In this document: in pieces, positions 1 to 64,000 of the stretch
How the letters are laid out: the number at the start of each line of letters is the position of its first letter
Numbering within the stretch: the first letter of the stretch is position 1
Assembly (NCBI GenBank): GCA_051294375.1
Contig: CM119266.1
Coordinates: 3,352,030-3,416,029, forward strand
DNA length: 64,000 bases
Direction of reading: 5' to 3'
Source of the DNA: Paraspadella gotoi
Taxonomy: Eukaryota > Animalia > Chaetognatha
The notes under the pieces: generated by a model
Database searches by the model: none
Seen by the model: the letters and a program-made list of their open reading frames with translations, nothing else
What the model was told of the DNA's origin: nothing
Made by a program: the position numbers and the translations under genes

Positions 1-232
1 GAAAACGTGATGATTATTATTAAGTATTATTCATATCATAAAAATCTTAAAAGTATAGTGATCTCGCCAGACGTTACTATCAAAGAAAATTAATAGAAAA
101 AAAAAAGATTGACGCGATAAAAATTATTTACGTAATAGTAATTGATTGATTTATGTAATAGTAATTGATTGATTATGTAATAATAATTAATTGATTTACG
201 TAATAATAACTGATTATGTAATAATAATTTAT

Positions 233-1340
233 TATTGATGCGATGATAACCAAATATTGATGCGATGATAACCAAATATTGATGCGATGATAACCAAATA
301 TTGATGCGATGATAACCAAATATGATTCGATGATAACAAATATTGGCGATATAATCATTCATTGAGGCGATGATAATCATTCATTGAGGCGATGATAATC
401 ATTCATTGAGGCGATGATAATCATTCATTGAGGCGATGATAATCATCATTGAGGCGATGATAATCATTCATTGAGGCGATGATAATCATTCATTGAGGCG
501 ATGATAATCATTCATTGAGCGATGATAATCATCATGAGGCGATGATAATCATTCATTGACGCGATGATAATCATTCATTGACGCGATGATAATCATTAAT
601 TGACGCGATGATAATCATTCATTGACGCGATGATAATCAATTAATCATTCATTGAAGCAATGATAGTCATTAATTGAAACGGTGATAGTCATTCATTGAT
701 GCGATGATAATCATTCATTGAGGCGATGATAATCATTCATTGAGGCGATGATAATCATTCATTGAGGCGATGATAATCATTCATTGAGGCGATGATAATC
801 ATTCATTGACGCGATGATAATCAATTAATCATTCATTGAAGCAATGATAGTCATTAATTGAAGCGGTGATAGTCATTCATTTGATGCGATGATAATCATT
901 CATTGAGGCGATGATAATCATTTCATTGAGGCGAGTGATAATCATTCATTGAGGCGATGATAATCATTCATTGAGGCGATGATAATCATTCATTGAGGCG
1001 ATGATAATCATTCATTGAGGCGATGATAATCATTCATTGAGGCGATGATAATCATTCATTGAGGCGATGATATCATTCATTGAGGCGATGATAATCATTC
1101 ATTGAGGGATGATAATCATTCATTGAGAGCGCGATGCTATAATGATATTATTGAGGCGATGATATCATTCATTTGAGGCGATGATAATCATTCATTGAGG
1201 CGATGATAATCATTTACTTAGGCGATGATAATCATTTATTGAGGCGATGATAATCCTTTATTGAGGCGATGATAATCCTTTATTGAGGCGATGATAATCC
1301 TTTATTGAGGCGATGATAGTCATTCATTGACGCGATGAGA
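233..1340. repeat. 22-bp minisatellite array (TTGAGGCGATGATAATCATTCA / TTGATGCGATGATAACCAAATA)
   Basis: About 50 head-to-tail 22-bp units with no unique spacers. A block of variant units at ~620-720 is repeated at ~805-900. Related units occur at ~58805-58970. Confidence 0.95.
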
Positions 1341-1631
1341 CATTCATTGTAATTAAAAACAAACAAATGCGTGTATGAGTGAGAGAGAGAGAGAAAGAAA
1401 AAGAAACAAGATAGATAAGCTGGACAGCCGCTGCAGAACGAACTCGTTTTTAGACGAATGAGAAGAATGATTTTGTCAATTATATATTGTAATCATCAGT
1501 CAGAAAAAGAAGTATCATCAACTTTTTCCCCAATTCCCTTTTGAGACGGATTTTAAAGTTTTGTTTTACGGCCTGAACTTTTTTTTTTCGCCGCATTGTA
1601 TGTCTCACTCTCTCTGCCCCTTCTTTTTAAC

Positions 1632-4600
1632 CTGGCCCGTCGTCGATGGCCTCCATGCAGCACAAGGCATAAACCACGAAGGAAACGACGAGAGAGGGGG
1701 CGCCGACGACGACGCAGGCGAGGACGGGACTTTCCAACCAGACAGCGACGATGGTGGAGGATATCTCGTGGAGAAGACGGCGAAAGGTCATGAGGACCCC
1801 TCGTCCGCCGGAGAGAGGCTCGCGTCCGTGGACGACGCGGAGGACGAAAGCGTCGAGGATCTTTTCAAGATTCGCGTCCGAGGTTTTGGCAGAGTCAACA
1901 CGGAAGTCGGGCGGGAAGGGGGCCGCCGCGTAGAGAGAAGTCTGTCAGGGAGTGTAAATTAAATTAAAAGAACGATAAACCAAATAATAATTAATGTCTT
2001 CCCCTATTTAATAAGAAATCGGAAAGATTGGCGGTGATACATCTTGGGTCGGCATTAAAAATATTTCAAAGGAATCCCGTCAGGGGTAGCACAAGTCAAA
2101 CAATTTCTCATAATTTAATTTCTCTATTTCACTTGTCCCCTCACGACGCAATCCCCTCCAACCAATCTCAGCGACTCACATTAGGCTGAAGGGCGACGAC
2201 GGCGGGGGGCGTCACGTAGCCGACGGTGAGAGACGCGACGAGGACGAGGTCGTGGGTGAACCCGAAGCGGACGCCCTCTTTCGTTCCTTGGTCGTCGTCG
2301 AACGAAGGATTCTCCGTCATCTTGCGGAGCAGCGTCTTCAGTCTGGCGAATGAAGAGGGGAAAATAAGAAAATAATGGAATGGGGAGGAAAGAGAAGATA
2401 AGAGAAATGAGGTCGAGTAACATTATAATGTTTATTTCAGCGGCAGTAAATTCCGTGACAGAATTTAATCTGAAATCCTAGCAGCCATTTAATCTTAACA
2501 CACATTTAAAACTTAACGTGTTATCCAAAATTGTTTCCTTTAGCCATTAAAAAAAAAAAACAATTTTTAGAATTCCTAGATTTATAATTGTATATTTTAA
2601 AACAAACGGGAGGAGAGTTTTCGTCAAAAATGAAGGGAACGGCAAGGATCGTCGGCGCTTCGGACTGCGCGGTGGAAAACGGGGACGCCAGAGGTTATTT
2701 GACGTCTTCGTGTTGTGAGAAATAATCGGGATTTTTGGTTTACATGAAACAATTTAGTTTCGGCGAACCTCAATCAAAACAACAACAACGTTTCCTTCGC
2801 GCCGCAGCCAATCATAATTCCACAAGGGTGAGGATAAAAAAATTGACGCAAGAAAATTACAGGATCCATCTCAATTATTCACAGATACATTTTATTATTT
2901 AGACTTATATCAGCGAATCCAAATTTTTTTCGAACCAAATGACCCACAGTCAGACGGCAAATCAGAATTCGCCGTGCAGTTCTGGGACTTACGTCGACAG
3001 CCACGTCGAAAAGAAGGGAAATCAAAAGGAGTTTTTCGTTTGCATCAAAGTAAAAATTAAAACTTTCAATAAATTCAAATCTAATTAAGTCTATTTCAAC
3101 TTGATTCACATTCAGAAACCCGACATAAATCCGTGTCTCGATATGGAGCACCGCGCCATTTACTCGGAGCAACAAATTCGTTTAGATCAAGTGAGGAAAA
3201 GTTTGCTGTAAACAAATAACTTTTTATGATATCTTTTTGTTTGTTACCAGGGCTTGGACATACTGGACCGGAACGGCTTAAACTACAATCTTGAAATCGA
3301 CATCAATCACGACACCATTTTCATGGTCCGTAATCCTAATAATTACGACGTGGACGAAAAAAATTTTTAAAACCTCCCCATAGGCTCACATGTCCAAACT
3401 CCTCTCTAAAAGCGGCTACTTCTTCGACTCCGTAGTCAACTTTCGTCCTAACTACGACTTTGAAAACTCGCGCATCGAAGTGAAGAACCCCGAGATCACC
3501 CCCGACGTCTTCAGCAGCCTCCTCGATCTTATCTACTTTCGGACGGTAAAGACCTGTAGAGAGGGTCTTCAAGCCATCGGTCGGGCCGCTCAGATCCTCG
3601 ACATGGCCGAAGTGGTCAAGGCGTGCCAAGAGCTTCAAGACCCGGCGTCGGTTCAATCTCCGCCTCCGCCGATGATGCCGATGCCGCCGCCAGGAGGAGT
3701 TCCCGCGCCGCCACCTCCGCCGTTTGCGGGGCCGGATCCGACAGTCTGCCCACCACCTCTCCTTCCCGGTCCCTGCGTGGTGGGCCCAGAGGCGAACCAC
3801 GCTCACGCGCCGATTTACCCGGGAGAGGAGGTACGATTTTTGGCGATGATTTCTAACCCAACACACTCATAGTAGCAAAATTTTTCCCCACCAGTTCCCA
3901 GTTAGTCTGCCGCATCCGGTGACAGGATTTCCTCATCACCATCATCATCCTATCCCCCGTCGGCGAAAGGCAAAGACGTGTTGTCAAGGGAAAAACTGCG
4001 GTCATTGCAATCCGTGCATCACCACGTGCAAAAATTGCGAGGAAGAGAGGTTAATATTAAATAATGAGTGCCATTTCACAGCTTATGTACTTTTTAAACT
4101 GATAAACTAATCACTTTAAACCGCCGAGACTCGACTAAGACAAAACTTTTTTTTTATTGCACAGAGAGGATTTCCCGCAACCGGAGCGCAGAAAACCTTT
4201 GGATTCATGCTGCGTCTCTAATGGCGGACAATTAAGCGATTTGAATTTAAACGAGTGTCACCCCGACGGTTATCGCGGTTCGTGAGGATCATGGACTGTT
4301 GAACTTGTTGAATAGGAGTAAAAATTATTGAAGTTTTCATTCATCATTCAAAATTTTAATGGGTCGCCGCTCGAAAGTTCTTTCACTCATTCCTGCTTTT
4401 AGCGAATTTTGCTTTTGGAAAGGTTTTAATACAATTCTTTTCTCAAATATATTTTTTCATTATCTCTAATTATTTTTTCCGCAGACGATCGGTGCGACTT
4501 CTCTTGCGAGGACGGGACCCCACCCTGCAAGACAGCTCTTCAACTGCTCTTCGACGCGATGGATAGAGGGGCCAACGAGCAGTTCCACGAGGCCTACAAT

Positions 4601-6786
4601 ACGCTCATGGACAACTTCGTGCAGATTTCGATGTCAAAGGATTTTCTAAATCTCAATCACCATCAGGTTAGAGCGGAGAACTTCTCCATTTTTTAATTGC
4701 AAGTCTCACTTTCTAAAACAGTTCACTCCACCCGCAGCTGGTCTTCATCCTGTCATCAGACAGCCTCCGCGTCCCGGATGAGATGTTCGTATATCGCGCG
4801 GCGCTTCGGTGGATGCAATTCGACCTCATGACCCGACTGCATCTCGCCGCTAAAGTGCTCAAGCCCATCAGATTCAAGCTGCTGACTTGGGAGCAGCTAA
4901 AGGTCAGGAGAATCTAAAAATCTTGACGTAAATGTCGGTCGTCTTCACTTTCCTCAATCTTTGATCTTCGATCCTCGAATCTTCAGGAGGTCCAAAACGA
5001 GGCTCTCTTTTCAAACGAACGTTCCGTCCACGCTCTCCTCAAACCCGCTCTGTCTCAATACAGAAGATCCGGAGGCCAGAACGGCGCATGCGCCGAGATG
5101 TCGAGATGTCGCCGTTACGTCGACAGCGAAAAAACGCGGCTAAATTAGGAATAATGGTTATGTAGCAGTACATAGTTATAATGAAGCAGTTGTGTAAAGT
5201 GTCCATTCAAATGGTTTTCAGTAGTAAATTAGAAGTAGTATATTAGAACTTGTATGTAAACTTTTTTTATTACGTCCCGACAAGCCTCTCTGATATCAGA
5301 CAAGTGTAGTTTTTCCATGAATATCATCGCAGGAGTATCAGTCTCACCAAAAGTGGAACCGGATCGGATCAGCAGATTCCGACTCTATAATTCACTTTGT
5401 CGGTCCGTCGGTCCCATCCCTAAATCTTGTCGGTAAATCATTTTTATCACATCAAAACATCATATTATGGTAAATTAAGCAAAATAACGATGTCCGTCCG
5501 TCTGTCCGTCCCCCCTTAACAAAAAACAATTACTCGTGATTGGATGGATTGGAATGAAATTTTATGTGTGGGTACTGGTTAGAAAAGTGTGTGATTGAGC
5601 TGGATATAAAGTTTCGATGGAATCGTGTGAGTGGAAATCAGTTTAAATTGAAAAAACAAAAGTCACATTAACTTAAATCTTTTTTACTAACTTTAACCTA
5701 CAATTACTCGAATTAATCATAATTGGATGGTTAGATTGAGATTAATTTTTGTGTGTGGGTAGGAAAGTGTGTGATGAAGCATGATATAAAGTTTAGATGG
5801 AATCGAGGAGTAGAAATAAGTTTGCATGGAAAAAACCCAAGTTGACTTGAATTTTTATTATTTGTACTTACTCATGAATGTTTTAATTAATTAATTAATT
5901 AAGTAAAAAAATGATGCAAATTTGAAAAATGATGCAAGTTAAAAAAAGAATGCATATTGAAAAAATGATGCAAGTTAAAAAAAGGATGCTAGTTAAAAAA
6001 AATGATGCAAGTGGAAAAAATAATAAATTAAAAAAAATCATTTGTACTTTATTTGTAATTATTTATTCAACTATAGTATTTATTTATTTGTTTATCCATT
6101 TATTTATTTATTTATTTAGCTGATTACCGCTTATTTATCGTGGGCAGATCCGTCATTGTTTGCTCAAACTTGTCGTGTAATGTTTTAGGGTGGCCTCTTT
6201 TTTTGCACAGGAATGTAAACAATGTTGTAAGTGATTTAAAGATGAACGTGCATCGAGTCAGCAAGAGATCAGATTCGTTGATTCTGTTTTCGCCTTAGTG
6301 TCAATAATCTTCCTCCTGAAAATATATTTCTCTCGATTCTCATTTCACTCCTTTCTCTTCGCTTCAAAGTTCAAACGCTAACTTATTTTAAAAACAACAT
6401 TCAGTGAGAATTTCACACTTTCCGCACTTTCCACACTCGATTTCCTGTACAATTTCTCCTTCCCTTCCCCTCCTCCTACGAGCGGACCTTTTATTGATTT
6501 CCGGTTCGACTTGACCCGCCGACGGTTTTTCCAGGACGGCCAAGATGGCGAATCGCCGCCCCGACGACAACTTGTCCAGCGAACTGCCGCCAAACTCCAT
6601 CAGCACCGGCCATTTTTCTCGCTCCATCCACTCGTCCAGCCGAGACGAGAGTTCGTCTTCGGCGACGTTAGATGGCGCTGAAGGATAAAGAAAACTAATA
6701 GAAACTTTTAACATTAATTAATAATTACTAAATGGATTAACTCCGGTTGTCATTTTGTTCATAGCGATCGCAAGAGAAGCCGGTGA

Positions 6787-6833
<47 letters not shown>

Positions 6834-8568
6834 ACTCGGGCAGTGCCCTTGCTCACTATCTTCAATCGCATTCACAATCCTTTCTGTCCGCAACATGTCT
6901 CTGTTTTTGTGATTTCTACCCGATAATAAAATGCGGGTGGCTTACCAAGGCCATATCAAAACCTTAAAGTTCCTCATTTCCTGTTCTGATCCCAAAATAA
7001 AGCTGTATTAACTTCCCAAGAGGTAAGTTCATGGGGCAAGTTCTTTCTTACCAAAAATAGTCTTTTCAAAATACAACGCCAGATTTAAAAGTCTCATCAC
7101 CTTGGAAGAGCTTGATTTTTCCGTTGTCCTTCATCGCCACAACCGTCGGTCGCCCAGTCTCCGTTTGATGAGATGGAATTTCCGCGGGAAGTTGGTTCGC
7201 GCTGAGGAAGAAGGCGTCGAGGCGCATGCGCGATGCTAGGCGAGAGTAGGCATGCTTTTTTGGGAGGAAGGGGAGAGTGAAAGGAGAGAGAGAGAGTGTG
7301 AGGAATGGAAAGGGGGAGAGAGAGGGACAAAAATAGAGCGGGGGAGAGAGATAAAAAGAGAGAAAGAAAGAGGGGAATAGAGAGAGAGAGGGAAAAGAGA
7401 GAGAGAGGGGAAAGAGAAAGGGGGAAGAGAGAGGGGGGAAAGAGAGAGAGAGAGAGAGGGGAAAGAGAGAGAGAGAGGGGAAAGAGAGAGAGAGAGGGGA
7501 AAGAGAGAGAGAGGGGAAAGAGAGAGAGAGAGGGGAAAGAGAGAGAGAGAGGGGAAAGAGAGAGAGAGAGGGGAAAGAGAGAGAGAGAGGGGAAGAGAGA
7601 GTGCCGGAGAGAAAGAAAGAGACACAGAGACAGATACAGACTACAGAGAAAGAAAGAAAAGAAAAGAAAAAAAGAAAAAAAGAAAGATTTTGAAAAAGAA
7701 ACAGAAAAAAGAAAAAGAGAAGGAAATCGAGAAAAGGACGATCTACAGCGATTGTCTCTCACCATCATCGGATGCCCCTGATCGCCGGCGTACACGAAGA
7801 TGACGATGCTGTCGGGCAAATGGGCGGGCAGACTCTCGCGAATTTTGCCGCCGTCGGGCACGTGTCGGACGGGCGGAGCGGAGGCGCGGAGGGCAAACTG
7901 CGTGAGGGCGTTGGCAGTTCTGTCTCCGTCGTAATCGAGGACTTCGGAAAAGAGGAAGCTGGTGGATTAGAGTTGGAAGAATATCACTATCACCAAATCA
8001 AACTCATTGTAGCGTACCTCCCGATTAATTCTAATTTTAAATCTTACAATTTAATCGTGGGAAAGCCCCTGATTTGGTATTTGGCAGTCCCTTCTGTCCA
8101 ACGCGTTCCGTCGATCCGTCCAACGTGGACGCCGGATGGACGGAGACGCTTCGCCGTCAATTCGTAAACGGGCGCCATCTGTTTGCAGTATCCGCACCAA
8201 GGAGCGTAGAACTGAAAAGATTATTTATATAGTTTATTTGATTAAAAGCTATATGATTATTTTTCATGATACCAGGAAGTATTCTCACCATAATTAGCCA
8301 TGGGACGTCGGTGGGTCCATTCCAGAAGCTAAAGATGTAATTTACGTAAAAATAAATAAGTTTAAAATAAAATATTAAGCAAACAAATTTTCGCTTTCGT
8401 TCACTTACGAGTCAGTAAGTTCGACCACATCCCCTCCGCTCGCTAACGCCGCCAAGGTTAGGACTGTATGTACAATTATCAGGGTCATGTCACTCTAATA
8501 TTTAAAATAGGCTGCTGGTTTCTCAGACACGAATTACCTGTTAAAAACGTAAACAAGTTGCGACCCAT
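1632..8568 (-). CDS. TMX3: Thioredoxin-related transmembrane protein 3 (PDI family); last exon not located
   Basis: Phase-consistent GT-AG exons 8568-8538, 8463-8409, 8328-8289, 8211-8048, 7958-7763, 7254-7101, 6677-6488, 2342-2180, 1941-1632. They encode a signal peptide, the thioredoxin domain FYAPWCGYCKQMAPVY...IRGFPTIKF, b/b' domains, and the TMX3-type C-terminal region GGRGVLMTFRRLLHEISSTIVAVWLESPVLACVVVGAPSLVVSFVVYALCC. Confidence 0.9.
2630..5148 (+). CDS. BTB/POZ-BACK protein without Kelch repeats (~544 aa), nested antisense in a TMX3 intron
   Basis: Eleven phase-consistent exons: 2630-2693, 2758-2827, 2914-3049, 3116-3190, 3251-3325, 3384-3830, 3895-4049, 4165-4268, 4485-4666, 4738-4902, 4987-5148. 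BTB motifs: AHMSKLLSKSGYF and VFSSLLDLIY...AAQILDMAEVVKAC. BACK motifs: NFVQISMSKDFLNL and ILSSDSLRVPDEMFVYRAALRW...IRFKLL. The 5' exons are less certain. Confidence 0.85.
5300..6173 (+). mobile_element. Non-autonomous Helentron/DINE-1-like element
   Basis: ACAAG...CTTGT ends, CGGATC/GATCCG subterminal inverted motifs, a (GTCY)n microsatellite at ~5492-5510, two internal ~175-bp direct repeats and an ~19-bp AAATGATGCAAGTTGAAAA array. The 3' part recurs at ~29955-30315, ~55015-55345 and ~25245-25270. Confidence 0.6.
7270..7730. repeat. Purine-only GA/GAAA-rich intronic tandem repeat
   Basis: GGGGAAAGAGAGAGAGAGA-type units fill the TMX3 intron. Confidence 0.9.
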
Positions 8569-8821
8569 AATTGCCGATCGAGCGGACGAGTGCCTCGAGA
8601 GATCCTGGATGAGTCAGAAGTGCGAACTACACCCGCAAATACGACCGAGAGAGAGGGAGGGAGAGAGAGAGACTGCGGCGGAGAACTTTGTGTTCATTTG
8701 GTCGAGACTCTCGAAGTCTGTAGCGGAGGGTGAGGCCCTCTGTCGTTTGTAATCACGAAACATGAATGACTTTTGTTTTATGATGAAAACTGACACAAAC
8801 TATATAAAAAAACAAACTTTT

Positions 8822-9070
8822 ATCATCAGTCAGAAAAAAAAGTATCATCAACTTAACCTCCAAAAATCACTTTTTCCTAATGCCATTTTCAGACTCCGAC
8901 TTTAAAGTATTGCTTTATTCTACTGCCTGAACCAATTAATTTTTTTCTTGCACCAATCGATAGCTTTTTTAAAAAGCTATACTTTTTATAAACATTTTCT
9001 CAGAATTAAAAAAAGAACTAGTGGGGTATTTAAAGATAACAAGTGGCTACTTTTTTTGCGCCGCAGTGTA
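8822..9070. mobile_element. Tc1/mariner-type MITE remnant (TA-CACTGCGGC terminus)
   Basis: Ends in GCCGCAGTGTA. Homologous to 1491-1600, and the same terminus occurs inverted at 13321. Confidence 0.55.
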
Positions 9071-9076
9071 GGGGGT

Positions 9077-9140
9077 AGGGGCAAAATAGCTTATTTATTA
9101 AATTAATGGATAATTTTTATATTGGTAGTACCAATATCAT
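9077..9140 (+). mobile_element. 3' fragment of the twister-bearing repeat (ribozyme core missing)
   Basis: GGGGCAAAATAGCTTATTTATTAAA...GGATAATTTTTATATTGGTAGTACCAATATCAT matches 11826-11888. Confidence 0.75.
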
Positions 9141-9367
9141 ATGAAATTGTTACGAAGTTGCTAACTATGGCCTATGGGCTATGGGCCATTTTAAAACTAC
9201 GATTAAGATACAACTATTGCATAGGAAGCTTTTATTAAAAAAAAAACAAAACAGAAAATTGATAGATGCTAAAAATTTTTTCACGCTACTGTAACAAAAC
9301 TAATTCTAAACAACAATTATACGTTTTTTTGTTAACTAAATATAACACAAAAAACATTGAATAATAA

Positions 9368-12300
9368 TTAAAAATCTTGGCTCCATTCCGTGGCGGCTTT
9401 ATAGGATGGAGGTCCGTCTTCTTCCAAACCGTATTCCATATATCTTCTGTACGACGGGACCGGAGAAGCAAGTTGTCCTAAAATCAAAAAGAGCAATTGC
9501 ATATGTGAAATTATTTATACTTAATTAAAACAAAAGATGTTTGTGTGCTTCTCGAAATGAAGCTCACCTAATTTCGTGACTTGAGCTTCTTTCGGTTCCT
9601 CCCGATTTCTCTCGTTCCTTTCGCTAATTTCCACCCAATATTCCGACTGCTGGTTCTGTCCAGGCTCGACCAAATTGTTGTTGTTACCGGCGTGGTTGCC
9701 ATGGTGAGAAGGGCGGTAATTAACCTGCGGGCCGTTCCCAACCCTCTTCCGTCCTGCCTCGGGCGTTCGGGCGGATGGCCGCACACTCTTGGAACCCCTA
9801 GGAGTCCGCGGGCTTCGGAGCCTTTGATTAATAGCGTCTTGCGCGCCCTGAGCGCTTCGCTGCGGCGTGGCCGGGGCTTGGGGAATATGCCGCCCCTGTC
9901 GGGGAGTCGAAGGCAGCTGCGGTTGGGTCAGGTTTCGCGGCGGCTGCACGGACGACCGCGTCGGCTGAGGAATCTTCGACGGAGAGTTAAGATGCCGCGG
10001 CTGAGAATTCGGCGGCGGAATACGAGAAGTTCGCGGAATACGGGGCTGCGGCGGCGCTGCTGACCGCGGCTGCTGCTGAAGCGGAGCCGCCGACCATTGC
10101 TTCTGCTGCTGGAGAGGTTGCCCATACGATTGCGGCGCCACGTAAACGGGAACGGCTTCGTTGGAATGATAACTGGAAGAGGGACGAGATCTTTTGGTGA
10201 AGGTCGCGTCACGGCGAAGTGTGACGCCCTCTGGATTTACGGTGACATCTCCGTGATTGGTCAAAGGGACGGAATTCGTGGCGAACTGATTGGCGACAGT
10301 CGCTGAGGATTCGGTGGTATTATTGCTTGGAAGGACGGAGACTGCGCCTGATTGATAATACGCATGATTATGAGAGATGTGATTGGCCGAGCAGTTGGCG
10401 GAGTTGTGATTGATGGAAACAACTCCAGCCCGATCGACCGATGATTGGCTGGCGGAGACGGCAGCGCGTTCGGCGACGGCGTTGAGGTCTTCGGCCAACG
10501 CGTCCGCGGCCGACGAGTAGTTGGCCTCCAGCATCGCCGAATGGCGCGACGCCACATCCCTGGAAGACCTTGTCAACTGACGAGTCGACGACGACAGTCT
10601 CTGTAACAGACTAGGGTTCGACGAGTATTGAATCTTGAGTCGCTGCAGCTGCTCCATCGTGTCGTGACGGGTGACTGGAGGCGTGCCGAGGTAGACCGGG
10701 GAGAGATAGTCCGGGATGGAGAATGTGGAGGCGGTGAGGCCTTTCGATCGATGCTTCAACAGGCTCTCTCTCGATTCGGTCTTCAAGGCGTCGCGTTGAC
10801 GAGGTGCTGGATCCGGTTTGGCTTCCCGTTGGAGACTGACGTCGGAGGCGGCGATTTCCACGGTCGGTTTGACGTCGGTGGCGTCTTCCAAGTCGGATTC
10901 GCGAAGAGCAGCGGCGAAGGCGGGCGAGGCGGAGAATCCTGGAGTAGAAGCGAAAGTCGGCGACTCTTCGTAGAGGACGGGACGTCTAGCGGGAGATCTG
11001 GTCGGCGTTGGCGGTTTCCATGCCGGCGGCGGGGACGCCCATTGCGCCGCGGAATTTCTAAGGGCGCCTTGATCGCCGGAAACGGCATCGATGCTGGCTC
11101 CATTGGGCGAAGGGACGCCGTCGAAGCTGGGATCAGCGTGAGGACTGACGCGAATGACGTCACGAATCGGCGTCCGCGGATTTGATCGTCGGGAAGTGGA
11201 AGGCGTCGTCGGGGGGCGTTGCGGATGCAGGACGGGATGGTTGGGCGCCGCGGGGTTGTAAGTGGTGGTGGATATGAAAGCGCCGTGGGGGGTGTAGGGT
11301 CGAGGGGGTGGAGCCTCGGCCGGTGTGTAGGGGCGTGGCTGTGAAGCGAAGGAAGTGTCGGTCGTGATGGGAGTGCGGCGCGAAGAGTCCGAGACTAGAA
11401 TCAGAATGGATAGAATTTGTATTTATTTTTGAATAATTTGACATTTTTAGTTTATAACTTCACCTTTTGAGAGGAAAGAAAGTTAAACATATATGGACAA
11501 CGAATCCCAGCGTTACCGAAAAGAACGACTGATATAGTGATAGACAAGGAGTTTATTCCCTTCCCAAAATAAAAATTTTGTTTCAAAGTCAAAATCCCCT
11601 TCAATTTGCCAGAAAATTAAGTTTGCGTTATTATTGTAAAAAGAATTAAAGAGAAGTAAACTTACAGTTAATTTACGTTAAAGTAAAAGTAAAAGTAAAG
11701 TCAATCCAGCCTGAAATTAAAGGTTAAATGTTAAATGTTAATTAATAATTTAGATATTTCTCTTTGAACTGTTACTATTGTAAGAGTGATGGAGGCCTTA
11801 AACCACCAAAGCCTGTCCAAAGTCAGGGGCAAGATAGCTTATTTATTAAATGAATGGATAATTTTTATATTAGTTGTACCAATTTCATTCAAAGTTGGAA
11901 TTCGGTTTCCTATTTTCGACATCGATCGCCCCCCCCCCGCCCCCTCCCACCCCCCGGGGGCTTGGGGAATTATAGAAGGCAGGAGAGGTCTTTCTTAAAA
12001 AAGCTGGAAAGGGGAGAATCGCTCTTGGGCAACTTCCAGATTTTCACCCTTCTTCTCTCTTAACCATTTCTCGATGATATTTCAACGTGAGTCATCCACG
12101 ATGGTTTTCGTCGGTTTAAAATACGTGAAAAAAAATTTTGTTTACTCGATTGTGAACACGTGATGGGATTCGAGCCTCTTATGAAATTACAGTCATTTTT
12201 TTTTTCTTCACGTTACGCACACATCACACCCTCGCTATCTCGCTTCGTATCTTAACCAAAAACCATCTTTGCTTACTCAATACTCAATACTCTTCCTCAC

Positions 12301-14091
12301 CATTTCTTTCTCCTTCTTTCCCGTAACTCTGTGTTTTTCCCCCACCCACCCTAACCAGTAACCACCCTCTCTCTCCCTCATTCTCTCTTACTTCGTCTCC
12401 CTCTCTATCTGAGGAATGTCGGCCGGATTGAGCCTCGAATTTCGTCGGAAGTCGACGCCGTCAAAAACGAATCCGATAATTATTTAATTTTTTTTCCGTC
12501 TTTTTTTTTCCCCTATTCATTTTGGTTTTTCGTTTTTTTTTAAACTTCCCCTTTTTTATCATTAAAATTATTTTTTTTCCCAAACGCGTGGTTTTTTTGA
12601 ATCGTCATCGGTATTTTTGTTAGTAAATTTATCGTTGAAATCTCTTTCGATCCAATATTAATTGTTCAAAACAATCAGTCAATCTCTTTCCCATATTGAC
12701 ACATGTTGCTATTGTTAACGATTTTCAACTCGCCCTTTTTTTCACATCCTTAGGTATTCATTTTCATCCACAACCCCTTCACCACCCTCTACTACCCTCT
12801 ACCACCCTGCACCACCCTCTACCACCCTGCACCACCCTCTACCACCCTGCACCACCCTCTACCACCCTGCACCACCCTTACTCCTTCAATTAATCAAAAT
12901 TCTCGAAAAACCGAGAGCGTTTCCACTTTCCAACACTCTGACCTCAACAGACAACGGCCCCTTCAATATTCAACATCTGGCCCAACTCGCTCCAGCATTA
13001 CCGCCCCTTTGAGCCAACATTCACGTCCCTATGTTCCAATACTGCCGCCTCCTCGCTCCAACAATCCCGCCAACTTCAATCAAACAATCCCTCCGACTCG
13101 CTCCAACAATTCCCTCCCCTTTCGCTCCAACAATTCCCTCCCCTTTAGCTCCAACACTCCGCTTTTCTCACCGTTGCTCCTTTTGTTTTTGTGGAGCGAG
13201 TTGATGTACTGTTGATGTTGAGCCAAAGGAGCCGTGACTCTGTAATGATTGGGCGAGAGGAGAGTCGAAGTGTCGGTTGGGCTGAAGAACATCACCTGAA
13301 TGAGTAATCAATTCATTTGTTACACTGCGGCCCAAAAAAAAGTAGCCTCTTCTTTCACAGCTTTAACATTAAAATATCGTATAACATATTTTATAAACGT
13401 TTTTTTTTTCAAGCGAATCCAAAGCTGTTGTTAAAATTAAAAAAATATTGTTTTAAAATTTTATGATTTTGTAAGGATATTACCATAAATAAAATTTAAT
13501 TTGCTATACTGTTATGCTAACATTTTTTTAAAGAACTGTGGACATATATAAATATAAACATTAGAGTGGAGTGATGAAAAGATATAAGTCTATCATTGGG
13601 CATTCTTATCAATGTATCAATGATTTTGTCTCTCTCTCTCTCGGTCCGTGTCTCTCTCTGTCTCTCTCTCTGTCTCTCTTTGTGTCTCTCTTTGTGTCTC
13701 TCTTTGTGTCTCTATGTCTCTCTATGTCTCTCTCTCTGTGTCTCTCTCTCTCTTTGTCTATCTCTCTCTCCCCCTCTCTCTCTCTGCTTTTAAAGGCCCT
13801 CAAGGTGCCTAAAGCCGCAAGTAATTAATATTGTCTATTGTCTCTCCCTCTCTGTCTCTCTCTCTGTGTCTCTATCTGTGTCTGTCTTTTTTTTTGTCTT
13901 ACTCTGTCTTTCTCTCCGTGTCTCTCTCGGTCTCTCTTTCTCTCCCTCAGCTTTTGAGTGGGAAGGTTTTAATTTGGCATAATGTCGCCTCAGCGCTTCA
14001 CATTTCGCTCCTCTTTCTATCACTCTCTTCTTCTCAATCTCTTCTCTTGCGTTCTCTCTCTCGTCTCTCTCTCTCTGCTCTCTCTCTCATC

Positions 14092-14127
<36 letters not shown>

Positions 14128-17100
14128 CTCGTTGCCACCCCGAAACCACCGTTTCCATCCGCACGACCGAAACAATTCCGATGAATGAAGAGGGCGACGA
14201 CAGCCGACGACGACGGAAACCCGAGAGACTCGAGCGACGGTGGCCGACTTTCGAGTCGACACAAGGATATAACGAAAGCGAAAAATGCGGCGAACGACGA
14301 CGAACGATGACGTGCTTTTCGTGCCACGACGGGTCACATGGCGAGCGCCATCAATCGCCGAAAAAGAAATTGACGACGTGACAATAGAATCGGGTTACGA
14401 AAGGACTTGAAACGTGACAAATGATCGAATCAAAAAAGAATCAGGTGACAAAGCCTTCGGTGACAAAGGCGTCATTTGACCTGATATCTGGCGACAAAGA
14501 ATCTTAGGGGATGGCATGGGAAGACGCGACGAGGCAGTTTGAACATCCAATGTTCCAGGGCGGGGGGNNNNNNNNNNNNNNNNNNNNNNNNNNNNNNNNN
14601 NNNNNNNNNNNNNNNNNNNNNNNNNNNNNNNNNNNNNNNNNNNNNNNNNNNNNNNNNNNNNNNNNNNNNNNNNNNNNNNNNNNNNNNNNNNNNNNNNNNN
14701 NNNNNNNNNNNNNNNNNNNNNNNNNNNNNNNNNNNNNNNNNNNNNNNNNNNNNNNNNNNNNNNNAAAATTGGTTCTTCCGTTGCCGTCAGAGGCGAAGAT
14801 GATTAAAGTGATCATTGTTGCTGTTGTCGTTGTTGTTGTCGCTGTTATTGTTGTAGTTATTGACGGAGAAACCCTCATCAGCTTATGGAATCAAGACTCT
14901 GGCGGATTAAAAATCTTTGTCGTCGTCTTCTTCTTCATATTAAGATTGATTCGAGCCACCGTTGGTGCTCGTTGTTTATTGTTTATTCGTCGTTATTGTT
15001 ATCGTCTTTGCAGACTTATTCATGTCAGAGGCTTTGAAGTGCGCTGACAATCGGAGGGACGACACGAACACTTGCGTTGGAACAGGATGGGACGCCTTTG
15101 GGGGGGGGAACTGAGAAATAAGAAATAATGGAAAGAGGGAAAGAAAAGAAATGCTAGAAAAGGAAATAGTGAACTCGGAAAGGCCTGGATGAGAATGACT
15201 TATAGCATCATTGAGTACTTATCTAAAAGTGGCAAATAGACTAAGTCTAAGTAATATTGTGTTAAAAGATAATTCTTTGAATCTGTGGGGCCTTTATCAG
15301 TGGCCTCCCAATGTTCATTTAGGGGTTGTTCACTGTCGTTTTTTTTTTAGTCAATGAATTAAGGAAACCAAACTCTCTCACGATGTAAAATTGATTGTGA
15401 TTTAGCTCTAATTTTCATTCTCATACACAAATTATTTTTTTAGAGAAAAAAAACGGGAAAAAAAATTAAAAGATGGAAATTTTACTCATCTCGATGGTTT
15501 TTACTATGAGTCTCCATGTCTTGGACCTTTTGTCAGACTTTCGGACGATTGTAATGCATCTGTCTTCAGACAGTCAAAACTTTAGGATCATTGGGTGGGT
15601 ACTCGGTCTTATCTTAGCAACACATGCTTTAGTCTCCTGTTTGTACAGCATTCCGTTTGTCTGGAGATTCTCGGCTAAGTATCCGACTTTGACCAAAGAT
15701 TGTTGGCGTCGCTCAGCGACATTGGTCTCTCATCTGATGGGACTTGCTGTGGTTCCCATCTCGATCGACCTTTACCAGGAAAAGGCACATGAGCGAGTGG
15801 AGTTCATTATACTCAAAGGTATGATTACGAATATATTTCAAGTATCTCAGCTATAAGTGGTAAAAGGTTTGTTTAGTGCTGGAAAATTCATATTCAATAA
15901 ACCTAAATTACTAAATATCTTGAGGCATAATTTTCAAATAAATTTTTTAAATCATTTAAAAATTATTGTCACATATTCCCATACAGAAAAATTTCGCGAG
16001 AGACTCGAGTTTATTCCATATCTTCTCGAGTCATTTCCCACACTGGTTGTCCAGACAGCATCAGCCGTCCTTTCCTGGACTGGAGAAAGTAAACAGATCT
16101 GCATGCACAAAAACTCAATAAAGCCATTTACGCCACTTCACGATCGGGTTTATGAACTCAAAGAGAACGGATCTGTGGTGAAAACTGATTCACCTTGTGA
16201 ATGTGGTTTTGCTTCTAAAGGTTTGTTGTGAGCCGTTTTTACTGTTGTTTGTTATTTTCAATTGATTTAATTGTTGTTTCCAGGTTGATTGTTTTAATTA
16301 TTTAATTTTAATTAATTCTTTTTCAGTTGTGTCTCTTGTTGTTGTTCGTTTCTCGTAGTTGTATGCTGAGTATAGGTGATTTGGAACTGTTATCTTTTAT
16401 GTTTTTGAAAGGGTATTTTTATGGGTCAAGTTTTGATCACAATCTGTTCCTGGCCAATTACTATCACTTTATTCTGGCATCCATGGCGTTGTCGACTTTG
16501 AGTATTGCATCGGCCGCTGTCAATTTAGGATAGAGAACCTAAATTGCAACAGTACTGTTTTAGTCATATGCCAAATGGAACTTGAGCCAAAATAAATAAA
16601 TCTTTTTCCCTTGGAACCCCCAGCTCAAACCATATGCGACTCCTCAAACTATATTCAATCATTAGCATCATCCTGGGCACCTTTGGAATGGCCATCAGCA
16701 ACCTTTTGATTTATGAGGCGGTCCTCAACCTCAACCCGGTTTTCTTCTTCTTTTCACTCTTTATCCCCTTGAGGGTTTTTACCGCTGGAGAAGCTTGGGG
16801 TCTACTTAAAAATTTAGGAAGCGGCTGTGGACTCTACAAGAGGGAAAGACTCCTTTATAGAGCCCACTGCATGAGTATAGGTCTTCATCTGCTTCTGCTT
16901 CCCGCCATCAATGTCCTACTTTACTCTTTTATCTTTTTGTTGAAAAAACACATTGCATTAATTGATGATTATTACGTAAAAGACTGGGGTTTGCAGAATT
17001 TGGTGAATGATGCTTCCGCAATGTTGTCTTTCTACAAAACTAGAAAATATAAGAACGCACCCTATTATTTTACAACAAAAGGAATTATCAATGGGCGTCT

Positions 17101-20100
17101 GTGGAAAAAAGCCGTTTTTCCCGGCAACGTTACCTTTGTTACTAACGACCAACTTTTACCAGAAGGGTACTTTCTTTCTTCAGTTTATCACTTGGGCAAC
17201 TATTTAATTTTTGGTATCCATCATGTAACATATTTGATTTTTATGCTGGTCGAAATCGTTTTGGGAACTCTAAATAGCCTTCTCCTCTTGTATGTTCAAA
17301 ACAGCATAAAAAAATATCTAATGGTTTTATTAAGTCTTTCATTTTTGACAATGATAATATATTTAAACATACATGCTGCAATAAAATTATTAAATTTAAG
17401 AGCCATGTTTTGTTTAGTCATACCATTACCAAAATGTGAAAAAGTGCCATATTTGGGCAAATGGGATATTGAAATATCCACGTTAACACGACCAGTAGTT
17501 GAGAAAGCAGCTATTGAATCGTTGTGGTCATGTTATGCATATGGCAATTTAATTTCAGCTTTATGTCCTGTCTTTCTGGTACTTACTTTTTTCTTTCAAC
17601 TACAAAAATTATTTTACAAACCACCAGTAGTTAAACATATATCAAAACTGTTTTGCATTATTTTAGGACTTAGTGTTTTTATTTTTAAACTTTTCGAGAA
17701 TCATATAATGAAATACATTATGGAAGAGTATAAAGAATATTGTAAAACTGTATTAGAAATGAAGATCTTTGGCGTCTATTCTTCAGACCCTTATCACCAT
17801 TTTCTGTGGCTATTGTGGGCAAGCAAAAATTCATTTTTAATGTTTGGTTTTTCCTTTGTATCATTTTTTATTTTAATTTTAAATTTAATTCTCGAGAAAT
17901 TAAATGGATCTAAAAAGATTTTTGCAAAAATTATGGTGGTTTCTTTTGGATTTGTAATTTACGGGCTATTATTTATATATTTACGTCATTTTCAACAAAG
18001 AACGAATTATTTGAATCAATATTCAGATTTTGATAATTTGATTGCTTACTTTGATTTTTTCCCGATATTTAAGTACGGTCATCAGTTTACCTATTCCCCA
18101 GCTTATCAAGTGACAACGTCTCTAGCCAGCGGAAAGTTTTGTTTTGCTTACAACAAAATGATAAAAAGACTAAAAAATAAAAATATTAGTAAAGTTATAA
18201 ACATTATCGATACTCACATATTGATTTTCTTTGAAAATATGACAGACGCCGTTGGTTCAAAAATGTTTGAAAAAAATGTCAATTTATTTGTTTTAGTATT
18301 TTTGTTACTTCCAATAATGCTAATTCTAACAAATTAATAAAAAATTAAAACTAGAAATCTTTAAAAGAAATTTTTTATAATATTGATATAGTCCTTGGAG
18401 TTAGGAATAATTTGACTATATTGTTTTAAAAAATCAATTAAACATAATTTTTAATTTTTCTAGAAATAATCAACTTCCTAACAATGATGATAGATTTTTA
18501 ACATAATAATTTATTGGATCACCAAAGTTAATATACATCTTCTATTTTTCTATCTTTAATGAACAAATGTTTATCTTTACGTTGTTTAACACCGTTTCTT
18601 ATATATTTTAAATTACATTTTTAGATTTAATTTTTTTCCTAATTTTGAAAAGGTTTTTAAAAAAAATGACTCAAAAATTTATCAACTTTGTCGAACAACT
18701 AGGAGGGTTGGGTATTAGGGTGGAGTGATGAAAAGATTGAGCGATTGAACATATTTTTTTGCTGCCTATGCACATGTATTTAATGAATTTTTAATCCATT
18801 AAAATTTTATTAAGCATAACAGTATAGTAAATTCAATTATTTATTTAGTAATATCCTTTTAAAATCATAAAATTTCAAAATAATTTTTTTTATTTTTAAG
18901 AACAGATTTGGATTCGCTGTAAAAAAAATAAGAAACTTATAAAATATGTTGTATGATATTTTAATGTTTAGACCACAAAAAATTACTAAAACCTTTTAAC
19001 ATATATAAGTTTCTACTACTATTTTTAATTTTGACTTTTAAAGAATTTACTATTTTATAAGAAAATTGCTACAGATATATTGTATTTTACTATTCTGTTC
19101 CCGAGACAAAATGAAAAAAATATTTGTTTATTACGTCTAAATATCCTTGTTTGATCACTAATATTTTATTTTTTGAGTACTCCACTCTATTGGGTATATT
19201 ATTTAATCACAACAATTTTTATTGCAATTTATTTAATTCTAGGTTATTATTGGAAATCTCTTATATGTAACATGGAGGTTTCACTAATCTCTCTGTTATT
19301 TTCTTGTGGGTCTTTATGTCTTAAAACACTTTATCTGACATTCAAACATAATACATCTGACGACAGAAACTTTAGATCTATTGGTTGGGTATTGGGATTC
19401 ATCTTGGTCAATCATACTTTGGTCTCCTGTTATATATAGCATTCCATTGGAGTTTTGGGGAGAGTCTACTATTTTAGCAACAAAGAATCCTTTACGATGG
19501 TCATTGACAAAGGTCTGTCATATGGACTTGCATTAGTGCCCATAATGATTGATATTTACTTGGAAAATTGAAAGACTATGCAAGATCGAATAAATTTCAA
19601 CCTCATAGGTGAGCTAATGTTAGATTGTTGCATTAGTCCATGAATCAGTTGGATCACCATGGTACATGTATATTGTATAACATCAAGGAAAGCTAAGAAA
19701 ACAATTGAGCTTTTATTAATAATTTTATTCAAGTTAGTCTAATCAGCTCTTATGTATATTTTCAAATCAACTAAAAATTAAATTGTTTCTGGCACTTCAC
19801 AGAGAGGCACGCAGAGAGACTCATTTGATTCACATTGTGCAGGAGTCCTTTCCCCAGCTCGTTGTCCGGACAGCATTGGCCGTCCTCTCCTTGACTGAAG
19901 AAAGTAGAGAGATTTGTGTACCGAAAGTACCAAAAGTTTTAGTACAATATTTTAGAACAGTTTAACTTTAAACTAACAACTTCAAACTGAATAATATTGA
20001 TATCAAAATTTAAATTTTACCTCAAACAAATGTTTACCTACAAATATTTTTGGTATGAATTTTCTTTTCAATATTATTTACTGCAATATGCAAATTAGAA

Positions 20101-20551
20101 TATAGTATATTATATTTATATATAATATATAGTAGAGTATATTATATATATATATATATATATACTAAATTTTATATTTATAGAAAGTAATTGGCATATT
20201 GAAGTAAATCATAATATTAATAAGAAAGAAATTCAAACAAAAAATACTTGATTGCATATGAAACATAACAATTGTAAAAATGTTAAAAATGAAAAGCCAT
20301 ATCTAAATTTTTATAAAAATCTATCGTAATTCGTAGTAGTTTTTATTTAAAATAAAACAAACAAAAAAACATAAGAAAAAAGCGTGACGCCGACGACAAC
20401 GACGACGTCACAAAGAAGCGAAAACGATTCAAAATCGTCTGGCGAGATAAAAAAAGAAATAAAAAAGAAATAAAAAAAGAATGTTTTTGTTTATTTTTCA
20501 TGTCGCACGATGACGCGAGGTTGCGGGGCGATCAACGGAAAAAACGTGGGA

Positions 20552-20614
<63 letters not shown>

Positions 20615-21003
20615 TTTATTTTGCTTCCACATTTAATCTCTTAAAAAATCAGACCACCTTTCCTTTTTCCACCAAACAAGCTTACCTCCCTCCAACTGGT
20701 TGCTTGCTCGTAACTCGGCAGGGAGTGGTTCCGCTTGTCCAGAGAGTTGGAGGCGAGACTTCCGGCGACTTTGTTTTTGAAGCTGTTGTTGAGGGATCGG
20801 TTGAGGGATGTCGACCTGAAGAGAGGAAGGGAGGCCGAAGAGGTTGTGGAAGGGGTGAGCCGTTAGGGTCAGGAAGAGAAGCCGAGGGTGGAGAAAAAGG
20901 TTAATATATATAGTAGTGTAGAGAATTTGAGAACAAAAATTTATTTGATAATAATAATAATAATAATATAAATAATAATAATAATAAATAATAATAATAA
21001 TAA

Positions 21004-21034
<31 letters not shown>

Positions 21035-21216
21035 ATAAATAATAATAATAGACTTGTTAGTTTTCCTTTCTTTTTCGTTGGTGTATGATTTAGAGACAGA
21101 AAAAATTGATTTTCAAAACGAATTGTTTTTATTAAAGATGCAGACATGTTTCGAATAATTGTTTTGTTCATCATCAGTGCATTTAGACAATTTGAAATAC
21201 AAAACTTTGCCAAGTC

Positions 21217-21315
<99 letters not shown>

Positions 21316-22641
21316 CCAACAAAGGGTTGAGAGAAAGTGAACAGTCAGAGGGCGAGAACAGCTGAAGTTTTGGTTCAGATAGAGAGATACAGGAGGGAAA
21401 AGAAAATAAAGGTCAAATGAGAAATAATGCAGAGGTAATGAATTTTACATTGAAATAATAAAAACTAAAAAGTAAAATAATAATAACAACAGGTGAAATA
21501 AATAATAGTTTTGTAATTTGTTAATAATGAAAGGAAAATTGAAATTTGTAAGTAAAAGGAGAAAGGTAAAGAAAGAAGCTCAAAGTGAGCAAAACAATTG
21601 TTCGAAACATGTCTGCCTCTTTAATAAACAAGCAGAACAGCTTTTAAACCTCAGATTCTCTGATAATGTTCCATAATTGCCCGGGCGCAACCCCCCCCCA
21701 TTTCCAACCCCCCTGGCCCCCCCAATTGCCAACCCCCAACCCCCTGGCCCCCCCCTAACCCCCCTGGCCAGTGGCAACCACAACCTCTGGTTTGGGGTCG
21801 GCGGAAGTTCGTCCGGCGCCGAATCCTGGCGCCGCAATTTCCCGTCGGCGCGGATCCGGCAGAACACGACGGCGCTGACGACGACGATGACGAAGAGGAC
21901 GACGCTGACCAGCACGACGATGACGAGCAACTTGTGTTCCTGAAGGAAGATGGATTAGAAATTAGAATTTGGATTAGAATTTGAATTAGAATTAATCACG
22001 GAACATCTTTTTTAAATTAGAATGATGGATAATTTTTATATTAGATCTACCAATTTTATTAGTTATAATTATCATTAAATGACGATCTTGGATCTTATGT
22101 TCTCTCTCTCGCTCTCTCTCTCTCTCTTTCTTCCTTTGCTCTGACTCTTAACCTATTCATTTGGTACTGAAGATAATGTGTCCAAAAGATCCAAATATTG
22201 GTCATTAATAAACATTGTACCTGTACTCCCATGTGTAATCTTTAACTAATTATCGTTATTAGTTATAACTATTATAATTAGTTATAATGGTTATTATTAG
22301 TTTTAATTATTACTACTATTATTAAATCCAAGTAAATATTCATCGCGAAAAAAATACAGTCACGTCTCTCTCTCTGGTCTTGTTTCTTATATCTTGTTTT
22401 ACGCAGCAACGGCACGACGTATTGTTAGATTTCTATTCAAGTATTACATAATAAATTAATTTTAATTTTAATCATTAGTGGTCATTAATTTTATTTGATA
22501 TTCAATATATGGATATCCTTAGCATTAATTATACCTCCAAGACCAGGTAAAAAAGACGAAGGACGAGAAAAAACGTTTTCAATTCTTCGGATTTGATCTC
22601 GCCTCCAGTTTTGCTTTCAGTTTCGCCTCCGCCCATGGCGC

Positions 22642-22675
<34 letters not shown>

Positions 22676-22747
22676 ACCGTCAGCGATGGTGAAAGCAAAA
22701 AGTAAGAAAGAAAAAATCCAAGACGAAGGAACGAAAACTGACTTCAT
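9368..22747 (-). CDS. Type I single-pass membrane protein (~852 aa) with LPSY and PPSY motifs; Commissureless/PRRG4-like putative Nedd4-family adaptor
   Basis: Six phase-consistent exons: 22747-22535, 21939-21785, 20815-20686, 13295-13172, 11394-9568, 9477-9368. They encode a signal peptide (MKSVFVPSSWIFSFLLFAFTIADG), a short ectodomain, TM helix LLVIVVLVSVVLFVIVVVSAVVFC followed by RIR, SLPSYEQAT, a long P/S/Q-rich tail and the C-terminal GPPSYKAATEWSQDF. The gene model is well supported; the family label is inference. Confidence 0.8.
11778..11832 (+). ncRNA. Type-P5 twister ribozyme variant (solo copy of the ~320-bp repeat family)
   Basis: UUGU AA GAGU GA UGG AGGCCU UAA ACC AC CAAAG CCUG UCCA AA GU CAGG G GCAA. 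Pairings: P5 UUGU/GCAA; P2 ACC/G(A)GU; T1 CCA/UGG; T2 AC/GU; P4 CCUG/CAGG. The core UAA and GA are present. Predicted cleavage is 11799/11800. Confidence 0.75.
11779..11888 (+). mobile_element. Solo ~110-bp terminal block of the twister-bearing repeat
   Basis: TGTAAGAG...CCAATTTCAT is the same block that begins and ends the array at 33464-34545. Confidence 0.75.
12775..12880. repeat. 10-bp minisatellite (CACCCTCTAC/CACCCTGCAC)
   Basis: About 10 direct units. Confidence 0.9.
13321..13628 (+). mobile_element. Left arm and centre of a Tc1/mariner-type MITE
   Basis: Starts TACACTGCGGC. 13350-13530 is the reverse complement of ~18810-18970, and GTGGAGTGATGAAAAGAT is shared with 18716-18740. Confidence 0.55.
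15473..18337 (+). CDS. XK-related (XKR scramblase family) multipass membrane gene, reading frame interrupted at ~16528-16585; nested antisense in an intron of the PY-motif gene
   Basis: Exons 15473-15818, 15987-16220 and 16412 onward. XK-like motifs: LDLLSD in the first helix, LLESFPTLVVQ (cf. LESAPQLVLQ) and ASMALSTLSIASA. These are followed by a frameshift, an in-frame TGA (16583-16585) and then an intact hydrophobic 567-codon ORF (16634-18337). Confidence 0.7.
18716..18972 (+). mobile_element. Centre and right arm of the same MITE family as 13321-13628
   Basis: Inverted homology to 13350-13530 and direct homology to 13561-13628. Confidence 0.5.
19272..19965 (+). pseudogene. Decayed, truncated tandem paralogue of the XK-related gene
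   Basis: MEVSLISLLF...NFRSIGWVLGFILVNHTLVSC aligns with exon 1 of the 15473 gene but has stops and frameshifts. It has the same first intron position (donor 19609, acceptor 19802), and exon 2 reads IVQESFPQLVVRTALAVLS. Confidence 0.8.
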
Positions 22748-23320
22748 CGTATCGCGACGATTTCACTGTACTTTTGGGCGACGTTCGTAAAATTTGTTGA
22801 TATAAACAAACTGCATACACTTAAGTCATTAACATTGTTTTCTTTTTTCTTTTTTCAGCTTATATGTTTCATGTTTTTTCGTGTTTTTTTTTTAATGTGG
22901 AGAAAATGTTTAGAAAAAAAAATCCTTAAACGAAGGATTTAACTCAAATTTTAAGACATTTTTTTTTTGGTTTTAAGTTCAAATTTATCTTTCTTCCCTT
23001 TTTTTGTAATTCGATTTGTATCTTTTCCTTGAAAAGTATATTATTTGTTTTTGTTTTTTTTTATTTTTCTTCTTTTCGTGAGAAACTCGCGTGATTTCGT
23101 TTATCCTTCGTGTTTTTGTGAATCCGCGAGATTAACATTGGCGGCCGGTGAGTAAGAGAACGAGAACGAGAGAGAGAGAGAGGGAGAGAGAGAGAGAGAG
23201 AGCCCGAAATAGTGAGAACAGAGGCTGACAAGAAAAGTCACGGGGCAGAAAAGCACGGACTTCGTCGTCGTTTTCGTCGTCGTCGTCTTCATCATCATCG
23301 ACGTCGTTATCTCTGACGAG

Positions 23321-23357
<37 letters not shown>

Positions 23358-23554
23358 TCCTCCCCCTCAAAAGGTCCGTCGTCGGGGTGACTCGGGGCGT
23401 GAAGGAAATACGGTGAATTGTAACCGGTCATGAATGGATGAAAATGGACGAAAATGGACGAAAATGGACGAACTGAGCAGAAAAAAGGGATAAAAAGAGG
23501 GAATGCGATGACGACCTGGAAACGAAAAAAGGGAAAAGGTGGATGTTTGCTGAG

Positions 23555-23611
<57 letters not shown>

Positions 23612-23787
23612 AGACGAATCGGAGGGGAGGAAGAGAGAGCTTCCGATTTATGCTACTTCACGTCTTTCGTTCGTGATTTTCATTCATGAGCTCATATCTT
23701 TTTTTTTTAAGATCAGAAAGACAAATGAGAGGAATGAATGAATGAACAAAGAAAGGAGATTGAGAAAAAGTGAATGAGTGAATGACC

Positions 23788-23850
<63 letters not shown>

Positions 23851-23900
23851 GATTGAGGGAAAATTGGCCGATCGTACGCAAGGTAAACATCCACAATTTA

Positions 23901-23945
<45 letters not shown>

Positions 23946-24062
23946 AGAAGAGAGAGAGAGAGAAGAAGTTAAACTTTGAAAACAATAGTACCCCCATATT
24001 TTTTTCACAAAAATATTCTACTCTTATATTCTGCTTGAAGAAGGATAAAAGCTGCTCTCTCT

Positions 24063-24128
<66 letters not shown>

Positions 24129-24414
24129 CACAAAGCCTCCACTTTCTTATTCTTTCTTCAAATTCCTGAATTTGTTTTCGACTTAAAAAAAAAAAGAAAA
24201 AGAAAGTAAAATCCTGACCCAAATTTTGGTCTCTTTTTCCTCATTTTTTTCTTTCCGGGATTCAGATCGTGAAACCGGAAATCTTGTTTATTCCTCGAAC
24301 GATCACGTGACAGCTTTTGGTCATGTGACCGTTCTCGATCCTGAGTGTCAAAATCTGGATTTTTAATAGGGCGAGGTCAATGTCAATGTGGACGACACAT
24401 CGACGGTCGGAACT

Positions 24415-24481
<67 letters not shown>

Positions 24482-26489
24482 CCTCTCTCTCTCTCTTTCT
24501 CTTTCTCTCTCTCTCTTCCTCCGGATCTTGATCTTGATCGAGGCCGTTCCATTTACTTTTCGGATTGTCTTTTCTAAAACTATTGTAAACTATCTCTTTA
24601 GGATTCTAGAACTTCTTTCACACGAAACGAATTTTGGGTTGTTTATTGTTAGTTTCAATTTTAAAGTGGAGAAATCTCGCTCTCTCTCTCTCTCTCTTCT
24701 CTCTCTCCTCTCTCCCATCTCTCTCTCTCGTTCTCCCTCTCGTTCACTACTTCAAAGATGATCCGCATTTATAACGACCCAAAGAATTCAACTTTTACAA
24801 CGCCCTATCCTCCTCCTCCTCCTCCTCCTCCTCTCTTCTTCTTCCTCTTCGGCTCTTTCACATCGTGACAGCCACAGGGGTGAGACCCAAATTAAACACG
24901 ATAAAAAGTGAAACTCTTCACGCGAAAGTTTTCGCTTCATTGTGAGCATTAAAACGTTTGATCGATTTTCTTTAGGGACTTTTAAATTCCTTTTGTATTT
25001 AGATGCCAGGATTATTAACTTAACTTATTAATTATTTAATCAATTCAATTTATTTATCAATCAATAAATCAATAAATCAATAAATCAATAAAATCAATAA
25101 ATCAATCAATCACGAATCAATCAATCAACCAATCAATCAATCAATAAAAGTCAATCGTTATCGGCATTAATGTCGTCGTCGCCATCATCTCGTCATTGCT
25201 TTTGTCGTGGTTAGTGACAAAAGACCAAAAAATTAAACATTTCGGATCAAATTGTTTGCTCAAACTTGTTTAAGTTTAATTATAAAAAACATATTATAAA
25301 CTGAATCAAACCTCAATATAGTTTGTTTCGCTTGTTATTAACATTATATTCTGTTTTCGATTTTGCCGAGATTTGACACTTGGTTGACCCCAGAGTTGAC
25401 CTTCCCTGACCTCACGGTAAATTCCGTTTCTGACCCAGACTTTTTTTGTTCGAGCGGATCCGAGCTGGCGCCGGTCGTCGTCGTTCGTCGTCGTCGTCGT
25501 CGTCGTCGTTCCGCTGCTGTCGTGTCTCGATCTCGAGGTGATTTCGATAAAAACAACAGACGACGACGATACGTAAAATACGATACCGTATTAGTAACTA
25601 GTAAACTAAACTTTGACATATTTTTTATGAACTTATTCTTTAAAGATCACGAAATGGATATCACAATAAGAACAGCAAATGACTAGTGATGCGATGTTGA
25701 ATTTACTGGAAGTCTTCTCGTCTAATTCTAAACAACGAATGGAAACAAATTCTCAACTCGTGTAATGAATAATATTACGGGACAGTTGACCCCATCGCTA
25801 GCAGCAGTATCTGTCAGCAGTATCTTCCAGCAGTATCTTCTCAAGCCTTTACCACTGGATTCAAAAATTCAGGAACTAAAGTTGTTCAAAAAGACGGGAA
25901 ATTCTTCCGGAACAATAGATACATGGTACAGTTTTACAAGCGCCGCTAAAAAAAACGCTGTCATTTGCAAACACCTTGAATATTTTTCAATGTTAAATAT
26001 GAATTTAAAAGTGAAAACCCAAACTATATATATGCACAATTTTATCAGAATTCGACTTTGATATGCCTCAGTAACGATAGCTTTGGCTCCCCTTTAAATT
26101 AGGTAATATAATATTTTGTAAGGTTTTAAAAGCGAAAGAAACTGTGAAGTTGTGTGATGAAACAACCCTCTGAACCATCTTCCTAACCAGTCTTAGCCGT
26201 CGGGCCCTCCCTTACCCCCCGCATTTTGAGGCCATCTTCCCCTTTTCTCCCCATCCCGATTAGACCACACTGAGCACCCACTCGGCTTTGGTCGCTGAAG
26301 CTTAAATCCTAGACTCACCCAGTCGCCTTCTCTTCAATTCTTTACGCTTCACTTACTTTCTAATCTGTGAATCACCAGTTTCGCTCTCTTCCTTTTCCCG
26401 TCTCTCTCTCTCTCTTGCTCTCTCTCTCTCTTTTCTCTCTCCTTAAACACTTGCGTGAGCAAGAAAGGGAGAAGGGAAAGAGAGAGAAA

Positions 26490-26520
<31 letters not shown>

Positions 26521-27094
26521 AAAGAGAGACAGGGAGAGAAGAGAAGGAGAAAGAGATGGGATGAAAGATCGAGGGAGAAGGGAGAGCGAGAGAGAGACTT
26601 GCTTCACTTTTTTCAGAAGTTGCTCGCCGATGGAAAATCTTTGTACGGAAGAGATAGGAAGAAAAACCGTAGGCGATTTCCTTGAGAAAGGAAGTGAAGA
26701 TAAAAAAGAGAGGTTGAAGGAAAGATTTTGAGGAAAGAGAAGTAAAACAAAAGAGAGGTTGAGGAAAGATTTTAGAAAAGAGACAGTAAAACAAAGAGAG
26801 AGGTTTAAGAAAGGAAGAGCAATAGTTGAGAAAATCTCCGAAACAAAAATTCTTAACCAAAAGAAGTGATGGAGAAAGGAACATAAAAAAGCAGTGACGA
26901 ATATCTGTAGAAAATTGGCGAGACTCATTACAGTATTATACTATATTATACTATCCTTATCATACTGTCCTATAAGAAAATTAATCGACGGAGTTAAGCC
27001 AAAGGTCGAGATTTGTTTTGAAGTTGAAAAATGAGCTCCAGTGAGCGAGGATTGACTTTTAGCGAGAGAGAGAGGAGAGAGAGAGACTGCAGAA

Positions 27095-27128
<34 letters not shown>

Positions 27129-27140
27129 AGAGAGGAGAAG

Positions 27141-27176
<36 letters not shown>

Positions 27177-27744
27177 TGTTCTTGTTTTTCTAGTTATGCT
27201 CATCATTTCATTTTCATTTATTTACATTTATCTATAATACGATAATATTTGAATAACTTTTATAAAAAATATTAAGTACCTTCTCTTTCAAAATACAAGA
27301 TATGATGAAATACCAAAGAAAGAAAGAAAGTAAGAGAGCAAGAAATAAGGAAAAGGAAAAAAAGAAAAAGAAAGAAAAAAAGAAGAAATAAAGAAAAAAA
27401 AGAAAAGAAAAGAAAAAGAAAGAAAAGAAAAGAAAAGAAAGAAAAGAAAAGAAAGAAGAAAGAAGAAAAGAAAGAAAAGAAGAAGAAAAGAAAAAACCGA
27501 AAAGGTAAGGTCGAAGTAAGGACGCCCGGCCCGCTCGGCCCGTATCCGTCGGGGAAAGAATGTTTTGTTTACGATTTCCTCGTTGGTTCTCGATTGTTCA
27601 CTGTTATCCACGAAGTTCGGACGCGCGAGCTCAAACTTTTTTTTTCCTTTTTATCTCAACTCCTTTTTCCCCCTTTATTTACACGTCTCGCATCTTTTCT
27701 CTCTCATTTTCTTTTCTCTTTTCCTGGCTAACTGTTTTCGCCAA

Positions 27745-27817
<73 letters not shown>

Positions 27818-28570
27818 AGATCACAGCCTTTTGCACAAAACCCTAATGTTTTAGATTAAATAAATAGTTATATGCTTTATTAAGGACCACTGCGGAGATA
27901 ATAAAAATTTCGAATATTAGCAAAGTTTTTTTTAGTTGTCTTTGAAATTTATTTAACAATCATTTAAAAAAAAAAATTACATTATATGTCTTGATAAATA
28001 TATTAAATGTTACTCATCTCTTTTTTCGTATTTAAATTTTTTTTTCAGGAATCTGAAATTTTCGATGGATTCTGATAGAGCAAATAAAAGTTAAACAAAG
28101 AATATAATTACAGCTTTTAAAAATTTCTACGCTTTTTAAGTAAAAATATAAAAAACTGATAAAATTATCGAAAGATGATGATGATGACGATTTTATCGTT
28201 TTTTTATATTTTGACTCACTATTTTAAAAATGAATTATACTTTGTGTAGACAACTTTTTATGAGCCTATTATCTGAATCTTGTCTTAAAAGTTCTCAAAA
28301 TTTTTTTGGCCTTCCTATTTATAAATAAATATAAAAAATATATAAGAAATTTTGTTGTCCATTGAAAGTATACTTAAAAATGTATAAATTTTCGTTTGAG
28401 CAATTACTCATTCTAAATTTTTGACTCACCCCCATTGTGTGGGGCACCCCTAGCTTTAGCTTAAGCTCTTAGTAGTTTTTCACGAATACTAAATAGCCTT
28501 TGATATATCCGATTATGAAAGTATATTGGTGAATACTGAGAGACAGTAATTATTGTATGTGTTAGTGACA

Positions 28571-28743
28571 AACCGTTCAATATAAGCAGTCCCTGAGCTT
28601 CGGATCAGGCTGTAAACACCATGTTACAGGCGGGTTATGCGCCCCGTCCTCTTTAACTGCCAGACGACACGGGCAAGAACCCGGACTTTTGGTTGGGAGG
28701 CGAATGACTTGCCTCCGGCACCAATGGCCGCTGATGAACGGTT
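28571..28743 (-). mobile_element. tRNA(Gly-like)-headed SINE-like element carrying a twister
   Basis: The head (28731-28663) has A-box-like TGGTGCCGGAGG, TCGCCTCCCA (as in the tRNA-Gly-CCC anticodon arm), B-box-like GGTTCTTGCCC and an acceptor-stem-like pairing. The whole unit is bracketed by the 9-bp inverted repeat AACCGTTCA/TGAACGGTT. Confidence 0.65.
28586..28660 (-). ncRNA. Type-P5 twister ribozyme variant inside a tRNA-headed element
   Basis: GCAGUU AAA GAG GA CGG GGCGCA UAA CCC GC [P3 CUGUAACA/UGUUUACAG] CCUGA UCCG AA GC UCAGG GACUGC. Pairings: P5 6 bp, T1 CCG/CGG, T2 GC/GC, P4 5 bp. Predicted cleavage is 28637/28636. Confidence 0.72.
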
Positions 28744-29954
28744 GGTGGATTTTAGTCCACCATAATACTTATATTCGCTATTGAAATAGTATGTACATGT
28801 ACATTGTACATATAAAGGCTTTAAATATATGGCTTTATTGTATATTTACAATGTTACCTATAAAAACATAAATTAAGGCTAAACTTATTACATGGCGATG
28901 AGAAGGCGACACATGTTTATTTGTTTATAGACGGCCATAGATAAGCGGCGCAGCGGCAGCGGCAGCGAGCAGCGGCACCCGCAGCCGCAGCGAAAGTCAA
29001 GTTAGAAACGCAGGCAGACTGCAATTGCACAGAGGGAGTTCACTCAAGAAACTTACGGGACCAGATTGAAATTCGTTCAGATATCTATACTATATTATAT
29101 TAAACCAATTTATGAACCGTTATCCAGAATTCAAACTAATGCCGCTCTAATCCTCTCTCATTCTAATTCCTAAGTTTTTAGACCTTAATTAATTAAGGCT
29201 TAATGGCAGGACCCCTGCACTAATCACTAACCTGTGCCTTGGATGACTAAATAACTTTAATGACTAAAAGACTGAACACTTCAAATTCATTTATAGCATT
29301 TTATGACTGAAAGACTAAATGACTGGATTCTATTCAAGTCGTCTAATCACACTTAGAATAAATACAGTAAATATTGTATCATCTGCGTTTAAGTTTATAT
29401 ACAAAATTTAGGAAAATAACATATTAAAATATAGAATAACGAAAAGTCATTCATAAAACTTATCGTGCGGCTTTCGATCGGGTTTTTCGTGCGACCGAAA
29501 TCTCTATCGCCTCACCTCCACTTCTCTCCTTTTCAATCATGAACTTACCTTTTTTCACTCTCTTATTATATTCCTTTTCTTACTGTTTTTTTGCACCTCG
29601 ACGAACTTGTTTTCCGACGGCATCAATATGAAGCCTTACTCGTCTTTGTTTTAGTCTTTAACTTACCTCTGCTCACCACCAACTTAATTCGAACGAGACT
29701 CGCCCTTCTTCCATTTCAAGAATGAGAAACCGGTTTATGGCGACTGTCGACCGACAGCAACAACAACAACAACAGCGAACAACACGACAGGAAATCAGTT
29801 TTGGTCAAACTTCTAATTTTTTCGACTTGAAAAAATTGTTTCCTCAGTTTTACTGACTCTTAAATTCCAAAAGTAGAAATCGTCTTTCCCGTGACGTTAA
29901 CAGACATTTTTCTGTTACGGACTTTTTTGGATCGATCCGAAAAAAATATAAAAT

Positions 29955-30315
29955 TTAAAATGATGCAAGTTGAAAAATGATGCGAATTTGAAAAATTATG
30001 CAAGTTGAAAAAATGATGCTAAGTTGAAAAAAATGATGCGAATTTGAAAAGATTATGCTAATTGAAAAATGATGCAAGTTAAAAAAATGATGCGAGTTAA
30101 AAAAACAATGCAAGTTGAAAAAAATAATAATAGTTAAAAAAAATATTTTTTTTACCATAGTAAAACAGTTCAGTTTAATCCTTGTAAGCGATTTACATGT
30201 ATTGGCGCAACCATTGGTTTTGGTTGTACGATGATATAGTTAGGATCTATATATGATAGCTGATTACAGCTTAATTATCGTAGGCAGATCCGATATTATA
30301 TTTGCTGAACCTTGT
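29955..30315 (+). mobile_element. 3' part of the Helentron/DINE-1-like family, with ~19-bp tandem array
   Basis: AAATGATGCAAGTTGAAAA units followed by GCTGATTACAGCTTAATTATCGTAGGCAGATCCG...CTTGT, homologous to 5905-6173. Confidence 0.6.
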
Positions 30316-30530
30316 TGAATTTAGATTCCAAACTATAATTTTATTTAACTTTTAATTTAACGCCTTTGTCGGACTTTGATTGAATTCAAAATTAAACATC
30401 CGACAATAAAACTTAAATTCTAGATTCAAACTATCGTCGTCGTCCTTTTCGCCTCGGATTAAATCAAATATGGCCGACAAATTCTTGATCAAAGTCTTTT
30501 GGAATGAGTTTCACTCTCTCTCTCTCATCT

Positions 30531-30563
<33 letters not shown>

Positions 30564-30726
30564 TCTCTTCTCTCTCTCTCTCTCTCTCTCGTCTCTCTCA
30601 TCGCTTCCTCCAATATGGCGACCAACGCCGACGTTCTCAAATTCCGAATTACTGGAATAGTGTTCCAGCTTCCGTCCGATGGCACCGGATTTGCTGCGCT
30701 GNNNNNNNNNNNNNNNNNNNNNNNNN

Positions 30727-31406
30727 CCTCTCCTTGACTGAAAGTAAGAGAGATTTGTTACCCGAAGTACCAAAAAGTTTGCAAGTACAATATTTTAGAA
30801 CAGTTTAACTTTAAACCTAACAACTTCAAACTGAATAATATTGATATCAAAATTTAAATTTTACTCAAACAAATGTTTAGCCTACCAAATATTTTTGGTA
30901 TGAATTTTCTTTTGCAATATTATTTACTGGCAATATGGCATTTAGAATATAGTATAATTATATTTATATATATAAAGGAAGTATATATGAGTAATTATAT
31001 ATATATATATACTAAAATTTTTATATTTTTATAGAAAGTAATTGCATATTGAAGTAAATCATATATTAATAAGAAAGAATTCAAAACAAAAATACTTTGA
31101 TTAGCATATGAAACATAACAATTGTAAAAATGTAAAAATGAAAAAGCCATATTCTAAATTTTTATAAAAATCTATCCGTAATTCGTAGTAGTTTTTATTT
31201 AAAATAAAAACAAAAAAAAAACTCTAAGAAAAAGGCGTGACGCCGACGGACAACGACGACGTTCACAAAGAAGCAAAACAGATCCAAAATCGTCTGGCGA
31301 GATAAAAAAAGAAATAAAAAAGAAATAAAAAAAGAATGTTTTTGTTATTTTTCATGTCGCACGATGACGCGAGGTTGCGGGGGCGATCAACGGAAAAAAC
31401 GTGGGA

Positions 31407-31445
<39 letters not shown>

Positions 31446-31796
31446 TTTGCTTCCAACATTTAATCTCTTAAAAAATCAGACCAACCTTTCCTTTTTCCAC
31501 CAAACAAGCTTACCTCCCTCCAACTGGTTGCTTGCTCGTAACTCGGAGGGAGTGGTTCCGCTTGTCCAGAGAGTTGGAGGCGAGACTTCCGGCGACTTTG
31601 TTTTTGAAGCTGTTGTTGAGGGATCGGTTGAGGGATGTCGACCTGAAGAGAGGAAGGAGGCCGAAGAGGTTGTGGAAGGGTGAGCCGTTAGGGTCAGAAG
31701 AGAAGCCGAGGGTGGAGAAAAAGGTTAATATATAATAGTGAGTGTAGAGAATTTGAGAAACAAAAATTTATTTGATAATAAAATAATAATAATATA

Positions 31797-31839
<43 letters not shown>

Positions 31840-32039
31840 TAATAATATAATAATATAATAAATAATAATAATAGACTTGTTAGTTTTCCTTTCTTTTTCG
31901 TTGGTGTATGATTTAGAGACAGAAAAAATTGATTTTCAAAACGAATTGTTTTTATTAAAGATGCAGACATGTTTCGAATAATTGTTTTGTTCATCATCAG
32001 TGCATTTAGACAATTTGAAATACAAAACTTTGCCAAGTC

Positions 32040-32079
<40 letters not shown>

Positions 32080-32279
32080 AGAAGAGAGAGAGAGAGAGAA
32101 GAAGAAGAGAGAGAGAAGAGAGAGAGAAGCGAGCGCGTAGAAAAACCCAAGGGCGGACCAGGAGAAAAAATGTCTCGGCGCCAAATTTGAAAATGGTCCC
32201 TTGGAAAATTTGGAACATGAAAGCCGTGTTCAAAGTGGCCCTTCAAAGTGGCCCAGCTGTGTACAAGGCATTAGCGCGG

Positions 32280-32367
<88 letters not shown>

Positions 32368-35300
32368 CTTCCAACAAAGGGTTGAGAGAAAGTGAACAGT
32401 CAGAGGGCGAGAACAGCTGAAGTTTTGGTTCAGATAGAGAGAGAGCAGGAGGGAAAAGAAAATAAAGGTCAAATGAGAAATAATGCAGAGGTAATGAATT
32501 TTACATTGAAATAATAAAAACTAAAAAGTAAAATAATAATAACAACAGGTGAAATAAATAATAGTTTTGTAATTTGTTAATAATGAAAGGAAAATTGAAA
32601 TTTGTAAGTAAAAGGAGAAAGGTAAAGAAAGAAGCTCAAAGTGAGCAAAAAACAATTGTTCGAAACATGTCTGCCTCTTTAATAAACAAGCAGAACAGCT
32701 TTTAAACCTCAGATTCTCTGATAATGTTCCATAATTGCCCGGGCCACCCCCCCCATTTCCAACCCCCTGGCCCCCCAATTGCCAACCCCCAACCCCTAAC
32801 CCCCGCTGGCCAGTGGCACCACAACCTCTGGTTTGGGGTCGCGGAAGTTCGTCCGGCGCCGAATCCTGGCGCCGCAATTTCCGTCGGGCGCGATCCGGCA
32901 GAACACGACGGCGCTGACGACGACGATGACGAAGAGGACGACGCTGACCAGCACGACGATGACGAGCAACTTGTGTTCCTGAAGGAAGATGGATTAGAAA
33001 TTAGAATTTGGATTAGAATTTGAATTAGAATTATGGATTAATTGTGATATATTTTTATATTAGATCTACCAATTTTATTAGTTATAATTATCATTAAATG
33101 ACGATCTTGGATCTTATGTTCTCTCTCTCGCTCTCCTCTCTCCTCTCTTCTTCCTTTGCTCTGACTCTTAACTATTCATTTGGCCTGAAGATAATGTGTC
33201 CAAAAGATCCAAATATTGGTCATTAAATAAACATTGTACCTGTACTCCCATGTGTAATCTTTAACTAATTATCGTTATTAGTTATAACTACTATTATTAG
33301 TTATAATGGTTATTATTAGTTTTAATTATTACTACTATTATTAAATCCAAGTAAATATTCATCGCGAAAAAAAAAAATACAGTCACGTCTCTCTCTCTGG
33401 TCTTGTTTCTTATATCTTGTTTTACGCAGCAACGGCACGACGTATTGTTAGATTTCTATTCAAGTAATGGAGTAATGGATTGGACCTTAAACACCAAAGC
33501 CTGTCCAAAGTCAGGGCAAGATAGCTTAATTTATAAATGAATGGATAATTTTTTATATTGGTTGTACAATTTCATAATAATTCAGCTCCTTGTATTTTGA
33601 TGGCTAGTGCGGATAACAATAAGTATTCCCGGCGATCTAATACTTAAGGGAGTGGTCTTTTTCATACAATTGAAACATTCTTTGAATATTCTTCGCACTT
33701 CATGCATAGGGAAGCCAGCTGTACTGCTGGGATGTGAATAAACGAGACTGTGAGAGAGTCTTGATTGAAAGCTTGCAGGGAACCTGCTATGTCAATTATC
33801 TTGTAAGAGTGATGGAGCATTAAACCAGCCACAAGCCTGTCCAAAGTCAGGGGCAAGATAGGCTTATTTATTAAATGATGGATACATTTTTATATTGGTT
33901 GTACCAATTTCATAAAATTCAGCTCCTTGTATTTTGAATCTAGTGCGGAGTACATAAGTATTCCCCACGATCTAATACTTAAGGGAGTGGTCTTTTCATA
34001 CAATTGAAACATTCTTTAAATATTTTCCACTTCATTGATAGGGAAGCCAGGTACTCCTGGGAGTGAATAAACGTAGACTGTGAGAGAGCTTGATTGAAAG
34101 CTTGCAGGGACCTGCTATGTCATTATCTTGTAAGAGTGATGGAGGCCTAAACCACGCAAAGCCTGTCAAAGTCCGGGCAAGATAGCTTATTTATTAAATG
34201 ATGGATAATTTTTATATGGTTGTACCAATTTCATAAAATTCAGCTCCTTGTATTTTGATGCTAGTGCGGAGTACAATAGTATTCCCGATCTAATACTTAA
34301 GGGAGTGGTCTTTCATACATTGAAACTTCTTGAAAATTTTTCCACTTCATTGATAGGGAAGTCAGGTCTCTGGGAGTGAAATAACGAGACTGTGAGAGAT
34401 CTTGATTGAAGCTTGTCAGGACCTGCTATGTCATTATCTTTAAGAGTGATGGAGGCCTTAACCACCAAAGCCTTCCAAAAGTCAGGGGCAAGATAGCTTA
34501 TTTATTAAATGAATGGATAATTTATATTGGTTGTAGCAATTTCATATTAAATAATTTTAATTTTAATGCATGTAGGGTTCATTAATTTATTTGAATTCAA
34601 TATATGGATATCCTTAGCATTAATTATACCTCCAAGACCAGGTAAAAAAGACGAAGGACGGAAACAAACGTTTTCAATTCTTCGGATTTGATCTCGCCTC
34701 CAGTTTGCTTTCAGTTTCGGCCTCCGCCCATGGCGCTGTTGTTGTTGTTGTTGTTGTTTTGTTGTTAACCGTCAGCGATGGTGAAAGCAAAAAGTAAGAA
34801 AGAAAAATCCAAGACGAAGGAACGAAAACTGAACTTCATCGTTCGCCACGATTTTCACTGACTTTGGGGCGACGTTCGTAAAATTTGTTGTATAAACAAA
34901 CTGATACACTTAAGTCATTAAATTGTTTTTTTTCTTTTTTCAGCTTATATGTGTCATGTTTTTTCGTGTTTTTTTTTAATGTGGAGAAAATGTTTAGAAA
35001 AAAAATCCTTAACGAAGGATTTAACTCAAATTTTAGACATTTTTTTTTTTTAGTTCAAATTTATCTTTCTTCCCTTTTTTTGTAATTCGATTTGTATCTT
35101 TCTTGAAAAGTATATTATTTGTTTTTGTTTTTTTTATTTTTCTTCTTTTGCTGAGAAACTCGCGTGATTTCGTTTATCCTTCTGTTTTTGTGAATCCGCG
35201 AGATTAACATGGCGGCCGTGAGTAGAGAACGAGAACGAGAGAGAGAGGAGAGGGAAGAGAGGGAGAGGAGAGAGAGAGAGAGCCCGAAAAGTGAGAACAG

Positions 35301-35401
35301 AGGCTGAACAAGAAAAGTCACGGGGCAGAAAAGCAGCGAACTTCGTCGTCGTTTTCGTCGTCGTCGTCTTCATCATCATCGACGTCGTTATCTCTGACGA
35401 G

Positions 35402-35447
<46 letters not shown>

Positions 35448-35656
35448 TCCTCCCCCTCAAAAGGTCCGTCGTCGGGGTGACTCGGGGCGTGGGCGTGAAG
35501 GAAATACGGTGAATTGTAACCGGTCATGAATGGATGAAAATGAACGAAAATGGACGAAAATGGACGAACTGAGCAAGAAAAAAGGGATAAAAAAGAGGGA
35601 ATGCGATGACGACCTGGAAACGAAAAAAGGGAAAAGGTGGGATGTTTGCTGAGTAT

Positions 35657-35711
<55 letters not shown>

Positions 35712-35888
35712 AGAAGGAGAGAGAGAGAGGAGAGAGAGAGAGCTTCCGATTTATGCTACTTCACGTCTTTCGTTCGTGATTTTCATTCATGAGCTCATAT
35801 CTTTTTTTTTAAGATCAGAAAGACAAATGAGAGGAATGAATGAAATGAACAAAGAAAGGATTGAGAAAAAGTGAATGAGTGAATGACC

Positions 35889-35954
<66 letters not shown>

Positions 35955-36005
35955 AATTGAGGGAAAAATTGGGCGATCGTACGCCAAGGTAAGACATCCA
36001 CAATT

Positions 36006-36077
<72 letters not shown>

Positions 36078-36186
36078 AGATTAAACTTGAAAACAATAGT
36101 ACCCCAGTCCATATTTTTTTCAGCAAAAATATTCTACTCTTAAATTCTGGCTTGAGAAAGGATAAAAGCTGCTCTCTCTCCTATCT

Positions 36187-36243
<57 letters not shown>

Positions 36244-36317
36244 ATTATTTTCACAAAGCCTCCACTTTCTTATTCTTTCTTCCAAATTCCTGAATTTGTT
36301 TCGACTTAAAAAAAAAA
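30727..36317 (+). repeat. Partial noisy copy (B) of 19884-24190, bounded by N-gaps
   Basis: Colinear with copy A, with many 1-nt indels. It starts after a 25-N gap and carries an extra ~1.08-kb array. Confidence 0.9.
33464..34545 (+). mobile_element. ~320-bp tandem repeat (3.3 units, 4 twister motifs); retrozyme-like
   Basis: AAGAGTGATGG recurs at ~33805, 34132 and 34442, with a degraded copy at ~33466. Each unit contains the twister motif with P5 extended to TATCTTGT/GCAAGATA. The array is absent at the homologous sites ~22443 and ~47641. Confidence 0.8.
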
Positions 36318-39138
36318 NNNNNNNNNNNNNNNNNNNNNNNNNNNNNNNNNNNNNNNNNNNNNNNNNNNNNNNNNNNNNNNNNNNNNNNNNNNNNNNNNNN
36401 NNNNNNNNNNNNNNNNNNNNNNNNNNNNNNNNNNNNNNNNNNNNNNNNNNNNNNNNNNNNNNNNNNNNNNNNNNNNNNNNNNNNNNNNNNNNNNNNNNNN
36501 NNNNNNNNNNNNNNNNNNNNNNNNNNNNNNNNNNNNNNNNNNNNNNNNNNNNNNNNNNNNNNNNNNNNNNNNNNNNNNNNNNNNNNNNNNNNNNNNNNNN
36601 NNNNNNNNNNNNNNNNNNNNNNNNNNNNNNNNNNNNNNNNNNNNNNNNNNCCTCCGGATCTTGATCTTGATCGAGGCCGTTCCATTTACTTTTCGGATTG
36701 TCTTTTCTAAAACTATTGTAAACTATCTCTTTAGGATTCTAGACTTCTTTCACACGAACGAATTTTGATGGAGGCCTTAAAACCGACCATACGCTCTGTC
36801 TCAATTCGTCAGGGGCACAGATTAGCTTACTTTTACTTAAATGAATGGGATAATTCTTTTATATTGGTTGTACCCAATTTCTCAATTCCAAAAGTTTGGA
36901 ATTAGGGGCGGTTCCTATTTCTCCGGAAACATCATCGTGATCGGCCCCGCTCTCTCCTCCCCCGCCCCTCCCCACCCCCGGCTTGGGGTAATTATAGCAA
37001 GGCACGGAGAAGTGCTCTTTTCTTAAAAAAGCTGGAAAGGGTAGATCGCTCTTGGGCAGCTTCAGATTTTCAACACTTACTTCTCTCTTAAACCATTTCT
37101 CGATGATAATTCAACGTGAGTCATCCACGATGGTTTTCGTCGGTTTAAGATACGTGAAAAAAAAATTTTGTTTACTCGATTGTGAACACGTGATGGATTC
37201 GAGCCTCTTATGAAAAATTACAGTCATTTTTTTTTCTCTCAGCGTAACGCACACATCACACCCCTCGCTATCATCGCTTCGTATCTTAACCAAAAACATC
37301 TTTGCTTACTTCATACTCAATACTCTTCCTCACCATTTCTTTCCTCCTTCTTTCCCCGTAACGTCTGTGTTTTTCCCCACCCACACCCTAACCAGTAACA
37401 CACCCTCTCTCTCCATCTCATCCTCCTTCTTACTCTCTAACTCTCGTCTCCCTCTCTATCTGAGGATTCGCCTCGGCCGGATTGAGCCTTCGAATCGTTC
37501 GTCGAAGTCGACCGCCGTTCCAATACCACGAATCCGATAAAATTATTTAATTTTTTTTCCGTTTTTTTTTCCTATTCATTTTGGTTTTTCCGTTTTTTTT
37601 TTTAAACTTCCCCTTTTTTATCATTAAATTATTTTTTTTCCCCAAACGCGTTGCTTGTTTGAATCGTCATCGGTATTTTTGTTAGTAACATCTATCGTTG
37701 AAATCCCTCTTTCGATCCAATATTAATTGTTCAAAACAATCAGTCAATCTCTTTCCCATATTGACACAATGTTTTGCTACTTGTTACGATTTTCAACTCG
37801 GCCCGCTTTTTTTCACATCCTTAGGTCCATTCATTTTTCATCCACTAACCCCCTCACCACCCTCTTCTACCCTCCTACCACCCTCACCAACCTTAATGAT
37901 CTCACTCCGTCTGCACCCACCCTCGTTACCACCCTGCACCACCCTGTCTAACCACCTCTAACCACCGTCTGCCACAACCTTCCTCCTTCGAATTTTAATA
38001 AAATTCTCTGTAAAAAACCGAGAGCAGTTCCCACTTTCCACTACTCTGACCTCAACAGACATCGCCCCTTCCAATATTCACATCTGGCCCAACTCGCTCC
38101 AGCAGTTAACCCCGCCCCTTTGTTCCAAATACTGCCGCCCCCTCGCTCCTTCCAAACAATCACAGCCAACGTTCAAATCAAACAATCCTTCCGACTCGCT
38201 CAACATTCCCCTCCCCTTCGCTCCAACACCTATCCCGCTTTCTCACCGTTTGCTTTTCCTTTTGTGTTTCTTTGTCCGGACGAGTTGATGTACTGGTTGA
38301 TGTTGAGCCAAAGGAGCCGTGACTCTGTAATGATTGGGCGCGAGAGGAGAGTCGAAAGTGTCCGGTTGGGCTTGAAGAAGCATCACCCTGAATGAGTACA
38401 CTCAAATTTCATTTGTTACAGTTACTCACCGATACTTATACACTGCGCCCAAAAAAAGGTAGCTCTCCTCTTTCACAGCTTAACATTAAACTATCGTATA
38501 ACATATTTTTATTAAACCGTTTTTTTTTTCAGCGAATCAAAGCTTGTTGTTTATATATATATATATATGTGTGTGTGTATAAATCTCTTATGATTTTGTA
38601 AGGGATATTACCATTAAATAAAATTTAATTTTGCTATACCCCTGTTTATGCTAAATTTTTTTACAGAAACTGTGCGACATAATATAATATAAACCATTAG
38701 AGTGGAGGGATCGAAAAAATTAAGTCTATCATTGGGCATTCTTAATAAAATGTTATAAATGATTTTGTTCTCTCTCTCTTGTCCTGTGTCCTCTCTCTGT
38801 CTCTCTCATCTGTCTCTCTTTGTGTTCTCTTTGTGTCTCTATGTCTCTCATTCTCTGTGTCTCTCCTCTCTCTTTGTCTTCTCTCTCTCCCCCATCTCTC
38901 TCTCTCTGCTTTTAAAGCCCTCAAGTCCTAAAGCCGCAGTAATTAATATTGTCTATTTTCTATTTCTCTCTCTCTCTGTCTCCCCTCTCTGTGTCTCTAT
39001 CTGTGTCTGCTTTTTTTTTTGTCTTACTCTGTCTTCTCTCCGTGTCTCTCTCGGTCTCTCTTTCTCTCCCTCCAGCTTTTGAGTGGGAAGGTTTTAATTT
39101 GGCATAATGTCGCCTCCGCGCTCACTCTCTCTCTCTTT

Positions 39139-39190
<52 letters not shown>

Positions 39191-39688
39191 CGTTGCCACC
39201 CGAAAACCACGTTTTCCATCCGACGACCGAAACAATTCCGATGATGAAGAGGGCGACGGCCGACGCCGACGGACGCCGACGACGACGACGACGACGGAAA
39301 CCCGAGAGACTCGAGCGACGGTGGCCGACTTTCGAGTCGACACAAGGATATAACGAAAGCGAAAAATGCCGGCGAACGACGACGAACGATGACGTGCTTT
39401 TCGTGCCACGACGGGTCACATGGCAGCGCCATCAATCGCCGAAAAGAAATGACGACGTGACAATAGAATCGGGTTACGAAAGGACTTGAAACGTGACGAA
39501 TGATCGAATCAAAAAAGAATCAGGTGCCAAAGCCGTTCGTGACAAAGGCGTCATTTGACCTGATATTGGCCGACAAAGAATCTTAGGGGATGGCATGGGA
39601 AGACGCGACGAGGCAGTTGAACATCCAATGTTCCAGGGCGGGGGGAAGGTCGCCGCCGCTCGGTCGTTGGTTCGACTTGTCGATCGAG

Positions 39689-39789
<101 letters not shown>

Positions 39790-40515
39790 CGTGGAAAGTG
39801 GCGTCCGAAAAAAATTGGTTCTTCCGTTGCCCGTCAGAGGCGAAGAATGATTAAAGTGAATCATTGTTGCTGTTGTCGTTGTTGTTGACGCTGTTATTGT
39901 TGTAGTTATTGACGGAGAAACCCTCATCAGCTTATGGAATCAAGACTCTGCGGATTAAAAATCTTGTCGTCGTCTTCTTCTTCATATTAGATTGATTCGA
40001 GCCACCGTTGGTGCCTCGTTGTTATTGTTATTCTCTGTCCTTATTCGCGTTATTTATCGTCTTGCAGCTCTTATTCACGTCAGAGTCTTTGAAGTGCGCT
40101 GACAATCGGAGGGACGACGAACACTTGCGTTGGAACAGGATGGGAGCCTTTGGGGGGGGGAACTGAGAAATAAGAAATAATGGAAGAGGGAAGAAAGAAA
40201 TGCTGTAGAAAGGAAATAGTGAACTCGGAGGCCTGGATGAGAATGACTTATAGGCATCATTGAGTTACTTATCTAAAAGTGCAATAGACTAAGTCTAAGT
40301 AAAATTGTGTTAAAGATAATCTTTGAATCTAGTGGGCCTTTAATTCAGTGGGCCTCCAATGTTCATTTAGGGGTTGTCACGTCGTTTTTTAGTCATGAAT
40401 TAAGGAAACCAAAACTCTCTCACGATTGTAAATTGATTGTGATTTAGCTCTAAATTTCATTCTCATACACAAATTATTTTTTTAGAGAAAAAAAAACGGT
40501 AAAAAAAATTTAAAG

Positions 40516-43372
40516 ATGGAAATTTTTACTCATCTCAATGGTTTTTACTAATGAGTCTCCATGTCTTGGACCTTTTGTCAGACTTTCGGCACGATTGTAT
40601 GCATCTGTCTTCAGCACAGTCAAAACTTTAGCGATCATTGGGTTGGGTACTCGGTCTTATCTTAGCAACACCATGCTTTAGTCTCCTGTTTTAAGCATTC
40701 CGTTTGTCTGGAGATTCTCGGCTAAGTATCCGACTTTGACCAAAGATTGTTGGCGTCGCTCAGCGACATTGGTCTCTCATTGATGGGACTTGCTGTGGTT
40801 CCCATCTCGATCGACCCTTTTACCAGGAAAAGGCACATGAGCGGAGTTGGAGTTCATTATACTCAAAGGTATGATTACAATATATTTCAAGTATCTTAGC
40901 TATAAGTGGTAAAAAAGGTTTGTTTAGTGCTGGAAAATTCATATCAATAAACCTAAAAATTACTAAATATCTTGAGGCATAATTTTCAATAAATTTTTAA
41001 ATCATTTAAAAATTATTGTCACAAATATTTCCATACAGAAAAATTTGCGGGAGACTCGATTATCCATATCTTCCTCGAGTCATTTCCCCCAACTGGTTGT
41101 CCAGACAGCATCAAGCCGTCCTTGTCCTGGATGGAGAAATTAAACAATCTGCATGCCAAAAAACTCATAAAGCCATTTACGCTCTTCACGAATCGGTTTA
41201 GACTCAAAGAGAACGGATCTGTGGTGAAAAATGATTCACCTTGAATGTGTTTTTGCTTCTAAAGGTTTGTTTGTGAGCCGTTTTTTACTGTTGTTGTTAT
41301 TTTCAATTGATTTAATTGTTGTTCCAAGGTTGATTGTTTTAATTATTTAATTTTATAAATTCTTTTTCAGTTGTGTCTCTTTTGTTGTTTCGTTTCTCGT
41401 AGTTGTATGCTGAGTATAGGTGGATTTGGAACTGTTATCTTTATGTTTTGAAAGGGTATTTTATGGGTCTAGTTTTTGATCACAATCTGTTCCTGGCCAA
41501 TTACTAATCACTTATTCTGGCATCCATGGCGTTGTCGACTTTGAGTATTGCATCGGCCCTGTCAAATTTAGGATAGAGAACCTAAATTGCAACAGGTATG
41601 TTTAGTCATATGCCTAAATGGGAACTTGAGCCAACATAAATAAATCTTTTCCCTTGGAACCCCAGCTCAAACCATATGCGACTCCTCAAACTATATTCAA
41701 TCATTAGCATCATCCTGGGCACCTTTGGAATGCCATCGCAACCTTTTGATTTAATGAGGCGGTCCTCAACCTCAACCCGGTTTTCTTCTTCTTTTCATCT
41801 TTTAATCCCCTTGAGGGCTTTTACCGCTGGAGAAGCCTTGTGGTCTACTTAAAAATTTAGGAAGCGGCTGTGGACTCTCAGAGGGAAGACTCCTCTATAG
41901 AGCCCACTGCATGAGTATAGGTCTTCATCTGCTTCTGCTTCCCGCCATCAATGTCCTACTTTACTCTTTTATCTTTTTGTTGAAAAAACCCATGCATTAA
42001 TTGATGATATTACGTAAAAGACTGGGGTTTGCAGAATTTGGTGAATGATGCTCCGCAATGTTGTCTTTCTACAAAACTAGAAAATATAAGAACGCACCCT
42101 ATTATTTTAACAACAAAAGGAATTATCAATGGGCGTCTGTGGAAAAAAGCCGTTTTCCCGGCAACTGTTACCCTTTTTCTACTAACGACCAACTTTTACC
42201 AGAAGGGTACTTCTTTCTTCAGTTTATCACTTGGGCAACTATTTAATCTTTGCATCACATCATGATAACATATTTGAATTTTTATCTGGTCGAAATCGTT
42301 TTTGGGAACTCTAAATAGCCTTCTCCTCTTGTATGTTTCAAAACAGCATAAAAAAATATCTAATGTTTTATTAAAGTCTTCATTTTTGACAATGATAATA
42401 TATTTAAACATCACATGCTGCAATAAAATTAATAAATCTTAAAGCCTGTTTTGTAGTCATACCATTACCAAAATGTGAAAAAGTGCCATATTTGGGCAAA
42501 TGCGATATTGAAATATCCCACGTAACCACGACAGTAGTGAGAAAGCAGCTATTGAATCGTTGTGGTCATGTATGCATATGGCAATTTAATTTCAGCTTTA
42601 TGTCCTGTCTTCTGGTACTTACTTTTTTCTTTCAACTCCAAAAATTATTTTACAAACCACAGTAGTTAAACATATATCAAAAACTGTTTGCATTATTTTA
42701 GGACTTAGTGTTTTTATTTTTAAACTTTCGAGAATCATATAATGAAATACATTATGGAAGAGTATAAGAATATTGTAAAACTGTATTAGAAATGAAGAAT
42801 CTTTGGCGTCTATTCTTCAGACCCTTATCACCATTTCTGTGGCCTATTGTGGGCAAAGCAAAAAATTCATTTTTAATGTTTGGTTTTTTCCATTGTATCA
42901 TTTTTTATTTAATTTTAAATTTAATTCTCGAGAAATTAAATGGATCTAAAAAGAATTTTGCAAAAATTATGGTGGTTTCTTTTGGTTTGTAATTTACGGG
43001 CTATTATTTATATATTTACGTCATTTTCAACAAAGAACGAATTATTTGAATCAATATTCAGATTTTGATAATTTGATTGCTTACTTGATTTTTTCCGATA
43101 TTTAAGAACGGTCCCATCAGTTTACCTATTCCCCAAGCTTATCAAAGTGACAACGTCTCTAGCCAGCGGAAAGTTTGTTTTTGCTTACAACAAAATGAAA
43201 TAAAAGACTAAAAAATAAAAATATTAGTAAAGTTATAACATTATGATACTCACATATTGAATTTCTTTGAAAATATGACAGACGCCGTGGTTCAAAAATG
43301 TTTTGAAAAATGTCAATTATTTGTATTAGTTATTTTTGTACTTCCAATAATGCTAATTCTAACACAATTAAT
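40516..43372 (+). pseudogene. Frameshift-riddled duplicate of the XK-related gene (probably sequencing error rather than decay)
   Basis: Near-identical to 15473-18337 apart from dozens of 1-nt indels and few substitutions. Confidence 0.6.
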
Positions 43373-45617
43373 AAAAAATTAAAACTAGAAATCTTTAAAA
43401 GAATTTTTTTATAATATTTGATATAGTCCTTGGAGTTAGGAATAAATTTGACTATATTGTTTTAAAAAATCAATTAAAATAATTTTTAATTTTTCTAGAA
43501 ATAATCAACTTCCTAACAATGATGAATAGATTTTTAACATACCAATTTATTGGATCACAAAGTTTAATATACATCTTCTCATTTTCTATCTTAATGAACA
43601 AATCTTTATCTTTACGTGTTTAACACCGTTTCTAATATATTTTTAAATTACATTTTTAGATTGACATTTTTTTTCCTAATTTTGAAAAGGTTTTTAAAAA
43701 AAATGACTCAAAATTATCAAACTTTGTCGAACAACTAGGAGGGTTGCGGTCTTAGGGTGGAGTGATGAAAAGATTGAGCGATTGAACATATTTTTTGCTG
43801 CCTATGCACATGTATTTAATGAATTTTTATCATTAAAATTTTATTAAGCATAACAGTATAGTAAATTCATTATTTATTTAGTAATATCCCTTTTAAAATC
43901 ATAAAATTTCAAAATAATTTTTTTTTATTTTTAAGAACAGATTTGGATTCGCTTGTAAAAAAAAATAAGAAACTTATAAAATATGTTGTAATGATATTTT
44001 AAGTTTAGACCACCAAAAAATAAACTAAAAACCTTTTAACATATATAAGTTTCTACTACTATTTTTAATTTTGCTTTTAAAGAATTTACTATTTTATAAG
44101 AAACTTGCTACAGATACTATTGTATTTTACATTCTGTTTCCGAGAACAAAATAAAAAAATATTTGTTTTATTACGTCTAAAATCCTTGTTTGATCACTAA
44201 TATTTTTTTTTATTTTTAAGTACTCCACTCTATTGGGTAATATTATTAATTCATCAACAATTTTATTGAATTTATTTAAATTTTAGTTATTATTTGGAAT
44301 CTTCTTATATGTAACATGGAGGTTTCACTAATCTCTCTGTTATTTTCTGTGGGTCTTTATGTCTTAAAACACTTTATCTGACATTCAAACATAATACATC
44401 TGACGACAGAAACTTTTAGGATTATTGTTGGGTTATTTGGGTTCATCTTGGTCAATCATACTTTGTCTCCTGTTTATATAGCATTCATTTGGAGGTTTTG
44501 GGGAGAGTCTACTATTTTAACAAAGAATCCTTTACGATGGTCATTGACAAAAGGATCTGTCATATGGACTTGCATTGTGCCCCATCAATGATTGATATTT
44601 ACTTGGAAAATTGAAAGACTATGCAGATCGAATAAATTTCAACCTCATAGGTGAGCTAATGTTAGATTTGTTGCATTAGTCCATGAATCAGTTGGATCAC
44701 CATGGTACATGTATATTGTATAACATCAAGGAAAGCTAAGAAAACAAATTGAGCTTTTATTATAATTTTATTCAAGTTAGTCTAATCAGCTCTTATGTAT
44801 ATTTTTATTTTCCAAATCAACTAAAATTAAATGTTTCTGGCACTTCACAGAGAGGCAACGCAGAGAGACTCATTTGATTCACATTGTGCAGGAGTCATTT
44901 CCCCAGCTCGTTGTCCGGACAGCATTGGCCGTCCTCTCCTTGACTGAAAGTAGAGAGATTTGTTACCGAAGTACCAAAAGTTTAGTACAATATTTTAGAA
45001 CAGTTTAACTTTAAACTAACAACTTTCAAACTGAATAATATGATATCAAAATTTAAATTTTACCTCAAACAAATGTTTACCTCCAAATATTTTTTGGTAT
45101 GAATTTTCTTTTCAATATTATTTACTGCAATATGCATTTTAGATATAGTATATTATATTTATATATATAAATATATAGTAGAGTAATTATATATAATATA
45201 TACTAAATTTTTATATTTATAGAAAGTAATTGCATATTGAAGTAAATCATAATATTAATAAGAAAGAATTCAAACAAAAAATACTTTGATTGCATATGAA
45301 ACATAACAATTGTAAAAATGTAAAAATGAAAAAGCCATATCTAAATTTTTAACTATTGCACACTTTTATAAAATCTATCCGTAAATTTGTAGTAGTTTTT
45401 ATTTAACATCGATGTTAAAATAAAACAAAAAAAAAACTCATAAGGAAAAAGCGTGACGCCGACGACAACGAACGAAGTTCACAAAGAACGAAAACGATCA
45501 AAATCGTCTGGCGGAGAAAAAAAAGAAATAAAAAAGAAATAAAAAAAGAATGTTTTTGTTTATTTTTTCATGTCCACGATGACGCGAGTTGCGGGGCGAT
45601 AACGGAAAAACGTGGGA

Positions 45618-45654
<37 letters not shown>

Positions 45655-46024
45655 AGAGAGAGAGAGAGAGAGGGGAGAGTATTTAGAGTCTCAGAAGATA
45701 TTTGCTTCACATTTATTCTTAAAAAAATCAGACGACCTTTCCTTTTTCCACCAAACAAGCTTACTCCCTCCAATGGTTGCTTGCTCGTAACCTCGGCAGG
45801 GAGTGTTCCGCTTGTCCAGAGAGTTGGAGGCGAGACTTCCGGCGACTTTGTTTTTGAAGCTGTTGTTGAGGATCGTTGAGGGATGTCGACCTGAGAGAGG
45901 AAGGGAGGCCGAAGAGGTTGTGGAAGGGGTGAGCCCGTTAGGGTCAGAAGAGAAAGCCGATGGGTGGAGAAAAAGGTTAATATATACTAAGTGTGTAGAG
46001 AATTGAAGAACAAAAATTTATTTG

Positions 46025-46107
<83 letters not shown>

Positions 46108-46492
46108 TACATAGACTTGTTAGTTTTCCTTTCTTTTTCGTTTGGTGTATGATTTAGAGACAGAAAAAAAATTGATTTTCAAAACGAATTGTTTTATTAA
46201 AGATGCAGACATGTTTCGAATAATTGTTTGTTCATCATCAGTGCATTTAGACAATTTGAAATACAAAACTTTGCAAGTCCGGAAAATTGAGAGAGAGAGA
46301 GAGAGAGAGATGCAGAGAGAAAAGAGAGGAGAGAGAGAGAGAGAGAAAAGAGAGAGTGAAGAGAGCGGTAGAAAAACCCAAGGGCGACAGGAGAAAAAAT
46401 GTCTCGGCGCAAATTTTGAAAATGGTCCTGGAAAATTTGGAACATGAAAGCCCGTGTTCAAAGTGGCCCAGCTGTGTACAAGGCATTAGCGG

Positions 46493-46539
<47 letters not shown>

Positions 46540-48372
46540 AGAGGAGAGCAGAGAGAGAGAGAGCTTCCAACCAAAGGGTTGAGAGAAAGTGAACAGTCAG
46601 AGGGCGAGAACAGCTGAAAGTTTTGTTCAGATAGAGAGAGAGATAGAGGAGGGAATAGAAAATAAAGTCAAATGAGAAAATAATGCAGAGGTAATGAATT
46701 TTACATTGAAATAATAAAACTAAAAAGTAAAATAATAATAACAACAGTGAAATAAATAATAGTTTTGTAATTTTTAATAATGAAAGGAAAATTGAAATTT
46801 GTAAGTAAAAGGAGAAAGGTAAAGAAAGAAGCTCAAAGTGAGCAAAAAATGTTCGAAACATGTCTGCCCTCTTTAATAAACAAGAGAACAGCTTTTAAAC
46901 CTCAGATTCTCTGATAATGTTCATAATTGCCGGGCACAACCCCCCCCATTCCAACCCTGGCCCCCCAATTTCCGCCACCCCAACCCCCCTGGCCAGTGGC
47001 AACACAACCTGGTTTGGGGTCGGCGAGTTCGTCCGGCGCCGAATCCTGGCGCCGCAATTTCCGTCGGCGCGATCCGGCACGCAACACGACGGCGCTGACG
47101 ACGCGATGACGAAGAGGACGACGCTGACCAGCCACGACGATGACGAGCAACTTGTGTTCCTGAAGGAAGATGGATTAGAAATTAGAATTTGGATTAGAAT
47201 TTTGAATTATTTGGATAATTTTTATATAGATCTAGCCAAAATTTTAATTAGTTATAATTATCATTAAATGACGATCTTGGATCTTATGTTCTCTCCGTCT
47301 CCGCTCTCTCTCTCTCTTTTCTTCCTTTGCTCTGACTCTTAACTAATTCATTTGGCCCTGAAAGATATGTGTCCAAAGATCCAAAATAGTTGGGTCATTT
47401 TAATATAACATTGTACCTGTACTTCCCATGTGTAATCTTTTAACTAATTATCGTTATTAGTTATAACTACTATTATTAGTTATATATGGTTATTTATTAG
47501 TTTTAATTATTCTACTATTATTAAATCCAAGGTAAATATTCTCGCGAAAAGATACGGTCACGTTCTCTCTCTTGGTCTTGTTTCTTACATCTTGTTTTAC
47601 GCAGCAACGGCACGACGTATTGTTAGCTTTCTATTCAAGTATTACATATTAAATTAATTTTAATTTTAATCATTAGTCGTCATTAATTTTATTTGATATT
47701 CAATATGATATCCTTAGCATTAATTATACCTCCAAGACAGGTAAAAAAGACGAAGACGAGAAAAAACGTTTTCAATTCTTCGGATCTTGATCTCGCCTCC
47801 AGTTTTGCTTTCAGCTTTCGCCTCCGCCCATGGCGCTGTGTTTGTTGTTTTTGTTGTGTTGTTGTTGTTACCGTCAGCGATGGTGAAAGCAAAAAGTAAG
47901 AAAGAAAAAATCCAAGACGAAGGAACGAAAAACTGACTTCATCGTATCGCGACGATTTCACTGTACTTTGTGGGCGACGTTCGTAAAATTTGTTGATATA
48001 ATACAAACTGCATACACTTAAGTCATTAACATTGTTTTTTTTTTCTTTTTTCAGCTTATATGTGTCATGGTTTTTTCGTGTTTTTTTTTTTAATGTGGAG
48101 AAAATGTTTTAGAAACAAAAAAATCCTTAAACGAGGATTTAACTCAAATTTTAAGACATTTTTTTTTTGTTTAAGTTCAAATTTATCTTTCTTCCCTTTT
48201 TTTTGTAATTCGATTTGTATCTTTTCCTTGAAAAGTATATTATTTGTTTTGTTTTTTTTTTTATCTTTTCTTCTTTCGTGAGAAAACTCGCGTGATTTCG
48301 TTTATCCTTCGTGTTTTTGTGAATCCGCGAGATTAACATTGGCGGCCGTGAGTAAGAGAACGAGAACGAGAG

Positions 48373-48403
<31 letters not shown>

Positions 48404-48781
48404 CGAGAGAGAGAGAGCCGAAATAGTGAGAACAGAGGCTGACAAGAAAAGTCACGGGGCAGAAAAGCACCGAACTTCGTCGTTCGTTTTCGTCGTCGTC
48501 GTTCATCATTCATCGACGTCGTTATCCTTGACGAGGTCGTCGTGTCGTCGTCGTCGTCCGTCGTCGTCGTCGTCATCCTCCCCTCAAAAGGTCCGTCCGC
48601 GGGGGACTCGGGGCGTGAAGGAAATACGGTGAATTGTAACCGGTCATGAATGGATGAAAATGGACGAAATGGACGGAAAATGGACGAACTGAGCAGAAAA
48701 AAGGGATAAAAAAGAGGGAATGCGATGACGACCTGGAAACGAAAAAAGGGAAAAGGTGGGATGTTTGCTGAGTTATGAGAG

Positions 48782-48831
<50 letters not shown>

Positions 48832-49033
48832 ACAGAGAGAGAGATAGAAGAAGCTTCGATTTATGCTACCTTCACGTGTTCTCGTTCGTGGATTTTCATT
48901 CATGAGCTCATATCTTTTTTTTTAAGATCAGAAAGACAAATGAGAAGGAATGAATGAATGAACAAAGAAAGGAAATTGAGAAAAAGTGAATGAGTGAATG
49001 ACCGAGAGAGAAAGAGAGAGAGAGAGAGAGAAG

Positions 49034-49097
<64 letters not shown>

Positions 49098-49149
49098 TTG
49101 AGGAAAAATTGGCCGATCGTACGCAAGGTAAACATCCACAATTTAACGC

Positions 49150-49189
<40 letters not shown>

Positions 49190-49308
49190 GAGAGAGAGAG
49201 AGAAGAGAGAGAGAGAAAGGATTAAACTTTGAAAACAATAGTAACCCCCATATTTTTTTCACAAAAATATTCTAACTCTTATATTCTGCTTGAAGAAGGA
49301 TAAAAGCT

Positions 49309-49344
<36 letters not shown>

Positions 49345-49669
49345 CTTCTCTCTCTCTCTTTTCTCTCTCTCATTTTCACAAAGCCTCCACTTTCTTATTC
49401 TTTCTTCAATTCCTGAATTTGTTTCGACTTAAAAAAAAAAAAAGGAAAAAGAAAGTAAAATCCTGACCCAAATTTTGGTCTCTTTTTCCTCATTTTTTTC
49501 TTTAGGGATTCAGATCGTGAAACCGGAATCTTTGTTTATTCTCGAACGATCACGTGACAGCTTTTGGTCATGTGACCGTCTCGATCCTGAGTGTCAAAAA
49601 TCTGGATTTTTAATAGGGCGAGGTCAATGTCAATGTGGACGACACATCGACGGTCGGAACTCTCTTTCT

Positions 49670-49705
<36 letters not shown>

Positions 49706-49897
49706 CCCTCCTCCTATCTTTTTCTCTCTCTTCCTCGATCTTGATCTTGATCGAGGCCGTTCCATTTACTTTTCGGATTGTCTTTTCTAAAACTATTGTA
49801 AACTATCTCTTTAGGATTTCTAGACTTCTTTCACACGAACGAATTTTGTAGGTTTTAAGTTTTTGAAATTGTTTAGTTTCAATTTTAAAGTGGAGAA

Positions 49898-49946
<49 letters not shown>

Positions 49947-50359
49947 TCACTCTCTTCAATAAGATGATCCGCATTTATAACGACCCAAAGAATTCAACTT
50001 CTTACAACCGCCCTATCCTCCTCCTCCTCCTCCTCCTCCTCTTCTTCTTCCTCTANNNNNNNNNNNNNNNNNNNNNNNNNCTTCTTCTTCTTCTTCTTCG
50101 GCCTCTTTCACATCGTGACAGCCACCAGGGGTGAGACCCAAATTAAACACGATAAAAAGTGAAACTCTTCACGCGAAAGTTTTCGCTTCATTGTGAGATT
50201 AAAACGTTTGATCTATTTTCTTTAGGGACTTTAAAATTTCGCTTTTGTATTTAGATGCAGGATGTATTAATTAACTTATTAATTATTTAATCAATCAATT
50301 TATTTATCAATCAATAAATCAATAAATCAATAAATCAATAAATCAATCAATCAACCAAT

Positions 50360-50390
<31 letters not shown>

Positions 50391-50715
50391 AGTCAATCGT
50401 TATCGGCATTAATGTCGTCGTCGCCATCATCTTCGTCATTGCTTTTGTCGTGGTTAGTGACAAAAAGACCAAAAAATAAACATTTCGGATCAAATTGTTT
50501 GCTCAAACTTGTTTAAGTTTAATTAAAAAAACATATTATAACTGAATCAAACCTCAATATAGTTTGTTTCGCTTGTTATTAACATTATATTCTGTTTTCG
50601 ATTTTGCCGAGATTTGACACTTGGTTGACCCCAGATTTGACCTTCCCCTGACCTCACGGTAAATTCCGTTTCTGACCCAGACTTTTTTTGTTCGAGCGGA
50701 TCAGAGCTGGCGCCG

Positions 50716-50747
<32 letters not shown>

Positions 50748-52219
50748 ATCTCGAGGTGATTTCGATAAAAACAACGACGACGACGATACGTAAAATACGA
50801 TACGTATGTAGTAACTAGTAACTAAACTTTGACATATTTTTATGAACTTATTCTTAAAGATCACTAAATGGATATCACAATAAGAACAGCAAATGACTAG
50901 TGATGCGATGTTGAATTTACTGGAAGTCTTCTCGTCTAATTCTAAACAACGAATGGAAACAAATTCTCAACTCGTGTAATGAATAATATTACGGGACAGT
51001 TGACCCCATCGCTAGCAGCAGTATCTGTCAGCAGTATCTTCCAGCAGTATCTCTCAAGCCCTTTACCACTGGATTCAAAATTCAGGAACTAAGTTGTTCA
51101 AAAGACGGGAAATTCTTCCGGAACAATAGATACATGGTGACAGTTTTACAAGCGCCGCTAAAAAAACGCTGTCATTTGCAAACCCTTGAATATTTTTTCA
51201 ATGTTAAATATGAATTTAAAAGTGAAAACCCAAACTATTTATATATGCAAATTTTATCAGAATCGACTTTGATATGCCTCAGTAACGATAGCTTGGCTCC
51301 CCTTTAAATTAGGTAATATAATATTTTGTAAATGTTTTAAACTGAAACTGTGAAGTTGTGTGATAAAGCAACCCGTCTGAACCATCTTCCTAACCAGTCT
51401 TAGCCGTCGGGCCCTCCCTTACCCCCCGCATTTTGAGGCCATCTCCCCTTTCTCCCATCCCGATTTAGACCACACTGAGCCCCACCTCGGCTTTTGGTCG
51501 CTTGAAGCTTAAATCCTAGACTCACCCAGTCGCCTTCTCTTCAATTCTTTACGCTTCACTTACTTTCTAATCTGTGAATCACCCAGTTTTTGCTCTCTCT
51601 CTCTCTGCTCTCTCTCTCTCTTAAACCTTGCGTGAGCAAGAAAGGGCAGAAGGGAAAGAGAGAGAGAGAGAGAGAGAGAGACAGGGAGAGAGAGAGACAG
51701 GGAGAGAAGGAGAGAGGGATTGAAAAAGAGTCAGGGAGAGGGAGAGCGAGAGAGAGACTTGCTTCACTTTTTTCAGAAGTTGCTCCCGATGGGAAAATCT
51801 TTGTACGGAAGAGAAGGAAAGAAAAAACCGTAGGCGATTTCCTTGAGAAAGGAAGTGAAGTAAAAAGAGAGGTTGAGGAAAGATTTGAGGAAAAGAGAAG
51901 TAAAACAAAAAGAGAGGTTGAGTAAAGATTTTAGGAAAAGAGAAGTAAAACAAAGAGAGAGGTTTAAGAAAGGAAGAGCAATAGTTGAGAAAATCTCTGA
52001 AACAAAAATCTCTTAACCAAAGAAGTGATGGAGAAAGGAACATAAAAAAGCGAGAAACGAATTCTGTAGAAAATTGGCGAGACTCATTACAGTATTATAC
52101 TATATTATACTATACTGTATCATACTGTCCTATAAGAAGAATTAATCGACGTAGTTAAGCAAAGTCGAATTTGTTTTGAAGTCTGAAAAATGAGCTCAGC
52201 TGAGCGAGGATTGACTTTT

Positions 52220-52306
<87 letters not shown>

Positions 52307-52834
52307 TATGTTCTTGTTTTTCTGTTTATCTCAATTTCGATTTTTAACATTTATTACTTTCATAATACGATAATATTTGAATAACTTTTAAAAAAATATT
52401 AAGTACCTTCTCTTTCAAATAATACAAAAATGATGAAATACAAAGAAAGAAAGAAAGTAAGAGAGCAAGAAGAAGGAAAAGGAAAAAAAAGAAAAACAAA
52501 AGAAAAAAAAGAAAAGAAAGGAAAAGAAAAGAAAAGAAAAGAAAAGAAAAGAAAAGAAAGGAAAAGAAGAAAAGAAAAAACCGAAAAAGGTAAGGTCGAA
52601 GTAAGGACGCCGCCCGCCGGCCGTATCCGTCGGGGAAAGAATGTTTTGTTTACGATTTCCTCGTTGGTTCTCGATTGTTCACTGTTTATCCACGAAGTTC
52701 GGACGCGCGAGCTCAAACTTTTTTTTTTCCTTTTTATCTCAACTCCTTTTTCCCCCTTTATTTACGTCTCGCATCTTTTCTTTCATAACCTTTATTTTCT
52801 TTTCTTCTTTTCTGGCTAAACTTGTTTTCGCCAC

Positions 52835-52885
<51 letters not shown>

Positions 52886-53648
52886 CACAGCCTTTTGACA
52901 AAACCCTATGTTTTAGATTAAATAAATAGTTATAGCTTTATTAAGGACCAACTGCGGAGATAATAAAAATTTCGAATATTAGCAAAGTTTTTTTAGTTGT
53001 CTTGAAATTTAATTTAAGCAATCATTTTCAAAAAAAAAATACATTATATGTCTTGATAAATATATTAAATGTTACTCATCTTTTTTCGTATTATAAATTT
53101 TTTTTTTCAAAATCTTGAAATTTTTCGATGGATTCTGATAGAGCATAAAAAGTTAAACAAGAAATATAATTACAGCTTTTAAAAATTTCTACGCTTTTTA
53201 AGTAAAAATATAAAAAACTGATAAAATTATCGAAAGATGATGATGATGACGATTTTATCGGTTTTTTTATATTTTTGACTCACTATTTTAAAATGAATTA
53301 TACTTTGTGTAGACAACTTTTTATGAGCTATTATCTGAATCTTGTCTTAAAAGTTCTCAAAAATTTTTTTGGCCTTTCCTATTTATAAATAAATATTAAA
53401 AAATATATAAGAAATTTTGTTGTCCATTGAAAGTATAAAAATGTAAAAATTTTCGTTTGAGCAATTACTCATTCTAAATTTTTGACTCACCCCATTGTGT
53501 GGGGCTACCCCTAGCTTTAGCTTAAGCTCTTAGTAGTTTTTCACGAATACTAAATAGCCTTTGATATATCCGATTATGAAAGTAATTGGTGAATACTGAA
53601 GAGACAGTAATTATTGTTATGTGTTAGTGACAAAACCGTTCAATATAA

Positions 53649-53722
53649 GCAGTCCCTGAGCTTCGGATCAGGCTGTAACACCATGTTACAGGCGGGTTAT
53701 GCGCCCCGTCCCTCTTAACTGC
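53649..53722 (-). ncRNA. Type-P5 twister variant (duplicate of 28586-28660)
   Basis: GCAGUU AA GAGG GA CGG GGCGCA UAA CCC GC CUGUAACA UGG UGUUACAG CCUGA UCCG AA GC UCAGG GACUGC, with a perfect 8-bp P3. It follows a tRNA-like head at 53797-53725 (acceptor GCGGCCA/TGGTCGT). Confidence 0.75.
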
Positions 53723-55608
53723 CAGACGACCACCGGGCTAGAACCCCGGACCTTTGGGTTGGGAGGCGAATGACTTGCCTCCGGCACCAATGGCCGCTGA
53801 TGAACGGTTGGTGGATTTTAGTCCACCATAATACTTATATTCGCTATTGAAATAGTACATGTACATTGTACATATAAAGGCTTTAAATAATTATGGCTTT
53901 ATTGTATATTTACAATGTACCTATAAAAACATAAATTAAGGCTAAACTTATTACATGGCGATGAGAAGGCGACACAATGTTTATTTGTTTATAGACGGCC
54001 ATAGATAAGCGGCAGCGGCAGCGGCAGCGGCAGCGGCACCCGCAGCCGCAGCGAAAGTCAAGTTAGAAACGCAGGCAGACTGCAATTGCACAGAGGGGAG
54101 TTCACTCAAGAAAATTACGGACCAGATTGAAATTGTTCAGATATCTATTATATATTATATTAAACCAATTTATGAACCGTTATCCAGAATTCAAACTAAT
54201 GCCAGCTCTAATCCTTTATTCTAATTCCTAAGTTTTAGACCTTAATTAATTAAGGCTTAATGGCAGGAACCCCTGCACTAATCACTAACCTGTGCCTTGG
54301 ATGACTAAATAACTTAATGACTAAAAGACTGAACACTAAATTTCATTTTATAGCATTTTAATGACTGAAAGACTAAATGACTGGATTCTATTCAAGTCGT
54401 CTAATCACACTTAGAATAAATACAGTAAATATTGTATCATCTGCGTTTAAGTTTATATACAAATTTTAGGAAAATAACATATTAAAATATAGAATACGAA
54501 AAGTCATTCATAAACTCCTTCGTGCGGCTTTCGGATCGGGTTTTCGTGCGACCGAAATTCTATCGCCTCACCTCCACTTCTCTCCTTTTCAATCATGAAC
54601 TTACCTTTTTTCATTCTCTTATTATATTCCTTTTCTTTACTGTTTTTTGCACCTCGACGAACTTGTTTTCCCGACGGCATCAATATGAAGCCTTACTCGT
54701 CTTTGTTTTAGTCTTTAACTTACCTCTGCTCTACCACCAACTTAATTCGAACGAGACTCGCCCCTTCTTCATTTCAAGAATGAGAAACCGGTTTTATGGC
54801 GACTGTCGACGACAGCAACAACAACAACAACAGCGAACAACACGACAGGAAATCAGTTTTGGTCCAAATTCTAATTTTTCGACTTGAAAAAATTGTTTCC
54901 TCAGTTTTACTGACTTTAAATTCCAAAGTAGAATCGTCTTTCCCGTTGACGTTAACAGACATTTTTCTGTTACGGACTTTTTTGGATCGAATCCGAAACA
55001 AAAATAAAAATTTAAAATGATGCAAGTTGAAAAAATGATGCGAATTTGAAAAATTATGCAAGTTGAAAAAATGATGCAAGTTGAAAAAATGATGCGAATT
55101 TGAAAAATTATGCTAATTGAAAAAATGATGCAAGTTAAAAAAATGATGCGAGTTAAAAAAACTATGCAAGTTGAAAAAATAATAATAGTTAAAAAAAATA
55201 TTTTTTTTACCATAGTAACAGTTCAGTTTAATCCCTTGTAAGCGATTTACATGTATTGGCGCAACCATTGGTTTGTATGGTACGATCTGATTACAGCTTA
55301 ATTATCGTAGGCAGATCCGATATTATATTTGCTGAACCTTGTTGAATTTAGATTCAAACTATAATTTTTATTTAACTTTTAATTTAACGCCTTTTGTCGG
55401 ACTTGACTGAATTCAAAATTAAACATCCGACAATAAAACTTAAATTTAAGATCAAAACTATCGTCGTCGTCCTTTCGCCTCGGGATTAAATCAAATATGG
55501 CCGACAAATCTTGAATCAAAAGTCTTTTGGAAAGTTTCACTCTCTCTCTCTCTCTCTCTCTCCTCATCTCCCTCTCTCTCTCTCTCTCATCTCTCTCTCC
55601 TTCCCAAA

Positions 55609-57078
55609 ATGGCGACCAAGCTCGACGTTCTCAAATCCGAATTACTGGAACTAGTGTCCAGCTTCCGTCCGATGGCACCGGATTTGCTGCGCTGGTCGAC
55701 GATTCTGCTGCCGGCGTGGTTCTGCGGCAGGATGGACTTCAGCTTTTTGTGGGTGAGTTTAGTCGAAAAGTGAGGAGTCTCTTGATTCAGTTTCTCTCTC
55801 TATCTTTCTTTCTCTCTCACTCTTCTCTCCCGCCATCTCTGCCCTTTCTCCTTTCTTCTCTTTTCTTCTTTATCCCCTTCCTTTCTTTTTTTTCTTCCTC
55901 TCTTCTTGGTTGACTCTCTCCTTCCTCCCACCCCTTTAGATATCATCATAGAAAAGTGTTCAAATATTTTTTTTTCAAATCGCGCGGAGAAAACCGTGCA
56001 GTTAGTTGCCTCTGGTACATAATATAAAAGAATTTTAAAACAATTAATATATCGTCTAAAAGCTAAGAGAATAGATTTTAAAAATGAGTAATGATTTTTA
56101 AAATTTTGCCTCGATATAGGGTCCCACCCCTGTACATTGTGTACAAGAGGCCAAAGTTTCTCGATATCTAAATTTTATTTTTTGATTCTTATATTAAAAT
56201 TCCGAAAAATTGATGGAAAGTAACCGCTGTGGCTAATCCTAAATTCGAATATCTGTCACTGTTATGAAAATTTGTTGCATTTAGTAATTACTATGTGCTA
56301 GGTTTTGGTTACAGTACCTTAGTTTATGTAGTTATTCATTGTTACATACTAAGAGTCTATTATATATCTGACTATCTTAAATAATAAGATGTGCAGGTCT
56401 TTGATTTTATTTTTAGCATAGGGAGTAGCATAAATACCGAGCCTTCAAATGAGGCTCGGTAAACTTTGAATACTTCAAGTAGTAGTAACGCCCTAAGAGT
56501 AAGACCGCTCGTGCGGGAGGCCAAGTTTTACATAGTAGAACCTATAGATGCCTTAAGTCCGTCTCATCGGAGTAGGAATCCGCACAACTCTAACCGCTCT
56601 AAGGCCGCTCGTGCGGCTGGCAATGTTTTGAATACCATTAAATTAAAAAGTACTGCCCTATGAGCCAATTTAAGCTCGGGCATTTTTAGCTTTAATATCA
56701 TCATCTCTCTCTCTCTCTTTCTCACTCCTTTCCTCCCCAGGTGGTCTTCATTTTCATTGCCTTCCAAATTCGCAATCGCGACAAACTGCGCAAGGCTTTC
56801 CGCAACCAATTCCAGTTGAAGCGGCGAAGAACGAAGCCAAGGCCATTGCAGGCGTCGTCAAAGAGCGCCGTCTTGGATTTACTTCCCCAACCGCGAGAGG
56901 GCGGAATGGCTCAACAAGACTTTGAAACAAGTACATGGAAATTGAATGCGTAAATTATTAATCATTTCAAAAGAGAAAAAAGTAAAAAACATAAATATAT
57001 TTGCACAAATCAATGAAAAAAAAATAACTTGATAGTAAACATAAGAAATAAATTATTAAATAAATAAATATATTATTA

Positions 57079-57150
<72 letters not shown>

Positions 57151-60100
57151 AAAAAATACATAAATACATAAATAAATAAATACATAAATAAATACATACA
57201 TAAATATATACATAAATACATACATAAATAAATACATACATACATATATACTTACATTAAGTATATAAATAAATAAATAAATAAATAGATAAATAAATAA
57301 ATATATAGATAAATAAATATATAAATAAATATATAAAAAATAAATATATAAATAAATATATAAATAAATATATAAATAAATATAAGAATAAATAAATATA
57401 TAAATAAATAAATAAATATATAAATGAATATATTAATAAATAAATAAATATATAAATTTATAAATACATTAATATCTTTGATAATGTTTTAAAGTAAAAA
57501 TTTTTGTTAAACTTGAACATTTTAAGCTCTGGCCATTTTTGGACGACTACGTGAGCGAATTCGTAACGACGACTCTGCAGAAGACGATTCAAGATACAGT
57601 CAAGGTAAGGATACTGATCGCAGCTCTGATGCGATCAAGATTAACTCAATTGCATAATCTGAAGTTGCGAAACTAACCAAACTTTCAAGTAAAAGTCATT
57701 TGACAATATTTTTCAAAAACACCCACGTTTGAGTTTAAAAAGAATTAAGGTTGACGAATTACATTAAAGGTTAGGGAGAGAGAAAAAGCTTAAGATTTGG
57801 TTTAAGGATTAGGATAGAAATTTGGTTAAATATTTGGTTTAAGGATTAGGTTAGGAATTCGGTTAAAGATTTGCTTGGGGATTAAGGTTTAGGTTAAAAG
57901 GATAAGATTAGGCAATAAGGTAGGGACCGGCACAACAATTTTGTATTTTCTTTCTGCCTTTCATGAATGAATTTAAACCTTTAATCAGACCCCCACCAGC
58001 GTCAATTGATCATTCATTGCCATTTTGATTGGTAATTTTTAGAGTATGATTTTGTCAATTTTTGTCAATTTGTCAATTTTAAGCAATATATGGCTATGTC
58101 TTAACTACTATCAAAAAAAAACTTTAAAGATCAACAACAAAATTTAATTTTCATTTATTTTGATGGGGTATCGTTAAATTTAAAATTCATTATAATTTTG
58201 ACTTAGTTTGACTTAGTTTGACCCTGTAAAGAGGTTTCAGCAAAAATAATTTTAAAATTGTATCTTGAATGCCACAAGAACAAAAAGTTGAGCTCTTGAG
58301 ATGCAACGCTATCGGAATCGTGCGTTTTTACATTTTTTGGTATTCTCATCGCCTTCTCCATCACTTTCCTCTATTCTCATCGCCTTCTCCATCACTTTCC
58401 TCTATTCTCATCGCCTTCTTCATCACTTTCCTCTATTCTCATCGCCTTCTCCATCACTTTCCTCTATTCTCATCGCCTTCTCCATCACTTTCCTCTATTC
58501 TCATCGCCTTCTCCATCACTTTCCTCTATTCTCATCGCCTTCTCCATCACTTTCCCCCAATAGAGCTACAGCATCGACAAGTTCACCTTCGAGAAGATGA
58601 CTCTGGGCGACGACCCACTTCGCGTCGACAGCGTCAAGATGTTGAAGATGGAGACGACGGAGCGGGCGGAGGAGGTCGTCTTTGATCTGGAGATCTCGTA
58701 TAAAGGAGATGCGCAGGTGAGGGAAGGAGGGCGGGTGCTCAAACAATCAATCAATTATTAAAGAAGATTAATGAAAAAATCTGAATGATTGATACGATAA
58801 CGAATTATTGATGTAATAGTAATTGATTATTGATGCAATAATAATGAATTATTAATGCGATGATAACCAATTATTTATATGATGATAACCAATTATTTAC
58901 GCAATTATAACCAATTATTGATGCGATGATAACCAATTATTGATGTGATGATAGTCATTCATTGACGTGAAAAAATAAATAAATAAAAAAATAAATAAAA
59001 AAATAAATAAATTAAAAAATAAAATCAAAACACCACTAATTGCAGTTACCATTTAATCAAACAATCAATCATTTTTTCAATAAATCAATTATAACAAAGC
59101 TGTTACCCATATCAATCACCCCCCCCCCAAATTAAGGTCAAAGTTGACCTTGTCTACATCGCCGTCCCGATGCGAGTCGGCATCAAGAATCTCTCCTTCA
59201 ACGGGAAACTCCGGGTGGAGATGCAGAACTTTTGCGGACAGGTGCCGATCGTGGGCTCCATCTGCTGCTTCTTCCTCAACGACCCCGTCGTCGACTTCGA
59301 TCTGACGAACATCGCCGACTTCATGGACGTGCCTGTCTTGAAGACGAAGATGATGGGGCTCATCAAGGGAACCATCGCCTACATGATGGTGCTGCCCAAC
59401 AGGTTTGATGATCAATATATTAATCAGATGAGGAGCTCGATCATTCATCCAATGAATCCGTTAGTCGTAGGGCGTTGAAAATAACGAAATATAACAATCA
59501 AGTGAGGTACATAGCTATTTTAGTGTAATAAAGTCTGTAGAATTCGATGATGATGACCATTTTTTGTATAGTCTCATCTTCTTGTCGGAAATGGCGATTT
59601 TTGTAGCATAAGGTACTATTAAAATGGAGAAAACATTGTAGAGTATAAGAAACTCAATTGATAAGATTTTATAAAAGCCATATTTAACTTACATAATATG
59701 AAAATAAAGACCATATAAATATTTTGGTAAGTTTATTTACAAATTTTATATTTTATTAATAGTTTGTTAGCTATATTATTAATAAATAATAATAAAAAAT
59801 AAGCTAAAGTGAAAAAATAAAAAAATTAAAATTTAAAAACCGGATTTGAATTCCTTACAAAAAGTTGATATAAGAAAGTATAATCTATTTTAAATAATTC
59901 TTTCATTAAGTAAGTTAAAAATTTTAAAAAACTATTATTTTTGTTTACTTTTTCAATTTTGGTTTAAAATTATAGTTTTTCTAAATTTTGACCACATTAT
60001 GACATAATTTGATATAAAAATTATATTTTCTTATATCAACTTTTTGCAAAAAATGCAAATCCATGAAGAAAATTTTGAAATTATTATTTTTTAACTTACC

Positions 60101-62888
60101 TAATTTTTACTCATAATTATTAATAAATATAGTTAACTAACTTTTTATAAAACATAAAATTTAGAAATAAACTTACCAAAATATTTTATAATCTTTATTT
60201 TTATATTTTCAAAAGCTCATATAATTTTATAAAATTTTAATAATTTGATTTATCATAACTTATAATGGTTTTGTATTTTATAACAATTTTATATACATTA
60301 AAAAACCGTCATTTCGGACAAGAAAGATAAAATTATAAAAAAATGGTCATCACCATCAATTCTACAGACTACATTACACTAAAATAGCTATGTACCTCAC
60401 TTGATTTGTTATATTTTGTTATTTTTCAACGCTCTAGTAGTCGGCATAGCAAAGTTCACCCCGCCTCTTAGCATGAATCCTTCAGTCGTGACCCGGTGGC
60501 TCATTGAGTAAAGCCATCAGCTCATGACCACTAGGTACCGGGTTCAATCCCAACCCGGTACCTACTTTGCGGGAAGTGTGAGGACGGCCGTAAGCCGCCT
60601 TGGGGGCGTGGAAAACCCTCAAGCCTGGTTCCAAGCCCAGGACCCGTTCGATAGCTGCTAGAGGGGTTATAGAAGTTACGGAAAGTCATCTTCAGCCCAC
60701 TTAGCGCCTTATCCACAATTCAATCAATCGAATTCGTCAATCAATGAGTCAAAAAATAAATCTCTCTATGAATCTCTTAATCAATCAACATCTTAATCAA
60801 ATCAATCTCTTAACCAATCAATCAATTAATTACGAAAATAATTTCTTAATAAATCTTGTAGACTAACTAGTGACTGGAAATCTATTCTTCTAAAGAAAAA
60901 ACATAATAATTAAACAATTCAAATAATTAATAAATAATTAAACAATTCACTCAGATATCCTGTCCCCCTGATGAACGACGTGGACACCAACCTCCTGCGC
61001 AACCCGCTTCCCAAAGGCATCCTCCGCCTTCACCTCATCGACGCCGTCAACTTGAAGTTTCTTGTCAAGGCGGACCTTACGTGGCGGCCAAAGTGGGCGA
61101 CAGAAGAAAACGAGCACCAGAATGAGGTGGTTTTGGGAGGGGGTGAAGAGGGGGTAGGGGCTGTGATTGGGGGTTGTTTAAAGGGATTTGTTTGGGGTTG
61201 TGGAGGAGTTTGTTGTGGGGATTGTGTTTGTAGAGCAGATTATGCTGGGCGGTTGTGGTTGCGATAGCTTAAAGATTTGTTTAAGGGTTCGTGGTGTGGG
61301 TTGATTTAAGGATTTTGGTGAAGACTTTTTAAGATCGTGGCTAAGACAAGGTTTGATTTACGGATTTGGAGATTTAGATTTTGAGTGAGTTAAAAAGGTT
61401 TTCTCACATTGCCTGTCTGTATGTCTGTCAAAATAACGAGAAAGATTCCTCTCTCAGGACAACGAGGATCCAGTGTGGAATCAAATCCTGGAATTCGTGA
61501 TTTGGTCTTCGGAACAACAACTCGAAGTCTCCTTGATGGACGGGGACACCATGTTCGCCGACGCTGACGACCCGCTGGGGCATTACGAGATCAAGGTTGA
61601 TGGGGGGAAGTTGGTTGGCGTGGTTCGAGGTAGTTGGAGTGGTGGTCTCAATTGATCAATTTATTTTTTGATTGGCTGATTAATTTTTAGACTTTTTTGG
61701 CCGATTGATTAATTGATTGATACTTAGACTTTTTACTGATTATTTCAGTTACTAATTTTTTTTTATTTATTGATTGCTTGACTCATTGACCGATTAATTG
61801 ATTTTTTTGATTTTTTTGATCGATCGACGGAATTAATTAATTGATCGATCGACTGATTATTGATTAACCAACCGCTTGCCTCTTCCCTTCAGGTGGCCAC
61901 AGTCAAACGCCTCGGCTATCTTGCCCAAAGCGTCAAGCTCGAAGAGATGAAAGCCCACGACGCGCGACTCAACCTCCGACTCCTGTGGGCATCCTTCACC
62001 ACAGACTTGCAACTCGGCAAAGCTCATTGTCCCGATGAGAATTACAACAGGAGACTCTTGCTCTCCCAAAAGTCGGTGTCGTCGTCGTCGTCGTCGTCGG
62101 GGGGAGCTGGGTGTGTTAAGATGGGGTCGGGTGGGGTGGTTTGCGGAGGGTTNNNNNNNNNNGGGGGCAGAGTTGAAAACTGAAGGTGAGGGTGGTTTGC
62201 TTAATGGGGTCATCTTGCCAGACAAACATTTCTTTACCAAGTTGTCATTTACTACATTTCAATAAACTCATTCTCTCTTGTTGTTTTCCTCTCTTTCTCC
62301 ACTTCTTCCTTCTTTTCTTTTCCTCTTCCTCTCCTTTTTCCTTCTTTCCCATCCCTCCCTTCTCCTTATCTCGCCTCCCTCTAACTCTTCCCTCCTCCCG
62401 CTCACTCCCTCCCTCTCTCCCTCTCCCCTCGCAGATATCTCGATGCGGACGGGTACGACCCTCTACTCCAAAATGCTTCCCGCGCATTTCTCCTCGTTCA
62501 TCTTTACGCCGCAGAGAATCTACCGTCGGCGGCGGCGGCCAAAGCGGCGGGTGAGATCTCCAGAGCTTTGAAGGATGGACGGGTTGCCCGCTCGTGTTTT
62601 GTTTGCTAAGAAAAGAAAGAGTTAACAGGTTTATTCTAAAATCAATTATTAAAAAAAACTGTGGATAAGGAGCAAAGTGGGCTGAAGACTACTATCCGGA
62701 ACTTTTATTCCCCCTCAGCAGCAATGGAACGGGACTGGGCTTGGAACCAGGTTTGAGGGTTTTCCACGAAACGAAATTTTCGTGAAACAACAATGGAATT
62801 TTATTTAGATAAAATTGGACATTTCGCTCATTTCGAGCCTTCATCAGCATTTGAAAACCAAAAATAATTTTTCACAAACATTGAGTTG

Positions 62889-62954
<66 letters not shown>

Positions 62955-64000
62955 GAGAGTAAAGGGAGAGTTCTCCAACAAAGAATTGAGTAAAGGAAAG
63001 TGGTTAGATGTGAGGGCAGGTGAAGTTGAGGACAGAGGTGAAGAGAGAATGAATTTGAAATTGGTGAGAGAGAGAGAGAGAGTGAAAAATAAGTAGAGAA
63101 AGAGCTCAAAACAAACAACAAAAAGGCTTAACACAAAAATTTAATCTAATTTAAAGAATTATCTCTAATATCAAAGGAAACATAACAGACTGAGCCACCA
63201 AGCTTGTGCATGGATAATTTATGCAATCATTGAGCCAGTAAGTATTGCTAACCTCTCTGTCTCTGTCAATAAGTTAGTCTCTACTTATTTGAGTCCCTTT
63301 CTAAATCTGTCTCTGCTTATTCTCTTTGATATAGACAAAATGTCTGTCTCTCTTACGATCTGCCCATCTGTCCATCCATCAGTCCAATCCGTCCCTCCAC
63401 CCTGATCCAGGCGGCGTGAAGGCGATCCTGACCGTGATCGAGGGTCACGCCGAGATGACGAAAGAAGCCTCCAGCGTTCAAATCGACGCCTCTGCTCCCA
63501 AATGGGAAGAGGCCTTTCAGTTTCTGCTCAGGAATTTTCCGGAATATCAAAAGCTGTCGGTATCGATCGTGGATGCAAGCGAGAAGCAGGTGGGAGGCAA
63601 TCAAAATCACTAAATCAAACAATCAATTAAACAATCAATCAATCACTAACTTAATTGATAAATAAATAAATTAATCACAAAAAATACATCAAGCAAAAAA
63701 GCAGTAGTATTTAAATATTTAATATTTAATATTTAATAATAACATGTCCGTATCTATTGAAAAAAAAATTCGTTGTAAAAGATTATAAAAACTTTGCTTT
63801 TCTCTGCTCACAAACTAACAACGAAAAAAGAAGAATTATTACATCAATATTTAATATAAAAATTAATTAATCAATCAGTCAATACAAAAAAATAATCAGG
63901 TAACCAATCAGGCAATGAATCAACAATATAATAAACCTTTCAATCAACCAATCAATCAACAAATAAGGTCTTCGCCAAGTGGGTCTTCCCCCTAGTGGAT
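55609..64000 (+). CDS. ESYT: Extended synaptotagmin (membrane hairpin, SMP domain, C2A, C2B); runs off the window end
   Basis: Exons at about 55609-55752, 56741-56930, 57527-57604, 58564-58716, 59137-59402, 60955-61126, 61458-61595, 61893-62050, 62435-62550, 63411-63589 and 63968-end. Motifs: LLPAWFCGRMDFSFLW, PSWIYFPNRERAEWLNKTLKQLWP, FTFEKMTLG, MVLPNR, PLPKGILRLHLIDA, DPVWNQILEF, PKWEEAFQFLL. There are small frameshifts in exons 2 and 6. Confidence 0.92.
56418..56681. mobile_element. Small hairpin-rich non-autonomous element with a 9-bp flanking direct repeat
   Basis: ATTTTTAGC at 56409-56417 and 56682-56690, an ATAGGGAGTA/TACTGCCCTAT inverted motif, the 10-bp hairpin TACCGAGCCT/AGGCTCGGTA and two CCGCTCGTGCGG hairpins. 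Confidence 0.5.
57050..57470. repeat. Compound (AAAG)n/(AAAT)n/(ATAC)n microsatellite
   Basis: Direct inspection. Confidence 0.9.
58341..58555. repeat. 31-bp minisatellite, 7 units, abutting a splice acceptor
   Basis: TATTCTCATCGCCTTCTCCATCACTTTCCTC x7, ending just before the AG at 58562-58563. Confidence 0.95.
59470..60434. mobile_element. Foldback MITE (~965 bp, ~430-bp inverted arms) with TA target duplication
   Basis: TA-GGGCGTTGAAAA...TTTTCAACGCTC-TA. The arms align in inverse orientation over most of their length, e.g. CAAGTGAGGTACATAGCTATTTTAGTGTAAT. Confidence 0.85.
60490..60718 (+). mobile_element. Second tRNA-headed SINE-like element carrying a twister
   Basis: A box TGGCTCATTGAG, a CTCATGA loop (CAT), B box GGTTCAATCCC, then the twister and an ~70-bp tail. 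A 5'-truncated inverted copy lies at 62659-62768. Confidence 0.75.
60569..60647 (+). ncRNA. Type-P5 twister ribozyme variant
   Basis: GCGGG AA GUGU GA GGA CGGCCG UAA GCC GC CUUGGGGG cguggaaaa CCCUCAAG CCUGG UUCC AA GC CCAGG A CCCGU. Pairings: P5 5 bp, P3 8 bp, P4 5 bp, T1 UCC/GGA, T2 GC/GC. The L4 region closely matches the canonical GGUCCCAAGCCC. Predicted cleavage is 60591/60592. Confidence 0.8.
62659..62768 (-). mobile_element. 5'-truncated copy of the 60490 element
   Basis: The reverse complement CGTGGAAAACCCTCAAACCTGGTTCCAAGCCCAG...CTTCAGCCCACTTTGCTCCTTATCCAC matches 60607-60717. Confidence 0.85.

What the first reader, a model, noticed from the sequence alone, without database searches (positions are those of the whole stretch)
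33464..34545. Twister-based retrozyme-like tandem repeat (~320-nt unit, one ribozyme per monomer)
Seen: 3.3 head-to-tail non-coding units each carry the twister. P5 is longest (TATCTTGT/GCAAGATA) in the tandem context because its 5' strand comes from the end of the preceding spacer. Established: animal non-LTR retrozymes and newt satellite 2 are tandem units of a few hundred bases with one hammerhead each, processed to monomeric or circular RNA. Inference: this is the same strategy with twister instead of hammerhead, so read-through transcripts would be cut into ~320-nt monomers with 5'-OH and 2',3'-cyclic phosphate ends suited to RtcB ligation and rolling-circle reverse transcription. I do not know of a described twister retrozyme but cannot search. 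The array sequence is noisy; the clean ribozyme is read from the copy at 11778.
Basis: partly seen in the sequence, partly recalled or inferred. Interest (0 to 1): 0.92.

Follow-up and report, generated by a model that had tools for sequence, protein, structure and literature searches.

The report
Twister-ribozyme retrozyme with Penelope-type footprint
A 325-base non-coding repeat that carries an unusual twister-type self-cutting RNA fold was pasted as one 3.3-copy block into an otherwise empty site of an animal genome, likely by the copying enzyme of a Penelope-type jumping gene, which would make it a twister version of the hammerhead "retrozymes", although cutting and RNA circles are untested.

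Summary
The array is real: 33467-34545 holds 3.3 head-to-tail ~325-nt non-coding units. Each unit carries a type-P5 twister fold; both pseudoknots pair through compensatory changes. It is a variant: P2 has three positions, not four, and P1 is a 6-nt palindrome. No array copy is clean as read; their majority equals the clean solo at 11778. New here: the array is one insertion into a site that is empty in two other copies of the segment, without target duplication. The two other significant copies end at the same base, 89 nt past the cut site, with variable 5' ends. That is the footprint of Penelope-like elements copying an RNA continuous across the cut site (circle or uncut multimer). Two tRNA-headed elements in the window and four published Naiad consensus ends carry the same variant twister; this scan noted twisters in Naiads before on other DNA. 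No genome, reads or RNA were available, so activity, circles, copy number and partner are inferred. No twister retrozyme was found in ten literature searches; the 2014 twister paper could not be read.

The parts
33467..34545 (+). One insertion: 3.3 head-to-tail ~325-nt non-coding units, 5'-truncated, ending at the family's fixed 3' end
33467..33488 (+). 5' junction: short stuttered copies of the bases just before the cut site; first ribozyme copy lacks P5 and P2 5' strands
33470..33523 (+). Twister copy 1 (partial; predicted cut after 33488)
33797..33860 (+). Twister copy 2 with P5 (predicted cut after 33821; read errors in the P1/T2 region)
34124..34184 (+). Twister copy 3 with P5 (predicted cut after 34148; read errors in P4/L4)
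34435..34495 (+). Twister copy 4 (predicted cut after 34459; read errors in P4)
34539..34545 (+). 3' junction: last 7 bases match the empty site at 6 of 7 positions; no target-site duplication; 0-6 target bases lost
22437..22449 (+). Empty target site, copy 1 of the host segment (AT-rich, holds ATT)
47635..47647 (+). Empty target site, copy 2 of the host segment
11778..11888 (+). Solo 5'-truncated copy with the clean twister core (predicted cut 11799/11800), from -22 to +89 relative to the cut
36766..36881 (+). Second, noisier reading of the same solo locus (inside the 11787-14076 / 36766-39189 duplication); not counted as an independent insertion
9077..9140 (+). 5'-truncated copy beginning at the end of P4, same 3' end
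22016..22059 (+). Weak, diverged 3'-end fragment (nhmmer E 0.034; paralogous reading at 33031-33078)
53590..53815 (-). Family B: tRNA-like head followed by the same twister variant (core 53717-53654, predicted cut after 53699); second reading at 28749-28531
60484..60715 (+). Family C: tRNA-like head followed by the same twister variant (core 60573-60646, predicted cut after 60591); 5'-truncated copy at 62770-62662 (-) with the same 3' end

Best explanation
This is a young insertion of a non-coding ~325-nt repeat with one variant type-P5 twister fold per unit, likely a twister-based retrozyme that borrows the reverse transcriptase and endonuclease of a Penelope-like element, probably of the Naiad kind. 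Shown: tandem units, the fold, the empty site, no target duplication, one fixed 3' end 89 nt past the predicted cut, variable 5' ends that never fall at the cut. [quoted passage not shown] Inferred step 2: because P1 is only a 6-nt palindrome, two copies probably pair through it and swap halves (a 'double twister', like the dimeric minimal hammerheads), so multimers would be cut efficiently and a monomer circle would be relatively stable. Inferred step 3: RtcB would join the monomer ends. Inferred step 4: the partner enzyme nicks AT-rich DNA, starts reverse transcription at the fixed internal site and runs back across the cut site for 0.14-0.35 or 3.3 unit lengths, which needs a template continuous across that site, a circle or an uncut multimer. 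Odds: twister-class fold 0.9; active in some form 0.65; Penelope-type mobilisation 0.75; Naiad specifically 0.5; circular template 0.5; dimer needed 0.45.
For: Insertion: flanks of the array are colinear with two empty copies; the three host copies differ by 0-3 isolated substitutions per 1.9-2.9 kb, so they are probably uncollapsed readings of one locus and the insertion is recent or polymorphic. Ends: 3 of 3 independent significant copies (array, 11776-11888, 9077-9140) end at model position 321 of 321, a weak fourth at 318; none covers only the other 210 nt of the unit. No TSD of 6 nt or more, only chance-level 5-mers, no poly(A) or microsatellite tail. Naiads are described with 5' truncation, partial tandems and mostly no discernible TSD (PMC8557442); the Poseidon enzyme cuts ATT in AT-rich DNA and starts internally 111-118 nt into an ORF whose ribozyme cut is at 26, i.e. 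about 85-92 nt downstream (PMC11167929), against 89 nt here. Fold: T1 3 of 3 WC pairs and T2 2 of 2 in families A, B and C with different letters (TGG/CCA, CGG/CCG, GGA/TCC; AC/GT, GC/GC), P4 4 of 4, exactly 6 nt between T1 and U(-1) in all three. That linker is self-complementary at 6 of 6 (A), 6 of 6 (C), 4 of 6 (B) positions, with double changes at both the outer and the central pairs; the central pair cannot form within one strand. Four of 54 Naiad consensus records show the same fold near their 3' ends, three with the same AAG junction and 3-position P2, all with 8-10-nt palindromes in the P1 region (read by eye). Units show 0 isolated substitutions in 57 testable columns, 3 in 132 with a looser filter. 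P1 is dispensable for twister cleavage (PMC5408937). Engineered tandem twisters give circles in mammalian cells and RtcB circularises retrozyme monomers (PMC7229834).
Against: No RNA, read or genome data. Rfam score below gathering threshold. P2 is 2 pairs plus an A.C mismatch, whereas the review describes four WC pairs and warns that changing their number may disturb the active site; T2 is AC/GT rather than the conserved GC. 0 of 4 array copies are intact as read. Circular folds of the three units are no more stable than shuffles (z 0.45, -1.15, -0.79), unlike the highly self-paired hammerhead retrozyme circles. No RT or GIY-YIG remnant in the window, so the partner is not seen. In vitro the Poseidon enzyme did not need its ribozyme and used unprocessed RNA, and 8 of 9 Xenopus retrozyme dimers did not cleave. 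The same twister variant sits in tRNA-headed elements, one with a microsatellite-like tail and a possible 7-nt TSD, so it is not exclusive to Naiads. The Naiad examples have a longer P1 region and, in three, a U.U at the third T1 position; no sequence homology to a Naiad beyond short motifs was shown. A 1-bp P1 with a 4-nt loop is sterically possible, so the dimer is not required by geometry. The unit has no recognisable promoter.
Confidence: 0.62

Rival explanations
1. A non-autonomous Penelope-like terminal-repeat derivative copied from an uncut linear multimeric transcript; the twister is a weak or protein-dependent passenger and no RNA circle is made.
For: Same DNA footprint. [quoted passage not shown] Non-autonomous Chlamys elements give multicopy head-to-tail insertions without canonical ribozyme. 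P1/P2 departures; ordinary circular folding energy.
Against: Catalytic-core letters and both pseudoknots are kept with compensatory changes in three families, which implies selection on the fold. A constant period of exactly one ribozyme-to-ribozyme distance fits a cleavage-defined unit.
Confidence: 0.22
2. A derivative of an RTE-type LINE or a SINE whose twister came from the LINE 5' end, as in Perere-3 of Schistosoma mansoni.
For: Twister variants with a relaxed P1 lie at the 5' end of Perere-3 (PMC8501958) and, by an unpublished statement, of RTE elements (PMC7761336); RTE 5' UTRs feed SINE bodies (PMC5786205); families B and C are tRNA-headed.
Against: In Perere-3 the TSD abuts the cut site and the ribozyme is at the 5' end; here it is in the last 110 nt, 0 of 4 5' ends fall at the cut, there is no TSD and no tail, and the unit has no A/B box.
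Confidence: 0.07
3. A 1.3-unit insertion that later grew to 3.3 units by unequal crossover or slippage (local satellite birth).
For: Proposed for vertebrate retrozymes (bioRxiv 10.64898/2026.07.22.740005); the 110-nt terminal redundancy would allow it.
Against: The empty site has no monomer and the insertion looks very recent; the first insertion would still need a template longer than one unit.
Confidence: 0.06
4. Assembly or read artefact: the array lies in a 5.6-kb piece between N gaps that repeats neighbouring sequence.
For: N runs at 30702-30726 and 36318-36650; indel-dominated 87-94% identity among host copies; no raw reads seen.
Against: Flanks resume within 6 bases of the empty site; two thirds of the unit occur nowhere else in the window; the 3' end equals that of independent solo copies; missed-adapter artefacts give inverted, not direct, repeats (own knowledge).
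Confidence: 0.03

Closest known systems
Metazoan non-LTR retrozymes (Cervera and de la Pena 2020, PMC7229834; Li, Clavereau and Pollet 2026, bioRxiv 10.64898/2026.07.22.740005)
   Same: Non-coding head-to-tail units of 150-450 bp, GC below 50%, one self-cleaving motif per unit, no LTR/PBS/PPT, proposed Penelope-like partner; some work as dimers.
   Different: Defined by a type I hammerhead; here there is no CTGANGA core in the array (0 of 49 window matches) and the motif is a twister. Circles shown there, untested here; this unit does not fold better than shuffles.
Twister ribozyme type P5 (Rfam RF02684; features from PMC5408937)
   Same: Order of strands, G-A before T1, U/A-A cut site, T1, T2, P4 with closing G-C and L4 U...A, open P5.
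   Different: P2 strands of 3 nt (2 pairs plus mismatch), P1 reduced to a 6-nt palindrome, T2 AC/GT, an extra conserved AAG junction; 25.8 bits against gathering 37.6. A phage P5 example (L002) has a long P1 hairpin and 4-nt P2 strand.
Naiad Penelope-like elements (Craig et al. 2021, PMC8557442)
   Same: 5' truncation, tandem insertions, mostly no TSD; reported to lack canonical hammerheads; 4 of 54 consensus records show the same P5-type twister fold upstream of the 3' end.
   Different: Autonomous, 3-4 kb, encode EN and RT; longer P1 region with two palindromes; 3' end about 170-240 nt past the cut in the three records where it was visible (counted by eye); many target (TA)n, whereas this site is AT-rich but not a microsatellite.
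Minimal dimeric hammerheads of Penelope-like elements and newt satellite 2 (reviewed in PMC6765202)
   Same: A helix replaced by a very short palindrome, tandem arrangement supplying the second copy.
   Different: Different ribozyme class; no dimeric natural twister was found in the searches run.
Perere-3 T-variant twisters of Schistosoma mansoni (PMC8501958)
   Same: Twister with compromised P1 in a retroelement, shown active there.
   Different: 5' end of an autonomous RTE LINE, TSD next to the cut site; not a tandem non-coding unit.
Sm-alpha SINE-like hammerhead retroposons (reviewed in PMC6765202)
   Same: Closest analogue of families B and C: tRNA-type head followed by a ribozyme.
   Different: Hammerhead there, twister here; the array unit itself has no tRNA head.

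Membership tests
Twister ribozyme, type P5 | Conserved G-A before T1 and A-A after the scissile bond (general base G, acid A) | tested here: met
   (solo and majority of array copies; families B, C)
Twister ribozyme, type P5 | Pseudoknot T1: three WC pairs | tested here: met
   3 of 3 in A, B and C with different letters
Twister ribozyme, type P5 | Pseudoknot T2: two pairs (usually GC/GC) | tested here: met
   AC/GT in A, GC/GC in B and C
Twister ribozyme, type P5 | P4 with closing G-C and 8-nt loop U...A | tested here: met
   4 of 4 pairs in A and C; B closes with A-U
Twister ribozyme, type P5 | P2 of four WC pairs | tested here: not met
   three positions, two pairs and an A.C mismatch (feature); same in B, C; 3 full pairs in two Naiad records
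Twister ribozyme, type P5 | P1 stem closed within the strand | tested here: not met
   6-nt palindrome only; P1 is dispensable in vitro
Twister ribozyme, type P5 | Rfam gathering score 37.6 bits | tested here: not met
   25.8 bits best
Twister ribozyme, type P5 | Self-cleavage at U/A | not testable with these tools
   needs in vitro assay
Non-LTR retrozyme | Non-coding tandem units of 150-450 bp, GC below 50% | tested here: met
Non-LTR retrozyme | Type I hammerhead in each unit | tested here: not met
   no hammerhead among 3 Rfam matches at E up to 10; no CTGANGA in the array
Non-LTR retrozyme | Dispersed mobile copies | tested here: met
   empty sites and truncated solos within the window; genome-wide number unknown
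Non-LTR retrozyme | Abundant linear and circular monomer RNA | not testable with these tools
   no sequencing runs obtained
Non-LTR retrozyme | Stable, highly self-paired circle | tested here: inconclusive
   z 0.45, -1.15, -0.79 on noisy units, pseudoknots not modelled
Penelope-like element mobilisation | Fixed 3' end, 5' truncation, tandem copies, no regular TSD | tested here: met
Penelope-like element mobilisation | Terminal sequence shared with an autonomous PLE in the same genome | not testable with these tools
   no genome held; none in the window
RTE LINE or RTE-driven SINE | Ribozyme at the 5' end with TSD next to the cut site; 3' repeat tail | tested here: not met

The most novel reading that the evidence does not exclude
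A natural twister retrozyme: its P1-less, short-P2 twister cleaves as a strand-swapped dimer paired through a palindrome, so that tandem transcripts are cut into ~325-nt monomers, closed by RtcB into stable circles and copied round and round into the genome by Naiad elements; the same 'double twister' is the ribozyme that Naiads were thought to lack and has also been captured by tRNA-headed SINEs in this genome.
Probability: 0.3. Interest if true: 0.88.

Novelty: new variant of a known kind. Interest (0 to 1): 0.74.

Why it matters
Retrozymes are defined by hammerheads. A twister version would show that the strategy (ribozyme-delimited unit, host ligase, borrowed Penelope-type enzyme) does not depend on ribozyme class, and would be a natural counterpart of the engineered tandem-twister circRNA systems. 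The variant escapes Rfam's threshold, so such families would have been missed by hammerhead-only screens. It offers a testable answer to why Naiads lack canonical hammerheads, and a first candidate for an obligately dimeric twister. The empty site and fixed 3' end give direct handles on how these repeats insert.

Tried and rejected
No genome for the window and no sequencing runs, so copy number, reads and expression are open. Motif scans for relatives: metagenome contigs gave 1 hit, L001, a chance match inside a bacterial coding region with no rest of the fold; viral contigs 0 hits for three variant patterns and 1 canonical P5 twister for a consensus-like pattern; prokaryote genomes 0 hits. 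Pfam on 15 of 90 ORFs of at least 110 aa found only host domains (BTB, SMP) and no RT or endonuclease; a six-frame motif scan gave one meaningless hit. The first, loose descriptor was not discriminating (5-16 hits per shuffle); only the strict one is, and it misses family B. Plain MFE folding gives no significance for the array or solo ribozymes (z -1.15, -0.75, +0.80; B -2.36; C -0.43). My first idea that the target primes by homology was weakened: the Poseidon study found initiation without homology to the cut DNA. A weak snoR26 match in the spacer (E 3.2) and the miRNA matches (GA/TC microsatellites) were rejected. ARAGORN found no tRNA gene, so the heads of B and C are called tRNA-like from a B box and folds only. 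Earlier scan notes: no look-alike by sequence, none on this genome. Roth et al. 2014 and Luense et al. 2017 were not held.

Full report
Context. The window is noisy, AT-rich animal-type DNA with microsatellites, intron-split host genes (BTB and SMP domains) and five N gaps. Large parts occur two or three times at 84-95% identity, with differences dominated by indels. No whole genome is held and no sequencing runs were obtained, so everything below rests on the window and on papers.

The array. TRF reports 33488-34546, 3.3 copies, 89% matches. Cut at the predicted cleavage sites the units are 333, 327 and 311 nt, 325 columns by majority, 86-90% identical, the same level as the neighbouring host copies (87-94%). 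There are 0 isolated substitutions in 57 testable columns and 3 in 132 under a looser filter, so the units may be identical in truth. No long ORF, no A/B box, no hammerhead core.

The ribozyme. Rfam's Twister-P5 model scores 25.8 bits at 11785-11827 and 18-19 bits at two array copies, below the gathering score of 37.6. Read against the features in the twister review (PMC5408937, section 11 and passages), the solo copy has G-A before T1, U/A-A at the cut (11799/11800), T1 TGG/CCA, T2 AC/GT, P4 CCTG/CAGG with closing G-C, and in the array a 7-8 bp P5. A strict descriptor hits 2 places in the window against a mean of 0.065 and a maximum of 1 in 400 shuffles. None of the four array copies passes as read, but at 107 of 111 positions at least three of them agree with the solo. 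Two departures are real: P2 has three positions (two pairs and an A.C mismatch) instead of four pairs, and P1 is only the palindrome AGGCCT.

Two more families carry the same variant. The descriptor scan revealed family B (53717-53654, minus; second reading near 28650) and family C (60573-60646; Rfam 16.3 bits), each behind a tRNA-like head. All three have an AAG junction before a 3-nt P2 strand, exactly 6 nt between T1 and U(-1), and fully paired T1, T2 and P4 with different letters. The 6-nt linker is self-complementary at 6, 4 and 6 of 6 positions (AGGCCT, GGCGCA, CGGCCG). The outer pair changes A-U to C-G and the central pair G-C to C-G; a central pair cannot form within one strand, which points to pairing between two copies (predicted duplex energies -9.3, -7.9, -11.9 kcal/mol). 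Three related families are a small sample, and a one-pair P1 with a four-base loop remains possible. The minimal hammerheads of Penelope-like elements have the same kind of palindromic stub and act as dimers (PMC6765202).

The array is an insertion. The host segment occurs three times; at 22443 and 47641 the site is empty, and the flanks of the array resume within six bases. The three copies differ by 0-3 isolated substitutions per 1.9-2.9 kb, so they are probably readings of one locus and the insertion is recent or polymorphic. There is no target duplication beyond chance 5-mers and no tail. The last seven bases match the target at six; the 5' junction is a short stutter of the bases before the cut site.

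All copies share one 3' end. A profile of the unit finds, besides the array, 11776-11888 and 9077-9140, both ending at model position 321 of 321, a weak hit at 22020-22056 ending at 318 (E 0.034) and one non-significant hit (E 2.4). The noisy second reading of the solo (36766-36881) was not counted. That end lies 89 nt past the cut. The 5' ends lie at about +45, +26, -22 and, after three turns, about -12; none is at the cut. A linear self-cleaved monomer would stop reverse transcription at the cut, so the template was continuous across it: a circle or an uncut multimer. The data cannot tell these apart.

Partner. This footprint matches Penelope-like elements: 5' truncation, partial tandems, mostly no TSD (PMC8557442, passages), and internal initiation about 85-92 nt downstream of the ribozyme cut with a preference for ATT in AT-rich DNA (PMC11167929, parts 1-2 of 4). 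The same paper found that the ribozyme was not needed in vitro, which supports the main rival. Earlier notes of this scan pointed to twisters in Naiad terminal repeats. I checked the published Naiad consensus file by exact-word searches and read by eye a P5-type twister in 4 of 54 records: those directly before the headers Naiad_Scon, Naiad_Mmer and Naiad-1_Chem, and one more in part 23 of the file. Three have the AAG junction and 3-position P2 (one shares a 9-base junction motif with this element, one has T2 AC/GT); all have 8-10-nt palindromes in a longer P1 region. This was not a systematic scan, and line breaks can hide words. No autonomous element is in the window. The RTE route (PMC8501958 passages; PMC7761336 passages; PMC5786205 passages) predicts a 5' ribozyme, TSD at the cut and a tail; none is seen for the array family, although family C may be LINE-driven.

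Comparison and novelty. It works like a non-LTR retrozyme (PMC7229834, part 2 of 6 and passages; bioRxiv 10.64898/2026.07.22.740005, parts 1-3 of 5) but fails the defining hammerhead test, and it is a twister-class fold that fails the canonical P1, P2 and score tests. Ten full-text searches and passages of PMC5680766, PMC10085705, PMC13725137 and PMC8782182 showed no genomic twister retrozyme, no twister in a Penelope-like element and no natural dimeric twister; PMC13725137 reports tandem ribozyme pairs in totiviruses. Roth et al. 2014 and its supplement, which list eukaryotic twisters, were not available and could reduce the novelty; supplements of the 2026 preprint are closed. The scan's own notes hold many hammerhead retrozymes with Penelope footprints and two twister-in-Naiad notes, but showed no tandem non-autonomous twister form.

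Verdict. Observation confirmed with small corrections; interpretation partly supported and extended. Best reading: a twister-based retrozyme mobilised by a Penelope-type, probably Naiad, enzyme (0.62). New variant of a known kind; interest 0.74.

Noticed in passing
window 53815-53590 (-) and 28749-28531 (-): Family B: tRNA-like head followed by the variant twister with an 8-bp P3; P4 closes with A-U; missed by Rfam even at E 10. A twister-bearing SINE-like element.
   Followed up: partly
window 60484-60715 (+) and 62770-62662 (-): Family C: tRNA-like head, variant twister, about 120 nt of 3' sequence, then an AATC-rich tract; possible 7-nt TSD (60473/60768); a 5'-truncated second copy shares the 3' end.
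   Followed up: partly
window 9141-9149: An inverted copy of the element's last 9 bases directly follows the 9077-9140 fragment (chance about 1e-5 at a given place): a tail-to-tail junction or fold-back at the 3' end.
   Followed up: partly
window 11787-30701, 30727-36317, 36766-55694: About 19 kb present twice and 5.6 kb a third time, separated by N gaps, with almost no substitutions: probably uncollapsed noisy reads of one locus rather than a true duplication.
   Followed up: partly
PMC8557442 supplement File S5, parts 8, 22, 23: Naiad 3' ends with a P5-type twister whose P1 region holds two palindromes, the second ending at the cut site.
   Followed up: partly
window 9521-11422 (-) and 16586-18337 (+): Long open frames of 633 and 583 aa with no Pfam match; probably host exons.
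   Followed up: no
window 234-1349: 22-bp minisatellite, about 50 copies.
   Followed up: no
window 59095-62000: Exons of an extended-synaptotagmin-like gene (SMP domain); family C lies in one of its introns on the same strand.
   Followed up: no
L002:151-235: Canonical type-P5 twister with a long P1 hairpin in a viral contig; used as a contrast.
   Followed up: no
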